The position numbers and the translations under genes are program-made. A DNA stretch of 64,000 nucleotides from Oscillospiraceae bacterium (lineage in GTDB: Bacteria; Bacillota; Clostridia; Oscillospirales; CAG-272). Where the stretch lies: contig SVUG01000005.1 of NCBI GenBank assembly GCA_015063385.1, forward strand, positions 5,043-69,042, read 5' to 3'. A model generated the notes under the pieces. The model did not search any database, was not told the origin of the DNA, and saw nothing but the letters and a program-made list of their open reading frames with translations. Below are positions 1-64,000 of the stretch, in pieces (the stretch's first letter is position 1; the number at the start of each line of letters is the position of its first letter).

Positions 1-276
1 CTGCAATCGCAGTCGGGGTCATCGGTGAGCTTTTTGAAATGCTCACACGGCTCTTGCATCAAGGTGACGAACGGAAAGCCGTCGTTTGTATATATAGGAT
101 TTTTAATAAAGTCGGGATATATCTCGACAGGCTCGAACTGTCTGTCGGTTTCCTCGTAATAGCCGTACCTTATTTCAAAGGTAGCTCCGTGAAGCTCGAT
201 TACCTTGAATAGCTCGCCTTCTTTCGGTGTAGGCGGTTTCGAGCTTACGTTGATCTCGGTAAATCTTGAAAACATA
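1..276 (-). CDS. hypothetical protein (3' end runs off window start)
   Basis: Open minus-strand frame from ATG (276..274) to position 1. It is missing from the ORF track only because no stop lies in the window. AGGAGA (rc of 281..286) lies 4 nt upstream. Translation starts MFSRFTEINVSSKPPTPKEGELFKVIELHGATFEIRYGYYEE; no family recognised. Confidence 0.45.
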
Positions 277-366
277 CGTTCTCCTTTCAAACAGAAAAAA
301 TCTGCTACGCTGTCCTTACAATAACAGTATAGCAGATTATTTCAAAAATTTGTACTATCTAAACTA

Positions 367-392
367 CCCCCAAAAAGTACATACTTTTGGGG
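367..392 (-). terminator. stem-loop downstream of the four-helix-bundle gene (weak terminator candidate)
   Basis: CCCCAAAAAGT / ACTTTTGGGG, about 10 bp with one bulge. Only a weak U-run follows on the minus strand. Confidence 0.3.
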
Positions 393-440
393 TGCTTTAG
401 GAAATTTATATAACTTTTTATGGGTGTTTTGGACATATAA

Positions 441-470
441 AATGCAAAATGCAAAGTGCAAAATGCAAAA
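441..470. repeat. heptamer array (ATGCAAA/GTGCAAA x4), left arm of an inverted repeat
   Basis: Sequence AATGCAAAATGCAAAGTGCAAAATGCAAAA. Positions 448..470 are the exact reverse complement of 837..859. Confidence 0.9.
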
Positions 471-815
471 TTATTTGTTCGTTTTTTTGCAGATAGATAC
501 CAAGATAGCGATTATCTCTTTGATTTCTGGCTCTATGCTATTAAACTCCCTTTCGGAAAGATAATCTGTTTCGCGCAGTAGTCGAATCCAATATTCCGTT
601 TCATTCGCTTCCTTTAGAGCGATATTCATCTTCATATTAAAATCGGCTTTGCTCTGTCCTTTTTGAGCCTCAGATACGTTCGCACCTATGCTCGTACCGC
701 TACGCAAAATCTGCTTTGATAAAACAAATTCTTTTTTGGATTCGGTCAAATACTGATATAGCCTCACAATACGCACCGCAAACCCAAAGCTCTTATATTC
801 AATAATGTTATCCAT
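471..815 (-). CDS. four-helix-bundle protein (23S rRNA intervening-sequence protein family)
   Basis: 114-aa ORF with the family pattern SKQILRSGTSIGANVSEA...ALKEANETEYWIRLL. AGGAGGAG lies just upstream of the ATG (819..826). Confidence 0.85.
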   Translation of the reverse strand: MDNIIEYKSFGFAVRIVRLYQYLTESKKEFVLSKQILRSGTSIGANVSEAQKGQSKADFNMKMNIALKEANETEYWIRLLRETDYLSEREFNSIEPEIKEIIAILVSICKKTNK

Positions 816-830
816 TTTCTCCTCCTAAAT

Positions 831-860
831 TTTGCATTTTGCATTTTGCACTTTGCATTT
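831..860. repeat. heptamer array (TTTGCAT/TTTGCAC x4), right arm of an inverted repeat
   Basis: Sequence TTTGCATTTTGCATTTTGCACTTTGCATTT. It forms a 23-bp perfect inverted repeat with 448..470 and abuts the stop codon of the upstream regulator (859..861). Confidence 0.9.
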
Positions 861-2094
861 ACAATATTGCGGCAAATTCATCTCTTGAAAGACCGCTTTT
901 TTCCTTGATGATTTTAATTGCCTGCTTAACGCCGGAGAGCGACATATTCGTTCTTGCGGCTATCTCGGCATCCGAGAGCTTGAAGGCGGCAAGGCGGGCG
1001 ACGACTCTGTTCTGGTCTGAAAGCTTGGCAATAATTTGCTGGCCCTTGATGTTTCCGTTGAGCCTGGTCCAGCCATCATTATATATCTTATGCAAGCGTT
1101 TCACTTCATTCCAAGCGTCCTCGTCAAGAGGCGCAAGGCGTCTTTCAATAAGTGCATAGAGTATTCGGCAATACTCCGCAATCGTGCCGTAGAGCTTATC
1201 GGGGATAGCAAGCTCAAGAGCTCTGTCAATATGTCTTACGGCTTCCTTGTCGTTGCCACAGTTATGGTAAACTGCGGCACAGGTCATACGCAGATATATC
1301 TCGGACATAACCGTGCTTTGCTCGTCTGCCCAGCAAATCATAGGCTCAATAGTATAAGGAACGCTCGTCATAACGTAAAGTCCCTCTGCTCCCGGAAGCT
1401 TCATAACGCCCGTTGCAACCGAGTATGCTACGGCATACAAAAACTTTGCGTAATATACCTTCGCGGCGGGGTAAGAATCCTTGTGAAGCGGTGTAAAGCA
1501 GCCTGTTTGAAACCATTTTGGGAAGCTTTGTACGTTATAGAGCATAATATCCACCGCACTTATAGCAAGCTGCATTACGTCGCGGTCGTTATCGTTTTTC
1601 GCAGGTGCTTCCGATATATGTATTTTCGCCCTTCTCCACATATCAATATCGCCCTTCCATATAGCACACATGGCGAGGAGCATACCGCCGCCGATTACCG
1701 CAAAGAAGCCCGAGTGCTTACGAAGAAGGTAATTTGCACTGTCGTAAACCTTGTCAATTTCACCTCTTGAGTATGCAACCTCGGCTGCAAAAAGCGCCTG
1801 TGCCTCGTGGTTATATGCAAGACTCTCGGCAGCGGCGTCGGCAGTTCCGGGGGTGTTGTAAAGGTCGCTCATATACAGGAATGGGGTTTTCCTGGGCATT
1901 GGCATATCCTCGTTTGCAAGGGCTCTGCCTGCTTTTGTTCTGGCGTCCAGGGGCTTCAGTGCGTCCTTCGGAATCATCCAGGAGCGTCCAAAGCGGATAG
2001 CGCCCTCTATCTTTCCCTCCGAGCAAAGTATCTGAACCCGTCGGATGCCTATGCCCCATTTTTTAGCCGCTTCGTCTATTTTTAAGTATTCCAT
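859..2094 (-). CDS. transcriptional regulator with N-terminal excisionase/MerR-type HTH and C-terminal LuxR/GerE-type HTH
   Basis: 411 aa. N-terminus LKIDEAAKKWGIGIRRVQILCSEGKIEGAIRFGRSWMIP fits the HTH_17 pattern. C-terminus LSDQNRVVARLAAFKLSDAEIAARTNMSLSGVKQAIKIIKEK fits the GerE pattern. A roughly 300-aa helical middle region separates them. Confidence 0.8.
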   Translation of the reverse strand: MEYLKIDEAAKKWGIGIRRVQILCSEGKIEGAIRFGRSWMIPKDALKPLDARTKAGRALANEDMPMPRKTPFLYMSDLYNTPGTADAAAESLAYNHEAQALFAAEVAYSRGEIDKVYDSANYLLRKHSGFFAVIGGGMLLAMCAIWKGDIDMWRRAKIHISEAPAKNDNDRDVMQLAISAVDIMLYNVQSFPKWFQTGCFTPLHKDSYPAAKVYYAKFLYAVAYSVATGVMKLPGAEGLYVMTSVPYTIEPMICWADEQSTVMSEIYLRMTCAAVYHNCGNDKEAVRHIDRALELAIPDKLYGTIAEYCRILYALIERRLAPLDEDAWNEVKRLHKIYNDGWTRLNGNIKGQQIIAKLSDQNRVVARLAAFKLSDAEIAARTNMSLSGVKQAIKIIKEKSGLSRDEFAAIL

Positions 2095-2174
2095 ATATAT
2101 TCTTTTACCTCCCGAAAACAGCGTTTTATATTATTCGTTATTACGAACTATTATTGCTCGCTTTAGCGAATAAT

Positions 2175-2203
2175 ATTATACATCTTTTTTTCGGGCCTGT
2201 CAA
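2175..2203 (-). promoter_or_regulatory. sigma-A type promoter for the LuxR-type regulator
   Basis: Minus-strand TTGACA (2203..2198), 17 nt spacer, TATAAT (2180..2175), about 80 nt upstream of the ATG. Confidence 0.6.
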
Positions 2204-2362
2204 TCGGTTTTTGAGTTTTATTTTTCTGCACAAAAAAGCGTAAGCAACAGCGAAAGACGGCACGAGTTCAGAGCAAAAAACGCAAAAAAGTAAATAAAAG
2301 TAGTCAAAGCCACCGAGTTAGTTGACAAAGCCCTCTCAAAAATTGAAGTTTTAAAATTCAAG

Positions 2363-2391
2363 AAAAAAAGAGCGGTGCTATTACACCGCTC
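2363..2391 (-). terminator. rho-independent terminator ending the fructan operon
   Basis: GAGCGGTG-CTATTA-CACCGCTC (2370..2391), followed on the minus strand by U7 (A-run 2363..2369). It lies immediately after the GH32 stop at 2397. Confidence 0.8.
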
Positions 2392-2396
2392 GTTTT

Positions 2397-3758
2397 TTAT
2401 GCTCTTAATATAATATCTGCCCTTTCATACTGACAGTTTTTTGCTTTAACGGTAAGCTCTAAGCCGTCTGCTGCGTCGGGGGGATATATGGTGGAGGTCA
2501 GCGACCTGCCGTCCTCAAAGATTTCTACGGAGAAGTCGTCCATGACGATAGTCAGGGTTATATCCTTCTTATCAGAGCACGGCATACGGCGAATGCCACT
2601 CAAGGAATCGGCATCCTTTTCTACACCGACGATAGCCTCGCCCGATTTGGAACGGTCGAATACCCATTCTCCGTTCTGTAAGGTCAGCGTGGTATAGTTC
2701 TCACCGTCTGCGCGCATTTTCATTTCAAGCGCTTCAAGACCCGTTGTCTTTACGGTAATTACGCCTCTTTTCACGTTATCGAGAAGCTTGCCGTTTACTT
2801 CGGTTTTATATGCCTCGGTGCAGCTTACAAGCGGCTCCTGATAAAGTCTGCCGTCCACTACGGACACTTTTCTCGGCACCGTCAGCATACCTGAAAAGCC
2901 GTATTTTTCAGAGGGAACGTTTCTGTCCCACATATTAAGCCAGCCCATTATCATATTCCTGCCGGTGAAGGTCTGCGGAGCATACATATCAAAGCCGTAG
3001 TCAACTATTCCGCGCGAACTCTCTATGAATTTGCCGGCGGCATAATCGATTTTTCCGATAGCGTATCGGCAGGTATGTACGTTTAAGTGAACTCCGTTTT
3101 CGCTCGGCTGGAACTGCTCGCAATATAGCAGATAACCAAGCTCCTCGTTATAGTCGGGACATTCTATCATTATACCCGGAGAGTCCTTGCCAAAGAGGTC
3201 TCCGACAAACTCCCATTTAAATAAATCCGCCGATTTATATAACAGGATTCTGCCTCTGCCGTCTATCCTTCTGGCTGCAACGATGCACCAGAAGCAGTCA
3301 TCGTGACGCCAAATCTTCGGGTCGCGGAAATCAGCGGGAGCGTATCCCTCGGGCAAATCCTTTTCTCCGATAACTATACCGTGCTTTTTAAAGGTTATAC
3401 CGTCATCGCTTTCTGCAAGGCACTGAAGCTGTCTTATGCTGTCACCGCCTTGGTTTTCCGTAAATCCGGTGTAGAGAAGCCAAAGCTTTCCACCGTATAC
3501 GATTGCACTGCCCGAAAAGCAGCCGTTTTTGTCACCGTCATCACCGGGTACAAGGGCGTTGGGTAGGTATTGCCAATTCGTTAAATCATCGCTGACAACG
3601 TGTCCCCAATGCATCGGGCCCCACTTGGTATCATATGGATTGTGCTGGAAAAACGCGTGGTACTTACCGTTATAGTATATCAGTCCGTTAGGGTCGTTTA
3701 TCCAGCCGGTCTTTCCTGTGATATGAAAAGCAGGTTCTTTCGTCTTTTTTATAGTCAT
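2397..3758 (-). CDS. GH32 beta-fructofuranosidase, no signal peptide (intracellular sucrase / exo-fructosidase type)
   Basis: GH32 blocks WINDPNG, FRDPKIW and ECPD. The track ORF extends to a GTG at 3791. I prefer ATG 3758 (MTIKKTKEPAFH), but the start is uncertain. Confidence 0.9.
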   Translation of the reverse strand: MTIKKTKEPAFHITGKTGWINDPNGLIYYNGKYHAFFQHNPYDTKWGPMHWGHVVSDDLTNWQYLPNALVPGDDGDKNGCFSGSAIVYGGKLWLLYTGFTENQGGDSIRQLQCLAESDDGITFKKHGIVIGEKDLPEGYAPADFRDPKIWRHDDCFWCIVAARRIDGRGRILLYKSADLFKWEFVGDLFGKDSPGIMIECPDYNEELGYLLYCEQFQPSENGVHLNVHTCRYAIGKIDYAAGKFIESSRGIVDYGFDMYAPQTFTGRNMIMGWLNMWDRNVPSEKYGFSGMLTVPRKVSVVDGRLYQEPLVSCTEAYKTEVNGKLLDNVKRGVITVKTTGLEALEMKMRADGENYTTLTLQNGEWVFDRSKSGEAIVGVEKDADSLSGIRRMPCSDKKDITLTIVMDDFSVEIFEDGRSLTSTIYPPDAADGLELTVKAKNCQYERADIILRA

Positions 3759-3848
3759 ATTTATTCTTTCGTTTTTTGTGCCTCCCCCCACCGAGTTTGG
3801 CAGGGGAAGCTGTTTTGGTTAATTATGCGAATGTTTTAAGAGGGTTGT

Positions 3849-6800
3849 TTACTTCTGAATGAAGCCCTCGGGCTTACTGTCAAGATTTACTCTGAAATCA
3901 TCAACTACGAAGCAACCGTAGTTGCCTGTAGCATTGTCAACTACTCTGAAGAAGCAGTTTACTTCAGGACCGTTATACTGATAACAGTATGCATTCATCT
4001 TGGTATTAATCTTTCCCTCAGCATCGTTAAGGAAGGTTGCAATTACAGAACCGTCTGCTCTGCACAATTGAACACATACAGTATCGATAACAAGAGGCTG
4101 ATTTGCAGCACCGCCTGCGCCACCGAACTTAAAGGCTACGAAAGCACCCTGCTTTAAGCTGAAGGTAGAGCTCTGAAGAGTACCCTTGCTATTTTCACAG
4201 TTGATTCCGTCAGGTCTGCAGAACGTGAAGATCATATCACCGTCTTTTATGCCGTCGTTCTTAGTGTACCAATCTGCATCGTGCTCGGAGCTTTCTACCC
4301 AACCAAGTGTGTTTTGAGCACCTGCTTCGGTTACGTTCATAGTCCAACCATCAAGATTACCCGTTTCAAAGCTGCCGTTTTCGATAGTGTACTTAAGGCT
4401 GCTCTTAACATCGTTTGCGGTAATGCCTGCGGGAAGGCTTTCAGCGTTTGCATAATATGTTACAAGGTTATCGAAGGATACGCAGCCCCAGTCGCGATCT
4501 GCCTGGTCAACAACCTGGAATCTTACGCTTCTGCCAATATAAGCAGAAAGGTCTGCAACGTATGTCTTAAGAACAGGGTTTCCTTCCTTCATCTGCTGAT
4601 GATATCTTGCAAGAACCTCGCCTGTTGCAGCGTCAATTACCTGAACGTAGCAAAGATCGTTGTCACCGCCGCCGAGCATGAATGAAATGTATCCTATTCC
4701 GCCAATTTCAAATACCGAGCTGGTAAGCGATCCGCGGTTTCCTTCTCTCATTGTATCGGCATTCAAGCTTGCAGTACCGGTAAAGAGATATTCACCATTT
4801 TTCTCGTAAGAAAGGCCGTTATCCCATGCACCTGAATTTGTAACAACGCCGATTTCGCCGTCGTTCGTCCAGCCGTAGAGATTACCCGTTTCAAAGCTGC
4901 CGTTTGCAACTTGATGCTTACAATCTATTGCATCTACAAAGCCATCGGTAGGAACCTCATCATAATAGGTTATGAAGCTATCACAGAAGAAGAGACCGTA
5001 ATCGCCGGTTGCATTATCAACGATGCGAATGTAAACGGTTTTTCCTTCCGCCTCTTCGGGAAGAACTGCCTTGTATGCATGCAATGCGCAAGCAGCATCC
5101 TTATTTGCTCTCCAAGCAGAATTGCCGTAACGAGCATAAATCTTACCTGTAGTGGCATCTACAATTTCAACGAATACGTCGTGCTTTGCCGCGCCAAGCT
5201 TGAAGGTAATAACGCGATTTGTAGATACAACGAAGGGAGAGGAAGTCAAGGTACCGCAAGCAGCCTCATCATTAGTAGCATACGCGGAGAACATTTTCTC
5301 GCCGTCCATGCCAAAAGCATAGCCTTCAGCACTATCAGGGTCATTGATCCAGTAGTGTGTATCGGAGCTTACGGCACCGATATTACCAACTACCGTCCAG
5401 CCGTCAAGACCGTTCTCGAAGCCGCCGTTTTCAAGTCTGTACTCGGTGGAATCTACGATAGCAAGCTTGTAGGTGTACTCAATAGAGCCTGCCACGCCGT
5501 TTGCTACGTAGGAAACGGTGACGGTAAGGGTTTCGTAGGTGACATTGCTGTTATAGCTATCACCAAAGGTGAAGGTGTAAAGCGCATCTGCTGCTACACC
5601 GTTTACAGCGTAGCTGAGTGCAAGCTCGCCTGCGTTATCTACGTTTTCGGAAAGGTCAAGCGTGGTGCTTGCCTTGTTTTCAAGCAAGTAGAGGTCAAAG
5701 GACTTAACAACCTCGCCGTTCTTTACGGTAGGTGCCAAATCGTTGGTAATCTCAACAGACAGGTCAAGAGAGTATACCTTTTCGCCGTCGTAATTAACGA
5801 TGATGGATACCGTCACATCGGTTGCTTCATTTACATCGCCTGCGGTGATGGTAAACTTGCCGTCTGCAATATCACTAAGAACTGCAATAGCGCTATTTGC
5901 CTGAACTGCGTAGGTAATCTTGCTAAGGCCGTTTTCGTTAATATAATCAGCTATTACGATTTCCTGATTGTTTCCTGAGAAGAGCTTGAAGGACTTATTT
6001 GCTCCCTCAACCTCAAGAACAGGTCTTACTGCAAGTGCAAGACGTGCATTGGTAAGAGCCTCGGTAGCTGCATTAACGTCTGCCGCGGTAGCTGCTATGT
6101 CGTCTGCAAGAGCCTTTGCTGCAGCAAGCTTCTCAAGATATGCGTTATAGGAAGCCTCGGTGTAGTCGCCCTGTGCGGTAATCTCAAGAGCAAGCTCTGC
6201 ATTAAGAGCCGCCTTGTCTGCGAGAAGATTCTCTGCAAGAACTGCACCCTCGGGGAGCTGTTCATCGGAGCCGTAGTAGGTCTTGAGCTCGTCGAAGTAT
6301 ACGAAGCCAAAGCCACCGTCCTCTTCATAATCGTGAATAACAAATCTGATTTTCTGCTCCTGGAATGCAGAAATATCTACCTTATAGGTGACAAAGTTGC
6401 AAACGAATACGGTATCACCAACCATTTCACGAGTTGCCTCAACGCCTGCGGGGAAATCAGCAAACTTGGTGTTGCGGTAAAGTGCTACTACCTCGCCTGC
6501 CTCGTTTTCAATAGTAATATATACCTTTTGCTTACCTGCAGCGCCGATCATATAGGTTGCGTACTGGCTATTTACCACGAAGTAAGGAGATGCAAGGCTT
6601 CCGTTGCCACGTCCCTCGGAGGTGAAATACTTTCCTACGTTGAACATGGGGAATGCCTGATCCCAGAATGTAGCTCTGTCGTCAACACCGCCAAAGGACT
6701 CGCTTGCGGTCCAGCCGTCTGCTATGCCATTCTCAAAGTTGCCACCTGCAACTCTGTAGGCGCCGGTATCTCTGATGCCGAGATTGTAGGTATACTCAAT

Positions 6801-7742
6801 AGTACCTGCCACGCCGTTTGCCTCATAAGAAACGGTTATGGTGAATACCTGGTAAGCATACTCGTCGGAATAGTCACCGAGCGCGAGGGTATAAAGAGCA
6901 CCGTTCAAGGTCAAGTCCTCTTCACCGCACTTTGCGGAATAGGTAAGTTCAAGATTGCCGGCGTTATCTATATTCGCGCCGAAGTCGATAACGTAGCTTT
7001 CCTTGTTCTCAAGGTCAAAGATATCAATATCATTGCTAACGCTCTCGTTCTTTAATACGGGAGCTATATCGTTGGTAATTTTAACAGCAAGCTCGATTTC
7101 AAGCTTTGCAGTGCCGTCGTAGGAAACGACAATCGATACCGTCACAGGCGTTTCTTCTCTTACCTCGTCTGCCGAGATAGTAAACTTACCGTCTACGATT
7201 TCGCTAAGCTCTACAACTGCGTTGTTTGCACTAATAGCGTACGTAATCTTGCTAAGACCGTTTACGTTAACGTAATCGGACAAAGTGATTTCCTTGCTGT
7301 CGCCGGAGATGATTCTGAACGACTTGTTTCCGCCCTCGACTTCCTCGATAGGTCTGATAGCAAGTGCTCCGCGCGCTGCGCTCAATGCTGCGGCAGCTGC
7401 ATCAACTGCTGCCTGAGTAGCTGCCTCGTCAGCCGCCACTGCCTTTGCCTCGGCAAGCTTTGCTGCGTATGCCTCGTAGGAAGCAAGTGTGTAATCGCCC
7501 TGCGCCGATATCTCGAGAGCAAGCTCTGCGTTAAGAGCGGTTTTGTCAACCGAAACGGCCTCGCCTGAGCCTGAGCCGTCACCCTCGCCCTCACCTGAGC
7601 CTTCGCCAGAGCCTTCGCCCGAGCCCGATCCTGAGCCTGAGCCTGAGCCGTTGCCCTTGTTAATGAGTGAGCAGCTAACAGTCGTAAATGCTATAACAAC
7701 GATTAAGAGCGCGATTAAAATGCTTTGTAATAATCTTGTCAT
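3849..7742 (-). CDS. large cell-surface lipoprotein, non-catalytic: GS linker, 2 FIVAR-like segments, Ig-like repeats, 4 CBM4_9-like beta-sandwich modules (putative fructan-binding protein)
   Basis: The track ORF is 3849..7757. The internal ATG 7742 has GGAG 9 nt upstream and gives the signal MTRLLQSILIALLIVVIAFTTVSC. FIVAR-like DK[TA]ALNAELALEI[ST]AQGDYT.ASY.AY occurs twice. Modules open with NG.FE.G..GWT four times. No catalytic motif recognised. Confidence 0.85.
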   Translation of the reverse strand: MTRLLQSILIALLIVVIAFTTVSCSLINKGNGSGSGSGSGSGEGSGEGSGEGEGDGSGSGEAVSVDKTALNAELALEISAQGDYTLASYEAYAAKLAEAKAVAADEAATQAAVDAAAAALSAARGALAIRPIEEVEGGNKSFRIISGDSKEITLSDYVNVNGLSKITYAISANNAVVELSEIVDGKFTISADEVREETPVTVSIVVSYDGTAKLEIELAVKITNDIAPVLKNESVSNDIDIFDLENKESYVIDFGANIDNAGNLELTYSAKCGEEDLTLNGALYTLALGDYSDEYAYQVFTITVSYEANGVAGTIEYTYNLGIRDTGAYRVAGGNFENGIADGWTASESFGGVDDRATFWDQAFPMFNVGKYFTSEGRGNGSLASPYFVVNSQYATYMIGAAGKQKVYITIENEAGEVVALYRNTKFADFPAGVEATREMVGDTVFVCNFVTYKVDISAFQEQKIRFVIHDYEEDGGFGFVYFDELKTYYGSDEQLPEGAVLAENLLADKAALNAELALEITAQGDYTEASYNAYLEKLAAAKALADDIAATAADVNAATEALTNARLALAVRPVLEVEGANKSFKLFSGNNQEIVIADYINENGLSKITYAVQANSAIAVLSDIADGKFTITAGDVNEATDVTVSIIVNYDGEKVYSLDLSVEITNDLAPTVKNGEVVKSFDLYLLENKASTTLDLSENVDNAGELALSYAVNGVAADALYTFTFGDSYNSNVTYETLTVTVSYVANGVAGSIEYTYKLAIVDSTEYRLENGGFENGLDGWTVVGNIGAVSSDTHYWINDPDSAEGYAFGMDGEKMFSAYATNDEAACGTLTSSPFVVSTNRVITFKLGAAKHDVFVEIVDATTGKIYARYGNSAWRANKDAACALHAYKAVLPEEAEGKTVYIRIVDNATGDYGLFFCDSFITYYDEVPTDGFVDAIDCKHQVANGSFETGNLYGWTNDGEIGVVTNSGAWDNGLSYEKNGEYLFTGTASLNADTMREGNRGSLTSSVFEIGGIGYISFMLGGGDNDLCYVQVIDAATGEVLARYHQQMKEGNPVLKTYVADLSAYIGRSVRFQVVDQADRDWGCVSFDNLVTYYANAESLPAGITANDVKSSLKYTIENGSFETGNLDGWTMNVTEAGAQNTLGWVESSEHDADWYTKNDGIKDGDMIFTFCRPDGINCENSKGTLQSSTFSLKQGAFVAFKFGGAGGAANQPLVIDTVCVQLCRADGSVIATFLNDAEGKINTKMNAYCYQYNGPEVNCFFRVVDNATGNYGCFVVDDFRVNLDSKPEGFIQK
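4890..7547 (-). repeat. diverged internal tandem duplication (2 x about 1.33 kb, about 443 codons) inside the 1302-aa gene
   Basis: Copy A starts at DKTALNAELALEISAQGDYTLASY (aa 71). Copy B starts at DKAALNAELALEITAQGDYTEASY (aa 514). They are colinear through the FIVAR, Ig-like and first sandwich-module segments. The end coordinate is approximate. Confidence 0.7.
7560..7655 (-). repeat. imperfect GGC/TCA/GAG-rich repeats encoding a Gly-Ser-Glu linker
   Basis: Encodes GNGSGSGSGSGSGEGSGEGSGEGEGDGSGSGE directly after the lipobox. Confidence 0.8.
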
Positions 7743-7799
7743 TTTCTTATACTCCATAATTTGATTTTTATTAGAGTTGCTAAAATTTAAATTTATTAT

Positions 7800-10256
7800 T
7801 TAGATTTTGCTTTCAATAAGAGTCGCTTGCGGGATATCGCTTACGGATTCGTAATAGGTAATGAAGCTGTCTACCGCGAGGCAACCCCATTCGCTTTCAG
7901 CGTTATCTACCACTCTAATGTAAACATTTGTTCCCATAAATGCGCTTAAATCCGCCTTGAAGCAGAACATCTTACCCTCGTTGCTGTCTGCATTATCGTT
8001 GTGATATTTTGCTATTGCAACGCCGGTAGAAGCATCAACTATCTCAATATAGCACGCATCGTTATAACCGCCGCCGAGCTTAAACGTTATGAAGCCCGAG
8101 CCGCCGATAGTAAACGCGGAGCTTGTAAGAGTACCCTTTGCTTCTTCCATAAAGCCATTAACGTCCTGGATACCCGTGAAGAGATATCTGCCGTCATTAT
8201 TATACGGCTTGTTGGAATTGCCCCAGAAAACAGACTGATTGGAAATGTAGCCCATTTCGGTTTCACCGCTGGTTGTGTCAAGAGTCCAGCCTGTAAGGTC
8301 ACCGCTTTCAAAGTCGCCGTTAAGAACCTGATAAGGATTGCTTTCACCGAGAAGAACGCCCGACTTTACTGCAAGATTTGCCTTTTCGGGTACGAGAGAT
8401 GCGTCCTTATAGTAAGTGACGAAGCTGTCTGCCGTGATAAGACCCCAGTTGCTCTCCGAGTTATCTACAATGCGAATCTTAACGCTTCTTCCCATAAATT
8501 CGGAGAGGTCAGCCTTGTACCAAACCATGTTTGCAAGATTGCTTCCGCCGGTAATCATTCCGGTATTGATTACGCCTGTGCCCTTGTCACTGAAGAGAAC
8601 GTTTGCATAACGCACAAGCTCATCACCGCTTTCGGCATCAATTATAGAGACGTAGCACTCATGGGGGTTGCCGCCGCCGCCGAGCATATAAGTAATATAT
8701 CCCGAGCCGCCAACGGTAAACGGAGAGCTGGTCAAGCTACCCTTACCTGCTTCGTTGGAAATACCGGAGAACAGATGTCCGCCCTTCTTGTTGTAGGGGA
8801 AGTTTTCTGCCCACCAACCGGAAGCACTCGTCACCTCACCTATCTGACCTTCCATCGTCCAGCCGGTCAAATCGCCGGTTTCAAATCCGCCGTTTTTAAC
8901 CTGATATTCGCTCTCGGGCATAATATCCGACTCGTATTTAGCGAAGAAGGACTCACTGTCTATCCACAAGGGCTTTTCTTTCCAATAGGTCTTAACGCTG
9001 TCCAGAGTAATACAGCCGAGCTCGTCAGCAGAGGAGTTGTTATCCACAACCTCGATATACATCGTTTCACCGATGTACTTAGAGAGGTCTGCATAATACT
9101 GAACCATATTGAGAAGTCGCATACCGTTCTGAACGTAGGGGAACTGATAGTTCCAATACTTGAAGTTGGAATATCTCGCAACCTCTATGTCGCCTTCGGC
9201 ACGCTTTACCATAAATCTAAGGTAGGTCGTGGTGTTATCTGAGCATCCGCCAAGCTTATAGCTTACATAACCGGAGCCGCCAAGAACGAACTCTGACGAG
9301 CGCATAACGCCCGTTGCAGAGGGCATATATTTGCCGTAATGATAATCTCCGTCGCGGGAATAGGGGATATTTTCATTCCACCAAACGCTCTCGGTGTTCA
9401 CGCCCTCGTTGGAAAAGGCGTCACCCTCTACTACCGTCCAGCCCGCAAGAGAACCAAGCTCAAAGCCGCCGTTTTTGATTTCGTTAACCGACGGAGCAGT
9501 AGCATCGGTTGCATAGTCGATTACCTTCGTAAAGAAAGCGCCCTCGGTCTGTGACGAAGCGTCTGCACCTATCTTTATATCGTCTACCGCGATATAGCCG
9601 TAGTAATGACTCTCGTCGTTATCTACTATTCTGATGTAAATTTCCTGGTTTTTATATTCCGACAAGTCTACGGTGTACTCGCAGAAATTATCGGTATTGT
9701 ATACGCCTGAGGCGTATCTGTCGGGCATTACGTAGCTCTCGGTATGCTCGTGGAAATATTCGTTGGTCTGCATTGCTACAAGCTTATCGTTTTCAGCAAG
9801 ATAGAAACCAACGAAGCAGAGCCTTTCCTTTGCCTTTTCGGGTGCACCCTGGCCCTTGCCAACGGTCAGCGCACCGCCCGCAAGCTTCAAGCTAATCGTG
9901 CCGTCCTCGGGAACGGGGAAAACGCCGGAGCGAATAGCACCCGTTCTTGCGCCCGAATACTTACCGTGAAATCCCTTGCCGGTAAGATACCAGTTGCCCG
10001 TCTGATTGATTGACAAAACGTTGTTGTTTGCGTCATCTGCGAACATAAAGCTCTTTTGCGAGGAAACGCAATCATCATCAAATGCATCGCCGTATTCAAT
10101 CGTCCAGCCTGACAGGTCGGCGGATTCAAATCCACCGTTTATCAGGGTTTTAGCCTGATTTTTATCGTTATTATTTTTGTTTTTACAGCCTGAGAGGCCG
10201 ACACACGTAAGTATTACGCATAAAATACTTAAAACCGCTATTATTTTTTTACGCAT
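7800..10256 (-). CDS. cell-surface lipoprotein made of four tandem CBM4_9-like beta-sandwich modules (putative fructan-binding protein)
   Basis: The track ORF is 7800..10277. Start moved to ATG 10256 (AGGAAGGAGG upstream), which removes the apparent 8-nt overlap with the upstream gene. Lipobox LSGC. Four roughly 190-aa modules each open NGGFE..DL[ST]GWT and end VDN....WG....D.F.TYY. Confidence 0.85.
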   Translation of the reverse strand: MRKKIIAVLSILCVILTCVGLSGCKNKNNNDKNQAKTLINGGFESADLSGWTIEYGDAFDDDCVSSQKSFMFADDANNNVLSINQTGNWYLTGKGFHGKYSGARTGAIRSGVFPVPEDGTISLKLAGGALTVGKGQGAPEKAKERLCFVGFYLAENDKLVAMQTNEYFHEHTESYVMPDRYASGVYNTDNFCEYTVDLSEYKNQEIYIRIVDNDESHYYGYIAVDDIKIGADASSQTEGAFFTKVIDYATDATAPSVNEIKNGGFELGSLAGWTVVEGDAFSNEGVNTESVWWNENIPYSRDGDYHYGKYMPSATGVMRSSEFVLGGSGYVSYKLGGCSDNTTTYLRFMVKRAEGDIEVARYSNFKYWNYQFPYVQNGMRLLNMVQYYADLSKYIGETMYIEVVDNNSSADELGCITLDSVKTYWKEKPLWIDSESFFAKYESDIMPESEYQVKNGGFETGDLTGWTMEGQIGEVTSASGWWAENFPYNKKGGHLFSGISNEAGKGSLTSSPFTVGGSGYITYMLGGGGNPHECYVSIIDAESGDELVRYANVLFSDKGTGVINTGMITGGSNLANMVWYKADLSEFMGRSVKIRIVDNSESNWGLITADSFVTYYKDASLVPEKANLAVKSGVLLGESNPYQVLNGDFESGDLTGWTLDTTSGETEMGYISNQSVFWGNSNKPYNNDGRYLFTGIQDVNGFMEEAKGTLTSSAFTIGGSGFITFKLGGGYNDACYIEIVDASTGVAIAKYHNDNADSNEGKMFCFKADLSAFMGTNVYIRVVDNAESEWGCLAVDSFITYYESVSDIPQATLIESKI

Positions 10257-10269
10257 ATAAGCCTCCTTC

Positions 10270-12780
10270 CTATTCACCTAAATTTCCCATATTACCGTAG
10301 TAGGGGGGTGTCACGACGTCGCTGTAGGCACTGCCCATACGGTAAACGGTAAACTCGGTAAATTTAACGTTTGCACCGTTATCGAAAACTTTTATGTAGT
10401 CTGAGTTCCCGTATTTGGGATAAATTCTCATCGTGAAGCTGATAACTCCGTCGACGTAGACCTCAAGCATTGAACGGTCTAAGAGTATCGTTATTTCATA
10501 CTCGTTTTTAACTCGTCCCCAGTTGTGACTTGGCTGACGTTCAACGTAGTCGAGCAGCGAGGACTGAATTCTCTCTACAAGAACGCCGTTGTTGTTGAAT
10601 ATAATTTCAGTTTTCTCGGTCTTGCCGTCAACAACGTTTTGGTTGTATCTGAGGAGAATGCCCGCAGCGTATTCGGGGCTGGTGGGGTCGAGCTCTATCT
10701 TTGCTCTGATTTCCAGCATATCGCCGCGAATATTTGAAATAGCACTGTTAATTTCATCTGCGGTTTTACCTGCGCCGGTGTAATTATACAGAGTTTCCGT
10801 TCTCAAGCTCTCTATCTCCTTAATCGGCTCACGAATAACCTCGGTGCCGTCGTCGGAGAGCCAGAGCTCAAGAGGAATTGCAAAGTTATGCGCCCAGCCC
10901 GCAGTAGCGTTCTGCGCAGTACCTGCGTCCTTGCCCTGTGCGATAGCGTAAATAATAGTTCTGCCGTCCTCGTAGCTCTTGCCCGCAGCAATTTCCTCCT
11001 CGGTCAAGAAGCAGAATCCGTTCTGACCTGTGTATACGCCTCTGCCGAGGTCAAAGAGCTTGGGCTGGTCGTCGTCTGCGATAAATCTGCAGGTATTCTT
11101 ATCAAACTCGCCTATCCAGTAATAGCACTCTACGGTATATCCGGGTGTTGTATACTGGGGACAGTCGAAGAGAATATATTTAGTCTTGGAACCGTCCTTG
11201 GTGCTGATGGGGAGCATTACTACGCACTCCCAGTGAGCACCCTGCTCGGGATATTTGTTGTAATCACACTGATAGAGATAGCCGCGGTGATCCCATTCTC
11301 TCATATTTTCGGAGGTGTATATAACCGCCGAGCCGCCTGCGTCGGGAACGGAGGTGGAAACCATCATATAATAGGTTCCGTCATCGTACCATACGAACGG
11401 GTCACGGAACTGCTCGCGCTCGCCCTGAGAGTTATCGTTGGGCTGAGTGATAACGAGCTTATCCTCGACTACCCATTCGGAAAGATAGGGGTCGTTTGGA
11501 TCCTTTGCGTGTGCAAAGGCAACGTTCTGTCCGCCGTGGTTGCCGTTGCCGTACAAATTCGTACCTGCCGTAATAGCAAGCCAGGGAGTGCCGTCAGGGC
11601 CTATGCAAGCACCGCCCGTCCAGATGCCCTCGGGACAAATACCCGCGGTGGGGACAACGGCGTCCTTGACGTACTTCCAGTGAATCATATCCTCGCTTAC
11701 TATATGTCCCCAGCGTATCTGTGACCAATAAGGTCCTGCGGGGTTGTGCTGATAGAATACGTGGTACATACCCTTGTAGTAGAAGGGAGAATGAGGCTCG
11801 TTCATCCATACCGCAGGGGGTATAGCATGATACTGGGGACGGTATCGGTCTCCCTCGTATACCGAGGAATCGAGTGCTATATCCTTCCAGTCAAGCTTGG
11901 GATGCTCCTCCGAGGAGTCGGTATCGTTATAAATACCGTCGATTTCCTTGGGTGTCAAGGCAGAGGCATAAATTTTAACCTCGTCAAGAAGGCCCGAAAT
12001 CATCTGTCTTTTAATACCGAACTCAATCTGAGGGTTAACGTAAGCGCCTATACGAAGAGGCTCCTCGGTGCTTATTATAGTAGTTGCAACAAGCTCGGGG
12101 ATAAGCGCCTCATACGCCTTTTCTCCGTTGTAGAAGAGTGCTACGTATCCCGTTTTGCCATCGAAGGCAACAGCAACGTGCGACCACTCGTAGAGCGGAA
12201 GCGCGTTAATCGGGTCGTAGAAGCCAACTACGAAATCCTCACCTGTTTCATCGTTATGTAATGCAAGCTGAACACCCCAGAGGCCGAGTCTTCCGTAGCC
12301 GAGGAGGAAGCCCTCTCCCGCCTGGATATCACCCTTATTGATGATTGCGGTCATACGGGGATGTCCCTCAGCGTCGCTTCCGCCGTCGTAATTAACTATG
12401 TTCTCAAATACTCTGGGAGCTACCCAGGCAGACATAGTTATTGCCGAGGTGGGAGCCTTGAAGTCCTTGTTTACTATACTGTTTGAAAATCCGTCCATGT
12501 ATAAGGCGTTGCCCTTTACACCCGGTCTTTTCAACGGATCGTTCGGTTCTTTGAAAAGATTACTTGCGTTTGATTCGTTAAATACGTAATTTATCGTATA
12601 ATCCTTTCCGCTGACCGCTTCCTTTGCAAGACTGCCGCCGGCTTCATCAAGCGAATAGTGAAGCACGAGGCCGCCCTTGTCGCCTTCGCCTGAGCCGGAG
12701 TTGTTTTTCTTGCACCCCGCGGCTGCAAAGGTCAGCAGAACCAAAGCCGTAAATAATGCTATATATCTGATAAATTTCAT
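10270..12780 (-). CDS. lipoprotein GH32 fructanase with N-terminal LamG-like domain (nucleophile block WMNEP)
   Basis: 836 aa with lipobox AAGC. LamG_3-like GNALYMDG...LDEVKIYASALTPKEI. GH32 blocks VWMNEPHSP, FRDPFVW and HWECVVM. Confidence 0.9.
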   Translation of the reverse strand: MKFIRYIALFTALVLLTFAAAGCKKNNSGSGEGDKGGLVLHYSLDEAGGSLAKEAVSGKDYTINYVFNESNASNLFKEPNDPLKRPGVKGNALYMDGFSNSIVNKDFKAPTSAITMSAWVAPRVFENIVNYDGGSDAEGHPRMTAIINKGDIQAGEGFLLGYGRLGLWGVQLALHNDETGEDFVVGFYDPINALPLYEWSHVAVAFDGKTGYVALFYNGEKAYEALIPELVATTIISTEEPLRIGAYVNPQIEFGIKRQMISGLLDEVKIYASALTPKEIDGIYNDTDSSEEHPKLDWKDIALDSSVYEGDRYRPQYHAIPPAVWMNEPHSPFYYKGMYHVFYQHNPAGPYWSQIRWGHIVSEDMIHWKYVKDAVVPTAGICPEGIWTGGACIGPDGTPWLAITAGTNLYGNGNHGGQNVAFAHAKDPNDPYLSEWVVEDKLVITQPNDNSQGEREQFRDPFVWYDDGTYYMMVSTSVPDAGGSAVIYTSENMREWDHRGYLYQCDYNKYPEQGAHWECVVMLPISTKDGSKTKYILFDCPQYTTPGYTVECYYWIGEFDKNTCRFIADDDQPKLFDLGRGVYTGQNGFCFLTEEEIAAGKSYEDGRTIIYAIAQGKDAGTAQNATAGWAHNFAIPLELWLSDDGTEVIREPIKEIESLRTETLYNYTGAGKTADEINSAISNIRGDMLEIRAKIELDPTSPEYAAGILLRYNQNVVDGKTEKTEIIFNNNGVLVERIQSSLLDYVERQPSHNWGRVKNEYEITILLDRSMLEVYVDGVISFTMRIYPKYGNSDYIKVFDNGANVKFTEFTVYRMGSAYSDVVTPPYYGNMGNLGE

Positions 12781-12786
12781 AAAACC

Positions 12787-13704
12787 TCACATTTTCAGGC
12801 CGGCAGTGCCAAAGCCCTTTACAATGTATTTTTGTGCCGCAACGTAAATTACGAAAATAGGTATACTGGTAATTACCAGCGAAGCCATGATTTCACCGGT
12901 AGTTATACCCTCTATGCTCTTGATAGAGATAAGCGCCGTCTGTATGGGTAATAGCGGCCAGGAGCCATCGTTGGCAGCCGGCAGTATCATCGAGGGCCAG
13001 AGGTAATCGTTCCAAACGCCAATAAAGCAGAATACTGCTACCGTTGCGAGTATGGGCTTGGAAAGAGGCATTATAACCTTGAAAAATACCCCGAGTGTGT
13101 TTGCACCGTCAATGCGTGCAGCTTCTTCATATTCCTTGGGAATATTCTGGAAAAACTGCATGAACAGGAAAACGTTGAATATGCTTATCGCTGCGGGTAA
13201 TATTACGCCTAAAACAGACATCTGCTGCTTTAACCCGAGCATTATTTTAACTATCGAATAAAGAGGTATAATCGACGTTTCCACCGGTACGACTATTAAG
13301 AAAATAATTAAGAACGAAAGCATTCTTTTGCCCGGGAAGGTAAGCTTTGCCATAACGTATCCTGCAAGTCCGTTTATCAGTATATTGAGTACTATAACGA
13401 TTCCCGCATATACGAAGCTGTTTAAAGCATATTTCCAAATGTCGTAATTAAGTAAAACGTTTTTATAATTTTCAAACGCAACCGCCGAATTTGCAAAGTC
13501 GGGCAGGAACATATTGATAGTTCCTATGCTGCTTGCATATGCAAACTCACTTTTGGTGGAGGTGGCGAGCATATACAATATAGGGAGTACGAATATCAGG
13601 GATAATATTATTCCGACAATATGATAAACGATTTCTTTAACCGTTTTCTTGACGGGCGTTTTATTAGGCCTGAAGTTAGGCATATCCATTAAACGCTTAT
13701 CCAT
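12787..13704 (-). CDS. carbohydrate ABC transporter permease (MalG-like)
   Basis: 305 aa, 6 predicted TM segments, EAA loop EEAARIDGANTLGVFFKVIMP. Confidence 0.9.
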   Translation of the reverse strand: MDKRLMDMPNFRPNKTPVKKTVKEIVYHIVGIILSLIFVLPILYMLATSTKSEFAYASSIGTINMFLPDFANSAVAFENYKNVLLNYDIWKYALNSFVYAGIVIVLNILINGLAGYVMAKLTFPGKRMLSFLIIFLIVVPVETSIIPLYSIVKIMLGLKQQMSVLGVILPAAISIFNVFLFMQFFQNIPKEYEEAARIDGANTLGVFFKVIMPLSKPILATVAVFCFIGVWNDYLWPSMILPAANDGSWPLLPIQTALISIKSIEGITTGEIMASLVITSIPIFVIYVAAQKYIVKGFGTAGLKM

Positions 13705-13705
13705 A

Positions 13706-14680
13706 TCACTTATCCTCCCTGAAAATTCTACGCTGTATAAAGGTTATGCCGCCTATGAATATGGTCATAAGCAGGGCTACTGCCGAAGAATAGCCTACCC
13801 AGCGCTCAGTATAACCCTTGTTATACATATAGTAAGACAGGGTGACCGTGTGATCCATGTATCCCGTCATAAGCATTGGCTGAGTTAAAATTCTGCAAGC
13901 ACCGATAAACACGGTTATGAGTATGTAAACGAAGGTAGAACGAAGTCCCACCCAGGTGACAAGCCAGAATTTGCCCCACCAATTCGCGCCGTCAAGAGCA
14001 GCCGCCTCGTAAAGATCCTTTCGGATATTGGAAAGACCCGAGAGGAAAATCAGCATCTGATAGCCGCAGCCCTGCCAAGCGCTGAGCACTATGATGCAAG
14101 GCATTGCGGTTGCGGGGTCGCGTAGCCAATCGTGCGGCGGCACGCCGAACACGCCAAGCATCGAGTTTAAAAGTCCCGACTCGCTGGGCGCTAAAATCTG
14201 TTCCCACAGGAACGCCGTAATCGAAAGCGAGATAACCACGGGAGCAAAGAAGCAAACCTTGAAAATCTTACTGCCAAAGCACTTGCGGTTTACAAAGAGC
14301 GCAAGCAACAGCGCAAGTCCTATCTGCAGAGGAACGACACCAACCACGAAGGTAGCGGTGTTTTTTATTGCATGATAAAGCGTTCCCTTCGTAGCAAGCT
14401 CGTTGAAGAAGGCAACGAAATTGTCAAGCTCGACAAATTCGATATCGTTGGGTCTGAGCAAATAATAGTCGGTAAATGCATAGCCAAGTGAATATAAAAT
14501 AGGTAATAATATAAACAAAAAGGCAAGTGCTACCGCCGGTAAAAGCATCAGATACGCCGTCAGTGAAGATTTTACGTGATAAACTTCCTTACGCCTCTTT
14601 GCAGTGGCTAGGTCGTAAGCGACGAAGCCACCGAAAGCGCATAAGAATAATACAAAAATTATTATTGAGGTTTGAAGCAT
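13706..14680 (-). CDS. carbohydrate ABC transporter permease (MalF-like)
   Basis: 324 aa, EAA loop YEAAALDGANWWGKFW. One nt separates it from the next permease. Confidence 0.9.
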   Translation of the reverse strand: MLQTSIIIFVLFLCAFGGFVAYDLATAKRRKEVYHVKSSLTAYLMLLPAVALAFLFILLPILYSLGYAFTDYYLLRPNDIEFVELDNFVAFFNELATKGTLYHAIKNTATFVVGVVPLQIGLALLLALFVNRKCFGSKIFKVCFFAPVVISLSITAFLWEQILAPSESGLLNSMLGVFGVPPHDWLRDPATAMPCIIVLSAWQGCGYQMLIFLSGLSNIRKDLYEAAALDGANWWGKFWLVTWVGLRSTFVYILITVFIGACRILTQPMLMTGYMDHTVTLSYYMYNKGYTERWVGYSSAVALLMTIFIGGITFIQRRIFREDK

Positions 14681-14710
14681 TTTTCTTTGACCTCTTTGGA
14701 GTTTAAAATA

Positions 14711-16027
14711 TTATTTGAGATTTTTAAGTCTGTCCATTTCGGTTTGAAGAGTGTTCGTTGCTGAATTCAAGAGAGGCTGCACCTCGCTGTTGCCAAGACC
14801 TGCGATTATCTGGTTGAAGGTCAGGGAGAAGGTAGGATATGCAACGGTGACGGGACGCTCCTTGCCGCTATTCTCAAGCTGCTTAAGAAGAGTGTACTCG
14901 GGCGAGCCAGATGCGTAATCCTTAACTGCATCCTTGCGTGCGGGAATCATACCGGTTGCGTCGGTGATAGCTCTGGAGCTTTCTGCCGAGGTCATCCACT
15001 TAAGAAGCTCAAGGGTTGCAGTCTTGTCTTCGTGGTGATTGTTGGTGATTGCGTAAGACCAGCTACCCGTTGCGCTTGCAGCTACCGTACCCTTGGGATA
15101 AGGAAGAAGTCCCCAATCATCGCGAGAGGAGAAATACTCTCTGTACTGGTTATCGAGGTCAGGAATGGTCCAACCGGAAGAAAGGTACATACCAACCTTG
15201 CCTGTGAAGAAATCGGTATTACCGATAGCGTAAGAGGTATATCCATTCTTAATCAAGTTTTTAATAAACTGGAAGCCGGCTGCGGTTTCCGCAGAGTTAT
15301 AATAGCCGTTTGCGGTATAGCCGTCGTCCGAAACGAAGCTGCCGCCTGCTGCGTAAATGAAGGGGTAAAGAAGATAAGGAGCTGTTTCGTCCATGGTTGC
15401 GTCAAGACGCATATCAACTGCGGTGATACCGCGGGATTTAAGCTGAGCACATACAGCCTCGAACTGCTCAAAGGTCCAGGGGTTGTCAGCGCTGTAAGCA
15501 CTAACGTCTATGCCTATATCACGGAAAATCTTCTTGTTATAATAGAAGCCTGCGCTGGATTCCTGAATGGGAAGACCGTAGAGCTTACCCTGGTACTTGT
15601 TGAGCGAATAGAACTTATCCTGCTCTTCCTTGGAGATAAGGTTGCTGATGTCGTAAAGTAAACCTGACTTTGCATAAGCCGCGGTATTGGGTGCGTCAAA
15701 GGTAATGATGTCGGGAAGAGTGCCCTCAATCTGCTTTGCCTGAAGCTCGGTTTCATAGCCCGATGCACCTGCGCTACGCGCCTGGAAAATGGCGGTTGCC
15801 TTGATTTTCTTGTCCTTGTATGCAGCGTTGAATGCATCAATTCTCATCTGATAAGCCTTAGCCTCAGTCGAGGACTTGTCAACGTGGAACATAATTTTTA
15901 CGATAGTGTTGCCCTCTGCATCGGTTTCGCCGTCTCCGTTGCCGCCTCCGCCAAAGCAAGCGGTCATGCCAAGCAATGATGCAACTACGAGCATCATTGC
16001 AATAATTGAAGTCCAAATCTTTTTCAT
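14711..16027 (-). CDS. sugar ABC transporter substrate-binding lipoprotein
   Basis: 438 aa. Signal plus lipobox LGMTAC followed by a G-rich linker. GGAGGAA RBS. Family-1 solute-binding protein-like composition. Confidence 0.85.
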   Translation of the reverse strand: MKKIWTSIIAMMLVVASLLGMTACFGGGGNGDGETDAEGNTIVKIMFHVDKSSTEAKAYQMRIDAFNAAYKDKKIKATAIFQARSAGASGYETELQAKQIEGTLPDIITFDAPNTAAYAKSGLLYDISNLISKEEQDKFYSLNKYQGKLYGLPIQESSAGFYYNKKIFRDIGIDVSAYSADNPWTFEQFEAVCAQLKSRGITAVDMRLDATMDETAPYLLYPFIYAAGGSFVSDDGYTANGYYNSAETAAGFQFIKNLIKNGYTSYAIGNTDFFTGKVGMYLSSGWTIPDLDNQYREYFSSRDDWGLLPYPKGTVAASATGSWSYAITNNHHEDKTATLELLKWMTSAESSRAITDATGMIPARKDAVKDYASGSPEYTLLKQLENSGKERPVTVAYPTFSLTFNQIIAGLGNSEVQPLLNSATNTLQTEMDRLKNLK

Positions 16028-16071
16028 AATTTCCTCCTTATATACAGCCTGCGGCTGTTTTTATTTTTTTA

Positions 16072-17040
16072 TTATTTAGTGGTTGTGCCAAGCACGAATT
16101 TGGTTTTAAGAACTGTTCTCTGGCAGGTTTCTTCACCGTGAATTTTTTTCACGAGCAATCTCACCGCCTGCCTTGCCATTTCCTCAATGGGCTGCTCAAC
16201 ACTCGTCATGTTGCTCATGCTCCATTGCTTAAAAATGCCGTCGTATGAAACTATTTGCAAATCGTCGGGTATTTTCTTGCCCTGCTCCAGCGCCGCCTCA
16301 TAGAAAACCTGAGATAGCGTATATCCTGAAACAAAGACTCCGTCAACGTCCGGGTGCTTTTCAATAAAGTCTGCGGCTACAAGCGCTTCTTCTCCGTGCT
16401 GCATAACCTCGTTTACCATGCGAAGCGGCATATCATGCTCCGCCATAACGTCAACGTAGGCGCGTTCTCTCTCCATGACCTCTGATGCGACAAGAGGCTT
16501 TGAGCCTATAAAGCCAACTCTTTTAGCACCGCGCTCTATCATATACTTTATCGCTTTTTTGGTGGCATCATAATTGTCACTTGTGACGTAAGGTATATTT
16601 TCGCCAAACGCTCTGTCTATGGAAACAATCGGACATTTTTTCAAATCTTCCTCATCATGCATATAGTGGGTGACGAAAACTGCTCCGTCAACCTCTCTGT
16701 GCGTGATTTTCGTTATAATTTCAGCTTCCTTATCAACCTTTTGCTGTGAGGATACCAAAATTACCGAATATCCAAACTTGCCTGCCTCGTCCTCGACGTA
16801 ATATGCAAGCTTTGCAAAAAACGGGTGGTTTATAATAGGCACTAACAAAGCAATTATGCGAGTTTCATTTTTCCTCAATCGAAAAGCCATATTGTTTCGA
16901 GAATAATTAAGAGCCTTCATAGCCTCTATAACCTTTTGCCTGGTTTTTTCGCTTACCGACTTTTCGTTATTGATAACTCTTGAAACAGTACCTACTCCTA
17001 CTCCTGCATACTTTGCTATATCTATAATTGTTGCTTCCAT
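16072..17040 (-). CDS. LacI-family transcriptional regulator
   Basis: N-terminal HTH ATIIDIAKYAGVGVGTVSRVINNEKSVSEKTRQKV plus a sugar-binding fold. Start set at ATG 17040 (GGGAGGTG 5 nt upstream); the track ORF starts at 17055. Confidence 0.9.
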   Translation of the reverse strand: MEATIIDIAKYAGVGVGTVSRVINNEKSVSEKTRQKVIEAMKALNYSRNNMAFRLRKNETRIIALLVPIINHPFFAKLAYYVEDEAGKFGYSVILVSSQQKVDKEAEIITKITHREVDGAVFVTHYMHDEEDLKKCPIVSIDRAFGENIPYVTSDNYDATKKAIKYMIERGAKRVGFIGSKPLVASEVMERERAYVDVMAEHDMPLRMVNEVMQHGEEALVAADFIEKHPDVDGVFVSGYTLSQVFYEAALEQGKKIPDDLQIVSYDGIFKQWSMSNMTSVEQPIEEMARQAVRLLVKKIHGEETCQRTVLKTKFVLGTTTK

Positions 17041-17106
17041 TTTTTCACCTCCCAATTAAATCACCTCCTCGCGCCGATTAGCGCGGAAAACGAAATAAAA
17101 TGGGTT

Positions 17107-20100
17107 TTAAACTAGCTTTACGATAACGGTTTTGTCACCGTTAATTATGATTTCATTGTTTTCTTTTGTTAAAAGGTCGGAATCTATCGTCAGCATCAGA
17201 TTCTCTACCTCATATTCCTCTGCGGTGAGCTGCCGGCCGTTAAGAACGACCGAATCCACCTTTACGTTTCCTAAATAGATAACCGCATTACAGCCCTTTT
17301 GAATGGTTATATCCTTTAGTGCCGTTGTCGTGGTGGCTGTCACGTTTACCGTAAACTCGTATGCACTCGCACCGCCGACAGCCTTAAAGGTATACGTTCC
17401 AACGGGTAAAAGCTCAAAGTATGCGGCGTCAATTACAAGATTTCTGCCGTTGCTCTTATAGAACGCTCCGTCAACCTTCGTGTTGGCAAGCGTCTTATTG
17501 TAAAGCGAGGTTATCACCTGATTGGAGTCACCCGCAACGGTCAAGCTGCCCGTACCGTTATATGAATATTGGTCGTTGAAGTTAACCACCGACTTAAAGG
17601 TCGCCTTGCCCGAGAAGACGTTAAGACCGAACAGACCCTCGGTTGGTTCTTTCTCGCCCAGAACGGCGTCAATAGCAAGATTGCCGTTGATATAAGCCTT
17701 AACACTAGTACCCTTGGCCTCTACTCTTAAAACCACGTTGCTCGTGTTAACGCCGTGAGCGCTCGCTCTGCCGAGTTCTTTGTTGTGTGACCACATCTTA
17801 ACGATTTTTTCATTGTTGTCGTAGTTGAAGATGATATATTCGCTCATATCCTCGTTTGCTCTGAAGATAAACGCAGCGGCAACCGCCTCGAGCGAGAAGG
17901 ATACCGAGCAGTTAAAATCAGCCGCACTTTGACTTGAGAGAATATATCCGTCGCCTGCGGGGCTATTAGCAATTATTTCCGTGCCCTTGGCAATCCAATC
18001 TCCCGATATAATTCCGTCCGAGCTGAAAGTAAGGTCGCTTTCGGGAGAGCCCTTATAAACTGTAATCTCTACTATCCTTTTCTGATTACCGCAGGTTGCA
18101 AGCAGAGCTGCTTTACCAACTCCAAGAGCCTTTACTATAACTCCGCCGGTTGTGTTTTCGAGCGAAACAAGCGACTTTCCGCTTACTATCTCCCAGGTGA
18201 TTGCCTCGCCTGAGGTTGAATATGCGGTTATCTGCTTTTCCTTGGTAATAGAGGTGTCAAGCTCGACTGCCTCATCGCTGATATACAGAACGGTTTCGCC
18301 CTCTATGCTTGTTCCGTCGCGCCATACCGACGCGATTTCGTTGAGCATAAGCTTTTCAACAGTCACCTCACCGCCAACCGACAATTCCGCCTTTACGGAA
18401 TAGGGCGACGCCAGGGTTAAGAGGTAGAACGGAATTTTGAAATCATCACAGAATACCTCTACACCGCCGTTGTCGGAGAGAATATAGAAGCTCTGAGAGC
18501 CGAAGCTTCTCGCGCCGGAAGTATATCTGAAGCGATAATCCTTAATATTTAGTCCGGCAGAGGAGGTGAATCTTCTGTCTACAAAGTATCCCTCTTCCTC
18601 ATTCCAGCCGATTTCGGTATATTCGTCCTCGCCCACGTTAATCTTGATGGAGATGGGCTCGTTGTTCGGGTTGTCAATGCTAAGAAGCATTTCAAATATA
18701 TGTGTATTTACGTCTTTAAGGAGATTTTCGCTCGACTGATTAACGGTTGCGTTGTTTATATCGAGCAGATTTTCCTTCGTAAATGCCGTGCTGTCCTTTA
18801 CAACGGGTGTCTGGGTTAAAATGTATCCGTCACCCTCGCTAGCCAAGCCCAGAACAACGGGTATTGTCATACCGCTTCCGTTCCAGACCTTTCTTGCATT
18901 CGCATAAATACCGCTGTCGGTATCTGCGGGGACGCCTGCAAACCAGCTGATAGATACCGTTTTTCCGAAATAGTCGCTCTCGGAATCTCTTATGCTGAAG
19001 CTCTGCGTTGCGTACGAGTCGGTTCCGAAATCCATCTTCTGGAAATCGCTCTCGTCAATCGCACCGCCGTCCTTGTCGGTAAAGGTGATGGTATTTCCAT
19101 CGTAAACCATTTTACCAACTATGTATTCTCTTGCGGTAAGAGTAAGAACTGTGTAAATTTCACCGTCGTCTGCCGTCAGGGTGATAACGTCGGGGCACTC
19201 GGGTGCGTCCGCACCGAACTGACCTGCATAAGACCAATCAAGAAGGTTAGTGGATTTCATAAACCAAACCTTGTTTTCCTGCTGACCTGTCACTACCATG
19301 CCCCAGGCGGTTGTTTTACCGTTCTCATCAAATGCAACGGGGAATACCTTCGGGTCACGGCAGGCAACCTTATAGAAGATGCCGTCTTCACCGGTTGCAA
19401 TATCCTGGGGAATCATCTTACGCTTCGTCCAGGTCATACCGCCGTCGTCACTTGACATAATCATCTGGTCCTGTCTTCCGCCGTCACGGGTATAGAAGGC
19501 GATAATTCCGTTGCCCTCTCCGTTCGGGAACCAGTTGAGTGCATCTATTGCGTCGCTGTCGCCCGCTCTGTACTCGTAAGCAGAGCCGGACCACATATAG
19601 CCTACGCCCTCGCCCCAATCTTCATCGGGGAAAAGACATATGGGAAGAAGCTCCCAGTGAGCGAGGTCGCGGCTTCTTGCGTGTCCCCAATACATATCGC
19701 CCCAATAGTTGTTATAGGGGTGGTGCTGATAGTAGAGGTGATAATAGCCGTCGTAATAAATCAGACCGTTGGGGTCGTTATTCCAGTGTGCATACTGTGA
19801 GAAATGATACTGATTACGGTAAAGCTCGGTGTAATAGGAATAGTCGCTCTTGCCGTAATAAATATCTGCGAATTTAACCTTTGAGCTAAAGCAGTTAAAT
19901 CCGACAAATCCGCCGCCGTAGGATACCTCCTCGGGAAGCTTTTCCAGGGCGTTAAGGTCAATAGTGTTATCAATGCCGAATCTACGGATATTATCCGCAT
20001 AGAATTCCGCATAAACGGAATCACCGTCGGGAGTTATAACAACCTTAAGCTGAACCTTCTCAACACCTGCAACCCTTGAGCCGACTATGCGCTTTTCGCT

Positions 20101-20637
20101 ATCGGTCATTTTATCGTTTCCGATAAAGTAGTCGGTAAGAAGCTCTACCGCTGAAGTATTGCCGTCCTCTACGGTGAAGTAAATCAGCTTTACAAGGTTA
20201 GCCGCTCTGTCTACGTTGAATACCCAGTAGTGCGAGCCGTCCTCCGAGCCGAATGCAAGTCCTGCCGCTACACCGTTTTCAAAAGACACGGTTGCAGTAT
20301 AAACGAACTTATCCTCTGCACCGTACTCGGTTTCAAGAAGAGTAAAGCTGTCGGAGGAGTTTTCCATACTAACCGTCTGGTTAGTAGTTTCATATTGCGT
20401 GATATCAGTGAAAATATCACCGCCGTTTCCGGATCCCTCGCCCCCGTTATTATCCGTTGTACCTCCGGGAGTGGTTTCGGTAGAGGAAGAGCCGCCTCCG
20501 CCGTTGCCCGTTTCTGTGTCGTTGCCCGCATCGCCGCCGGAAGCTTCAGGCGACTTCGGGGTGCAGGAAGCGAACGATACCAACAGGCTCAAAAGGGTAA
20601 TCAATGCCACAATTGAAGTATATACGCGCTTTTTCAT
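17107..20637 (-). CDS. large cell-surface lipoprotein GH32 fructanase with CBM66-like/DUF1080-like modules and a Big_2 domain
   Basis: 1176 aa with lipobox FASC and a G/T/S-rich linker. GH32 blocks HWNNDPNG, CRDPKVF and APECPDV. Ig-like ITAYSTSGEAITWEIVSGK...VKALGVGKAALLATCG. Lectin-like modules end GLFGLNVFSGKATFKSV and GFVGFNCFSSKVKFADI. Confidence 0.9.
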   Translation of the reverse strand: MKKRVYTSIVALITLLSLLVSFASCTPKSPEASGGDAGNDTETGNGGGGSSSTETTPGGTTDNNGGEGSGNGGDIFTDITQYETTNQTVSMENSSDSFTLLETEYGAEDKFVYTATVSFENGVAAGLAFGSEDGSHYWVFNVDRAANLVKLIYFTVEDGNTSAVELLTDYFIGNDKMTDSEKRIVGSRVAGVEKVQLKVVITPDGDSVYAEFYADNIRRFGIDNTIDLNALEKLPEEVSYGGGFVGFNCFSSKVKFADIYYGKSDYSYYTELYRNQYHFSQYAHWNNDPNGLIYYDGYYHLYYQHHPYNNYWGDMYWGHARSRDLAHWELLPICLFPDEDWGEGVGYMWSGSAYEYRAGDSDAIDALNWFPNGEGNGIIAFYTRDGGRQDQMIMSSDDGGMTWTKRKMIPQDIATGEDGIFYKVACRDPKVFPVAFDENGKTTAWGMVVTGQQENKVWFMKSTNLLDWSYAGQFGADAPECPDVITLTADDGEIYTVLTLTAREYIVGKMVYDGNTITFTDKDGGAIDESDFQKMDFGTDSYATQSFSIRDSESDYFGKTVSISWFAGVPADTDSGIYANARKVWNGSGMTIPVVLGLASEGDGYILTQTPVVKDSTAFTKENLLDINNATVNQSSENLLKDVNTHIFEMLLSIDNPNNEPISIKINVGEDEYTEIGWNEEEGYFVDRRFTSSAGLNIKDYRFRYTSGARSFGSQSFYILSDNGGVEVFCDDFKIPFYLLTLASPYSVKAELSVGGEVTVEKLMLNEIASVWRDGTSIEGETVLYISDEAVELDTSITKEKQITAYSTSGEAITWEIVSGKSLVSLENTTGGVIVKALGVGKAALLATCGNQKRIVEITVYKGSPESDLTFSSDGIISGDWIAKGTEIIANSPAGDGYILSSQSAADFNCSVSFSLEAVAAAFIFRANEDMSEYIIFNYDNNEKIVKMWSHNKELGRASAHGVNTSNVVLRVEAKGTSVKAYINGNLAIDAVLGEKEPTEGLFGLNVFSGKATFKSVVNFNDQYSYNGTGSLTVAGDSNQVITSLYNKTLANTKVDGAFYKSNGRNLVIDAAYFELLPVGTYTFKAVGGASAYEFTVNVTATTTTALKDITIQKGCNAVIYLGNVKVDSVVLNGRQLTAEEYEVENLMLTIDSDLLTKENNEIIINGDKTVIVKLV

Positions 20638-20650
20638 TAGTTTTCCTTTC

Positions 20651-21556
20651 CTATATATTGATATATTTATTTATAGTATCTAAATCAGGCAGGTTATCTA
20701 TCGCACCGCGGCCCGTGGTATTCAGCGCACCTGCTACGTTGCCGAATCTTAACGAGTCGTTCAGCACCTGCTCGGTAAGAGGTTTTCCTACATATTTATC
20801 TATAACAGATAGCGCTCCTGCAAAGAACGCGTCACCCGCACCCGTAGTATCTATCGGATTAACCGTAATGGTGGGGATTCTGTTGCTTTTTCCTTTATAT
20901 CTCCATTCGCTGCCGTCTTTGCCCAAGGTTATCAAAACCAATTTGTCACTTAACGAATTCACGTAATCCTGTGTAAAGGTTTCAACCTCATCCTCGGAAA
21001 ATTTAACGATATCCGCGACCGCCAAAACCTTTTTATAGGTTTGCACGGCGCTTTCCTTATCTCTAAAAATATCGGTGCGGTAATTGACGTCAAAGGCAAC
21101 CGTTTTACCAAACCCATGCGCGCGTTCGATTATATCAAGTGCGTACTTAACACAATCTGAATCCGCCAGCATAAGAGAGCCCATGCATATAATATCAGCT
21201 GATTTTATAAGCTCGTCGCTAACGCGCGGCATATAATAATCTGCCGTGTTTTTGCGGTAAAAGCAGAAGGACCTCTCCCCCTCCTCGTTCAGCTCGACGA
21301 ATGCGAGAGTGGTATTACGCTCGGTGTTCTCCTGAATGTGGGTGACGTCCATGCCAAAATCTTTGGCATATTTTATTAAAAACCGACCTATTAAGTCGTC
21401 GCCGACGCTTCCGACGAATTTAACGTCCGCGCCAAACTTTTTCAGCGCACATGCAACGTTAAACGGAGCGCCGCCGGCTTTCCTTTCATATGTAGTAATT
21501 CCGTTTTTTTCCTCGCCAATCATATCGGCAAGGATTTCACCAATACAAACTAACAA
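20651..21556 (-). CDS. PfkB-family sugar kinase, probable fructokinase
   Basis: Motifs GGAPFNVA and DTTGAGDAF. I prefer the TTG at 21556 (GGAGG 6 nt upstream, giving MLVCIGEILADMIG) over the track start at 21577. Confidence 0.85.
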   Translation of the reverse strand: MLVCIGEILADMIGEEKNGITTYERKAGGAPFNVACALKKFGADVKFVGSVGDDLIGRFLIKYAKDFGMDVTHIQENTERNTTLAFVELNEEGERSFCFYRKNTADYYMPRVSDELIKSADIICMGSLMLADSDCVKYALDIIERAHGFGKTVAFDVNYRTDIFRDKESAVQTYKKVLAVADIVKFSEDEVETFTQDYVNSLSDKLVLITLGKDGSEWRYKGKSNRIPTITVNPIDTTGAGDAFFAGALSVIDKYVGKPLTEQVLNDSLRFGNVAGALNTTGRGAIDNLPDLDTINKYINI

Positions 21557-21557
21557 T

Positions 21558-22883
21558 TTAAACCTCCGTTTGTTCAACCTCTCGATTTTCTGATTGTAAT
21601 TTATATAGCTTGTTTTCCTTTATCGCAAATATTACAGAGCGAATCACAAGCGCCGCGAAGAACAGCACCAGCGGCAAAGCGTTAATCATGCTGCCCTGAA
21701 CGAAGAACATCGTTATCACCGTAAGAGCAACAGATATTGCGCCCGAAAACCATGAGTACGACCCGACGATCTTGAGCATCGCACCTAGAGTGGCTATGCT
21801 TTCCACGTTGCAAAGCTTTAGTATCGAATAAGCCAAAAGCGTCGCAACCATAAGCATAAGAGCGATAAACGGCGCGAGCGATAATACGTTCATAAGGTAG
21901 GCATAAGCATTTAAAAGCCAATTAGCCTTATAAGAATTCTTGATGAAGGTGTCTGCCGCTCTATTTGCCTCGTCCCCCGTAGCGCCCGATGCAACCAATG
22001 CACCGTTTTCAAGTCCGCTGTAAAAGCCGTAGAACGAAACGTCTATTCCGCTTTTCGTCTCAAAAGAGCCCGTCATATAATCATCAAATATGAATAAATA
22101 GTTCTTAATTCCCTTGCTTATATATTGATGATAATAGTAATTTCGAAGAAGCGGTACATCCGACGTGCTCTCGTATTCTGTTATCTCAGGGTAGTAATTT
22201 GTAAAGTATAGTTTGTAAATTTCGCTATTATACTCTGATTTTGTAATTTTGCTTTCGCTAAGGTCGCTCGCTAATTTTTCGGTCTTGGCTTTGTTTTCAT
22301 CACTCAGTCCGTCTACGTACGCCCTGTAATTCTTGACCGTCTCGTCACTCAGCACAAGTGCGTTTCCCGTATAGCATAATTTGAAATCAAAGTTAAGTCT
22401 TGCGACCTCACTCAAAGTAAGATATTCCTGATATGTGATGACGGTGTTTTTGCCGTCGTTAGAGACGCAATATGCCTCAACCTCGGCAAGCGTGCCGGCA
22501 GGACGCGTGTCAACAACCACGTTATAACCGTTTACCGAATATGTTTGTTTATCGGCATCGCTTACAAAGGTGTTTACCAAAAGACTTTGCGTGTATTCAC
22601 CGCCCTGCGTTTTCAGCTTCAGCACACCATTTTCTATTTCTGCATCAATACGCTTGTCGACATCGGCGTTAGCAAGCACCGCGCGGGCGGTCGCCGTAAA
22701 ATCGGGAGAATTTCCGTAATGAACGAAGAAAGGCAAGGTTGCTCCGCAGGTAAATCCCGCAAACAAAAATAGCAGAACTAAAAGGAATGATAAAAAAACG
22801 TTAGTATAGCTACGCTTTACGCTTTCCTTTGAGATGCTATGTGAGAAAAAGCTAAGGTAGAAAAATTTAAACCACTTTTTCAT
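21558..22883 (-). CDS. membrane protein, DUF1189-like ends with a large extracytoplasmic insert
   Basis: 441 aa. The N-terminus MKKWFKFFYLSFFSHSISKESVKRSYTNVFLSFLLVLLFLF recalls DUF1189 (MalA-type) proteins. One N-terminal TM, a roughly 270-aa soluble region, then about 4 C-terminal TMs. The family call is from memory. Confidence 0.6.
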   Translation of the reverse strand: MKKWFKFFYLSFFSHSISKESVKRSYTNVFLSFLLVLLFLFAGFTCGATLPFFVHYGNSPDFTATARAVLANADVDKRIDAEIENGVLKLKTQGGEYTQSLLVNTFVSDADKQTYSVNGYNVVVDTRPAGTLAEVEAYCVSNDGKNTVITYQEYLTLSEVARLNFDFKLCYTGNALVLSDETVKNYRAYVDGLSDENKAKTEKLASDLSESKITKSEYNSEIYKLYFTNYYPEITEYESTSDVPLLRNYYYHQYISKGIKNYLFIFDDYMTGSFETKSGIDVSFYGFYSGLENGALVASGATGDEANRAADTFIKNSYKANWLLNAYAYLMNVLSLAPFIALMLMVATLLAYSILKLCNVESIATLGAMLKIVGSYSWFSGAISVALTVITMFFVQGSMINALPLVLFFAALVIRSVIFAIKENKLYKLQSENREVEQTEV

Positions 22884-22886
22884 AAA

Positions 22887-24335
22887 TTACTTATTTCCGT
22901 ATTCTCTCGACATAATCGAGAGTTCTGTTTCCTTATCGAAAAGATGCACGAACTTTTCCATAAATTTAATATTAACGGCGTCACCGGGCATCAAATCGTT
23001 TCTCTCGGGCACGCTTACTATAAAGTCACTGCCCTTTTCTTCCAAGCGAAGAAACAGCTGAGTGGTGTTGCCGAGAACCTCTTTAATGCTAAGCGTCGCT
23101 TTAATTCCCGACTCGTCAAGCTTCACGTTCTCACCTCTTACACCGAGATAGACGCTGTGAGAGTTGCCGTCGAGATATTCATCCTGTATAGTACGAAGCT
23201 CTGAAAGAGCAAGTCTAACAGACTGACCGTCCTTAAAGGTGACGTTAAGATTATCACTTTCACGCTTTATATCAACCTCGAAGAAGTTCATCTGAGGCGT
23301 GCCTATAAAGCCTGCTACAAACTTGTTTTCAGGATAGTCGAACAGGTTTGTTGGCGTATCTATCTGCTGAATAACGCCAAGCTTCATTACCACTATTCGA
23401 GTACCCATGGTCATGGCTTCTATCTGGTCGTGAGTGACGTAGATAAACGTAGTTTTCAGCTGGTTATGTAGCTTAACGATTTCTGCTCTCATCGCAGTTC
23501 TAAGCTTCGCATCAAGGTTAGATAGAGGCTCATCAAGCAGGAAAACCTTTGGTCCGCGTACCATTGCACGACCAAGCGCTATACGCTGACGCTGACCGCC
23601 GGACATTTCCGCAGGCTTGGAATCAAGCAGCTCCTCAATTCCCAAAATATCTGCTGCCCACTTTACCTTTTCATCAATCTCCTGCTTGCTCATGTGAACG
23701 TAGTTGTAAAGCGGCACGGGTGTGTTCTGATAATGCTCGAGCTCACGCTCTGCGCTCTCTATACGTTTTTCAAGTAATGCTTTTTTCTCTGTATAGTAAG
23801 CACGGTCGCTCTCGTTTGGCTCTGCTGCACTATTGCATTTTTCAATATCCTTTGCCAAGGACTCGTTTTGCTTACGAAGCTTTTTAAGCTTCTTGTTTAT
23901 TTCAGCAATTTTCTTGTTATCAATCGCGATTATCTGCTCACCCTGCTTGTCAAGCTTCGGTGTGGGTATTTTGCGCATCTTAAGACCGAATGCAATGTTG
24001 TCGTAAGCCGTAAGATGAGGATAGAGCGCATAACTCTGGAAAACCATCGCAATGTCTCTGTCTTTTGCGTCGACGTCATTAACGAGCTGATCGTCTATAT
24101 AAAGCTCGCCGCCGCTTATCTCCTCCAGGCCTGCAATCATTCGCAGAGTGGTTGACTTACCGCAGCCCGACGGTCCGACGAATACGATGAACTCGCCGTC
24201 GTTAATTTCCATATTGAAATCTTTGACTGCAACGAAATCGCCGCTTCGCTTTTTCGATTCGCCCTTGGCATTCTTTTTAGCCTTGCCAACGCCTGCGTAC
24301 ACTTTGTAAACGTGTCTTAATAATAAATTAGCCAT
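22887..24335 (-). CDS. sugar ABC transporter ATP-binding protein (MsmK/UgpC type) with a roughly 90-aa charged helical insertion
   Basis: Walker A GPSGCGKST, signature MSGGQRQR, Walker B VFLLDEP, and a C-terminal MalK-type regulatory domain. Start set at ATG 24335 (MANLLLRHVYKVY). Confidence 0.9.
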   Translation of the reverse strand: MANLLLRHVYKVYAGVGKAKKNAKGESKKRSGDFVAVKDFNMEINDGEFIVFVGPSGCGKSTTLRMIAGLEEISGGELYIDDQLVNDVDAKDRDIAMVFQSYALYPHLTAYDNIAFGLKMRKIPTPKLDKQGEQIIAIDNKKIAEINKKLKKLRKQNESLAKDIEKCNSAAEPNESDRAYYTEKKALLEKRIESAERELEHYQNTPVPLYNYVHMSKQEIDEKVKWAADILGIEELLDSKPAEMSGGQRQRIALGRAMVRGPKVFLLDEPLSNLDAKLRTAMRAEIVKLHNQLKTTFIYVTHDQIEAMTMGTRIVVMKLGVIQQIDTPTNLFDYPENKFVAGFIGTPQMNFFEVDIKRESDNLNVTFKDGQSVRLALSELRTIQDEYLDGNSHSVYLGVRGENVKLDESGIKATLSIKEVLGNTTQLFLRLEEKGSDFIVSVPERNDLMPGDAVNIKFMEKFVHLFDKETELSIMSREYGNK

Positions 24336-24410
24336 AAACGACTTCCCCTTTTTACTAATAACTGTCAATTACACTTAATGTATGTATAAAAAACAACAAG
24401 TTAAGCGTTT

Positions 24411-24426
24411 TTGGAAAGGTTTCCAA
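24411..24426. promoter_or_regulatory. palindromic operator candidate O1 (TTGGAAAGGTTTCCAA)
   Basis: 7+7 perfect inverted repeat, 5 nt downstream of the -10 box of the operon promoter. Confidence 0.55.
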
Positions 24427-24430
24427 TATC

Positions 24431-24459
24431 ATTATACACCAAAGAAATCAATAATGCAA
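24431..24459 (-). promoter_or_regulatory. sigma-A type promoter of the fructan operon
   Basis: Minus-strand TTGCAT (24459..24454), 17 nt spacer, TATAAT (24436..24431), about 95 nt upstream of the ATPase ATG. Confidence 0.65.
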
Positions 24460-24464
24460 GTGTT

Positions 24465-24482
24465 TTTGGAAAAGTTTCCAAA
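24465..24482. promoter_or_regulatory. palindromic operator candidate O2 (TTTGGAAAAGTTTCCAAA)
   Basis: 8+8 perfect inverted repeat, 5 nt upstream of the -35 box. It shares the 20-mer GTTTTTGGAAA[GA]GTTTCCAA with O1. Centres are 55 bp apart. Confidence 0.55.
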
Positions 24483-24850
24483 TTTTTTTGAATTTTTTTG
24501 TTTTTTATTAAAAATGCCTTTTCAAAAACCGCCCTTTTTAACCGTATAAACGCACTTCGCTTGGTTAAAAGCATACTGACAGGACTCTTTGCACGGAAAG
24601 AACGAGTTATAGTTTCCGCCCTCAAGCACAAAACAAGAAAAGCAAAAACCGCCCTGTAAAACAAGGCGATTTTTCTCGATATTTCTGCAATTATGTAAAG
24701 TTAAGTGGTCAAAAAATCATAAAAAGATAACGTTTTCTTATTCATACGATTTGAATGTGCGTTCGTTAATTGTATTATTTTTCGCCACACGATTGCGGTG
24801 GTTGCCTTGGCAAAGAGGCGGCAAAAAGTAATCACTGCCAGTTTTTACAC

Positions 24851-24879
24851 TTGAAAAGCCTGTGCTTTTATGGTATAAT
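24851..24879 (+). promoter_or_regulatory. strong sigma-A type promoter in front of a truncated gene
   Basis: TTGAAA (24851..24856), 17 nt spacer, TGgTATAAT (extended -10, 24871..24879). An AGGA RBS and ATG 24915 follow. Confidence 0.6.
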
Positions 24880-24914
24880 AAAACATCTTCTAACACGGCT
24901 AAAGGATACTAATT

Positions 24915-25073
24915 ATGGCATTACACGTAATGGACGAGGTCAACCGCTGCCTGCAATGTAAAAATCCACAGTGCGTAAAGGGTTGTCCTATACAAACACC
25001 TATTCCCGATATGTTCCGAGCAGTAAAACCGAAGGAACGAAATCCGTCACACGCGTGCGCTCTGCGTTTTTAG
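24915..25073 (+). pseudogene. 5' fragment of a GltD-type (glutamate synthase small subunit / NAD(P)H oxidoreductase) gene
   Basis: MALHVMDEVNRCLQCKNPQCVKGCPIQTPIPDMF carries the N-terminal C-x2-C-x4-C-x3-CP cluster motif of the family. Similarity ends near 25015, and the frame stops after 52 codons. Confidence 0.6.
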
Positions 25074-25293
25074 GAATCTTCGCCTTTTCTTTTCTGAATA
25101 AGAACGCAAGAATGAGGGCGGAAAGAACCGCGCCAAGCTCAACGGCAAAGAACATACCCGGTCTTCCCTTGTACCAGAAGAAATCCTTAACTCTCTGCCA
25201 CTGCTTCATTTTTGTTATAAACGCACTCGTCAAGACCGAAATAATCAGCATAATAATTGCCGATATAATGCTTGAGGGTGCGGAAAAATCCAT
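25000..25293 (-). CDS. small two-TM membrane protein (hypothetical, possibly itself a fragment)
   Basis: 97-aa ORF with two clear hydrophobic helices (IISAIIMLIISVLTSAFI, MFFAVELGAVLSALILAFLF). No convincing RBS. Its 3' end overlaps the GltD stub antisense. Confidence 0.35.
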   Translation of the reverse strand: MDFSAPSSIISAIIMLIISVLTSAFITKMKQWQRVKDFFWYKGRPGMFFAVELGAVLSALILAFLFRKEKAKIPKNAERTRVTDFVPSVLLLGTYRE

Positions 25294-25495
25294 ATCAAAG
25301 TATGGATACGTGAAGCTGTAGTTTATTATACCCTTTTTTATTCTTAATCATTATATCACATACTTGATTAAGATTCGGCAAATCATACCCAATTAAGATA
25401 CCTACTAATTATATCACATTTTTACAACAATTCAATATTTTTCCACGTTAGTATCGCACCGCCGTTTTTTAAGGTCAATCAGGGCTTTCTATCAC

Positions 25496-25537
25496 AAAAT
25501 GCCAAAGCCACTCGTTTTATCGCGGCTTTGGCATTTT
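25496..25537. terminator. bidirectional-type terminator after the DUF4091 gene
   Basis: 14-bp perfect stem AAAATGCCAAAGCC / GGCTTTGGCATTTT with a 14-nt loop. A/T runs form the stem ends. Confidence 0.7.
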
Positions 25538-25548
25538 CATCTTGTGTT

Positions 25549-27237
25549 TTATATCAATTTGTCTTTTATCATTGAGTTGATTTTTTCTCTGACGGACAGC
25601 AGCTCTGCTGCGGTGTGGACGTAAGAGTTATGAACCACGGGGTATCCTACGGTGTCCTCTATCGCTTTGAGCGTGCTTTCTCTGCCGCAAAGGCTCTCAC
25701 ACAGCTCAAGGGCGCGCATATCGTCTATACCCGCCTTGAAGCTGATTAGTCTCAGAGATTCCAAACAAGAGCCGTCGCGCGCGGGATAAACAGAAAAAGC
25801 ATCGCCCGCGGGAAGCCACGCCTCGCCCGATAGCTCAAGATAGGGGTTAATCGGATACAAGGAGTCACAATTATTATAGAAATTGTATCCCCAGTGCAAG
25901 AATCCTGCTATATTATGCGAATAGAGCTGCATACCTATAGATCTCGTGCGACAGGAGGGTGCTGCTATCAGATGACCTGCATACAGGGGCTGAACGCAAT
26001 AGTACGTCCATAAGCCTTTGACGTTGGCCTCAAGGAACGGCTCAATACGTCCAATAGAAACCACGGGAGTGCCGAGAATACCCTCCGAGTAAAACTCAAA
26101 GTCGGACATTGCATCCATAATTTTGTAGTCGGATACACACTCCTTGACGACGTCCGTTGCCTGCTTGTAGATTTCTATATGCTCGCCGGTCGGCTCGTCG
26201 GAAATATGGAAGCTGCATCGCTTATCGTCGCCGCGGTTTTTCATATGCGATATAAAATCAGAGAGGAAGGCACGGAGAAATCTGTGATATTCCTTGTCGG
26301 TAGATGAGGTTTCCCAGCCAAAGAAGCGCTTGTACTCTCCGTTTTCATATCCCATAATCTTCGGCGCGTGCGCAGCACCGCCCTGGGTAAAGAGATGAGA
26401 AATCTCAAAATATTCAATTCCAACCCTATCACACATATCGATAAAGCGATCGAGAAGCGAATATTCAAAATAGTATTCTCCCTCTCGCCTTTCCACTCGC
26501 ACGAGCTGTGCGGTGAGCCTTTCCCCGCCCTTCAGGGTATCCAGTGGCGGTGTGAAAACGGGAGTAAGGAGCATATTTATACCGTTTTTGACTGCTATTT
26601 TTACAAACCCTTCTACTATCTGCCAGTGCCTTTCCGACCACATCGGGACGTTATAATACATCGCCAGGCTATCGTAATGGAACCACTGGGTATATGCCAG
26701 CCTCTGCTTTGGCAGAATAGCGTTTATAACCTCTATAGACACGCGGGCGGTAGCCATGCGCTTGCCATCAAGCTTGGGACTGTAAAAGGAAACTATGAAA
26801 TCGCCCTCTCCGATAATACCGGTGTCATTCTCGGGGATTTCTATATCCAACAGCAGTGCCTCAAGGCTATCTGCATTAGGCCTGACCGCGCCGTCGGTAG
26901 TCATCGGCAAGAGCACGTCGGGATAAAGACCGGGCGTTGTGCGCAAAAGTCCCTCATCGTTTAAGGTCCTGAGCGTAGGCTTGTAAACGGGAACGGATTT
27001 TATCTGATGAAGCCTTGCATACTTTGCCAGCCGACCGGATAGCTTCACCTCGAACCGATCCTTTAAGACGTCGTTTATACAAATCGAGTCGTTTTCATCG
27101 GGAATGTACGAATAAAGTATCTGCAACGTAAGCCTTTCGCCACGCAAAGCGCTGATATAGTCAAGCGAATCGTAGCTTTCTATTTTTTCATCAAGGAAGG
27201 GCTTTTCGAGCCCCGATACTATTTTAATGTTTAGCAT
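25549..27237 (-). CDS. DUF4091 / GH123-like glycoside hydrolase, no signal peptide
   Basis: 562 aa. The N-terminus MLNIKIVSGLEKPFLDE is typical of DUF4091 proteins, and there is a central HISDEP block (candidate Asp-Glu catalytic pair). The family call is from memory. Confidence 0.6.
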   Translation of the reverse strand: MLNIKIVSGLEKPFLDEKIESYDSLDYISALRGERLTLQILYSYIPDENDSICINDVLKDRFEVKLSGRLAKYARLHQIKSVPVYKPTLRTLNDEGLLRTTPGLYPDVLLPMTTDGAVRPNADSLEALLLDIEIPENDTGIIGEGDFIVSFYSPKLDGKRMATARVSIEVINAILPKQRLAYTQWFHYDSLAMYYNVPMWSERHWQIVEGFVKIAVKNGINMLLTPVFTPPLDTLKGGERLTAQLVRVERREGEYYFEYSLLDRFIDMCDRVGIEYFEISHLFTQGGAAHAPKIMGYENGEYKRFFGWETSSTDKEYHRFLRAFLSDFISHMKNRGDDKRCSFHISDEPTGEHIEIYKQATDVVKECVSDYKIMDAMSDFEFYSEGILGTPVVSIGRIEPFLEANVKGLWTYYCVQPLYAGHLIAAPSCRTRSIGMQLYSHNIAGFLHWGYNFYNNCDSLYPINPYLELSGEAWLPAGDAFSVYPARDGSCLESLRLISFKAGIDDMRALELCESLCGRESTLKAIEDTVGYPVVHNSYVHTAAELLSVREKINSMIKDKLI

Positions 27238-27272
27238 TTTTTCTACCTTTGATAATTATGGCGGCTTCATTT

Positions 27273-28565
27273 TTAAACGTCACCGCTATATATAGTTCTT
27301 TCTTGGTCAAAATCTTTTTTGCATCGCTTGAAATAATACACCGACAGTAAAATTACGGACAAGGTACAAACAAGTGACGCTATCTGCTGTGCGTATATTT
27401 CTTTACCGAAAAGGAAAATTCTTTGTTGTTGAACGTAATCGTAAAGAGGACTTACGAGAAGCGTTGTTAAAAAGGAAGCAATTCCTACCACGACGTTTAC
27501 CACGGAAAAGGCGGCAACGCGCTTATCCATCGGTACTATATCATATATCATATTATTGTAGCTGACCGTGTGCATCTGAGCATACAGAGCGTGCAGGAGC
27601 ATATATAACAAATACGTTATATGACCGTTATCTCTATTCGAGACAGCCAAAATGAAGAACGCGGCAATCGCTACGGGCCAGGCTGCACCGAAAATCTGGG
27701 TATTGGAATATCTTTTCGAGACTTTAGTCAATGCAAAGAGAACAAGTATTTGAAATACGTTCGTCACAGACGTAATCACGGAAACGTAGCCGAGAGAAAA
27801 TCCCAGCTCTTTGATTTGATAAGTTCCGGTAAAGGGAATGATAACGAACGTAGCACAGTGCCAAAGGCCGTACAAAATCAGCATCTTACGAAACGGCTTA
27901 TCGTGGAACAAAAAGTTAACGTGTTCTCTGATTTTGCTTTTTTCTTCATTTTTCTTCGGCTTTTCTTTGGATAAAAGCATAAGCAGCATATCCAAAAGCG
28001 CCATAACGAATATACCCACCGAAACAAATAAAAACGCCTGCTCTAGCCTTTGATTTTTATCAAAATAATCATAAAAAGCGCCTAAACCCAGGGTGAATAC
28101 CGTTCCGGTAATCGACGACACGAGAGACACGACCGCCTGAAATACAGAGCGCTCCGAGTTATCTACCATACTGAAGAACCAATTCATCTTCAGCGGTGTC
28201 ACGATGCTTATAGTCGCCTTTGATAAGAGGAGAGCGCCTACTATAATCAAGGCAACGTGCTTGTTTATCCTCAGCGTCGGAACAAGATAAATAAACGCGA
28301 GTGATGCAGTGGAAAGAAATGAAAAGGGGACTACCCAGGATTTTGCCGTAGACTTCGCCGCCAAGGGTATGCTAACCAGCTGGAACACGAAGCTTAACAT
28401 ATTAAACGTCGTAAGCACAGCCGTCAGGCCGTCGCTTATTCCCAGGCTGGTCGTAAGCTTGGCAAAATACGCCCCGCCGTTCAAAATCTGAATGAAATAC
28501 GTCAGTGCGACACTGATTATGTACGCCGTGCGCGACGCCTTAAAGCTGTCTTTTTCTGCTATCAT
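27273..28565 (-). CDS. MFS transporter
   Basis: 430 aa, about 12 hydrophobic segments with a central charged loop (KEKPKKNEEKSKIREH). Confidence 0.8.
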   Translation of the reverse strand: MIAEKDSFKASRTAYIISVALTYFIQILNGGAYFAKLTTSLGISDGLTAVLTTFNMLSFVFQLVSIPLAAKSTAKSWVVPFSFLSTASLAFIYLVPTLRINKHVALIIVGALLLSKATISIVTPLKMNWFFSMVDNSERSVFQAVVSLVSSITGTVFTLGLGAFYDYFDKNQRLEQAFLFVSVGIFVMALLDMLLMLLSKEKPKKNEEKSKIREHVNFLFHDKPFRKMLILYGLWHCATFVIIPFTGTYQIKELGFSLGYVSVITSVTNVFQILVLFALTKVSKRYSNTQIFGAAWPVAIAAFFILAVSNRDNGHITYLLYMLLHALYAQMHTVSYNNMIYDIVPMDKRVAAFSVVNVVVGIASFLTTLLVSPLYDYVQQQRIFLFGKEIYAQQIASLVCTLSVILLSVYYFKRCKKDFDQERTIYSGDV

Positions 28566-28594
28566 TTTTTATTAAATAATAAATCTCGGTATTT

Positions 28595-28616
28595 GAGGGG
28601 CTCAAGCGAGCCCCTC
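28595..28616 (-). other. GC-rich stem-loop between the 2180-aa gene and the MFS gene
   Basis: GAGGGGCTC-AAGC-GAGCCCCTC. No U-run follows on the minus strand, so this may be an RNA stability or partial-termination element. Confidence 0.4.
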
Positions 28617-28623
28617 ACGTTTT

Positions 28624-31600
28624 TTATTCTGCTGTAATTGCGCTGTAATAAGTATTGTCAAGGTAAATGCTGCCCTGAGTTTTTGCCGGAATATGCACTC
28701 GAATAAATCTTAGCGCGCTTGTGGTTTTGGTATTGGAGCCTGTGTAAAGAAGCTCACCGTTAACGTAGACTCTTATCTCGTTTCCGGTCGTGCTCATGTT
28801 TTTAAACTCGTATCTGATATTGAACCACTCGCCCTCGTTAAGCGACACCTGCTTATCTCCACACATCAGGCTATAGGTTGTAGTACTGTCCGAGTTACTG
28901 ACGACACAAAGCCTTGCCTGTGGCATACCGTTCCAGTGAGTAGCTATGCTGGCTGCCTGCGAATTGGAGCTGTAGAAAGCAAGGAACTCATAATTGTTAT
29001 CGGATCTGCCGCTTCCGGCACCCGTAAACATAATGTCGGTTTCGAAAACGTACTTGCTTCCCAAGGCGTCTGCTTGAATATTAAAATATGCTTCGGAGTT
29101 GTAGGCATTATTTGAAAGCTTGAGTGCAGAGTCACCGTCAACCAGCTCGACAGATGCGCTCATAGTAGCACCGTCCAAGGTGCCAGTGCCGCTAGTAATG
29201 AGCTTACCTGCTTCGCCAAGCGCGGTTGCCGTGGTGTCGGTATAGGTCAGGGTGTTATCGTTATCCGCATAAGCACCGTTGCCTCTGCCGGCAGTGGCAG
29301 GGGTATCGCCGGGCTGCTCAGGCTCATCTGCCACGGGGTCAAGCGCACCGAAGTAGACGTTATCAAGATGAAGTATACCGCTCGTCTTGTCGGGCATCCA
29401 TATTACCATAGATGCGAGCGACGAAGTCTTCTTGTCGGTCGTACCCGTATGAACGAGCGTTCCGTTCAGATAATACTTAACGTCGCCGCCGGTGGTGACG
29501 TCAGCTATGTCTATTCTGACGTTATACCACACCTCAGGAGTCAGCTCGATTTTAGTCGTATTGCCCTCGCCATTATTAACGCTCGCAACGAAGTAAAGCT
29601 TTCCGTCCTCTACGGTGATTGACGCACCTATGCCAAAGTACGCCGTGTTGGAGCTTTTCGTAGTAGAGCCCCAAAGCTGGAAGGCTATCTTGTCGGTTCT
29701 GCTGCTGCTCGCACGGTCAAGCTTTAGGTCTGCTTCGAGAACGTAGTGCTTGCCGCTGTTAGTCAAGGAATTGAGATAAATATATCCTGCCTTGCCGTAA
29801 GCGTTGCCAAGCTTGAGAGCGTTGTCATCGCCCTCGGGAGCAACCATTATACCTGCTGCAAATGCATCAACGTTTACCGCACTGTCAGCGCCGAGCTCGC
29901 CGCTTTCTATGAGATCGCCTGCGGTAGTATCGGTGAAGCCGAGAGAACCGTCCTTGTAATCACCTGTGCCGCGGTTAACGCTCGCGGAATTGTCGGTGCT
30001 ATCGGCAGGAATATCGGCTATCGCAACAGGAGTTATTACTGCGTCGTCCGCGTTGGGAATTACCGATGCGTCAATGCAGGTCTTGCCCGCTACGGTCTTG
30101 ACGAGTGCATAGCTCACGCTCTCGCCCTGAGTGATCTTTACCGCCTCCCAGGTATCGGGAGTGAGAGCTCTTACCGTAAGAGGATAGTTATAAATATTCT
30201 GATCAAGAGTATGAGTAAGAGTAAGCGTTATGGTATTCTCCGCGCTGACTGCCGTCACGGTAGCTGCGTGAGCCTCACGGGTGTAAAGCACGGCATCCTC
30301 GTAGAAGGCTACCCATACCTTGCCGTCGTTCTGAAGCCTTGCAACTGCCTCACATATGGTACGCAGATCCTTCTCGTACATCTGATTTGATGAAAGAGTA
30401 TCGTTGTTCGCCGCTAGCATATGAGTGAACAGCACTGCCATCTCACCGTTCTGTGTCTTCTCTATCGCGCTGAGTATTTCATCAACGTTCGAGCCGGAGA
30501 ACTGATAAGAGGGTGAAAATTTCCAATCAACGTTTTTGTCGGAGAGGCTGATATTCGCATTGCCGTAGGAATCTCTGCCTGCAATATAATAATTACCAAC
30601 CATCTCTTTCATTACCGCGGAGAATCTGTCGTCGCCGTACGTCGCCTTCTCGCTCCAGTATCCCGGATATGCATAAGTAAGCACGCGCTGGGACGGGAAC
30701 GCCTCGCGCAGAACGCTCTGCGAGGTAATAATCTCCTTGGTTATCAAGCCTGCGGAATCGTCAAGACCGGGGAAGTTGTGAGTCATGGAGTGCGAGCTGA
30801 GCTGCCATCTGCCCGTATCGAGATATCTTTGCCAGGTTGCAATTTTGCTCGCGTCAAGCACGCCGTCGGTATAAATTGCACCATTTGGATACATCGCAAT
30901 ATTTCCGCGAAGACCAAGCTCACGAAGCACCTCATCCATGATGTACATAGTACTTGATGCATCGTCGTGCATAAGAACGACTATACCGTCAGCACCGGTT
31001 GCAGTGGAGAGGATATTTGCACTGTTCTGAACGGTGTCGGCAGGATCGGGAGGAGTGATAACAACCTCATCGCCCGAGCCGCCCTCGTCACCCTCCTCCC
31101 CGGCGTCAAGCGCACCGAAGAAGGTGTTGTCAAGAGAAAGAGTTCCGAGTGCCTTCGTAGGAAGCCAAATTCTTATATACGAAAGAGCCGTACAGCTCTT
31201 TGTGGTAGCAAGAGTATTTATAAGCTCTCCGTTAAGATAATATTTTACTGCAGAGCCTGAAACAGAAACGTTTTCAAATTCAACCCTGAGGTTAAACCAC
31301 GTGCCCGCAGCAACCTGGTATTTTGCCGTGCCAATCTCTATGCTGATAACGCCGTCGTTGATACAAATTACAGGTCTGGTCCAGAACCAAGCAGTTGCAT
31401 CAGCGCTGCTGCCGGCAAGTATTTCGTAGAGCGCGCCGCCATCACGAGCACTGCTGTTGGCAATAACGGAGGAGTCAAGCATCATATCGGTTTCAAAGAC
31501 GTACTTTGTACCCGAGGTCGATGCCTTTATATTCAGATAACCCTGAGGTATATACTGATTATTTCCAAGAACGAGGGCGTTATCACCCGCCGCGGCTGCA

Positions 31601-34600
31601 ACCTTAATGAATATATTTTCTCCGTCAAGAGTTGCACCGTTGTTTGCTACGAGCTTACCTGCTTCTCCAAGGGCGGTTGCCGTAGTGTCGGTGTAGGTTA
31701 AAGTGTTCTCGTTGCTTGCGTAAGAGCCGCTGCCGCGAACGTACGTCGGGCCGGGAATTGCGGGAAGCTCAACCTTAGGCTCTTCCTGCTCGGGCTCGTC
31801 GGGCAAAATATCGCCCGTTGCCGCGAAGTAGGTGTTGTCAAGATACATTTTTCCGGTAGTATTCAAATTAAATCTAAGAAGCATATGGGAAGCTCCGCTT
31901 GCGGCTCTGGTATTTGCCGCAGAGTGAACGAGCTCACCGTTAAGGTAATACTTCACGAGACTGCCGCTTGCAAGTCCCTCAATTTCTATTCTCAGGTTGT
32001 ACCACTTGCTTGCTTCAAGAGCGCCCTCATAAGAATTGCCCTCTGCGTCAGTTCCTGCAAATGCAAGAGAATATGCGCCGTCTACAACTCTTATGCTACC
32101 CGAAGCACCGCCCCAGAAAATAGAATCAGAGGCATTCTGCGCGAGATAGAAGGAGAACAGATTGTTGTCGTCAGGACGCCATTCCGAGCCGCTCATAAGA
32201 GCAAAGTCGGTTTCAAATATATACGACGAGCCTGAGCGCTTTTCAGTGGGAAGAATGTAGAGCCACGGGTCACCCGTTCCGGTGGTTTTACCGTAATCAA
32301 GAGCCGCATCGCCCTTAATTCCAACTATTTTAGCGTATGCCATTCCCGAGATGTCACTTGGGTCGTAGGTCAGGCCGCTCGTGCCGAGCTTCTTGTCTAT
32401 GCTGAGAAGAGTAGCATTGGTGTCGGTGTACTGCACCGCGCTGTCCTTCTTGGTACCCGTGCCGCGTTTCGTCGCGTCGATAGCACCCGCTCCGACGATT
32501 TCCTCAATATTTACGGGAGGAATAATTACCGTATCGTCCTTAGGAAGATCCTTAACCGCGGAGAAATAAACGTTATCCATCAGAATCTGGCTCAGAGAGC
32601 TCTTGAGTCTGATACGTATCTGCATTCTTGCCAAAGCGTCGGAGGTGGCAGTGGTCAGTCTCTTCTGAACGAGAGTGTCGTTAATATAAATTCTTACCTC
32701 GCTGCCCTTCGTGCTTATATCCTGAATCTCTATACGGTAGTTATACCATACCTTCTGGTCGATAAACACGTTCTTGGCTGCGTCTACGTTGTAGCGCTGA
32801 ACTCCCTCGTAAACGTCAGCACTATATATGTGCGGGCTCGCAGAGAAGAATATTTTTCCGTTCTCGTCAGCGAAGAAGAATGAAAACAGTTGCTTGTCGT
32901 CCATCGAGGTCGTACCGTCTATGATACATATATCGGCTTCGAATACGTAGCTGTTAGCGTCGGTGGACTGAGCGTAAAGGTAGAGATACGGGTCACGCTG
33001 AGCTGATTTCTTAAAGGAAAGAATATTGGAGTAATCTCTGTCCTCTATAATAGTCGCATTAGTGGAGTAGTTGTAGTTATCAAACAAAAGCTGAGTAGGC
33101 TTATCAGTACCCAAAATGCCCTTGTTTACCATAGCGGTTGCCGTGGTTTTTTCAAAGTCGAGAGAATTCTCCTTGTACTTACCCTTGCCGTAATTGTCAC
33201 CGTTGTCAATCTCCAGATGAATATCCTGATCCACCTTAAGAGCGTGACCGAGATGAGCAAGGATATAGTTAAAGTGATACATATCAGCAGACGTGTATAT
33301 CGGCACCATGTTGCTTATGCCAAGGCAGGTATATATCAGAGATACAGTTCCTGAGGTACAGATATTAGTCGCGTTTACGTCACCCTCCTCGGTGTAAGGA
33401 AGTGCCGCAACGCAGCCCTGAGACTCATGTGCGGAATATTTGGGTGTGTAAGAGAATGAGCCGTCAGGCTTCATGAACGTAGCAAGCTTTTCTTTCGTTG
33501 CAGAGATAAGCTCTGCTGCCCTCTCGCGAAGATCGCTTCTTGCATTATCAACGATTGCTATGCCCTCCGGTCCGCCCGAAAGCGAGAGTATGCTGAATAT
33601 GTTGCTTATCGTAAACCAGGTGTTATAAATATCTACGCAAGCACCAACCTCCTCGTCGGAGCTGATGGCATCCATAGCCGCGCGAAGCGCCTTGTCGGAG
33701 TTGGGCATCATAACCTGTGCCGCCTCGTATACGCAGGAAATCTTCATTACGCCGTTTACTGCGTAATATTCAGAATAGGAGGGGTCGCTCTCGGATACGT
33801 AGTACCAGGTACCCGTTTCCTTGTTCTGCGCGTCGTTGAGGTGCTCTATCAAAATCTCTATGAGGTCATAATCCGCGCCCTCTCTTTGAAGCTCGTAATT
33901 GCGGGATCTTATCGTGTTGAAATATGATGCAAGAGTATTACCTGCTGCATAGGAATTATTCTTTACGTCAAGCGTGTTGAGGTAATTTCTGAAGCTCTCC
34001 TCATCGGCAAGATTTGCGTCGGTATTGGAGGCGGTCAGAATTGCCTCGGAAGCACCAACTGCAAAGCTTCTGGAAAGTCTTGCGGTTAGAGCCGCCGCGA
34101 GCTTCACACCCGAGCCCTTCACTCCGTTGGGAGTATCGTAAATGGGCTGAAGACCAAGTCTTTGAAGAATGCTCTCCGAACGCATAAGGTCACGGCCCTT
34201 ACGGCTGGTGCTGACTCCGTCACCCCACTGAGGATGATAGAAATATCCGCTCTCATCCTGAAGCGAGATAACGAATCTACCAATCTGGTCAAGAATTTCA
34301 TCGGGAAGGCTCTTGGTATAGTCGACGGTCATACCCGAGTTCTCAAGGAATGATAGTATCTGCTGCGTGCTTTCAACGTCAGGCAGATAGCCTTTAGTAT
34401 TTCTTGCGCTGTTAGAGTAATAGAAGCCGCCCGTGCCGCAGCTTGCGCCGCCTGCACATACGTCCGCAATGCACTGGCAGATTTCAGGCTCGTAAAGGTT
34501 TGCCATCCATACTATGAGGTCATCGCTGTAAATGGTATAAAGATCCTTGAGGGCGGAAACGATTTCCTCACCGTTCTCAAAGCTGCTTGCAATCACGCCC

Positions 34601-35166
34601 CACTGAGCCTCGCGCAAAATTTCGTCCTCTGCCGAGTAGAATTCAAATATATTAGCCGCGTCCTTGTGCACCACTCCGGGCTCAAGAACAAGCGCGTCAA
34701 CAACAAGATTCTTTACACAGTAATCAATCGCTGCGCGAACGCCTATGTAATCGTCATTTTCTTCAAAGGCTATTGCTATCGACTTTCCGTCGGTATATAT
34801 AAGCCATTTGACGTAGTTTTCCTCGTCGTCGGCAATCTCATCGGAGAGATAGAGGTCGGCAAGTCTTCTGTACGCCTCTATAGCAACAGGGCGGTTGGAC
34901 ATACCCACGACTATTTCATTTTCGTACGGAGTGCCGTCCTCTTCAGCCATCTTCACGTTAGTTTTCAGCGCCAGGGCGTTAGAAAACGTCGAGGCATATC
35001 CGCCCGAATACTCGCTGTCGAGGAAGCCGAGAGTTGAACCCTTGGAGTATATCGCCCCTTCAACAACCTCGGGTCCCTCGTCATTTCCTTTTATCAGGAA
35101 TATGGCGGTCACGACTCCGGCTATCGCCAGAATCAGCGCTACTATGATAATTGCAATTCTTCTCAT
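28624..35166 (-). CDS. giant membrane-anchored surface protein: N-domain + repeat-helical toroid-like domain + 5 LamG-like modules + CE4-like deacetylase insert
   Basis: 2180 aa with N-terminal signal anchor MRRIAIIIVALILAIAGVVTAIFLI. Blocks are shared with the 437-, 693- and 894-aa neighbours. LamG-like signature W[YF]N[LVIY]R[IV][ED]...[VI][KR][YV]Y[ILV]N[GD][ET]L...[LM]DN[TV][YF][FY] occurs five times. CE4-like motifs LMHDDAS, HSMTH, YAYPGY and LFTHML. Confidence 0.85.
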   Translation of the reverse strand: MRRIAIIIVALILAIAGVVTAIFLIKGNDEGPEVVEGAIYSKGSTLGFLDSEYSGGYASTFSNALALKTNVKMAEEDGTPYENEIVVGMSNRPVAIEAYRRLADLYLSDEIADDEENYVKWLIYTDGKSIAIAFEENDDYIGVRAAIDYCVKNLVVDALVLEPGVVHKDAANIFEFYSAEDEILREAQWGVIASSFENGEEIVSALKDLYTIYSDDLIVWMANLYEPEICQCIADVCAGGASCGTGGFYYSNSARNTKGYLPDVESTQQILSFLENSGMTVDYTKSLPDEILDQIGRFVISLQDESGYFYHPQWGDGVSTSRKGRDLMRSESILQRLGLQPIYDTPNGVKGSGVKLAAALTARLSRSFAVGASEAILTASNTDANLADEESFRNYLNTLDVKNNSYAAGNTLASYFNTIRSRNYELQREGADYDLIEILIEHLNDAQNKETGTWYYVSESDPSYSEYYAVNGVMKISCVYEAAQVMMPNSDKALRAAMDAISSDEEVGACVDIYNTWFTISNIFSILSLSGGPEGIAIVDNARSDLRERAAELISATKEKLATFMKPDGSFSYTPKYSAHESQGCVAALPYTEEGDVNATNICTSGTVSLIYTCLGISNMVPIYTSADMYHFNYILAHLGHALKVDQDIHLEIDNGDNYGKGKYKENSLDFEKTTATAMVNKGILGTDKPTQLLFDNYNYSTNATIIEDRDYSNILSFKKSAQRDPYLYLYAQSTDANSYVFEADICIIDGTTSMDDKQLFSFFFADENGKIFFSASPHIYSADVYEGVQRYNVDAAKNVFIDQKVWYNYRIEIQDISTKGSEVRIYINDTLVQKRLTTATSDALARMQIRIRLKSSLSQILMDNVYFSAVKDLPKDDTVIIPPVNIEEIVGAGAIDATKRGTGTKKDSAVQYTDTNATLLSIDKKLGTSGLTYDPSDISGMAYAKIVGIKGDAALDYGKTTGTGDPWLYILPTEKRSGSSYIFETDFALMSGSEWRPDDNNLFSFYLAQNASDSIFWGGASGSIRVVDGAYSLAFAGTDAEGNSYEGALEASKWYNLRIEIEGLASGSLVKYYLNGELVHSAANTRAASGASHMLLRFNLNTTGKMYLDNTYFAATGDILPDEPEQEEPKVELPAIPGPTYVRGSGSYASNENTLTYTDTTATALGEAGKLVANNGATLDGENIFIKVAAAAGDNALVLGNNQYIPQGYLNIKASTSGTKYVFETDMMLDSSVIANSSARDGGALYEILAGSSADATAWFWTRPVICINDGVISIEIGTAKYQVAAGTWFNLRVEFENVSVSGSAVKYYLNGELINTLATTKSCTALSYIRIWLPTKALGTLSLDNTFFGALDAGEEGDEGGSGDEVVITPPDPADTVQNSANILSTATGADGIVVLMHDDASSTMYIMDEVLRELGLRGNIAMYPNGAIYTDGVLDASKIATWQRYLDTGRWQLSSHSMTHNFPGLDDSAGLITKEIITSQSVLREAFPSQRVLTYAYPGYWSEKATYGDDRFSAVMKEMVGNYYIAGRDSYGNANISLSDKNVDWKFSPSYQFSGSNVDEILSAIEKTQNGEMAVLFTHMLAANNDTLSSNQMYEKDLRTICEAVARLQNDGKVWVAFYEDAVLYTREAHAATVTAVSAENTITLTLTHTLDQNIYNYPLTVRALTPDTWEAVKITQGESVSYALVKTVAGKTCIDASVIPNADDAVITPVAIADIPADSTDNSASVNRGTGDYKDGSLGFTDTTAGDLIESGELGADSAVNVDAFAAGIMVAPEGDDNALKLGNAYGKAGYIYLNSLTNSGKHYVLEADLKLDRASSSRTDKIAFQLWGSTTKSSNTAYFGIGASITVEDGKLYFVASVNNGEGNTTKIELTPEVWYNVRIDIADVTTGGDVKYYLNGTLVHTGTTDKKTSSLASMVIWMPDKTSGILHLDNVYFGALDPVADEPEQPGDTPATAGRGNGAYADNDNTLTYTDTTATALGEAGKLITSGTGTLDGATMSASVELVDGDSALKLSNNAYNSEAYFNIQADALGSKYVFETDIMFTGAGSGRSDNNYEFLAFYSSNSQAASIATHWNGMPQARLCVVSNSDSTTTYSLMCGDKQVSLNEGEWFNIRYEFKNMSTTGNEIRVYVNGELLYTGSNTKTTSALRFIRVHIPAKTQGSIYLDNTYYSAITAE

Positions 35167-36476
35167 TCAGATATGCTCCTTTCGGTTGTTTTTTCGGTTA
35201 ATCTTCTTTTTTCAATTATGCTCATATATCTATCAAAATCACAGCGTACAAAAAGCGGTACCTTGTAATCGGACAGGTCAAGTCCGCGGTAAACGTGGGA
35301 TAACAGTCCCGTTGCCGCAAGAATATGTCCGTTTATATCTCCCTCAGGGCTGCGCTCTATCGCTACGGGCATACCCTGTGAGGTTTGCGAGGAGAAATTA
35401 ACGCCGTAGGAGAACGAGCCGCTCTCCTTTTTAAACGCCACGACCTTTTTTGCCGTTGCGCGAATGGCTTCGGGTGCGGCGGCACGCACGGTGCGGATTA
35501 CCTCCTCCGCTTCCCTTTCGCCGTTCTCACCGCACTCGCGGAGCGAGCGAATCAGGTTGCCTATGGCAAACCAAGGGTTAAAGAGGTCTACTGCCCCGTT
35601 GACAGGCTCGTCGGAGAGCAAAACTCTGATGCAAGAGCCTGCAAGAGCCTTCGCGTGAGGGACTATGCGATGCATACCGTTGTATACACAAGTGATTTTC
35701 ATAACGCCGTTAATGGCAAAATAATTTTCTTCTTTATGCCACAGTCCGTTTTCGAACTGATGCTCATTCAAAAAATCAATACACTGATCCACAAGGCCCG
35801 CGTGCTTTATCATATCGGTCTGGCACGTCAGCTCGTGTCCTGTGGAGTATGATTGCTCGTTTATATTCCTTGATTCGAGGAATTCTGCAAACTTTTCTTT
35901 ACTTTTAAGGTGTTCAGGAAGAACTATGTCCTTTGATTCCTTTGCTTTTGCTCCGTCTGAAATGGAGACGTATTTCTTCGTTCTGCCGAAGGAGTTGAGT
36001 ATTTTGTTCGCCCACATCAAATCTCTGCTTCGTCTGGAGAAATTGATGTCCTTGCCCCAATGCTCGTGATAAAAATATCCGTCGGGGTCCTGCAGAGAGA
36101 GCGTCCATTCTGACAAATCATTCTGCATCCAATCGGGAAGCGCAAGTGACAGCTTGTTATCAAAGTCCTCTATCATTCCGCTGGACTCAAAGAAGCCAAG
36201 CGCCTGCGAGGTCGACTCAAGATCGGGACGCAGAAGATAGGTCTTACCCTTATATTCTCGGCTATCGTTGTCACGCGCACTGGCTGAATAATACCAGCCT
36301 GCACCGCTGACGTCATATAACGAGGCAAACCAGTCTATTGCATCGGGAGTATACACCTCGTACAGCTCCTTCATAGCATCGACTATCTCCTCACCGTTTT
36401 CACCGCCGATGGCGGCTGCAAGCGCGCGCCATCTGGGCTCGCGTATCTGTTCTCTTTGAATTTTATAGCTGTCCAT
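35163..36476 (-). CDS. cytoplasmic stand-alone paralog of the repeat-helical toroid-like domain
   Basis: 437 aa, no signal peptide. Colinear with aa about 183-640 of the 2180-aa protein (NGEEIV.A.K.LY, LQDPDGYFYHEHWG, AINGVMKITCVY, KKESGSFSYG). Its stop overlaps the next ATG (ATGA at 35163..35166). Confidence 0.8.
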   Translation of the reverse strand: MDSYKIQREQIREPRWRALAAAIGGENGEEIVDAMKELYEVYTPDAIDWFASLYDVSGAGWYYSASARDNDSREYKGKTYLLRPDLESTSQALGFFESSGMIEDFDNKLSLALPDWMQNDLSEWTLSLQDPDGYFYHEHWGKDINFSRRSRDLMWANKILNSFGRTKKYVSISDGAKAKESKDIVLPEHLKSKEKFAEFLESRNINEQSYSTGHELTCQTDMIKHAGLVDQCIDFLNEHQFENGLWHKEENYFAINGVMKITCVYNGMHRIVPHAKALAGSCIRVLLSDEPVNGAVDLFNPWFAIGNLIRSLRECGENGEREAEEVIRTVRAAAPEAIRATAKKVVAFKKESGSFSYGVNFSSQTSQGMPVAIERSPEGDINGHILAATGLLSHVYRGLDLSDYKVPLFVRCDFDRYMSIIEKRRLTEKTTERSISE

Positions 36477-36511
36477 AATTTCACCTAAAATAAGATGGGA
36501 TTGCTTCCCTT

Positions 36512-36561
36512 GGGTAGTTAATTTGCAAACTACCCCCGTACCACTGCTGACACGGGGGTAG
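36512..36561 (-). promoter_or_regulatory. two mutually exclusive hairpins between the 693-aa and 437-aa genes
   Basis: GGGTAGTT(36512..36519)/AACTACCC(36528..36535) and CTACCCCCGT(36530..36539)/ACGGGGGTAG(36552..36561) share nt 36530..36535. On the minus-strand RNA the 10-bp hairpin comes first and is followed by UUUGCAAAUU. Confidence 0.4.
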
Positions 36562-36586
36562 AGTCGTTTTGTAGATTATTCAGCAG

Positions 36587-38668
36587 TTACTGAATCGCCT
36601 TAAAGCATGTGTTGTCAATGTAAATATTTGCAGTAGAGCTTGGAGGTGCCCAGAGACGAATGAAGCGGAATGCCGTAGTGGTCTTAGTTGTAGCACCGGT
36701 GTATATAAGCTCACCGTTTACGTAATATTTAATTGCGCTACCGGTTGTCTTCCAGTCTTCAAACTCGAATCTGATATTCACCCACTCACCGGGGTTAACG
36801 ACCACCTTGCCTTCTCCGCGCTCGACGTAATAGGTTGTCACGTCATCAACCGTCTTCGCAGTGAATGCAAGAGATGTCATGCCTCCCCAGAAGGACGAAC
36901 TACCGTCAGTAGCCGTAGAGCTGTAGAACTGAAGGAACTCGTAATTCTGAGAGCTTCTGTTACTTGTAGCATCGATGAACATAATATCTGTTTCGAAAAC
37001 GTACTTATTTTTATTAAGAACGTCACTGGCAATATTGAAATATCCTGCAGATGCACTGGGATTGTTGGAAAGATGAAGCGCAGCATCACCATTTACGTTA
37101 ACTACTGATGCAGTGATACCCTCGCCGTCGAGAGTTGCACCGTTGGTAGCTGTCATCTTGCCTGCCTCGCCAAGAGCGGTTGCTGTAGTTCCGGTATAGG
37201 TAAGAGTGTTAGCGTCGGATGCGTAGCTACCCTCGCCGCGGCTACCTGCGTTGCCAACCGTGCCGAAGAAGGTGTTATCAAGGTAGAGAGTACCGGTAGC
37301 GGTCTTTCCATCAGCGCCGGGCATGCAAATACGTAGCTGGGAAATGCTGTTAGTGCTGGCAGCCTTCGTGCCCGAGCCAACGAGCTGACCGTTTACGTAG
37401 TATTTGATAACGTGATCAGCCTGCTTAACGTCCTCGAACTCAACGCGAAGGTTAATCCAGGAGTCAAGATCAAAGGTATAATCAAGACCCGTTGCAGTCA
37501 TTCTCAAAACGGGATTTTCGGCATCGGTAGTATCGTAGCTGATAGTAATGCTATCAAGCGCCCAGTTAACAAACGTCGCACCACCGTAATAGATGTGGAA
37601 GATTTCGCCGCCGGTACGCGTGCTTGCACAAGCAGCAACGTCGCTGTTAACCTTCAGGTCGGTTTCAAACGCGTAGACGTTGCCAATCTCGGGGCTGAAT
37701 CTGGGAATGTTTATGTAAGCCTCGTTTGAAGGAGCATTGCTTACGAAGCGTAGCGCGTAGTCACCGTTATCAAGCACGTGCTCTGCGTATAGGCCTTCAT
37801 TTTCAACGGCTTCACCCTTTTGAGTAGTGGTTGCCCACGTAGATATATTGCTAAAATCATTAGCACGGTCAAGGTAAATACCCGTACCGCGATAGGTGTG
37901 AGGAACGCAAAGAACGCTCTCTGTGACGCTGAAGGTTTCACCGTCAGATACCGTATCAACAAGCTCGCCTGCCTTGTTGTAGAGATTCCAGGTATCTGCC
38001 TTCTCATCACCCGTGTAGGTAAGAGAAATTTCGTCACCTACGAGGTAAGCACCCTTCTTATACTCTCCTGTGACGATACCGTCGGTCACCTTAACGTATC
38101 TGTAATTGGTGGGAATATCGTCTGCACCGCCGGGATAGTAATCGAGAAGAAGCTGTGCTGCGTCGCCTGCTGCAAGGAGCTTGCCGTAAGCCTCAGCCTT
38201 ATCCTCGTTATCGGTGGTAAAGATCATCTCGTTAAGATACTCAACTACGCTATATCTTCTCACAGGGCTCTTCGTGCCGTCAGCGGCAACAGCCTGAACG
38301 AAGAACTCGGTAGCAAGGTTCTTGAGTGCAACACCGGGAGTCTCAAACGCACGGCAGGTATAGCTTACGTCCTCGCCGCCGGGAATTACTACTTCCTCGT
38401 GAGCGGTGACGGTAGCAAGAAGCTCTGCCTCTGCATTCTTATCGGGATCTGCGGCGTATACGTTGAGCACCAAGCCCTCGGTATCCACGTTCTCGGGATA
38501 AACCGCATAGTAGAGATACATTTTTTCTGAATATTCAACCTTCTGGCTGATGATGTTAAGGCTCTTTTCAGGCTCACTCTCAACTGCAAAAGCAGTAATG
38601 CCGATGCAAGAAGCAACAAGGAGAACGAGCGAGATAGCCAGAACTATAATTTTAGTCTGTTTTTTCAT
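36587..38668 (-). CDS. secreted/lipoprotein member of the LamG-module family (unknown N-domain + 2 LamG-like modules)
   Basis: 693 aa. Signal MKKQTKIIVLAISLVLLVASC. The C-terminal module resembles the last module of the 2180-aa protein, including the linker RGEGSYASDANTLTYTGTTATALGEAGKM. Confidence 0.85.
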   Translation of the reverse strand: MKKQTKIIVLAISLVLLVASCIGITAFAVESEPEKSLNIISQKVEYSEKMYLYYAVYPENVDTEGLVLNVYAADPDKNAEAELLATVTAHEEVVIPGGEDVSYTCRAFETPGVALKNLATEFFVQAVAADGTKSPVRRYSVVEYLNEMIFTTDNEDKAEAYGKLLAAGDAAQLLLDYYPGGADDIPTNYRYVKVTDGIVTGEYKKGAYLVGDEISLTYTGDEKADTWNLYNKAGELVDTVSDGETFSVTESVLCVPHTYRGTGIYLDRANDFSNISTWATTTQKGEAVENEGLYAEHVLDNGDYALRFVSNAPSNEAYINIPRFSPEIGNVYAFETDLKVNSDVAACASTRTGGEIFHIYYGGATFVNWALDSITISYDTTDAENPVLRMTATGLDYTFDLDSWINLRVEFEDVKQADHVIKYYVNGQLVGSGTKAASTNSISQLRICMPGADGKTATGTLYLDNTFFGTVGNAGSRGEGSYASDANTLTYTGTTATALGEAGKMTATNGATLDGEGITASVVNVNGDAALHLSNNPSASAGYFNIASDVLNKNKYVFETDIMFIDATSNRSSQNYEFLQFYSSTATDGSSSFWGGMTSLAFTAKTVDDVTTYYVERGEGKVVVNPGEWVNIRFEFEDWKTTGSAIKYYVNGELIYTGATTKTTTAFRFIRLWAPPSSTANIYIDNTCFKAIQ

Positions 38669-38704
38669 TTCATTTCACCTTTCAAATAAATTTTAGTTTA
38701 CGAC

Positions 38705-38866
38705 TTACCAATCGCGAGGATCTACGGGAGTCCACTCGCCTCCGTTTCCTTCACCATCGGGGTCAAGCGTGCCGCCGCCCGACGTTGTAATCACGTCTGC
38801 AGTAGAAAACAAAACGATCTTCATTTTTGCTTCCTCATACGCTTTCTTTAGTTCAAGAGTATTCAC
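38705..38866 (-). CDS. small ORF (53 aa from GTG 38866; 59 aa from ATG 38884), first gene of the 693/437/2180 operon
   Basis: GGAGGT lies 6 nt before the GTG. Translation (M)NTLELKKAYEEAKMKIVLFSTADVITTSGGGTLDPDGEGNGGEWTPVDPRDW. Below the 60-aa track cutoff. No family recognised. Confidence 0.45.
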   Translation of the reverse strand: MNTLELKKAYEEAKMKIVLFSTADVITTSGGGTLDPDGEGNGGEWTPVDPRDW

Positions 38867-38908
38867 GTTTTTACCTCCATTCATCTAATTTTTTATTATT
38901 CCATTTTA

Positions 38909-38937
38909 ATAATATCATATATAAACAAAAAGTGTTA
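38909..38937 (-). promoter_or_regulatory. promoter of the small-ORF/693/437/2180 operon (weak -35)
   Basis: Minus-strand TAACAC (38937..38932), 17 nt spacer, TATTAT (38914..38909). The same layout occurs upstream of the 894-aa gene. Confidence 0.5.
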
Positions 38938-38955
38938 GCAAAATATATAAAAGAT

Positions 38956-38973
38956 ACTTGTAAAATTCATAGA
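38956..38973 (-). promoter_or_regulatory. conserved 18-mer TCTATGAATTTTACAAGT (candidate AraC-regulator site)
   Basis: Lies 18 nt upstream of the TAACAC box. 16/18 identical to 44975..44992 at the same spacing. Overlaps the -35 of the divergent araC-type promoter. Confidence 0.5.
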
Positions 38974-38986
38974 TTTATGTTATAAT
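38958..38986 (+). promoter_or_regulatory. araC-family gene promoter, copy 1 (drives the truncated copy)
   Basis: TTGTAA (38958..38963), 17 nt spacer, TATAAT (38981..38986). Confidence 0.55.
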
Positions 38987-39028
38987 AAATAACAAAAAGG
39001 ACAAAAAGCAAAAGGGAAGGAGAAAAAT

Positions 39029-39406
39029 ATGATTTCACATATAGGTACGAAGGCTACGCTGGCACCCCAGGATTTGTATCCCGACCACACTCATCATTGC
39101 TTTGAAATAACCTATATACACGAGGGGTGCGGCTTTATGCACACCGCAAACGGTGACATGCCGTTTGAGAAAAACAGCTTTTACATTATACCGCCCAACG
39201 CGATACACAGTCTGGTTTCAGCCAACGGGCACATAGCAACGTCCATGCTAACCAGAAACGAGCGCCTATCAAGCATACGCGACGTGATGTGGGCAAGAGA
39301 CGTTGTAATCACGTCTGCAGTAGAAAACAAAACGATCTTCATTTTTGCTTCCTCATACGCTTTCTTTAGTTCAAGAGTATTCACGTTTTTACCTCCATTC
39401 ATCTAA
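39029..39406 (+). pseudogene. truncated duplicate of the AraC-family regulator (cupin half only)
   Basis: The first 92 codons are identical to 39547..39822. At the duplication junction the frame runs into antisense small-ORF sequence (VITSAVENKTIFIF...). No HTH domain. Confidence 0.85.
39181..39402 (-). pseudogene. chimeric duplicate of the small ORF
   Basis: The first 35 codons are identical to the intact copy (MNGGKNVNTLELKKAYEEAKMKIVLFSTADVITTS). It then reads antisense through the truncated araC copy. Confidence 0.75.
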
Positions 39407-39473
39407 TTTTTTATTATTCCATTTTAATAATATCATATATAAACAAAAAGTGTTAGCAAAATATATAAAAGAT

Positions 39474-39504
39474 ACTTGTAAAATTCATAGATTTATGTTA
39501 TAAT
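39474..39504 (+). promoter_or_regulatory. copy 2 of the 18-mer and araC-family promoter (drives the intact regulator)
   Basis: Exact duplicate of 38956..38986, shifted by 518 bp. Confidence 0.55.
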
Positions 39505-39546
39505 AAATAACAAAAAGGACAAAAAGCAAAAGGGAAGGAGAAAAAT

Positions 39547-40296
39547 ATGATTTCACATATAGGTACGAAGGCTACGCTGGCACCCCAGGATTTGTATCCC
39601 GACCACACTCATCATTGCTTTGAAATAACCTATATACACGAGGGGTGCGGCTTTATGCACACCGCAAACGGTGACATGCCGTTTGAGAAAAACAGCTTTT
39701 ACATTATACCGCCCAACGCGATACACAGTCTGGTTTCAGCCAACGGGCACATAGCAACGTCCATGCTAACCAGAAACGAGCGCCTATCAAGCATACGCGA
39801 CGTGATGTGGGCAAGAGACGTTGATAATCACGAGCTCGAGAGCATTATAAAAATTATGGTCGAGCACAGGAGCGACCTTGGTGAATTTTTGCAGTATCTC
39901 GGAAAGGCCGTGGTGCTGATTATGCTTGATTTGATTGGAATAGACGAGCTGGAGCAGGCTCGTTCTAAGGCCGTTGAGCAGATAATTACCAAAATCAACC
40001 GTCATTTTTCCGACCCTGAGTTCAAGGTTAAGACCGCGCTCGAAGAATCGCCTTACGCTGAGGATTACATCAGAGAAATTTTTAAGGCACAAACCGGCTT
40101 GACGCCAATGCAGATGCTCTCCGAGGTGCGCCTCAAGCACGCGGAAAATATTATGCTTTACTCATTGTCGGAGCGTTCAATATCCAATATTGCGCTAGAG
40201 AGCGGATTTGACGACCTCGCTTACTTTTCCAAGGTGTTCAAAAAGCGATTTGGAATGTCGCCCGCGGAATATAAGAAAAAGAACGGCAAGCTCTGA
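39547..40296 (+). CDS. AraC-family transcriptional regulator (cupin sensor + AraC HTH)
   Basis: 249 aa with GGAAGGAG RBS. The C-terminus ISNIALESGFDDLAYFSKVFKKRFGMSPAEYKK is a typical AraC second HTH. Confidence 0.9.
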   Translation: MISHIGTKATLAPQDLYPDHTHHCFEITYIHEGCGFMHTANGDMPFEKNSFYIIPPNAIHSLVSANGHIATSMLTRNERLSSIRDVMWARDVDNHELESIIKIMVEHRSDLGEFLQYLGKAVVLIMLDLIGIDELEQARSKAVEQIITKINRHFSDPEFKVKTALEESPYAEDYIREIFKAQTGLTPMQMLSEVRLKHAENIMLYSLSERSISNIALESGFDDLAYFSKVFKKRFGMSPAEYKKKNGKL

Positions 40297-40313
40297 CGGC
40301 TCGTCGTTTTCAC

Positions 40314-40349
40314 AAAAAACGGTTAGGACTAAACGCCTAACCGTTTTTG
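40314..40349. terminator. bidirectional terminator between the convergent araC-type and GH2 genes
   Basis: AAAAACGGTTAGG-8 nt loop-CCTAACCGTTTTT. 13-bp stem with A/T runs. Confidence 0.8.
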
Positions 40350-40363
40350 TTATTTCATGAAAT

Positions 40364-42076
40364 TTAAAACGTTTTTGTTTGTTTTGTTATATTTCGGTAT
40401 ATTTCCTTCACCGCGAAGAAGGACGCCTTCGGATTTCTGTATTCGTTAAGAAGTCCCTTGTTGTTGTAGCCTCTTGCGCGAGAAATTCCCGCCTCGTACG
40501 AGGTTCTGACGTCACAGAATTGCCAGATGTACGTGCCGACCATCATGGGATCGCCAAGGAACAGATTCAAGCAGTGCGAAAGCAATCTCGCCTGATATTC
40601 CTCGCTCCAGCGATAAGTTTCAAAATTGCGGTGACCGTACACTGCTGCGCCGCCGAACTCGCTCATGATTACGGGCTTGTTATCAAAGCCGAGCTTGCTC
40701 CTGTACGCGCGGAAGTCCTCGATGAATTTACCCCAGGATTCAATGTCACCCTCGTACCAGCCGTTGTACTGGTTAAGACAGATGATATCACAGTATTCAA
40801 ATGAAATATCGCTAAGCGCCTTGTTAGAAGCATAGGTGACGATGCGGTTGCCGCCGATTTCCTTTAAGAGCGAGTAATACTTTTTAGTCATTTCAAGACC
40901 GGCAACGGTATCCGAAAGAATTTCGTTATGCATACCCCAAATTATGATAGAGGGATGGTTGTAATAATGCTTTACCATCTCACGATGCATTTCCTCGCCT
41001 CGACGAATTACCACGGGGTCAAGAAGCACGCTCTCCTCAAATCCAACGCCCCAAATCGGGATTTCGCTCCAGAAGGTTATTCCCCTCTCGTCGAGCATGT
41101 CAACGAATGCAGGATTGTTTGGATAATGAGCTCCGCGGAGCGAGTTGCAGCCCATGTCGACAGCAATATCAATGTCGCGCCTCATGAGCGCGCTCGGAAA
41201 GGCAAAGCCGAAGTCGGGGTGGTCCTCGTGCCTGTTTACACCGCGGATGCGGTATTCGCTACCGTTGAGCAAAATTTTGCCGTCGCTCACGCATATTTTA
41301 CGGAAGCCAACGCGGTCAAAAAGGTCATCAGATGAGGTTGAAATTTTCACATCATATAGTGCCGGATTTTCCGCAGACCATAGCGAAAAATCAGTAATTT
41401 TGACAGCATTTGTAAATTCTTCTTTACATTCCCCCGCTTTTAAGAGCGATTCAAATTCAAAATCGGCGCCCGCGACGCTAACCCTTATAGTATCTTTTAT
41501 TTCTTTTTCGGAGGCATTATACAGTTCAAGGGCGACTCGAAGATTAAGCTCGCAAAGATCGTCGGAAAGCTCGTACTCCACCCTGTTTGAAAGTATCGAA
41601 ACACCCTCAAGGCGCTCAACGCTTACGGAACGAATAATACCTCCGCAGTGATACCAGTCGACCAAAGCCTGTGGAATCGACTGCTCGTCGAAGGAATTGT
41701 CTACTCTTACGGTGAGTCGATGCTCTCCGCTTGTGACGTCGCGCACTATCAGCTCAAAGGGGCAAAAGCCGCCGTAATGATAGCCTATTTCCTCTCCGTC
41801 AAGATAAACTCGCGACTCGGTCATCACCGCACCGAAAACAAAGCGCAGCGTGCCGCCGTGGCTGAAGAATTGACGCTCGTACCAAGCCACTCCCTCGTAC
41901 TCGAGCAATCCAAGCTGGGTATTCCATACGGACGGCACTATCACCGTCTGTGCGTTGGGAATCCCTCTTTGCCATCTTTCGCTATCTCCTCGATTATCGG
42001 GGTCGGTTGCAAATTTCCACGCTCCGTCGAGCGACTGCACAGCTCTTTTTATGTGTTCATCAAAAAGCCTCGTCAT
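40364..42076 (-). CDS. GH2 glycoside hydrolase (beta-glucuronidase/beta-galactosidase type), no signal peptide
   Basis: 570 aa. Motifs GAWKFATDP, YEGVAWYERQF, NRHEDHPDFG, IIWGMHNE (acid/base block) and VIMSEFGG (nucleophile block). Confidence 0.85.
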   Translation of the reverse strand: MTRLFDEHIKRAVQSLDGAWKFATDPDNRGDSERWQRGIPNAQTVIVPSVWNTQLGLLEYEGVAWYERQFFSHGGTLRFVFGAVMTESRVYLDGEEIGYHYGGFCPFELIVRDVTSGEHRLTVRVDNSFDEQSIPQALVDWYHCGGIIRSVSVERLEGVSILSNRVEYELSDDLCELNLRVALELYNASEKEIKDTIRVSVAGADFEFESLLKAGECKEEFTNAVKITDFSLWSAENPALYDVKISTSSDDLFDRVGFRKICVSDGKILLNGSEYRIRGVNRHEDHPDFGFAFPSALMRRDIDIAVDMGCNSLRGAHYPNNPAFVDMLDERGITFWSEIPIWGVGFEESVLLDPVVIRRGEEMHREMVKHYYNHPSIIIWGMHNEILSDTVAGLEMTKKYYSLLKEIGGNRIVTYASNKALSDISFEYCDIICLNQYNGWYEGDIESWGKFIEDFRAYRSKLGFDNKPVIMSEFGGAAVYGHRNFETYRWSEEYQARLLSHCLNLFLGDPMMVGTYIWQFCDVRTSYEAGISRARGYNNKGLLNEYRNPKASFFAVKEIYRNITKQTKTF

Positions 42077-42123
42077 TTCTTTTCCTCTTATTCGTATTTT
42101 ATGTGCCGAATTTTATTTTATAA

Positions 42124-42156
42124 GGCAAGAGAAAATAAATTTTAGGTTCTCTTGCC
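42124..42156 (-). terminator. intergenic hairpin between the 894-aa gene and GH2 (attenuator or partial terminator)
   Basis: GGCAAGAGAA-13 nt loop-TTCTCTTGCC, followed on the minus-strand RNA by the U/A-rich run UUAUAAAAUAAAAUU. Confidence 0.4.
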
Positions 42157-42173
42157 TATGTCTTTAGTGTTTG

Positions 42174-44816
42174 TTAGCCCTTTGCGGCAAAGTAGGTGTT
42201 ATCAAGATATATCTGTCCTGTGGTTTTTGCATTGAAGCGCAAAAGCATATGAGATGCTGCGGATGCGCCTCTCGTAGTCACGGACGTATGAATGAGAGTG
42301 CCGTTTACGTAATACTTTACAAGGCTGCCGGTTTCAAGTCCCTCGATTTCCATTCTGAAATTATACCACTCGCCCGCAGTTATAGCACCCTCGTAGCTAC
42401 TTCCCTCCTGATTGGCAGTAGGAATGAGCAAGCTGTATCCGTCGTCGGTTGCAATTATATGGAAATGAGCTCCACCCCAGAAAATAGAATCCGAGCTGTT
42501 TTGCGAGAGATAGATAGAAAAAATTTGGTTATCGTTCGGCCTGCTTTCGCTTCCCGAAACGAGCGAGAAGTCGGTTTCAAATACGTACGACGAGCCGCCG
42601 CGCTGCTCGGTATACGGAACGTAAAGATAGGGGTCTGTGCTTGCACCGTTTCTGCCAAGCTCAAGCGCCTTGTCACCGTTGACGTCAACTACCTGGGCGT
42701 AGGAATATCCTACGGTGCTTTCCGGATCGAAGGTTATGCCGCTCGTGCCTATTTTTCCGTCTGCAGCAAGCTGAGTTGCCGTCGTGCCGTCGTATTTTAT
42801 CGCAGAATCCTTGTAATTTCCGCTACCGCGAGCTTCATCATCCGTCTGCGGAGGAGTAACGTCAGAGTCACTGTCTTCGTCATCGCTCATAGCAATCTTG
42901 ATAAAGCGCTCGTAGTCGGTTCTGGTGTAAATCGGGACCATGTCTGCTATTCCAAGGCAGCTGTATATCAAAGAGGTAGTACCCGTCACGCATATAACCG
43001 TTGCGTTTACGTCGCCCTCCTCGGTATTGGGCACTGCAGCAGGAGAGCCCTGCGATTTGTCTGCAGAATACTTGGGGGTATACGAGAACGAGCCGTCGGG
43101 CTTTTTAAAGATAGCAAGCTTTTCCTTTGTTGCCTTAATAAGCTCGGGAGCTCTGTTGTGCAGTTCCTCTCTCATCTCGTCTGAGAAACGTATATCCTGA
43201 ATGTTTCCGGTCGTGCTCAAAATAGAGAAAATATTGCTAATAGAAAACCAGGTGTTATAAATATCAACGCATGCGCCAAGCTCCTCGTCAGAGGTTATTG
43301 CATCTACTGCGGCTCGCATAGCCTTATCTGCATTTGGCATCGCAACCTTAGCTGCCTCGTATACGCAGGATATCTTCATTACGCCGTTTACAGCGTAATA
43401 TCCTGAATAATTCGGATCGTCCTTTGATACGTAATACCAAGTGCCCGTATCCTTGTTCTGTGCGTCGTTGAGGTGCTCAATCATAATATCTATGAGATCG
43501 TAATCAACGCCCTGGCGCTTAAGCTCGTTGTTGCGGGATCTGATAGTGTTGAAGTATGCGGCAAGAGTATTGCCCGCGCTATAAGAGTTATTCTTCACGT
43601 CAAGACGGTTGAGATAGTTCTTGAAGCTGACGTCATCAACGAGATTTGGATCGGTGGTAGATGCTGCCGAAACAACCGACGATGCTCCCGTGGCATAAGC
43701 AGTGGACAAGCGAGAGGTGAGTGCAACACTTGACGCGACGGCGCCACTACCCTTTGTACCGTTGGGGGTATCGTAAATAGGAGTTAAGCCAAGGTTTTTA
43801 AGTATGTTCTCCGACCACATAAGGTCGCGGCTCTTTCTGCCTAAAAAGACGTTCTTTCCCCATAGCGGGTGATAGAAATAGCCGTCGGGGTCCTGAATTG
43901 CAAGAACGTATCTGCCTATTCCGTCGAGCATTTCCTTCGGGAGCGTCTTGGCATAATTGTTAGTCATACCTGCTTTTTCAAGGAAACTGAGCGTCTGATT
44001 CGTGCTCTCAACGTCGGGTAAATATCCCTCGTTATCCCTTGCGCTGTTGGAGTAATAGAAGCCACTGGTGCCGCAGGTCTTACCGCCTATGCACACGTCG
44101 CCCGAGCACTGACAAATTGACGGCTCGTAAAGCCCCGCCAGCCAATCAACAGTGTCATCTCCATACAGCGTATACAAATCCTTCAGTGCAGCGGCGATCT
44201 TTTCACCGTTTCCCGTCAGCGTAGAAATTATCTGCCACTTGACGTTTAGCTGCGCCTCGTCCTCGGCCTCCTTAAAGGCGGTAATGCTTACCACGTCGGA
44301 TGAAACGACGCCGGGGTCAAGAATAAGGGTATCCTTCACCAAATTTTTGATAAAATAATCTATCGCAGAGCGAAGCGCTATATCCTCTTCGTTCTCATCA
44401 TATGCAACAGCCACGGATTTTCCGTCGGTGTATATCAGCCAACGCGCGCAGTCATCGGGGTTGTTTTTCATTTCATCGGTCAGCGAAACGTCCGAAAGCT
44501 TCTCATAAGCAGTCTTGGATACTGCTCTCTCAGATATTCCTATAACTACCTCATTCTCATAAGGAGCTCCGCTTTCAGAGGCAATTTTAAGGTGTGTTTT
44601 AAGCGCGAGAGCATTTGAAAGAGAGGAGGTATAATCGAGATTTCCGACAGATAAAAATCCCAGAGTCGATCCCTTAGAGTATATCGCCCCCTCAACTATA
44701 TCCGTAGGTTCTTTTCCGCCTTCGTTTTGAGTAGCATCTCCGAAAATAATCGAGCAGGATGCCATAGACGATACCGTCAAAACCAATACCAGAATTAAAG
44801 ATATAACTCTTTTCAT
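42174..44816 (-). CDS. surface lipoprotein paralog: N-domain + toroid-like domain + one LamG-like module
   Basis: The track ORF is 42174..44858. Start set at ATG 44816 (GGAGA 7 nt upstream). Signal MKRVISLILVLVLTVSSMASC. Colinear with the first roughly 1100 aa of the 2180-aa protein minus its first LamG-like module. Confidence 0.85.
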   Translation of the reverse strand: MKRVISLILVLVLTVSSMASCSIIFGDATQNEGGKEPTDIVEGAIYSKGSTLGFLSVGNLDYTSSLSNALALKTHLKIASESGAPYENEVVIGISERAVSKTAYEKLSDVSLTDEMKNNPDDCARWLIYTDGKSVAVAYDENEEDIALRSAIDYFIKNLVKDTLILDPGVVSSDVVSITAFKEAEDEAQLNVKWQIISTLTGNGEKIAAALKDLYTLYGDDTVDWLAGLYEPSICQCSGDVCIGGKTCGTSGFYYSNSARDNEGYLPDVESTNQTLSFLEKAGMTNNYAKTLPKEMLDGIGRYVLAIQDPDGYFYHPLWGKNVFLGRKSRDLMWSENILKNLGLTPIYDTPNGTKGSGAVASSVALTSRLSTAYATGASSVVSAASTTDPNLVDDVSFKNYLNRLDVKNNSYSAGNTLAAYFNTIRSRNNELKRQGVDYDLIDIMIEHLNDAQNKDTGTWYYVSKDDPNYSGYYAVNGVMKISCVYEAAKVAMPNADKAMRAAVDAITSDEELGACVDIYNTWFSISNIFSILSTTGNIQDIRFSDEMREELHNRAPELIKATKEKLAIFKKPDGSFSYTPKYSADKSQGSPAAVPNTEEGDVNATVICVTGTTSLIYSCLGIADMVPIYTRTDYERFIKIAMSDDEDSDSDVTPPQTDDEARGSGNYKDSAIKYDGTTATQLAADGKIGTSGITFDPESTVGYSYAQVVDVNGDKALELGRNGASTDPYLYVPYTEQRGGSSYVFETDFSLVSGSESRPNDNQIFSIYLSQNSSDSIFWGGAHFHIIATDDGYSLLIPTANQEGSSYEGAITAGEWYNFRMEIEGLETGSLVKYYVNGTLIHTSVTTRGASAASHMLLRFNAKTTGQIYLDNTYFAAKG

Positions 44817-44927
44817 TTTACAATCTCCTTCTATCAACGGCAGCGATTCAAAGCTCAACTATTAATAATCGATGCCGATGCAAAATCTCGTTTTAAAATT
44901 ATCCTTTTAAAAGGTTAATTCACCCTA

Positions 44928-44956
44928 ATTATACAATAAAAAAGATCAGAGTGTTA
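44928..44956 (-). promoter_or_regulatory. promoter of the 894-aa/GH2 operon (weak -35)
   Basis: Minus-strand TAACAC (44956..44951), 17 nt spacer, TATAAT (44933..44928). Confidence 0.5.
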
Positions 44957-44974
44957 TAAGAAAATATCAAAAAA

Positions 44975-44992
44975 ACTTGTAATTTTCATAGA
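44975..44992 (-). promoter_or_regulatory. conserved 18-mer TCTATGAAAATTACAAGT (candidate AraC-regulator site)
   Basis: Lies 18 nt upstream of the TAACAC box. 16/18 identical to 38956..38973. Confidence 0.5.
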
Positions 44993-45051
44993 AAAGAGGA
45001 AAAATATAAAAAACAAAGTACAAATTTTGTGTATTTTCTACACATATACGT

Positions 45052-45087
45052 AAAAAACAGCGCGGGGCGCTTTTGGGCCCTGCGCTG
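45052..45087 (-). terminator. rho-independent terminator of the amino-acid ABC operon
   Basis: 11-bp GC-rich stem CAGCGCGGGGC / GCCCTGCGCTG (one G-U pair), followed on the minus strand by U6. Confidence 0.75.
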
Positions 45088-45094
45088 TCGTTTT

Positions 45095-45880
45095 TTAGAT
45101 TCCGTCCTTTTTGATAAGTGAAAGGAAGGATTTAATTTTTTCGCTTTTTGGATTTACGAGCAGCTCGTCGGGTGTTCCCATCTCCTCGATGACTCCGTCA
45201 GAGACGAACATCACCTTATCGGAAACACTGCGCGCAAAATCCATCTCGTGAGTGACGATTATCATAGTTCTGTCAGAGTCCTTTAAGGACTTGATAACCT
45301 TAAGCACCTCTCCCGTAAGCTCGGGGTCGAGCGCGGAGGTGGGCTCGTCAAAGCAGAGTATCTCTGGCGACATCATAAGCGCTCTGGCAATAGCAACGCG
45401 CTGCTGCTGTCCACCTGAAAGCTGGCAGGGATAGGAGCTTTCCTTGTCTGAAAGTCCTGTTATTTTCAGCATTTCCCTTGCCTGCTCTTCGATTTGACTG
45501 ATAATTTCCTTCTTTTCCTGCTTGTAATTCGGACGCTTTTTCGCCGCGAGCTTCGGAGCAAGCGTCAGATTATCCATAACGCTGTACTGCGGAAAAAGAT
45601 TAAACTGCTGGAACACCAGTCCCATATATTCACCGCTGTTCTGCGGCACGCACGCCTTGCCGTCAGCATCTATATGGAACACCGACTCACCGTCGACGAT
45701 TATTTCACCCTCGTCGGCAATCTCAAGAAAATTAAGGCAGCGCAAAAGCGTCGTTTTTCCACCTCCCGACGAGCCGATTATCGAGAGCACCTCGCCGCGC
45801 TCAAGACTGAAGCTGATGCCCTTTAAAACGGTGTTAGCACCAAAGGATTTTTTCAGATTTTTTACTTCAAGCACCGCCAT
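45095..45880 (-). CDS. amino-acid ABC transporter ATP-binding protein (GlnQ-like)
   Basis: Motifs [24 protein letters not shown] and [12 protein letters not shown]. Start set at ATG 45880 ([13 protein letters not shown]). Confidence 0.9.
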
Positions 45881-45884
45881 GTTA

Positions 45885-46532
45885 TCACCCCTTATAATAA
45901 TCCAGCTTTTTCTCAAGCTTGCCGAGCAGAATGGTCAGCAGACCGTTGAAAATCAGGAAGAATGCGCCCGTGTAGAACAGAGGCCAAATAAGACCGACCG
46001 CCGAGTATTCGGTGGCGCTCATAATTATCTCGGAAACGGCGATAACCCTGGCAAGAGAGGTATCCTTTACCAAGGTAATAATCTCGTTGCCCATAGGCGG
46101 AACTATGCGCTTTATCACCTGCATGAGCGTTATTCTGAAGAAAATCTCGCTCTTGGTCATTCCAAGAACGCGCCCCGCCTCGTACTGTCCGACGGGAATG
46201 CTCAATATTCCGCCCCTGAATATCTCGGCAAAGTAGCAGGCGTAATTTATCACGAATGCAAGCAGCGCCGCCATAAATCTGTTTCGCATGGGTATATCGA
46301 AAACTATACCCGGAACGTAGAACACGACGAAAAGCTGTAGCATCAGAGGCGTGCCGCGAACTATCCATACGATAATCTCAAAAAGAATCTTTAGCGGCTT
46401 GAACTTTGAAAGCAAAAATATCGCTATAATCAAGCCGAGGGGAATTGAAAAAAGCAGGGTTGCGAAGAACAGCTTCATGTTCTCCGCAAACCCAAGCAGT
46501 AAATTCCCCGTCACACCGAAGAATTGTTCCAT
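45885..46532 (-). CDS. amino-acid ABC transporter permease (His/Glu/Gln/Arg/opine family)
   Basis: 215 aa, about 5 TM segments, EAA-like loop YEAGRVLGMTKSEIFFRITL. Confidence 0.9.
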   Translation of the reverse strand: MEQFFGVTGNLLLGFAENMKLFFATLLFSIPLGLIIAIFLLSKFKPLKILFEIIVWIVRGTPLMLQLFVVFYVPGIVFDIPMRNRFMAALLAFVINYACYFAEIFRGGILSIPVGQYEAGRVLGMTKSEIFFRITLMQVIKRIVPPMGNEIITLVKDTSLARVIAVSEIIMSATEYSAVGLIWPLFYTGAFFLIFNGLLTILLGKLEKKLDYYKG

Positions 46533-46535
46533 ATA

Positions 46536-47333
46536 TTATTTCTTTCCTATGAGAAGATAGTCCTCGAGATTGTACTTTTCTGCAATAGCGTAAAGAGTGC
46601 CGTCCTCGGCAAGCTTTGCAATAGCGTCGTTAACCTTTTTAACAAGCTCTGCATCAGCCTCGCCCTTTCTGAAGGCGATGCCGTACTGCTCCTCCTCGCC
46701 AAAGGAGAGAGACTCTACGACCACGAGATTTTCATAGTCCGTGCCCTCGCCTATAGAGCCGAGCGCCGTCACGTAGTCGATAACGCAAGCGTCAGACGTG
46801 CCCGAGCTTACCTCCATAAGCGCGGTAGCCATCTTGTCAACGCCCGTGTAGGTTGCCTTCTTAAGATACTCGTCGGTCTGCGCTGCGGTCTCGCCAGCAG
46901 ATTTCTTCTCTGCTACGAGAGTCTTGCCCGTAAGGTCGCTATCTGCTGTGTACTGCGCAAGATTCTCCGCCTTTACGACGAGAACCTGCTTGTTCTTCAT
47001 ATAAGGAGTAGAAATAGCCATATTCTCTGCTCTTTCCGTAGTAATGGTCATACCGTTCCAGATGCAGTCAATGGTCTTTCCGTTAAGCTCGGTTTCCTTA
47101 GCCTCCCAGTCGATTTCCTGGAATTTGGGCTTCATGCCGATTTCCTTGCAAACCGCCTCGGCAAACTCGGTCTCAAAGCCGATAAGCTTACCGTCTTTAT
47201 CCTTATAATTCATAGGCGCAAAATAGGTAATTCCTATCACAAGCTCCTCCTCAGAGCTCTTGCAGGACGCAAGAGAGCATGCACAAAGCATGAGCGTGAC
47301 AATGGTGAGAATAAGTGCAACTAGTTTTTTCAT
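46536..47333 (-). CDS. amino-acid ABC transporter substrate-binding lipoprotein (family 3)
   Basis: Start at ATG 47333 (GGAGGAA 6 nt upstream). Signal MKKLVALILTIVTLMLCAC. Motif CIWNGMTIT, typical of polar amino-acid binding proteins. Confidence 0.9.
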   Translation of the reverse strand: MKKLVALILTIVTLMLCACSLASCKSSEEELVIGITYFAPMNYKDKDGKLIGFETEFAEAVCKEIGMKPKFQEIDWEAKETELNGKTIDCIWNGMTITTERAENMAISTPYMKNKQVLVVKAENLAQYTADSDLTGKTLVAEKKSAGETAAQTDEYLKKATYTGVDKMATALMEVSSGTSDACVIDYVTALGSIGEGTDYENLVVVESLSFGEEEQYGIAFRKGEADAELVKKVNDAIAKLAEDGTLYAIAEKYNLEDYLLIGKK

Positions 47334-47370
47334 AGACGTTTCCTCCACTTTACTAAACTAAAGTGACACC

Positions 47371-47399
47371 ATTATATCACCATTCCCTAAGTTTGTCAA
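47371..47399 (-). promoter_or_regulatory. consensus sigma-A promoter of the amino-acid ABC operon
   Basis: Minus-strand TTGACA (47399..47394), 17 nt spacer, TATAAT (47376..47371). Confidence 0.65.
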
Positions 47400-47515
47400 T
47401 AGTTTTTTTAGAGAAATACAAAAAATGCAAAAAAACTCCGTAAAGTCTATCGCTTAAAAACCGCTCACAAGCGCAAATATGCGCTTATTTTGTAATTATT
47501 TGTTTACAAAAAGAC

Positions 47516-47545
47516 AAAAACAGAGGGTTTTGCCCTCTGTTTTTT
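47516..47545 (-). terminator. rho-independent terminator after the M20 peptidase gene
   Basis: CAGAGGG-TTTTG-CCCTCTG flanked by A5 and T6 runs. Confidence 0.75.
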
Positions 47546-47548
47546 CGG

Positions 47549-48922
47549 TTATATTTTTTTGATAAAATCCTTATAGAAAAGAACGCACTCGCCGACGTTG
47601 TCAATTCCTATGTTCTCGTTTGCGTTATGAATTGTAGCAAACTGCGCTTTCGAGAGGTCGATAGGAGCAAATCGCAATATGCAGTCGGCAACGTCAGTCA
47701 AACGGCGAGCGTCCGTACCTGCGGTAAGAAGAAATGGAGCAACGCACACGTCGGGAAAGTTCGCATTAAGTACTGCCTCGACCGTCTTGAATCCCTTGGA
47801 ATCGTAGCTCGTCGGACGGCAGTAGTCGCGTTCGATTTCCTCTATCTCGACACCGTACTTTTCACCGATTTTCTTAATTTTCTCAAGTCCCTCGTACAAA
47901 TCCTCCTCGCGCACGCAGCGCAGGAACATGATTGCCTCGGCGCTCTTTGCCCTGAATTTCGGCTCGCTTACATCGCCTGCGAATACGGTCTGGAAGCTCA
48001 CGCTCGTCGATAACATAGCACTCGCGGCAGGAATACCCATCATTATTTTTTTAATAAGAGGTGAGAAAAGTCCGATGTTTCCAAAGAGAATATTCATTGG
48101 GAAGAACATATACGGCACGTGGCGCGTAAAGGTCGCCTTTACCTCGGGGTAGAAGCGCCCCTTATATATTTTTGCGCTCTGCACCTCGGCAATAAACCTG
48201 CTGATATTCACCGCGGCACTGTCTGCCGCCTTGCCAAAACCGCCGTGACCTAGCTGCTCGGAGCTTACGGTGCATTTATAGTAGTGGCGGCTCTTTTCGT
48301 GCACTGCAACCACGGCACTCTTGCACTTGACACCGGGAATCTGTCCCTCGGTTATTGCGCCGCCCTCATCGAGCACAACGTCAAAATGAATTCCGTTTTC
48401 CTTAAAATATTCGGTGGCAAGCACCATTCCGTCTCCCGAGACCTCCTCGTTATCCGACGAGCCGATATAGAGGTTTACTCCCTCAAAATCATAGCCCTCG
48501 CGAAGAAGCTCCTCGACTGCCATAAGCTCGGCAAAAAGCGGAGTCTTTGTGTCTATAGTACCTCTGCCGTAGAGATTTCCCTCACGGGCGGTGGCGGTGA
48601 ATGCGTCGCTCTCCCAGCCCTCTCCCGCCTCAACGACGTCGTGGTGGGACATAAGCATAATATTTTTAGTAGCGTTCTTACCCTCGATAACGTAAACGAA
48701 GCAACCCGTACCAAAGGTCAGGCGCTTGGCGGATTTCGTAATGTTTGGGAACGCATTTTCTATCAGGGTGTAGAATTTTTCGTATTCAGCCGAGTTTTGA
48801 CCGTCGCGGGTATAAACCGTCCTGCAGTTTACCATTTCGGAGAGAATTTTTATATACTCGTCGCGCTTCTCTGCCGACACCCTCTTGCGCTCGGTTATGG
48901 GCAAAAGACGTCTTTTTTTCAT
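47549..48922 (-). CDS. M20/M25/M40-family metallohydrolase (peptidase or deacylase)
   Basis: 457 aa. Motifs LMSHHDVV, GRGTIDTK and SDNEE. Confidence 0.85.
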   Translation of the reverse strand: MKKRRLLPITERKRVSAEKRDEYIKILSEMVNCRTVYTRDGQNSAEYEKFYTLIENAFPNITKSAKRLTFGTGCFVYVIEGKNATKNIMLMSHHDVVEAGEGWESDAFTATAREGNLYGRGTIDTKTPLFAELMAVEELLREGYDFEGVNLYIGSSDNEEVSGDGMVLATEYFKENGIHFDVVLDEGGAITEGQIPGVKCKSAVVAVHEKSRHYYKCTVSSEQLGHGGFGKAADSAAVNISRFIAEVQSAKIYKGRFYPEVKATFTRHVPYMFFPMNILFGNIGLFSPLIKKIMMGIPAASAMLSTSVSFQTVFAGDVSEPKFRAKSAEAIMFLRCVREEDLYEGLEKIKKIGEKYGVEIEEIERDYCRPTSYDSKGFKTVEAVLNANFPDVCVAPFLLTAGTDARRLTDVADCILRFAPIDLSKAQFATIHNANENIGIDNVGECVLFYKDFIKKI

Positions 48923-50313
48923 TATTTTGACTCTTTTCTGTGTTTATTTATAAATTCGGTCACACTCTTTTCATCATAAAGAATGAAGAATATGAGCGAT
49001 ACTAGGCTGAACACACCTGCAAACACGCCCGTCAGCTTTACGCCAAGCATACCGACCGACTCTCCTTGGGGCGCACCGATTGCAAGCACGCTGGATACCA
49101 CTACCATAGCAAGCGAGTATGCGATTTTCTCAATAAAGGTCTTGGTTGCCGAGAAGAAGCCCTCGCGGTTTACACCGTGCTCGATGCTGTCCTTCTGAAT
49201 AATATCCGACATACAGGACTGAGGCAAAATGTTGATTGCGGCAAACGGGAATGATACCACGACACCCATAAATAGACCAAGGAAGAGCTCGTTGCCGGGA
49301 ACGAGTGCCGCCAGCTTATCACCGAAGAAGATAAATGCAAATACCACGGTAAACACCACACTGGCGATTACGAGCATAGTCTTTTTGCCGTGAATTTTAC
49401 TGAGCTTGACTATCATCGGGAACAGGCAGAGCGCAACGCCGATTGCAGAAAGCATTACGAGGAACGACTGCGACTCGGGCACGTTAAGAAGCATAGTGAT
49501 ATAGTAAAGCATCGCAGTCTGGAAGAACGCCATGGAAATATAGCTGAAGAGGTCTCCTGCGAAGAAGAGAACGAAGCTCTTGTTTTTGAATATCGTCTTA
49601 ACCGACTTGATAAGCGAGCCATCAGGCTTCTTGTTCTCGGTGACGTAGTCCTTCTCCTTGAACGCGGTTGCGCCAAGCAGCACGCAGGTAAGACCGATTA
49701 TAGCAAAAATCGTGAAAACTATTCTCCAGGACCAGAGTGCGCTGACACCAAAGCCCTTGATTATATTGACGAACAGAGTTGCGGCGTACATAAACGAGCT
49801 TGAACCCATAAAGAACGCCGTGCTGATGCCGTAGTAGCCTACGCGGTCCTTGGCATCGGGAATAACCTCGGGAATAAGCGCGTTTCTCGGAATGAAGAAG
49901 AAGGTGTACGAGGTGTAATATGCAATAAGGAAGAAGCCAACCCATATTGCGTTGCCAACCGAGCCCTGCTTAAAGGGCGCCATGAATATCATAAGGCAGG
50001 AAATAGCGTATGGAGCTGCGGCGTATTTCAAGAACGGCATTCTTCTGCCATCCTTATGAGTGCATCTGTCGGAAAGGCCTGCTACCCACGGGTCGGTTAT
50101 TGCATCAATAACCTTGCCGATTCCCGTAAGAAGTGCCATAATAGTAATAAAGCCGAGCAGCTTATTTTCGGGAAGAAGGCTGGGAATACCGCTTTTTACG
50201 GTAGGCTGGAAGAAATAAAGCAGATAGTTTCCTATCATGCCGTTGAAAAGTCCCTTCGCTATATCCGAAAGGCAGTAGCGCACCATTTTGCGCTTTGGAA
50301 GTGCTTTAGTCAT
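48922..50313 (-). CDS. GPH-family (glycoside-pentoside-hexuronide) cation symporter
   Basis: 463 aa, 12 TM segments. The N-terminal YCLSDIAKGLFNGMIGNYLLYFF pattern fits MelB/UidB-type MFS transporters. Confidence 0.8.
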   Translation of the reverse strand: MTKALPKRKMVRYCLSDIAKGLFNGMIGNYLLYFFQPTVKSGIPSLLPENKLLGFITIMALLTGIGKVIDAITDPWVAGLSDRCTHKDGRRMPFLKYAAAPYAISCLMIFMAPFKQGSVGNAIWVGFFLIAYYTSYTFFFIPRNALIPEVIPDAKDRVGYYGISTAFFMGSSSFMYAATLFVNIIKGFGVSALWSWRIVFTIFAIIGLTCVLLGATAFKEKDYVTENKKPDGSLIKSVKTIFKNKSFVLFFAGDLFSYISMAFFQTAMLYYITMLLNVPESQSFLVMLSAIGVALCLFPMIVKLSKIHGKKTMLVIASVVFTVVFAFIFFGDKLAALVPGNELFLGLFMGVVVSFPFAAINILPQSCMSDIIQKDSIEHGVNREGFFSATKTFIEKIAYSLAMVVVSSVLAIGAPQGESVGMLGVKLTGVFAGVFSLVSLIFFILYDEKSVTEFINKHRKESK

Positions 50314-50335
50314 TTTTTTGCTCCTGTTTTTCTGA

Positions 50336-51415
50336 TTAGCTTATATCCGACTCAGTTAGTCCGCAGGCGCGGAGAACGCGCTCCTTGATTTCGCCCTCGC
50401 TCAGCTCGCCGACGGGAGCGGAAAATTCCTTTATAAGCTCTCCGCGGTCGTCGATAACAGACGCCTTGATAGCGGAATCCTTTTCGATTCTCAAGTAATA
50501 CTTGCGAACGGTGGTCATAATCGCGGTGAATTTGCCCTCAAGCGTGAATTGCTCGTGTCCTGCGGGGACGAACAGGCTCTCACCCTTGCATATACAAACT
50601 CCGCCGATTTTTCCCTCTCCGTCAAGACAGGTAAAGTGGCGGAACGATGCTGCATCCTTTTCAAATTTAGTCTCTGCGTCAATCTCGACGAGCGTTGCGG
50701 TGAAGAATCGGCTGATTCCCTTTAACACGCCCTCTACAGTCCTGACGTTAAGCTCCTTGGGCTCAATAGGGTATGTATTGGTGACGGCAAGCGCCTTTTC
50801 GATATGCAGCTCGCGCTCGTTTCCGTCCTTATCGCGTCTGCCGTAGTCGTATACGCGGTAGGTGATATTACTGTTCTGCTGAATCTCGCAGATAAGGCAG
50901 CCCGAGCATATCGCGTGAATAGTGCCTGCAGGGATAAAATAGCTCTCTCCCGGCTTTACGGGAATAAACTTAAGATATTCGGTGAGCGTTTTCTCCTTGA
51001 TTGCACGCTCGAACGTCTCGCGGCTGATATTCTCCTTAAATCCGAGATATATACCTGCTCCCTCGTCAGCGTCTGCTATGTACCACATTTCAGTCTTTCC
51101 AAGGCTGTTCTCGTGCTTAAGCGCGTATTCGTCAGCAGGATGCACCTGAACCGACAATTTATCCTGCGCGTCGATGAATTTTACGAGCACGGGAAAGAAA
51201 TCGAAGCCCTTGCAGTTCTCGCCCAGGTCTGCATCAGTTGCCGCTGCCGAGAGAGGAGTGCCGTCGGGGAGAGTACACTCGCCTGCCTTGTGGAATGATA
51301 GCTCCCAGGTTTCTGCAAGTGGGGAGAGGTCGGTTTTCTTGCCGTAATTCGTCTTTAACTTATTTCCGCCCCAGATAATACTCTTATAGGCAGGAGTCAG
51401 CTTTACTATGTTCAT
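50336..51415 (-). CDS. manA: class I mannose-6-phosphate isomerase
   Basis: Motifs YKSIIWGG, AETWELSFH and LSVQVHPAD; cupin fold. 359 aa with a C-terminal extension. Confidence 0.8.
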   Translation of the reverse strand: MNIVKLTPAYKSIIWGGNKLKTNYGKKTDLSPLAETWELSFHKAGECTLPDGTPLSAAATDADLGENCKGFDFFPVLVKFIDAQDKLSVQVHPADEYALKHENSLGKTEMWYIADADEGAGIYLGFKENISRETFERAIKEKTLTEYLKFIPVKPGESYFIPAGTIHAICSGCLICEIQQNSNITYRVYDYGRRDKDGNERELHIEKALAVTNTYPIEPKELNVRTVEGVLKGISRFFTATLVEIDAETKFEKDAASFRHFTCLDGEGKIGGVCICKGESLFVPAGHEQFTLEGKFTAIMTTVRKYYLRIEKDSAIKASVIDDRGELIKEFSAPVGELSEGEIKERVLRACGLTESDIS

Positions 51416-51449
51416 AAGAAAATTCCTTTATTTTTGTCATTTTATTTTA

Positions 51450-51477
51450 ATTATAGCACACTTTTATCTTTTTGCAA
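51450..51477 (-). promoter_or_regulatory. sigma-A promoter of the manA/GPH/M20 operon
   Basis: Minus-strand TTGCAA, 16 nt spacer, TGcTATAAT (extended -10). Confidence 0.6.
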
Positions 51478-51486
51478 GTTTTCCGC

Positions 51487-51520
51487 AAAAAAATACACGG
51501 CGGTGTGATTTCACACCGCC
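51487..51520 (-). terminator. rho-independent terminator after the ROK-like kinase gene
   Basis: GGCGGTGTG-ATTT-CACACCGCC. On the minus-strand RNA it is followed, after 5 nt, by U7. Confidence 0.65.
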
Positions 51521-51532
51521 ATTATACGTATT

Positions 51533-52906
51533 TTACTGAATCATAGGAAGGCTTGCAGCCGCAACAGACTGTCCAACTCGTCTTGCCTTCTCGTCGGGAA
51601 TGTTGAGCGTCACCTTCTTTGCAAGCTCGGGGAACTCGGTAGAGAGAACCTCCTTTGCACGTTCAAGAAGAATTACACCGCCCTCGCCCGAGGTCACACG
51701 GCCCATAATAAGCACCTGCTTGATGTCGTAGAACTCGCAGTAGTATGCGATAGCGTAGCCGAAGTATGCACCTATGGTATCGTAGATTGCCGCAGCTCTC
51801 TCGTCGCCCTCCTTCATAAGCCCCTGAACAACCTTGAGCTTTTCTGCGGGAGAGAGGTTCTCGTCAAGCTCGATTCCTGCGAAGGGAGCAAGCTTGATTA
51901 CGCCGTCCTGCGAGAAGTACTTAACGCCACAGCCGTAGTCGCCAGACCATTCATCAACCATAGCGCCCTCGTTAAAGTCAACGGGAGCAAATGCAAGCTC
52001 GTTGAGCCAACCGGTGATATTTCCGTCCATATCAACGTAGCCGGCCGCCTCGGACGTACCCATAGCAACACCGAGAATACCGTTGTCGTTAAGGCTCATA
52101 GCGCCTGCGAGCGCGGTGACGTCACCGTCGTTTGCAACCTCGATAGGAATGTTCTCACCTATCTCGCGCGCTACGTCTATGTACATATTCTTAACCTTCT
52201 TCTCGAAGTCCTCATCACTTACCTTGAGGAAAAGAGAAGCAACCATTATCTTGTTATCAATGTAAACGCCTGCCGAGGAAACACCGATAGCGTCAACTCT
52301 GGGCATATGCGAAGCCGCGGTCTTCATCGCGTCGAGGATTCCCTCGTAGTGATAGTTTGGGTCGGAGTTAATCTTGGGGAACCAGACGACCTCCTCGGAA
52401 TAAACCGTCTCACCGTCAATTACTGCAGAAACCTTTCTGTCAGATCCGCCTGCGTCAAAGCCGATACGGCAGCCGCCAAGGTGTCTTCCAACAGGGCAAG
52501 CAGAGCTCTTCTCCTCGGGAGCATTCTCAAGAGAGGTAAGAATTACCTCAAAGGGCTCTTCGTAAACTCTCTCCATAAAGCGCACGTCGAAATCTCTAGA
52601 GCCACCGTGTGAGAAAGCATTCTTGATATATTCGCCGACAACCGCACTTCCTGCGATAGTAAGCTTAAATCCGCCAGCAACCCAAAGAAGAGTCTTTGCA
52701 ATTCTGTCGATAAACTTGCAGTTTATTTCATCATGACCTGTGTTGTCCTTGTAAATTCTGGTCTTGTATACCTTGGTATAGCCCTTATTTCTCTCAACTG
52801 CCACCACGATATCCTGTCCGTCAACAGCGCCCTCGCGCATTTCGCGGCATACGACGGACATAGGCTCAAAGCCTGCGTCGAGTTTTGCGGGAATTTTAAG
52901 CTTCAT
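51533..52906 (-). CDS. ASKHA-superfamily sugar kinase, ROK-like, with a roughly 130-aa N-terminal extension
   Basis: 457 aa. Phosphate-1 type block GCRIGFDAGGSDRK and an ROK-like core (IGVSSAGVYIDNK, GTSEAAGY). I could not find the ROK CxCGxxGC zinc motif. Confidence 0.6.
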   Translation of the reverse strand: MKLKIPAKLDAGFEPMSVVCREMREGAVDGQDIVVAVERNKGYTKVYKTRIYKDNTGHDEINCKFIDRIAKTLLWVAGGFKLTIAGSAVVGEYIKNAFSHGGSRDFDVRFMERVYEEPFEVILTSLENAPEEKSSACPVGRHLGGCRIGFDAGGSDRKVSAVIDGETVYSEEVVWFPKINSDPNYHYEGILDAMKTAASHMPRVDAIGVSSAGVYIDNKIMVASLFLKVSDEDFEKKVKNMYIDVAREIGENIPIEVANDGDVTALAGAMSLNDNGILGVAMGTSEAAGYVDMDGNITGWLNELAFAPVDFNEGAMVDEWSGDYGCGVKYFSQDGVIKLAPFAGIELDENLSPAEKLKVVQGLMKEGDERAAAIYDTIGAYFGYAIAYYCEFYDIKQVLIMGRVTSGEGGVILLERAKEVLSTEFPELAKKVTLNIPDEKARRVGQSVAAASLPMIQ

Positions 52907-54032
52907 ATTTAATCTTGCCTCCTATAATGGTCTTTTTTACATTGAAATCATTGTCCAAAATTACGATATCCGCGTCCTTGCCAACCGCAATCGAGCCCTT
53001 CTTATCTGCGATGCCAAGAGTAGTTGCAGGGTTAAGAGAGGCGCAGTTGACGCACTCGTTAAGCGGAATACCGGAATTCTTGTATATATTCCATACACCC
53101 TTATTCAGACGGAGAACGCTGCCCGCGATAGTGCCGTCCTCAAGGCGACAGATGTTGTCACGGTAGATAATCTTCGCGCCGCCGAGTGTATATTCGCCCT
53201 CGGGAAGTCCGCCTGCGGGAAGACAGTCGGTAATTGCGCACATTTTGCGTCCCTTGATCTTGTAAACCATCTCAAAGAGCGCCGCATTCACGTGATAGGT
53301 GTCAACTATAAGCTCACAGCTTACCTCAGACGCGAGAGCAGCACCAACAACTCCGGGTGCTCTGTGCGTCATAGGAGTCATAGCGTTAAAGAGATGTGTG
53401 GAGTGCTTTACGCCCGCCTTGGTGGAAGCCATAGCGGTCTCGTAATCGGCAGAGGTATGTCCCATAGAAACGACTACTCCGCTCTCTGCCATTTTTGCTA
53501 TCTCCGGGAAGCCCTCGCCGTCCTCCTCGGGCGCAAGGGTGATAATCCTGATTACGTCACTGTTTTTCTTCACGAAATCAGCATCGGGCTTGAGTATGTA
53601 TCTCTCGTCCTGCGCACCTTTTTTAGAAGCGGAAATGAACGGGCCCTCAGCGTGAACACCGAGAATGGTCGAGCCGTCGAAATCCTCCTCTTGCATAAGC
53701 GCACGGCAAACGTCAATAGCACCCTGCACGGTATTTATATCAACCGTCATAGTTGTGGGAAGATATCCCGTCACGCCGTTTTCCAGGAGTCCCTTTGAGA
53801 TTATTCTCATGCTCTCCTCGCTCGCGTCACACACGTCACGGCCAAGATAGCCGTGAATATGAAGCTCTATAAGTCCCGGGGAAATATATCCGCCGGCAGC
53901 ATCTATAATTTCAGCATTAGCAGGAATATCGCATTCTGCAACTATTCCCTCGATTTTGTCTGTAATGAGAAGCGCCTTTCCCTCCTCTATTCCGTTTTCC
54001 AGAATAATTTTGCCGTTTTTGACTGCAATCAT
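52896..54032 (-). CDS. nagA: N-acetylglucosamine-6-phosphate deacetylase
   Basis: Motifs ELHIHG, HAEGPF, MGHTSA and THLFNAM. Start set at ATG 54032 (GGAGGCAAGGT upstream). The 3' end overlaps the kinase start by 11 nt. Confidence 0.9.
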   Translation of the reverse strand: MIAVKNGKIILENGIEEGKALLITDKIEGIVAECDIPANAEIIDAAGGYISPGLIELHIHGYLGRDVCDASEESMRIISKGLLENGVTGYLPTTMTVDINTVQGAIDVCRALMQEEDFDGSTILGVHAEGPFISASKKGAQDERYILKPDADFVKKNSDVIRIITLAPEEDGEGFPEIAKMAESGVVVSMGHTSADYETAMASTKAGVKHSTHLFNAMTPMTHRAPGVVGAALASEVSCELIVDTYHVNAALFEMVYKIKGRKMCAITDCLPAGGLPEGEYTLGGAKIIYRDNICRLEDGTIAGSVLRLNKGVWNIYKNSGIPLNECVNCASLNPATTLGIADKKGSIAVGKDADIVILDNDFNVKKTIIGGKIKYEA

Positions 54033-54101
54033 ACCTTGCCTCCGCAATTATTTTCTGACCTCACCATTTTGAATATGGAGAAGAATAGTACATCTTTTAT
54101 C

Positions 54102-54130
54102 ATTTTAATATATTTTTATTACCGTGTCAA
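54102..54130 (-). promoter_or_regulatory. sigma-A promoter of the nagA/kinase operon
   Basis: Minus-strand TTGACA (54130..54125), 17 nt spacer, TAAAAT (54107..54102). Confidence 0.6.
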
Positions 54131-54281
54131 GACATTTTTATAATTTCGCTTTAGTCATTATATAGAGGGGACGATTTTTTAAAAAAGACGTCCTTGGCAG
54201 TTTGCTAAAATGTGCTTTATACATCACCCAGTATTACCGCTGTGTATTGCAGATTTATTGTCGTTTTTTTAGGTTTTTACA

Positions 54282-55205
54282 TTATTTGTAAAGTTTACTT
54301 TGCAAATATGCTATTCTCGCGCCAACGGACGCCTTGGTGACGGGCGATTTTCTCACTATGTCGTAGCCGTGCATAGTGCCTAACGTTTCATTAAGAACCA
54401 CCTCCGAACCGCTCTGCTCCAGGAGCGTTGCATATTCCTTTGCCTCGTCGCGAAGCGAGTCAAACTCGGCAGTTTCCACATATGCATCGGGAAGCCCCTC
54501 TAGGCTTTTCGCCTCAGCAGGCGAAGCATATGCTATATCCTCGCCGTCGTACCCCTGAAGATATCCCTGCCACATCATTTTTGAGAGCGTCGAATTCCAC
54601 ATCGGCGCATCGGTCATAAGGCGCGAGGACTCACTCGTCATACGGCGGTCGGTGACGGGATAAACAAGCATCTGACAGGTAGGTAAAACCTCACCTCTGT
54701 CGCGCGCCATTTGTGAAACGACGGCAGCAAGATTTCCGCCCGCGCTATCTCCTCCAACGGCAATTCTCGTTTTATCTATTCCAAGCAAATCAGCGTTGTC
54801 AAGCGTCCATTTGTAAGCTGCAAAGCAATCCTCTGGTGCCGTCGGGAACGGATGTTTTGGTGCTAGCCTATATTGCGCGAAAACCAGCTTGCACGGAGTA
54901 CCCAGAGCATATTGCTTTGATATTTTATAATGATGACCCGCGCCGCCAAAGAAAAATCCGCCTCCGTGATAATATACAAGGCAAGGCGCCGGTTCTCTGA
55001 TTTCCCTTGGCGAGAAAACGAGAATTTCAATCTCCTCGCCCTTGTATCCGCCTATTTTTTCTCTTTTTACCGATATTTCTTTATCGTGAAAAATCCATCT
55101 CGGAACAGGCATAAGCGAGCCGAGAAAGCCTGCAAGTCGAGGACTCCTTATCGGCATTGAAATTTTTGAAAACGGAAAAAACTCCTTGTTTATATTGTAT
55201 TTCAT
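54282..55205 (-). CDS. alpha/beta hydrolase, HSL-type esterase/deacetylase
   Basis: 307 aa. Oxyanion block YYHGGGF and nucleophile block GDSAGGNLA. Confidence 0.85.
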   Translation of the reverse strand: MKYNINKEFFPFSKISMPIRSPRLAGFLGSLMPVPRWIFHDKEISVKREKIGGYKGEEIEILVFSPREIREPAPCLVYYHGGGFFFGGAGHHYKISKQYALGTPCKLVFAQYRLAPKHPFPTAPEDCFAAYKWTLDNADLLGIDKTRIAVGGDSAGGNLAAVVSQMARDRGEVLPTCQMLVYPVTDRRMTSESSRLMTDAPMWNSTLSKMMWQGYLQGYDGEDIAYASPAEAKSLEGLPDAYVETAEFDSLRDEAKEYATLLEQSGSEVVLNETLGTMHGYDIVRKSPVTKASVGARIAYLQSKLYK

Positions 55206-55217
55206 AGCTAAACCTCT

Positions 55218-56078
55218 TTATTTGAATCTTTTTATAGGAAGAAGCATTCTTGTTTCATTTTTATACTCATCAAATCCCGGCTTGGCTGATTGTCTGCCAT
55301 CTGCAAGAGGAATACTGACAAAGAGGAAAAGCAGAGTATTTGCAGCCGCGCCAAGACAAAGAATTACTGCGCTCGAATCTGCAGAAATCACAGAAAGAGC
55401 TATTCCCCACCACATAAGTATCTCGCCGAGATAGTTCGGGTGGCGCGAGTGCTTCCAAAGTCCGCTTCTTATAAACGCGCCGTTTCGGTTCTTACGGAAC
55501 TTATGCATTTGCAGGTCTGCCACCCCCTGCATAATAGTAGCGGCAATAGATAGTAAAATACAAAATACGCTTGCACGCGTGGGTACAACGTCAAAGAGAA
55601 ATACATATGCCGCAGGCAGAACGCAACCCCAGACGACGAGCGTGGGAACCATATGTATACCAACAAAATTGATTATAGGATAAAAAACACCGGTTTTTTT
55701 CTTTAACATCGTATAACGCCAGTCCTGATGTGAAAGATTCGGGAAAGTGTACGCCCAATTAACCGTCAGACGAATTCCCCAGATATATACGACAAAAAGC
55801 AGCATTATGCGCATAGGCGTAAGCGCTTTGCCGACTGCGAGGGCCGTTAGTATTACTATCGGCTGGACGCTCCAATAGGGGTCGTATACCGAGGCGTTTG
55901 AAAAGATAAGGCTGAACGCAAAGGTGATCACGGTAGCCACTATGTCAGCAACGAGCAACCGCAGCCACCATTCAAAAGTAAGCGCATTATAGGTTAAAAC
56001 AGCAGCAACGGTTGCAATAACGTAAATTATCGTTATTATTATGTAGCTAATTGTACGATTTTCTTTAATTCTTCTCAT
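55218..56078 (-). CDS. DUF1295 membrane protein (steroid 5-alpha-reductase/ICMT-like fold)
   Basis: 286 aa, multi-TM. C-terminal RSGLWKHSRHPNYLGEILMWWG block. Confidence 0.8.
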   Translation of the reverse strand: MRRIKENRTISYIIITIIYVIATVAAVLTYNALTFEWWLRLLVADIVATVITFAFSLIFSNASVYDPYWSVQPIVILTALAVGKALTPMRIMLLFVVYIWGIRLTVNWAYTFPNLSHQDWRYTMLKKKTGVFYPIINFVGIHMVPTLVVWGCVLPAAYVFLFDVVPTRASVFCILLSIAATIMQGVADLQMHKFRKNRNGAFIRSGLWKHSRHPNYLGEILMWWGIALSVISADSSAVILCLGAAANTLLFLFVSIPLADGRQSAKPGFDEYKNETRMLLPIKRFK

Positions 56079-56235
56079 TTTCTTTCTTCTTGCTTCAGAG
56101 AATTTATTATAAGCTCTTGCTTTAAGAAATTATAACACCGTTAAGCAAAAATATCAAGTTTTTTGTCGATTTTTATTTAATGAGATTTCCACTCTTATAT
56201 ATTCTGAAAGTCAAAGCATTTTAGAAATTTAACGA

Positions 56236-56264
56236 TTGACATATTTTTCACCTTGTGCTACAAT
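56236..56264 (+). promoter_or_regulatory. sigma-A promoter of malQ
   Basis: TTGACA (56236..56241), 17 nt spacer, TGcTACAAT (extended -10). Confidence 0.65.
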
Positions 56265-56315
56265 GTTATATGTCTGAAAATACACAGTACATTTAATTCC
56301 AAAGCAGGACACGTT

Positions 56316-57827
56316 ATGAACACTTCACTCAAAAATTTTGGCTTCAGGAGAAAAAGCGGTATTCTGATGCCGATAAGCTCGCTTGCCTCTCCTTACGGCA
56401 TAGGCTCGTTTGGCAAGGAGGCTTACGATTTCGTAGATTTTCTCGTTGAAACGGGAACAAAATGCTGGCAGGTTCTGCCGCTTAACCCTACATCGTACGG
56501 TGACAGCCCATATCAGTCACCCGCATCTGTGGCGCTTAATCCGTATTTTATCGATCTCGAAATATTGAGAAAAAAGGGACTGCTCGCAAAAGCGGAGCTT
56601 GCCGTAGCAAAAAATTCTTCAAAAAAGGTTGATTACGGTTGGCTTTTCAACACGAGATATGACATACTCGCTTTGGCACACCGCCGTTTTCTCGAAACAG
56701 ACGGTCATAAGAATGCAGAATATAAGCGCTTTATCAGAAAAAACTCGGCTTGGATAAACGATTATTCCTTGTTTATGGCACTTAAGGTGCATTACGGATA
56801 TTCAAAATGGACCTCCTGGGAAGAAAAGCACAAGGATATAAGCTCTGCCCGTGATTCAAGAGCAGATTTTGCCGATGACTGTGCTTTCTTTGAGTGGATA
56901 CAGTTCGAGGCTTTCACACAGTGGCATGCGCTCGTCGAATATGCGCACGAAAATGGAATTCTTATTATTGGTGATATGCCGATTTACGTCGCGCACGACT
57001 CGATGGACGTTTGGAGTGCTCCGGAGCAATTCTTGCTCGACGGTGAATTCAATCCCACCGTCGTTGCAGGCTGTCCCCCCGACGGATATTCTCCCGACGG
57101 TCAGCTGTGGGGCAACCCTATTTATAACTGGGATTTGATGAGCAAGGACGGCTTTACTTGGTGGAAGAAACGCGTAGGTATGAGCTTCGAGCTCTACGAT
57201 ATCCTCCGCATAGACCATTTCAGAGGATTTGCAGGATATTACAATATTCCATACGGAGAGCCGACCGCCAAGAACGGAAAGTGGGACTCTGCTCCCGGTA
57301 TTGAGCTGTTCCGAGAAGTTAAAGAGGCGTTCCCAAAGGGCAAAATTATTGCCGAGGACCTTGGACATATAACACCCGACGTGCGCGCGCTTCTTGAAAG
57401 CACGGGATTCCCGGGAATGAAAATGCTCCAGTTTGCCTTTTTCGACGACAACAGCGAGTATCTTCCCCGCACCTATGCTACGGAAAACTGCGTATGTTAT
57501 CCCGCAACGCACGATTCGGATTGCATAAGAAGCTGGTGCAAGGGACTTTCGGGTGATACGAGAAAGCGATTCAATAAGGAGTGTCCGCACGTAAAAGGAC
57601 AAAGCAGGACATTCGACCTCATTGAGCTTTCTCTCTCAAGCAAGGCTAATTTAACCGTCGTTCCGATGCAGGACTACCTCGCTCTTACGAACTTTGAGGG
57701 ACGAATGAACACCCCCTCCAAGCCCGACGGCAACTGGACCTGGCGCATAAGCCAGAGATACCGCACGTCAACGCTTATTGAAAAAATCAAAAGCATTACC
57801 ACTCGCACACACCGTGCAACCAAATAA
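56316..57827 (+). CDS. malQ: 4-alpha-glucanotransferase (GH77 amylomaltase)
   Basis: Motifs YGDSPYQSPAS, LRIDHFRGF, IIAEDLG and YPATHDS. Start set at ATG 56316 (MNTSLKNFGFRRKSGILMPISSL); the track ORF starts at 56253. Confidence 0.9.
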   Translation: MNTSLKNFGFRRKSGILMPISSLASPYGIGSFGKEAYDFVDFLVETGTKCWQVLPLNPTSYGDSPYQSPASVALNPYFIDLEILRKKGLLAKAELAVAKNSSKKVDYGWLFNTRYDILALAHRRFLETDGHKNAEYKRFIRKNSAWINDYSLFMALKVHYGYSKWTSWEEKHKDISSARDSRADFADDCAFFEWIQFEAFTQWHALVEYAHENGILIIGDMPIYVAHDSMDVWSAPEQFLLDGEFNPTVVAGCPPDGYSPDGQLWGNPIYNWDLMSKDGFTWWKKRVGMSFELYDILRIDHFRGFAGYYNIPYGEPTAKNGKWDSAPGIELFREVKEAFPKGKIIAEDLGHITPDVRALLESTGFPGMKMLQFAFFDDNSEYLPRTYATENCVCYPATHDSDCIRSWCKGLSGDTRKRFNKECPHVKGQSRTFDLIELSLSSKANLTVVPMQDYLALTNFEGRMNTPSKPDGNWTWRISQRYRTSTLIEKIKSITTRTHRATK

Positions 57828-57919
57828 ATTTTAAGAGTACGTAGTACTCGCTGAATCAGTCACCATCAATTGACGTTATGATTATATAAATCTAATTCTT
57901 TCAAATAATTATGGCAAAG

Positions 57920-57953
57920 GAAAAGAGGCTGTCAAAAGACAGCCTCTTTTTTT
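57920..57953. terminator. bidirectional terminator between malQ and the 121-aa gene
   Basis: AAAAGAGGCTGTC-AAAA-GACAGCCTCTTTTTTT. Confidence 0.8.
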
Positions 57954-57970
57954 GAGAAAACGCGCAAAAA

Positions 57971-58336
57971 TTATTTTGCGCTAAGCTCCATTACGGCGTT
58001 TTCTTCAGTCCATTCAAATGAAATGAAGTTCTTCACCACTAGCTTTGCCATAGCAATTTTAAAATCGAAAGACTTGCGGTCAAAATCCACAACCTTATCA
58101 CCGTCAACGTAGGTAAAGGAAATTTCCTCACCCTCACTAAGCACGCCCTCGGGAATGTTCTCCACGGGGTCCTCTATTGTGGAAAATATAGCGACGTTAT
58201 TCTGACGGCAGATTTCTCTGTCGTTCTTAATATATACGAGATCCACCTTTGCAAAAGCGATGAAGGTCAAGAGCACGAGCACAAGTGCAAGACAGGTGGA
58301 AATGATGCCTGCCGACATAGGTTTTTTGTTTTTCAT
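57971..58336 (-). CDS. hypothetical membrane-anchored small protein
   Basis: 121 aa. AGGAG RBS 8 nt upstream. One N-terminal TM (GIISTCLALVLVLLTFIAFA). Confidence 0.65.
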   Translation of the reverse strand: MKNKKPMSAGIISTCLALVLVLLTFIAFAKVDLVYIKNDREICRQNNVAIFSTIEDPVENIPEGVLSEGEEISFTYVDGDKVVDFDRKSFDFKIAMAKLVVKNFISFEWTEENAVMELSAK

Positions 58337-58505
58337 TTAGAGCACTCCTTTTATACAAGGGCTTATTTACCCTCGGTTCGAGTTTAATTTCTAAAATTAT
58401 TATAACATTAAGATTGTTAAAAGTCAATATACGAAAAATAAAATATGGGAGCAAATGTTATCTACACGACAAAACACTTTTTGGGTGAAAAAACCGTTTT
58501 TCTTA

Positions 58506-58534
58506 TTGACATTAATTATGTTTTAATATATAAT
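58506..58534 (+). promoter_or_regulatory. consensus sigma-A promoter of pflB with a roughly 190-nt structured leader
   Basis: TTGACA (58506..58511), 17 nt spacer, TATAAT (58529..58534). The leader contains AATTTTCAC-AAG-GTGAAAATT (58629..58649) and CCGTG-GCTT-CACGG. Confidence 0.65.
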
Positions 58535-58729
58535 ATAATAATGCACGCTGCTCGTGTATTTCACCTTTACGGCAAGTACGGACAACCGGGCATAAAATAT
58601 TTTTGCGAGTTGCCGTGGCTTCACGGTTAATTTTCACAAGGTGAAAATTTAAGGCGCGTAGATATAATGTTAACTTTATTGCAAATAATATAAGTAATTG
58701 TATTTGTAGAAAACAGAAAGGCAGAAAAT

Positions 58730-60838
58730 ATGAATTATAAATACGATGGGTGGAAAGGCTTTGAAAGCGGAACCTGGGTTAATGAAATAAACGTACGAAG
58801 CTTCATCCGCCATAACTATACACCTTACGACGGAGATGAATCCTTCCTCTCAGATGCTACCGAAGATACCCTTGCGCTCTGGGAACAGGTAATGGAGCTT
58901 TCCAGACAGGAAAGAGAAAAGGGCGGCGTGCTCGATATGGATACGAGAGTCGTATCTACCATTATCTCTCACGGCCCCGGTTATCTTGACAGAGAGAAGG
59001 AAAAGATAGTCGGCTTCCAAACGGACAAGCCCTTCAAGCGTGCGCTGATGCCATACGGCGGTATCCGTATGGCAGAAAAGGCGTGTGCCGACCACGGCTA
59101 CTCCATTGACCCCGGTGTGAAGGAATTTTTCACTCTTCACAGAAAAACGCACAACGCCGGGGTTTTCGATGCATACACCCCAGAAATGAGAGCCTGCCGT
59201 TCCAGCCATATCATCACCGGACTTCCCGATGCATACGGCAGAGGCAGAATTATAGGCGACTACAGACGAGTTGCACTTTACGGAGTCGACCGCCTTATCG
59301 CTGACAAGGAGGAACAGAAGCGCACTACTCGCTCGGCTATGTACTCTGACGTTATTCGTGACAGAGAGGAGCTCTCCGAGCAGATAAGAGCGCTCGGCGA
59401 CCTCAAGACTATGGCGCTCAGCTACGGATATGATATTTCCGAGCCCGCACGCGACACGAAGGAAGCTATTCAGTGGCTTTACTTCGGTTATCTTGCAGCG
59501 GTTAAGGAGCAGAACGGTGCGGCAATGTCGCTCGGCAGAACCTCGACGTTCCTCGATATATATGCAGAGAGGGATATCAAAAACGGTGTTTACACCGAAA
59601 GGGAAATTCAGGAGCTGGTTGACCAGTTTATCATGAAGCTGCGCCTTATAAAATTTGCAAGAACCCCTGAATATAACGCGCTCTTCTCGGGCGATCCGCA
59701 GTGGGTGACGGAGTCCATCGGCGGTGTCGCTATCGACGGTCGACACATGGTCACCAAGATGTCCTACAGATACCTTCACACGCTCACAAATCTTGGTCCT
59801 GCACCCGAGCCCAACCTCACGGTGCTTTGGTCAACGAGACTTCCTGCAGCGTTCAAGAGATACTGCGCGAAAATGTCTATTGAAACCTCGTCTATACAGT
59901 ATGAAAACGACGATTTGATGCGCTTTACCCACGGTGACGATTACGCTATCGCCTGTTGCGTATCATCTATGAGAATCGGCAAGGAGATGCAGTTCTTCGG
60001 TGCAAGAGCCAATCTTGCAAAATGTCTGCTGTACGCTATCAACGGCGGTATTGACGAGATAACGGGTAAGCAGGTTGGTCCTGAGTATCGCCCGATAACC
60101 TCTGAATATCTTGATTACGACGAGGTTATGTCTAAATACGACGCTATGATGGAATGGCTTGCAGGCGTTTACGTCAATACGCTGAACATCATTCACTATA
60201 TGCACGATAAATATTGCTATGAGAAGATTCAGATGGCGCTTCACGACAAGGACGTCACTCGCTGGTTCGCCACGGGAATCGCAGGACTTTCGGTCGTAGC
60301 CGACTCGCTTTCAGCCATTAAATACGCGCGCGTTAAGGTAATCAGAAACGAGGCAGGCATCGCAACCGACTACGAGGTTGAGGGCGATTTCCCCAAATAC
60401 GGCAACGACGACGACCGAGTAGACAGTATCGCGTACGACATCGTGCACAGATTTATGGAGCACATTCGTAAAAATCACACCTATAGAGGCGGAATTCATA
60501 CTACCTCTATTCTGACAATTACCTCAAACGTCGTTTACGGCAAGGCAACCGGTGCAACCCCCGACGGCCGTAAGAGAGGCGAGGCGTTTGCCCCGGGTGC
60601 AAACCCCATGCACCGCCGTGACACCCACGGTGCAGTTGCATCTCTGGCATCGGTAGCCAAGCTTCCCTTCAAGGATTCACAGGACGGCATTTCCAACACC
60701 TTCTCGATTATCCCCGGTGCACTCGGAAAGGACGACCGTATTTTCGCAGGTGATATTGGAATTGACATAGATTGCGCAGATGGTGCTTGCGCCATTCCCA
60801 CTCTCTTTGAGGGCCTTGACGCAGACGGAGAGGTGTAA
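58730..60838 (+). CDS. pflB: pyruvate formate-lyase, catalytic body lacking the glycyl-radical domain
   Basis: 702 aa. Motifs [25 protein letters not shown], catalytic IACCVS, and [24 protein letters not shown]. It then runs into an unrelated 33-aa acidic tail and stops. Confidence 0.9.
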
Positions 60839-60860
60839 AATCTCGCCGAAATCAAGTATT

Positions 60861-60880
60861 TTGCAAACCAAAGTTTGCAA
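60861..60880 (+). other. perfect hairpin in the spacer between the two pfl pieces
   Basis: TTGCAAAC-CAAA-GTTTGCAA. No U-run follows. GAAAGGA RBS and ATG 60911 lie downstream. Confidence 0.6.
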
Positions 60881-60910
60881 TAACAGCAAAAAAACGAAAG
60901 GAACAATAAT

Positions 60911-61153
60911 ATGGCAGCAACAAAGGACCAGATAGATAATCTCGTTGCACTCCTTGACGGATACGTAGAAAAGGGTGGACATCACCTCAACGTAAACGTG
61001 TTTTCAAAGGAAACGCTTCTTGACGCACAAAAGCATCCCGAGAGATATCCTCAGCTCACAGTACGCGTCAGCGGATACGCCGTGAACTTTGTAAAGCTCA
61101 CAAAGGAGCAGCAGGACGAGGTTATTTCCCGTACCTTCCACGACAAAATATAA
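60911..61153 (+). CDS. stand-alone glycyl-radical domain (C-terminal part of PFL; GrcA/YfiD-like)
   Basis: 80 aa. [21 protein letters not shown]...[32 protein letters not shown] contains the RVSGYAV glycine-radical fingerprint. Confidence 0.9.
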
Positions 61154-61159
61154 TTCTTT

Positions 61160-61195
61160 GCAGGAAAGCCTTCGGACTTTCCTGCTTTGTTTTTC
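61160..61195 (+). terminator. rho-independent terminator after the glycyl-radical domain ORF
   Basis: GCAGGAAAG-8 nt loop-CTTTCCTGC followed by TTTGTTTTT. Confidence 0.8.
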
Positions 61196-61211
61196 AATTA
61201 TAACTTTATCC

Positions 61212-61240
61212 TTGAATAAATAAGTATTTTGTGATATAAT
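61212..61240 (+). promoter_or_regulatory. sigma-A promoter of the 312-aa gene/pflA operon
   Basis: TTGAAT (61212..61217), 17 nt spacer, TGaTATAAT (extended -10, 61232..61240). Confidence 0.6.
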
Positions 61241-61269
61241 TTATATATCCTAATTGTCACGGAGAAAAC

Positions 61270-62208
61270 ATGAAACAGATTATACAAAAAATTTTAACTG
61301 TGTTTGGCATAATCATTGCCGTGCTTGTTATTTTTTTGCTAGCACTGAACGTTGCAAAATTCGCAATATATTCAGAATATTATTCCATTGAAAAGCGAGT
61401 CTGCACGAATCCCGGACTTTTCGACGGATTTGTTTGTCAGGGGATTGCCGTTTCGGAAGAAAATGAAGCAATTTTAGTTTCCGGATATATGAATGACGGC
61501 AGCAACAGTCGAATTTACGTCACCGATTTTCAAAGTAATTCCTATTACGTTGAGCTTACAAGGCTGGGCGAGGACTACAAGGGTCACGCAGGCGGAATTG
61601 CAATTTATGACGATATCGTTTATATTTCAAATGCAGGCAAGCTTCTGCTGCTCTCACTCTCTGACGTTCTTGACGCAAAGAACGGCGACACCGTTAATAT
61701 CAGTAGCGAAATTAAGGTAAATTCTGCTGCATCGTTTGTATTTGCCAACGACGAGTTTGTTTTCGTCGGGGAATTCAATGACCCCAATGCCAAGCAAAAG
61801 CAGCACGTATATGACACGCCGACCGGCACCAATCACGCCATAATTGAGGTTTACAGACATACAGACCTTGATAATCCCGTGAAAATATATTCAATTAGCG
61901 ACTATGTGCAGGGTGTGTGCTTCACTCCTAGCGGCAAAATCGTTCTTTCCACCTCTCACGGTGCGACGAGCTCAGTTTTTTACATATATGATGAACACGA
62001 AGCATTTGATTCAGGTAATACTCTTGACGGAGCACCCATTTATTATCTCGGGCAATGTCAGAGAAAAGTATTAGGACCTGCAATGAGCGAGGATTTGGAT
62101 TGGTTTAACGGCAGAGTCGTGACGCTTTTCGAAAGCGCATCGGACAAATATATTTTCGGCAGATTTTTCTTCGCTTTTGATATAGTAGGTCTTGATTTGG
62201 AGAATTAA
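61270..62208 (+). CDS. hypothetical membrane-anchored protein with an extracytoplasmic beta-rich domain
   Basis: 312 aa. GGAGAA RBS. N-terminal TM (ILTVFGIIIAVLVIFLLAL). No family recognised. Its stop lies 2 nt before the pflA ATG. Confidence 0.75.
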   Translation: MKQIIQKILTVFGIIIAVLVIFLLALNVAKFAIYSEYYSIEKRVCTNPGLFDGFVCQGIAVSEENEAILVSGYMNDGSNSRIYVTDFQSNSYYVELTRLGEDYKGHAGGIAIYDDIVYISNAGKLLLLSLSDVLDAKNGDTVNISSEIKVNSAASFVFANDEFVFVGEFNDPNAKQKQHVYDTPTGTNHAIIEVYRHTDLDNPVKIYSISDYVQGVCFTPSGKIVLSTSHGATSSVFYIYDEHEAFDSGNTLDGAPIYYLGQCQRKVLGPAMSEDLDWFNGRVVTLFESASDKYIFGRFFFAFDIVGLDLEN

Positions 62209-62210
62209 TT

Positions 62211-62969
62211 ATGAAGGGATATATACATTCAAGCGAATCGTTCGGAACTCTTGACGGCCCCGGCATCAGATACGTGCTGTTCATGCAGGGCTGTCCCATG
62301 CGCTGCCTTTACTGCCACAACCCTGACACCTGGCAGACCGATACGGGTACCGAAATTGAGGCGCAGGACGTAATTAAGCAATTTAATAAGAACCGCAGCT
62401 TTTATTCTAACGGTGGTATCACCGTAAGCGGAGGCGAGCCTCTTTTGCAGATAGATTTTTTGACCGAGCTCTTTGAGCTGGCAAAAAAAGACGGAATACA
62501 CACCGCTATTGATACCTCGGGTATAACCTTTTCTGGCGCGGATAATGCGTACCGCAAGAAGCTTGACAAGCTTATGGAATATACCGACCTGGTTATGCTT
62601 GATATAAAGCATATTGACACCGAAAAGCACCGTGCCCTGACCGCGCACGGCAACTCGAATATTCTCGCGTTTGCAAAATATCTTGAAGAAAAAGGTATTC
62701 CTCTTTGGGTGCGCCACGTGCTCGTCGAGGGATACACGGATAATGACGCAGACCTTTTTGCTTTAGGAAAATTTATCGGCGGACTTAAAAACCTGAAGGC
62801 ACTTGACGTGCTTCCCTATCACACTATGGGGGCCGCAAAATACAAAGAGCTTGGTATTCCTTACGCCCTGGAGGGTGTGAAGCCTACGAGCAACGAACAA
62901 GCAAGACTCGCCAGAGAAATCATTCTTTCTGGCATTCGCGCAGTAAGACAAAAAAAGACTGAATCTTGA
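62211..62969 (+). CDS. pflA: pyruvate formate-lyase activating enzyme (radical SAM)
   Basis: 252 aa. Motifs GPGIRYVLFMQGCPMRCLYCHNPDTW (CxxxCxxC) and GGITVSGGEPL. Confidence 0.9.
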   Translation: MKGYIHSSESFGTLDGPGIRYVLFMQGCPMRCLYCHNPDTWQTDTGTEIEAQDVIKQFNKNRSFYSNGGITVSGGEPLLQIDFLTELFELAKKDGIHTAIDTSGITFSGADNAYRKKLDKLMEYTDLVMLDIKHIDTEKHRALTAHGNSNILAFAKYLEEKGIPLWVRHVLVEGYTDNDADLFALGKFIGGLKNLKALDVLPYHTMGAAKYKELGIPYALEGVKPTSNEQARLAREIILSGIRAVRQKKTES

Positions 62970-62985
62970 CGATTCAGTCTTTTTT
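62951..62985. terminator. bidirectional terminator containing both convergent stop codons
   Basis: AAAAAAGACTGAATC-TTGAC-GATTCAGTCTTTTTT. The pflA TGA (62967..62969) sits in the loop. The NUDIX stop (62974..62976) lies in the 3' arm. Confidence 0.75.
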
Positions 62986-63477
62986 ATTTGCAAATATTTT
63001 ATTCTTGTAAATGAGGTATCTTCGAAGCGTGCCGCGAGTTAACTCCTCCTTCATTCCGTTAAGCTCGGACTCACTCACGAGCCTATATCCAATCACCTCG
63101 GTTGGCTGAAGAGTGATAGACGGCAACTCATTAATCTCCACGAGATAGGAAACGGCATAAACGTTTCCGTTTGTCATTCTGCCTATTTCCAAAAGCTCAT
63201 TAGACTCCACCAAAATACCGACTTCCTCCGACAGCTCACGCAGTGCACCTGTTAACACGTCCTCGCCTGATACAACCGCACCTCCCGGAACGTCGTATTT
63301 AAGCCCCTCGCTCTTATCGGGGTGACGCTGCGTAATAAGCAGCCTATCGCCTATTCTCACCCAAACCTCAACACAAGGATGATACATTCCCTCGGGTATA
63401 TTTTTGTGATTTTTTCGCTCCCATGTTATACCCAGAAGCTCTCCGTTTTCATTAACAATGTCCCAAATTTCAGTCAT
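62974..63477 (-). CDS. NUDIX hydrolase
   Basis: 167 aa. Nudix box GGAVVSGEDVLTGALRELSEEVGI. Confidence 0.85.
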   Translation of the reverse strand: MTEIWDIVNENGELLGITWERKNHKNIPEGMYHPCVEVWVRIGDRLLITQRHPDKSEGLKYDVPGGAVVSGEDVLTGALRELSEEVGILVESNELLEIGRMTNGNVYAVSYLVEINELPSITLQPTEVIGYRLVSESELNGMKEELTRGTLRRYLIYKNKIFANKKD

Positions 63478-63508
63478 TTTTCACCTATTTGACAAGTAAT
63501 ATTTACAT

Positions 63509-64000
63509 TTATTCATTTTTAAGATGCACGTCAAGCCGATTGTATGGAATTGTAATTCCACTTTCGTCAAACTTTTGCTTTACACTTTCCATCACGTCAA
63601 AATGCGTGTTCCAATAGTCAGCGCCATTAACCCATACTCTTGCAGCAATTCTAACTCCGCTTTCGCCGTGCTCTGCAACTCTGACCATCGGGGCGGGCTC
63701 GGAAAGCGCTGACGGATGAGATGTGAGTATATTCAACACGACGGATTTTGCCTCTTCAAAATCGTCATTGTAGGAAATCATAAAATTAAAATCAACCCTT
63801 CTTATATCCTTTTCGGAATAGTTGATTATATTTCCATTAGATAACGCGCCGTTGGGAAGATAAACCACCTTGTTATCAGGAGTTCTCAACTTGGTACACA
63901 CCATGTGAATATCCTCAACCGTGCCCGATTCCCCCTGTGCCTCTATATAATCATCAATTTTGAACGGCCTTGTGACAAGAATCAGCACTCCGCCGGCAAG
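63509..64000 (-). CDS. mechanosensitive ion channel (MscS family), 5' end beyond window
   Basis: LILVTRPFKIDDYIEAQGESGTVEDIHMVCTKLRTPDNKVVYLPNGALSNGNIINYS is the conserved MscS beta-domain. The frame stays open to position 64000. Confidence 0.85.
   Translation of the reverse strand, partial: LAGGVLILVTRPFKIDDYIEAQGESGTVEDIHMVCTKLRTPDNKVVYLPNGALSNGNIINYSEKDIRRVDFNFMISYNDDFEEAKSVVLNILTSHPSALSEPAPMVRVAEHGESGVRIAARVWVNGADYWNTHFDVMESVKQKFDESGITIPYNRLDVHLKNE

Follow-up and report, generated by a model that had tools for sequence, protein, structure and literature searches.

The window, by which we mean the whole stretch of 64,000 nucleotides analysed here, carries two operons on the minus strand, on either side of a plus-strand gene for an AraC-family regulator. 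We refer to the promoter of the operon headed by a small peptide gene (operon 1) as site B and to the promoter of the operon headed by a lipoprotein gene (operon 2) as site A. The genes and the larger features around them are the following.

28624..35166, minus strand: 2180-aa surface protein, operon 1 (behind its first gene, operon 1 spans 28624..38668)
35163..36476, minus strand: 437-aa protein, operon 1
36587..38668, minus strand: 693-aa lectin-like lipoprotein, operon 1
38705..38866, minus strand: 53-aa peptide gene, first gene of operon 1, with a GTG start at 38866 and GGAGG 7 nt upstream
39299..39816: repeat copy of 38781..39298 in a perfect tandem duplication of 518 bp, with a duplicate operator and promoter
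39547..40296, plus strand: intact AraC-family gene of 249 aa with a cupin domain and two HTH motifs, the candidate binder of the operator box described below
40364..42076, minus strand: GH2 gene of 570 aa, operon 2, with beta-galacturonidase 6ncw as the best solved relative
42174..44816, minus strand: gene heading operon 2, for an 880-aa lipoprotein (ATG at 44816) whose C-terminal domain is lectin-like and which has no Pfam match
45057..45088, minus strand: terminator of the upstream amino-acid ABC transporter operon, shielding site A from read-through

The preliminary description of this locus let operon 2 begin with an 894-aa gene. The TTG start at 44858 implied by that length is unlikely, and the ATG at 44816 is the likely start, giving an 880-aa product with a lipoprotein-type signal peptide. 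This protein and the 693-aa protein of operon 1 have only the C-terminal lectin-like domain in common, at 37% identity, and most proteins of both operons do not belong to any Pfam family. Among solved structures, the GH2 protein matched beta-galacturonidase 6ncw best (1.4e-93), followed by many beta-glucuronidases. Neither operon contains a gene for a sugar transporter; the ABC transporter next to them belongs to the amino-acid type (SBP_bac_3) and is set apart by a terminator. The araC gene and the GH2 gene face each other across a bidirectional terminator. Its product matched PF12833 (6.9e-20), PF00165 (7.5e-14) and PF02311 (4.4e-06), and its DNA-binding domain is homologous to that of E. 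coli AraC (2k9s, 2.6e-09). The 53-aa peptide belongs to a family with the pattern helix...(I/V)LLF...DVI(T/A)TS...LDPDG.G...EWTP.(E/D)W-stop, which contains no cysteines and has no Pfam match. More distant versions of the peptide adjoin other AraC-type genes in relatives from the same genus (L014, L024).

The 518-bp tandem duplication encompasses the whole control region between operon 1 and araC, as well as 35 codons from the start of the peptide gene and 92 from the start of araC, and seven extra bases match at its junction (38781..39823). It has left a truncated araC ORF (39029..39406), a truncated copy of the peptide gene and a further identical copy of the operator box at 39474..39491. 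According to promoter prediction, the duplicated promoter at 39476..39504 drives the intact araC gene in this assembly. Eight other metagenome contigs from different samples, 99.8–100% identical to the window, all have a single copy, with 145 bp between the peptide gene and araC. The duplication is thus specific to this assembly or strain, and the natural layout is the peptide operon, a divergent region of 145 bp and araC.

The control elements at the two sites are located as follows.

44928..44933, minus strand: site A -10 hexamer TATAAT; its context attgTATAATtag is common to the C28 and L034 DUF4838 promoters described below
44951..44957, minus strand: conserved aTAACAC block of site A, which provides a weak -35 (ATAACA) and may close a promoter-proximal half-site
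44975..44992, minus strand: site A operator box TCTATGAAAATTACAAGT, at about -71..-54 of the promoter of the 880-aa/GH2 operon, scoring 26.0 bits
45015..45030, minus strand: upstream block ACAAAATTTGTACTTT with TTTGTMC inside, found by sequence comparison only
38909..38914, minus strand: site B -10 hexamer TATTAT with a TGn extension
38932..38938, minus strand: cTAACAC block of site B, which reads as a weak -35 and closes the degenerate repeat TTTATATATTTTGCTAAC (11/18 matches at an offset of +22)
38956..38973, minus strand: site B operator box TCTATGAATTTTACAAGT, scoring 35.2 bits; its reverse complement has TTGTAA, the -35 of the araC promoter
38958..38986, plus strand: divergent araC promoter TTGTAA-17-TGtTATAAT from the promoter scan; by eye, orthologous loci keep the same promoter

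The strings and coordinates in the preliminary description proved exact. On the minus strand, the 18-mer (44992..44975 at site A, 38973..38956 at site B) is followed after 18 nt by TAACAC (44956..44951 and 38937..38932) and, after a further 17 nt, by TATAAT (44933..44928) or TATTAT (38914..38909); the two 18-mers are identical at 16 of 18 positions and both spacers are equal in length. A promoter scanner independently called ATAACA-18-TATAAT (44957..44928) and CTAACA-18-TGaTATTAT (38938..38909), and the -35 elements are therefore better read one base leftward with a spacer of 18 nt. When the predicted promoters are numbered with the -10 hexamer at -12..-7, the box falls at about -71..-54 and TAACAC at about -35..-30. 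At both sites, as well as at a third promoter on contig C28 (CATAACA-18-TATAAT), the predicted -35 is poor (4/6) yet the predicted -10 is good, a combination that would be expected of an activator-dependent core promoter.

The consensus of the box is AAATCTRTGRAWWWTACAAGY. Its invariant positions fall into two blocks, TCTATGAA and TACAAGT, separated by about one helical turn. The arrangement TCTATGAA-N3-TACAAGT is invariant or nearly so in at least 11 promoter copies from nine lineages. With two blocks at this distance within about 17–18 bp, the box has the predicted form of a half-site for an AraC-type domain. A TTTGTMC block recurs 24–25 nt upstream of the box at most sites in the sequence comparison, and this block, within ACAAAATTTGTACTTT at site A, could represent a half-site, either auxiliary or inverted. 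Site A and the C28 promoter also have in common an extra near-palindromic block (ACAAAATTTGTACTTT and ACAATTTTGTACTTTA, the latter at L001 8641..8656), located 21–22 nt upstream of the box. Several other readings of the box were tried and rejected. A palindrome (TGAAA-N-TTACA) was dropped because its symmetry reaches only 3–4 of 5 positions among the sites, and two asymmetric blocks were preferred. The box is not a CcpA cre site, lacking the central CG by eye, nor an UP element, as the conserved positions contain G/C, nor part of an alternative-sigma promoter, as the -10 is a sigma-A-type TATAAT. Rfam covariance models gave no match near either site at E <= 1 and only two sub-threshold hits elsewhere, and the box lies between a terminator and the predicted -10; on both grounds it is not a known structured RNA element.

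When the position weight matrix (PWM) of the box was scored along the downstream DNA, a second maximum appeared at +21/+22, corresponding to a degenerate direct repeat that ends in TAAC and overlaps the -35. The summed best score was -60, compared with -151 +/- 17 in 5000 shuffles, although the promoters are related by descent and their independence is thereby overstated. The repeat matches the box at 11–13 of 18 positions in the peptide promoters (nine in lineage L037) and at 7–8 of 18 at site A and C28, numbers which T-rich DNA inflates. One example is TTTATGAATTTTTCTAAC in lineage L034 (13/18). We regard this second half-site as suggestive rather than proven from such comparisons, and a single-site (class I-like) mechanism is possible.

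The preliminary description had conceded that a motif common throughout the genome, for example as part of a dispersed repeat, would speak against a regulon. Within the window, four matches to the 18-mer with at most three mismatches were found against 0.19 expected, and none of 100 shuffles reached four. We searched the genome (1.69 Mb in 28 contigs, 88% complete) and found only five places with at most two mismatches: three without any mismatch, one of which is the tandem duplicate, one with a single mismatch, and one with two mismatches in a coding region. In a genome-wide PWM scan the promoter copies scored 35.2, 35.2, 26.0 and 23.6 bits. The next match, at 20.3 bits, is in coding DNA without TAAC and a -10, and the rest did not exceed 17 bits. 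Additional weak members of the regulon were sought among these further matches (<=20.3 bits) and rejected, being in coding DNA or without the TAAC/-10 geometry. The composite search of the genome retrieved only sites A and B, the duplicate copy and one promoter on C28. The three independent copies do not behave as a dispersed repeat, since each precedes a gene in the same orientation and keeps a fixed spacing to the -10. As the assembly is 88% complete, further members of the regulon may have escaped the search. Outside this genome, the composite of the box, 17–19 nt and TAAC was found in none of 60 related genomes and in four of about 185,000 species genomes, of which three look like chance and the fourth is L043, described below. 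A pattern scan of a metagenome collection, which may have left out records close to this genome, returned three chance-like places with no AraC gene nearby.

The copy with a single mismatch, at C28 60672..60689 (L001 8673..8690), belongs to the promoter of an unlinked gene. This promoter (L001 8673..8738) consists of TCTATGAAAAATACAAGT, 18 nt, TAACAC, 18 nt and TATAAT, and is followed by a ribosome-binding site and an ATG at 8760. The gene codes for a 604-aa heparinase II/III-like protein and is monocistronic between two terminators; an HPr-like gene precedes it, an ArsR/P-type ATPase pair follows, and no dedicated regulator gene is nearby. The proposal of a regulon of two operons thus holds for the shared architecture and is incomplete in its membership, as a third, unlinked member is found on C28. 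The core promoters of C28 and site A are identical at 42 of 50 positions, where the background is 26–32, and the two also have the upstream block ACAAWWTTTGTACTTT in common. The closest orthologue of the heparinase-like gene, at 84% identity, still has the HPr-like gene and the terminator upstream (L048 1..250, L049 150..330), but its promoter is unrelated, lacking the box and having a consensus TTGACA at -35. The membership of the heparinase-like gene in the regulon is therefore lineage-specific. A gene of the GH88 family (the unsaturated glucuronyl hydrolase family) is located 4 kb from the heparinase-like gene (L001 14417..15604); its own promoter is consensus-like and lacks the box.

Among 120 genomes of the genus, none was found to encode an orthologue that exceeds 36% identity to the regulator. 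Metagenomes contained orthologues at 46–62% identity, and seven further lineages were recovered (L034/35, L036/37, L038/39, L040, L052, L053 and L054). In six of the seven, araC is divergent from a gene for a small peptide of 50–53 aa, followed by a protein of 475–480 aa wherever the contig reaches so far. The peptide genes in the orthologous loci are located as follows.

L034: 9659..9817
L037: 1120..1281
L038: 2260..2412
L040: 6750..6908
L052: about 3740..3900

A peptide gene of this family, coding for 50–59 aa, is the first gene under the operator at every orthologous locus with a readable downstream gene; in L054, only a 30-codon gene fragment follows the promoter at the contig end, and it cannot be confirmed as the peptide gene. 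While the other intergenic DNA has diverged, all seven lineages conserve AAATCTRTGRATTTTACAAGY, the elements TTTTATR..TTTTC-TAAC and a -10 of the form TGnTATTAT or TATAAT. The araC promoter TTGTAA-17-TGnTATAAT on the opposite strand is likewise kept in all seven, and the conservation of the box at the divergent loci could come partly from its role as the araC -35. In L034 a second site, AAATCTATAGATTTTACAAGT, 18 nt, TAACAT, 18 nt and TATAAT, precedes a DUF4838 gene on the opposite flank of araC. This lineage thereby repeats the two-promoter layout of the window, with araC flanked on both sides, in front of an unrelated gene. Beyond these orthologues, L043, a Clostridia MAG from goat caecum (309..2545), encodes a 246-aa AraC homologue of 34% identity, divergent from a MATE-like efflux gene, and the DNA between the two genes has the layout of box, 17 nt, TAACGG, 17 nt and TATACT.

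Some lineages depart from the common arrangement. L037 has a second full box, inverted, adjoining the araC start codon. The two boxes (1431..1451 on the plus and 1383..1403 on the minus strand), about 28 nt apart, bracket the araC promoter, one of them abutting the araC ribosome-binding site and ATG, and the same arrangement is seen in L036. Such paired inverted boxes suggest stronger autorepression in that lineage. No second site was found in L037 upstream of the esterase genes flanking araC. In L036 (8789..9847) the peptide operon is missing and a 352-aa ORF on the opposite strand comes directly after the conserved promoter, which may reflect an insertion or rearrangement.

The preliminary description offered two origins for the resemblance of sites A and B: a promoter duplicated together with paralogous genes, or an architecture maintained by a common regulator. 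The former finds no support in our data. The first gene behind site B codes for the 53-aa peptide and is not a paralogue of the first gene behind site A. Outside the conserved blocks, the two promoters are identical at 32 of 50 positions, equal to the AT-rich background, and the blocks persist across species. With paralogues at 37% identity, neutral promoter DNA of such age would be unrecognisable. Comparison of the promoters thus argues that the resemblance of A and B is due to selection by a common factor rather than to ancestry shared with the paralogues; common descent of promoter DNA appears plausible only for the pair of A and C28. The latter origin fits well, because the motif is nearly unique in the genome and is kept beside araC orthologues of 46–62% identity while the flanks have diverged. 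On these grounds, the box is very probably a real shared operator of some factor.

As to which factor, the AraC-type protein encoded between the operons was named early as the obvious candidate, and it is still the best one, since L034 has the same flanking layout and the box overlaps the -35 of the araC promoter itself. The gene for this predicted double-HTH protein is divergent from site B and lies between both operons, as expected if the operator has a linked regulator. The HTH segments are also the best-conserved part of the alignment of regulator orthologues. The genome encodes 12 AraC-family proteins, and adjacency alone is therefore weak evidence for the binder. No paralogue of the regulator above 31% identity was detected in this genome, and the box accompanies orthologues of the regulator in eight lineages as well as the 34% homologue in L043. 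Taking adjacency and co-occurrence together, we assign the box to the adjacent regulator, which probably binds it.

We consider it likely, judging from these sequence features, that the box is the operator of the regulator encoded at 39547..40296 and that this protein controls three promoters as an activator while also regulating its own gene. We infer the binder, the sign of the regulation and the inducer in the following way. The 18-mer would be the high-affinity, promoter-distal operator, and one AraC-type DNA-binding domain would place its two HTH motifs in adjacent major grooves, onto the two blocks of the box. A ligand from an acidic (uronic-acid) glycan might bind the cupin domain, upon which a dimer of the regulator would occupy both half-sites and recruit RNA polymerase. 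Three units would thereby be switched on: the operon of the peptide and the 693-aa, 437-aa and 2180-aa proteins, the operon of the 880-aa lipoprotein and the GH2 uronidase, and the unlinked heparinase II/III-like gene on C28. Since the araC -35 is contained in the reverse complement of the box, a bound regulator should lower araC transcription as well and probably limits its own synthesis.

The box could instead be a genuine shared operator bound by some other factor, either another of the AraC-family proteins (11 besides this one) or an unrelated protein, with araC merely a target. The number of AraC-family genes in the genome and the C28 site, which is not linked to any regulator, leave room for this explanation, but the box travels with the orthologues of this particular regulator in eight lineages and with its distant homologue in L043, and it is absent from the 60 related genomes, while homologues of the regulator in the 120 genomes of the genus do not exceed 36%. 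In addition, the two-block shape is that expected of an AraC-type domain, and by eye there is no match to the CcpA cre consensus, whose central CG is missing. Another binder is accordingly rather unlikely. A regulator acting mainly as a repressor, on promoters that are constitutive when free and in which TAAC is only a -35, is also improbable in our judgement. At all three targets the box is upstream of the core (about -71..-54), where a bound protein would not block the polymerase, the poor -35 (4/6) resembles that of activator-dependent promoters, and the box-less 84% heparinase orthologue carries a consensus TTGACA instead. This has to be set against three points: in the divergent region the box overlaps the araC -35, L037 has an additional inverted box covering the ribosome-binding region of araC, and AraC offers a precedent, repressing through the pairing of I1 with a distal site (PMC11983282).

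Promoter similarity might also be a relic of common descent, with a promoter cassette copied with or without its genes and no shared regulation at present. The agreement between A and C28 in the core beyond the box (42/50, well above the background of 26–32) points in this direction, and a copy or replacement in this lineage is plausible given that the closest heparinase orthologue does not have this promoter. Sites A and B, however, are alike only in the blocks, their first genes are unrelated and the paralogous domain is only 37% identical. The persistence of the blocks across species whose regulators are 46–62% identical, and in the L034 DUF4838 promoter, requires selection on the blocks, so that we hold descent without present regulation to be very improbable. 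Chance similarity is an obvious concern in AT-rich intergenic DNA, where short matches are frequent; the shuffles (0/100), the gap in PWM scores, the third copy with the same spacing and the conservation across species effectively refute it, leaving it with hardly any probability.

An activating AraC-type regulator at these promoters would have well-known counterparts. At araBAD in E. coli, AraC binds direct repeats 4 bp apart, of which the proximal site overlaps the -35; araI1 is bound far more tightly than araI2, and AraC autoregulates at PC (PMC11983282). The present system, as predicted from sequence, resembles araBAD (PBAD and PC) in the cupin-type sensor joined to a two-HTH domain, in the divergent orientation of the regulator and its target operon, and in a strong distal half-site of two blocks about one helical turn apart with a possible weaker direct repeat about 21 bp downstream over a poor -35. 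The operator likewise overlaps the promoter of the regulator, and one regulator is here proposed to serve several unlinked promoters. Unlike at araBAD, the box sequence is unrelated to araI (TAGC..TCCATA), there is no recognisable CRP-type co-activator site, and nothing like a distant O2 site that could form a 210-bp loop was detected, only the TTTGTMC block and the inverted box of L037. The protein is also shorter than AraC (249 aa), with only the DNA-binding domain detectably matching, and the host belongs to the Gram-positive-type Clostridia, unlike E. coli. RhaS/RhaR and other AraC/XylS-family sugar activators, as at PRha, similarly use two half-sites of 17–18 bp upstream of and overlapping the -35, and activation of the RhaS/RhaR type requires the sugar-bound regulator (PMC11983282). 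The half-sites of RhaS are inverted repeats 14–16 bp apart, whereas the weak second site here resembles a direct repeat at 21–22 bp.

Among gut Firmicutes, a parallel is offered by the gpPULs of Roseburia and Eubacterium rectale, glycoside hydrolase clusters in which an adjacent AraC-like regulator is presumed to be the controller (PMC5320581). In the part of the work of Sheridan et al. (2016) considered here, the regulators were identified by adjacency and no operators were defined (PMC5320581). Measured against the gpPULs, the present locus has the regulator and the GH2 gene; it differs in the absence of a carbohydrate transporter, or any other transporter gene, from both operons, in the many proteins without a Pfam family, and in a regulon that reaches an unlinked gene. 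The nearness of the GH2 protein to beta-galacturonidase and beta-glucuronidases, together with the heparinase II/III-like partner, suggests that the substrate is an acidic glycan containing uronic acids.

The proposed mechanism is conventional AraC-family biology, and the predicted regulon would be of an ordinary kind with good computational support. The motif provides a regulon hypothesis for a cassette of uncultured gut and rumen Clostridia in which nearly every protein is unannotated, from the small peptide and the lectin-like lipoproteins to the helical proteins and the giant surface protein, and ties this cassette to uronic-acid-active enzymes. It also defines a candidate pair of operator and regulator and an example of the lineage-specific recruitment of a gene into a regulon. 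A more speculative idea, to which we attach only a small likelihood, is that the promoter cassette (box, TAAC and attgTATAATtag) is itself the unit that is copied or swapped before new genes, and that the small Trp-ended peptide takes part in a sensing or feedback loop rather than being passive cargo. If this were true, cassette copying would let this AraC-type regulator recruit unlinked enzymes into its regulon within the lifetime of a species. The C28 promoter fits cassette copying in that its core is 84% identical to that of site A while the 84% orthologue of the heparinase-like gene has an unrelated consensus promoter.

Follow-up and report, generated by a model that had tools for sequence, protein, structure and literature searches.

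A pyruvate formate-lyase divided between a tailed body and a GrcA3-type radical chain: a probable two-subunit enzyme of rumen and gut Clostridia

The divided locus

The locus lies in a 64-kb stretch of clostridial DNA (the window, i.e. the whole stretch that was analysed) and consists of a gene for the body of a pyruvate formate-lyase (PFL), a short spacer and a gene for a small GrcA3-type protein carrying the radical glycine (grcA3), followed by an ORF of 312 codons (orf312) and the gene for a PFL-activating enzyme (pflA). Its features are as follows.

58506..58534, + strand: promoter-like match (12/12), consensus scan only
58641..58668, + strand: promoter-like site GTGAAA-16-TATAAT upstream of the body gene, consensus scan only
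58730..60838, + strand: PFL body (candidate alpha subunit), 702 aa (TIGR01255, Pfam PFL-like, E. coli PFL alignment)
58730..60736, + strand: PFL-homologous core, body residues 1-669 (TIGR01255 and E. coli PFL alignment)
59954..59959, + strand: catalytic Cys409-Cys410 (ACCVS), equivalent to E. coli Cys418/Cys419 (from sequence)
60737..60835, + strand: conserved 33-aa acidic body tail (motif conservation, pN/pS, homology to the middle protein described below)
60773..60820, + strand: Cys motif of the tail, C682...C687...PTLFEGLD, conserved in relatives' tails
60839..60910, + strand: 72-nt non-coding spacer with two in-frame stops (from sequence)
60861..60880, + strand: hairpin TTGCAAAC/CAAA/GTTTGCAA, 8-bp perfect stem (from sequence)
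60896..60902, + strand: ribosome-binding site (RBS) GAAAGGA, 8 nt before the ATG at 60911
60911..61153, + strand: GrcA3-type radical subunit (candidate beta subunit), 80 aa (NF038360, TIGR01255, PFL alignment)
61073..61075, + strand: radical glycine Gly55 in RVSGYAV (sequence motif)
61160..61195, + strand: intrinsic-terminator-like hairpin (9 bp, 5 GC) and T-tract after grcA3
61212..61240, + strand: promoter-like site TTGAAT-17-TATAAT with TG ahead of orf312-pflA, consensus match only
61270..62208, + strand: orf312, 312-aa ORF between grcA3 and pflA
62211..62969, + strand: PflA, PFL-activating radical SAM enzyme, 252 aa (TIGR02493)

The body ORF was correctly described in the initial annotation, including its ACCVS motif, core and acidic tail. 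It matches the PFL model TIGR01255 over model positions 2-664 of 744 (1097.2 bits, cutoff 994.2) and Pfam PFL-like over body residues 18-604, and it aligns with E. coli PFL residues 9-681 at ~59-60% identity. The adjacent catalytic cysteines are present in the sequence IACCVSS (body residues 407-413). The PFL-like part ends in ...ALGKDD, followed by the 33-aa acidic tail and a stop codon; the polypeptide thus breaks off at position 664 of 744 in TIGR01255 and does not carry the radical glycine (RVSGYAV). Foldseek, run with an AlphaFold2 model of the tailed body (53 homologues of 86-94% identity; mean pLDDT 46.5, uninformative on the tail), returned glycyl radical enzymes only, E. coli PFL among them. 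No second PFL was found within the 64-kb window.

The remainder of the enzyme is encoded by the 80-aa ORF, which has its own RBS, ATG and stop, matches TIGR01255 positions 664-744 and aligns with E. coli PFL residues 683-756. Because the ranges on the model and on E. coli PFL abut, the body and the small ORF are exactly complementary, with neither gap nor overlap (TIGR01255 2-664 plus 664-744). The Pfam model Gly_radical is divided between them: the body matches its positions 1-50 and the small ORF its positions 49-106. The small ORF had been taken to hold the complete glycyl-radical domain, which is correct structurally (beta-strand, Gly loop and C-terminal helix) but not by Pfam, whose domain is halved. 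Since the ORF passes the NCBIfam model NF038360 (166.3 bits, cutoff 158; residues 4-80 on model positions 2-78 of 78), its protein family is already named, as the curated 'autonomous glycyl radical cofactor GrcA3', and its database homologues bear the same name. It scores below cutoff with the GrcA/YfiD model TIGR04365 (91.6 bits, cutoff 170; residues 21-79 on positions 67-125) and, with 104.7 bits against a cutoff of 145, is not a member of GrcA2 (NF008341). The boundary had also been said to match that of GrcA, which is so only roughly, as residues 68-125 of E. coli GrcA align with residues 21-78 of the small ORF. In our literature search, the name GrcA3 appeared in no paper and no experiment on any GrcA3 was found.

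Between the two ORFs, the 72-nt gap, its perfect hairpin and the GAAAGGA RBS are all present as first reported. The hairpin lacks a T-tract and has a folding z-score of -0.72 (45 of 200 shuffles fold equally well), and the spacers of other species are unrelated and 3-120 nt long. A regulatory role of the hairpin was therefore rejected, and it is not a conserved element either. Downstream, orf312 has no Pfam or NCBIfam match; it occurs in 8/8 same-species contigs and is absent from the 80 related loci analysed below (L001-L080), and is specific to this species and probably not part of the enzyme. The nearby pflA is indeed intact, its product scoring 306.9 bits with TIGR02493 (cutoff 231.75), and in about 62 of 70 related loci pflA lies at -4 to +100 nt after grcA3.

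Conservation of the split and the acidic tail

The comparison with related genomes proposed initially is based on 594 tblastn-confirmed stretches in species genomes, of which the best 80 loci were analysed. The same split is present in 77 of the 78 that hold both parts. Within the species, the order of genes for 702, 80, 312 and 252 aa recurs in at least eight independent JGI, ENA and NCBI assemblies. Small ORFs measure 77-83 aa in 79 of 81 cases and keep RVSGYAV and GGHHLNVNV in all 81, while ACCVS is kept in every assessable related body (75/75). All 120 closest body homologues lack the radical domain and carry a tail, and they are 697-721 aa long bar two longer ones, of 805 and 821 aa, which owe their length to internal assembly duplications and are not fusions. 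At the body end, pN/pS is 0.115 with synonymous sites saturated. Taken together, the sequences show a conserved split, with purifying selection acting on either piece as well as on the tail. Among the parts of the junction that were to be compared between genomes, the tail proved conserved and every small ORF had an RBS of its own, but the spacer varied. Split bodies are annotated in databases as plain 'formate C-acetyltransferase'.

One related locus (L063) encodes a contiguous PFL that is nested inside the two-piece cluster and keeps a 10-aa tail remnant. It reads as a natural re-fusion that arose inside the clade and implies that the pieces fit the normal PFL fold.

Conservation of the tail's Cys motif extends over 87 distinct tails and 36 gap-free species loci, and five residues (C682, C687, G674, L692 and D697) are invariant across 53 bodies. 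With a pN of 0.154 against a pS of 0.809 (pN/pS 0.19, synonymous sites saturated), the tail has the substitution pattern of a conserved module under purifying selection, not of insertion debris. According to hhalign, it shares homology with the C-terminal end of the 'middle' protein, a small protein encoded separately in sister lineages (probability 97%, E 8.6e-11). This protein of ~75 aa ends in the same Cys motif, forms part of three-piece PFL loci, and belongs to a diverse family (264 clusters at 50% identity); it is annotated as 'hypothetical'. Some lineages have short, Cys-less body tails, and there the motif is found on the separate protein. Pfam and NCBIfam yielded no family for the tail or the middle protein, bar a weak match of the N-half of the latter to GrcA3 model positions 2-33, and a PDB profile search with their Cys motif returned nothing. 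An AlphaFold2 model of the middle protein (pLDDT 58.1) contains an N-terminal helix only and is too poor to bear on the tail.

Given the homology between the tail and the C-terminus of a separate small protein, the extra sequence in the locus looks like the remnant of a partial radical-domain duplication, not a random insert, and the insertion of roughly 177 nt initially proposed is too simple an account. What is new relative to that first reading is the tail as a conserved, selected module and the third small protein, which gives a three-piece PFL.

A two-subunit enzyme and competing explanations

The likely product of the locus, in our view, is an obligate heteromeric PFL made of two subunits and activated by PflA, whose gene lies nearby. 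'Obligate' is used here because the body lacks its own glycine and yet is still conserved. A real two-piece PFL, as opposed to a freshly inactivated gene, had already been favored initially, and the related loci, independent assemblies, tailed homologues and purifying selection described above all agree with it.

In such an enzyme, the 702-aa alpha chain would provide the ten-stranded barrel and the Cys409/Cys410 pair without a radical glycine, while the 80-aa beta chain (GrcA3) would provide what a normal PFL has at its own C-terminus: a helix, the final strand of the barrel, the finger loop with Gly55 and the C-terminal helix. Both chains would be co-transcribed and separately translated, the beta chain from its own RBS and ATG, and are expected to assemble non-covalently into a PFL-like fold. 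PflA would then generate the small chain's radical at Gly55, and catalysis is predicted to proceed as in E. coli PFL, with the radical passing from the Gly to the Cys and on to pyruvate. The acidic Cys-motif tail may hold or regulate the small chain, a role that in sister lineages could fall to the separate 'pseudo-radical-domain' protein that carries the Cys motif. We assume that the tail offsets the weak binding known from artificially truncated E. coli PFL. Since the E. coli proteins bind and are activated less well when truncated (PMC8683613), poor binding between a bare body and an 80-aa chain is to be expected unless the tail compensates. The benefit of such a division could be cheap renewal, with an oxygen-cleaved 80-aa chain replaced instead of the whole enzyme; replaceability of the small subunit after oxygen damage is plausible.

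A more specific role for the Cys-motif element, which we put forward tentatively and regard as unlikely, is that of a non-radical stand-in, which would occupy or shield the body's vacant socket and govern how the radical chain docks and is exchanged; its two invariant cysteines might serve to sense redox state or to bind a metal. The element would here be the body tail and elsewhere the ~75-aa protein, in whose N-half the radical domain's helix and strand recur.

Alternatively, GrcA3 could be a spare part only, repairing a separate full-length PFL, and the truncated body would form no working PFL with GrcA3, being either inactive or devoted to another role. The NCBIfam short name rad_fix_GrcA3 implies that the curators hold this repair-part view. 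No other PFL lies in the 64-kb window, which was the scope of our PFL search, although a spare part would have its contiguous paralogue elsewhere in the genome. A mere repair function is difficult to reconcile with the position of GrcA3 directly after a truncated body in 77/78 loci, usually with pflA next, with a body that retains its catalytic Cys pair under strong purifying selection, with the exact complementarity of the two ORFs, or with a re-fused contiguous form that arose within the clade. We therefore regard it as quite improbable.

A functional split might also have left the tail behind as a neutral leftover without any role. No known domain matches the tail, some lineages make do with short Cys-less versions, and the re-fused L063 has lost most of it. 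However, a neutral leftover would hardly show the low pN/pS and the five invariant positions reported above, and the lineages with Cys-less tails bear the motif on a separate protein, which is itself diverse. A tail without a role is accordingly very improbable.

The two-subunit reading takes the chains to be separate, whereas stop read-through, frameshifting or protein trans-splicing could in principle rejoin the ORFs into one chain. In this window both ORFs share a frame, 24 codons apart, but the spacer between them contains two in-frame stops. Relatives use all three relative frames, with spacers of -17 to +120 nt or a third ORF in between, and each small ORF has an RBS (AGGAGG-type in relatives) and ATG of its own. 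Even within the species, an A7/A6 length polymorphism makes the spacer 72 or 71 nt long and alters the relative frame, which means that there is no dependence on it. Split-intein halves are far longer than 33 or 4 aa and carry terminal motifs; the 33-aa tail and the 4-aa leader of the small chain are far too short and lack such motifs. Recoding or splicing is thus extremely improbable. Finally, the mid-enzyme stop codon that a single locus shows at first sight could suggest recent inactivation of a contiguous pflB or a sequencing or assembly error, but the chance of this is negligible, a pseudogene or artefact being refuted by the same structure in at least eight independent assemblies and 77/78 loci of other species, by a tail whose protein sequence is conserved while synonymous sites are saturated, and by the curated family to which the small ORF belongs.

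PFL is the textbook glycyl radical enzyme and is among the most abundant enzymes of gut anaerobes. YfiD/GrcA proteins are regarded as emergency spare parts for an enzyme with its own radical, and a review covering glycyl radical enzymes (June 2026) gives them no other role (PMC13450708). In a large clade of rumen and gut Clostridia, the 'spare part' appears to be the only radical-bearing piece of a split PFL, and the Cys-motif tail or third small protein that goes with it is described by no database. If the pieces assemble as proposed, they form a natural system for adding, removing and exchanging a radical domain, in which its flipping out for activation, its docking and the cellular handling of oxygen damage could be studied. 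If the stand-in role were also true, two- and three-component PFLs with built-in management of oxygen damage would be widespread in strictly anaerobic gut Clostridia. The loci also matter for annotation, where the bodies and the third protein go by the plain and hypothetical names given above.

Comparison with known systems

E. coli PflB (PDB 1H16, 2PFL) belongs to the same family, has the same Cys-Cys pair and RVSGYAV loop, and is served by an activase of the type that adjoins the locus here. It is, however, one chain of 760 aa, whereas here the break falls at about E. coli residue 681/683, and the body has gained the acidic tail of 33 aa with its Cys motif and the small chain a leader of 4 aa. 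GrcA/YfiD (PDB 6OWR; TIGR04365) and phage T4 Y06I are likewise free-standing small proteins with a PFL radical loop, and PflA can activate proteins of the GrcA/YfiD type, which are able to complete a PFL without its own radical loop (PMC8683613, PMC13450708). E. coli GrcA has 127 aa, including a disordered N-terminus of 60 aa that is important for activation and is absent from the 80-aa chain. Furthermore, its gene is not linked to pflB, and the PFL that it serves normally possesses a radical domain, whereas GrcA3 lies behind a body that never has one. NF038360 names the small protein alone and not its partner body, and we found neither a paper on a GrcA3 partner body lacking its own radical domain nor a description of a natural split PFL in the literature searched.

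Like this locus, the engineered pair of E. coli tPFL(1-695) and YfiD combines a body lacking its radical domain with a separate one. Once activated, tPFL(1-695) with YfiD or truncYfiD(61-127) equals the wild type in activity (Andorfer et al. 2021, PMC8683613), but binding between tPFL(1-695) and YfiD is too weak to measure and activation is poor (PMC8683613). Both are weakened by cutting PFL before residue 696 or by removing the YfiD N-terminus (PMC8683613). The natural cut lies 15 residues earlier than that of tPFL(1-695), so that the small chain keeps the preceding helix, and the affinity that the engineered pair lacks may come from the conserved tail or third protein present in the natural system.

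The closest solved relatives of the body are two 2026 PDB entries named 'Formate acetyltransferase', 38LA and 38LB (scoring 1114 and 1149 bits, where E. coli PFL scores 967), which must be very recent since they are absent from the PDB up to 2026-04-08. Both are bodies of this clade that lack the radical domain, chain 38la_A ending in ...SLGKED, exactly at the split point, and split bodies in the examined loci share 72-80% identity with them. They come from other species, and the 38LB tail is not matched by the Cys-motif profile; a GrcA3-like chain from these entries or a linked paper was not found.

Other glycyl radical enzymes also need small polypeptides, some of them Cys-rich, such as benzylsuccinate synthase (alpha/beta/gamma) and 4-hydroxyphenylacetate decarboxylase (PMC13450708). 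In those enzymes the radical glycine sits on the large subunit and the small subunits are Fe-S proteins with four or more Cys, whereas here the small chain bears the glycine, and the accessory motif contains just two Cys.

Two complementary chains and their surroundings

The pyruvate formate-lyase (PFL) of the window is encoded in two pieces: a truncated body and a small open reading frame (ORF), followed by the gene for the activase PflA.

Features of the split PFL locus and its flanks in the window
58730..60838, +, PFL body, 702 aa, matching TIGR01255, catalytic pair in IACCVSS
60839..60910, spacer, 72 nt, with two in-frame stops, a hairpin and GAAAGGA
60861..60880, 8-bp hairpin in the spacer
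60885..60891, A7/A6 homopolymer length polymorphism among strains of the species (contigs L082, L085, L087)
60911..61153, +, small ORF (grcA3), 80 aa, TIGR01255 positions 664-744, RVSGYAV with Gly55
61160..61195, terminator-like hairpin downstream of grcA3
61212..61240, promoter-like site upstream of the 312-aa ORF and pflA
61270..62208, +, 312-aa ORF between grcA3 and pflA, hydrophobic N-terminus, no family match
62211..62969, +, PflA, TIGR02493 at 306.9 bits (cutoff 231.75)
55218..58336 and 62974..63988, flanking regions of the locus
56253..57827, +, 4-alpha-glucanotransferase
62974..63477, −, NUDIX hydrolase
neighbour gene, −, DUF1295 membrane protein
neighbour gene, −, MscS-type channel

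The body matches positions 2-664 of the 744 in the PFL equivalog TIGR01255, its 1097 bits exceeding the cutoff of 994 despite the missing end, and carries 33 further residues (the tail) beyond the PFL-homologous part before it stops. Body and small ORF are exactly complementary, since they align to E. coli PFL residues 9-681 and 683-756, respectively. GAAAGGA lies 8 nt upstream of the small-ORF ATG (60911); folding of the spacer hairpin in the window is not significant. The initial annotation, which had described this body, tail, hairpin, ribosome-binding site and 80-aa ORF with pflA nearby, is thus borne out in every element. No other PFL occurs within the 64-kb window, and no formate channel gene (focA) adjoins pflB there.

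The family of the small chain is already known and curated: at 166.3 bits the protein exceeds the cutoff of 158 set for NCBIfam NF038360, 'autonomous glycyl radical cofactor GrcA3', and it stays below those for GrcA (91.6 against 170) and GrcA2 (104.7 against 145). Some of its database homologues are named GrcA3 by NCBI; no use of this name was found in the literature searched. The 312-aa ORF is a species-specific insertion: all 8 contigs of the species have it, and the 80 loci from other species lack it. Related loci usually have pflA −4 to +100 nt downstream of grcA3 (about 62 of 70). Two species encode a further glycyl radical enzyme, of the PFL2 type (24-35% identity) and accompanied by an activase of its own, at a distance of 1-4 kb downstream of the split locus (L013 7930..10436; L037 9959..12240).

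Recurrence of the split

The initial annotation had offered a freshly inactivated gene as the alternative to a two-piece enzyme, and had proposed comparing related genomes. Within the species, the identical 80-aa protein is found on at least 23 contigs, and all eight places displayed, from JGI, ENA and NCBI assemblies, share the order body, spacer, 80 aa, 312 aa, 252 aa, with a body of 702 aa wherever it is complete. Their spacers are identical except for the A7/A6 difference, which changes the relative frame of the two ORFs, and a few point changes in one contig (L085). At least 594 tblastn-confirmed stretches came from a scan that took one genome per species, and the best 80 of them were fetched. 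Both parts lay on the contig in 78 of these 80, and in 77 of the 78 the body stops at an equivalent position and the small ORF has its own ATG, preceded in the split loci by an AGGAGG-type ribosome-binding site. Gaps between the two range from −17 to +120 nt, longer in some loci, and all three relative frames are seen. A fresh inactivation is refuted by this recurrence across at least eight assemblies and 77 of 78 related loci; judging from these sequences, the locus is a conserved, naturally split PFL and no accident.

Conservation extends to the residues themselves. RVSGYAV and GGHHLNVNV are present in 81/81 small ORFs and ACCVS in 75/75 bodies, and across lineages the small chain retains 80-95% identity where the body retains 70-88% and PflA 50-70%. 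All 120 closest database homologues of the body end in a tail and measure 697-721 aa, apart from P0250 (805 aa) and P0281 (821 aa). These two were rejected as longer bodies, as stretches of about 100 residues are tandemly duplicated within them, most likely through assembly artefacts; both still end at the split point. Cultured hosts of the split locus include Ruminococcus sp. YE71, Sellimonas caecigallum, Beduini massiliensis and Lacrimispora amygdalina, alongside many MAGs from rumen and gut that carry the labels Acutalibacteraceae, Oscillospiraceae and Lachnospiraceae.

The Cys-motif tail and a third protein

Hydrophobic and acidic residues alternate at the start of the tail (DIGIDID), and a two-Cys loop lies at its end; its consensus is xIFxGD[IL]x[VI][DE][LIF]DCxxGACxxPTLF[ED]GLD, and acidic residues come after that. 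Its pN is 0.154 and its pS 0.809 (ratio 0.19) across 36 gap-free species loci, and the 156 body codons ahead of it give 0.115, both ratios being upper bounds because synonymous sites are saturated. Hence the tail is translated and under constraint. Variant tails (L057, L059, L062, L070, L080; L053, L055; L017, L042), e.g. FELEPDCACCEPN, GCEDGNTACLQPNE and DGCIDCG, lack the PTLFEGLD part; at least two cysteines and an acidic end recur. In the small ORF, GGHHLNVNV places His24-His25 at 60977..60982, where E. coli PFL has GGQH. As pure speculation, the extra His might be linked to the two-Cys motif, for example via a shared metal site.

A third ORF of 55-110 aa, whose product we call the middle protein, accounts for an apparent spacer of 210-450 nt in 16 of the 80 fetched loci.

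Features in loci of related species
L036, L039, L048, L049, L051, L058, L060, L061, L065, L067-L069, L074-L076, L079, third ORF between truncated pflB and grcA3
L079 5704..5940, example middle protein, MADPNEKQIDDIVSMLDSFMANNGGHMNIRVAEDGTVNAHKTNAKTITTANSLDCAEGDTACRVPTLFEGMDREEEDL
L063 5700..6225, contiguous PFL with a 10-aa tail remnant, QGFLGEPEID, as linker

The N-terminal half of the middle protein resembles the start of GrcA3 (model positions 2-33, E 3e-5 to 1e-3), and its C-terminal half shares the Cys motif of the window tail (tails aligned to middle proteins with hhalign: probability 97%, E 8.6e-11). Bodies in three-piece loci have only a short Cys-less tail (xVFxGDLDVxxxx). Pfam and NCBIfam profiles gave no family for the middle protein, labelled 'hypothetical' in databases; its relatives form 264 clusters at 50% identity with E <= 1e-3, of which 114 reach E <= 1e-10, and almost all of them are proteins that stand alone, 54-129 aa long. 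A third small PFL-locus protein without previous annotation is thereby newly recognised in sister lineages. The initial reading of a two-piece PFL stands as a conserved arrangement; that of a plain insertion does not, the tail being a conserved module homologous to the C-terminal half of the middle protein.

Clustering by body sequence places the two-piece Cys-tailed type, the window included, in one group and the three-piece type in several deeper groups. The contiguous PFL of L063 falls inside the two-piece group, and its retained tail remnant marks it as a secondary re-fusion. We infer that part of the radical domain was duplicated, with the copy lying between body and radical domain, and that the three-piece form is older; the window form would then derive from a deletion that fused the short tail of the body with the end of the middle protein bearing the Cys motif.

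Proposed assembly and comparison with known enzymes

Conserved, complementary to each other and separately translated (the small one from its own ribosome-binding site and ATG), the two chains are encoded next to an activase gene. Body and 80-aa chain would assemble into the PFL fold, PflA would activate Gly55 of the small chain, and catalysis would proceed as in PflB. Once activated, the combination of YfiD with an E. coli PFL cut short at residue 695 is as active as the wild type, although the two bind too weakly to measure; for efficient binding and activation, oxygen-cleaved PFL needs its residues 696-733, a duplicate beta-strand, and YfiD its disordered N-terminus (PMC8683613). We propose that the tail, or a middle protein with its duplicate strand, could supply this recognition. 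Compared with the engineered truncation, the natural one falls about 15 residues nearer the N-terminus, which leaves the preceding helix on the small chain. Plausibly, as the initial annotation suggested, the advantage may be that oxygen cleavage costs only the 80-aa chain.

The closest solved relatives of the body are 38LA (687 aa) and 38LB (739 aa), which a 2026 PDB sequence copy lists under the name 'Formate acetyltransferase'. Both are without a radical domain and 72-80% identical to split bodies of the fetched loci; 38LA (38la_A) ends at ...SLGKED, exactly the split point. They are absent from the PDB copy ending 2026-04-08 and hence very recent, and their deposition implies that these proteins are probably under study by others. 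The literature searched contained no paper on either entry and no description of a naturally split PFL. Nor does a review of glycyl radical enzymes from June 2026 mention a natural split; YfiD-type spare parts are all that it names in this respect (PMC13450708). Overall, the locus encodes a conserved, naturally split PFL with a conserved Cys-motif tail on its body and a small chain from the curated GrcA3 family.
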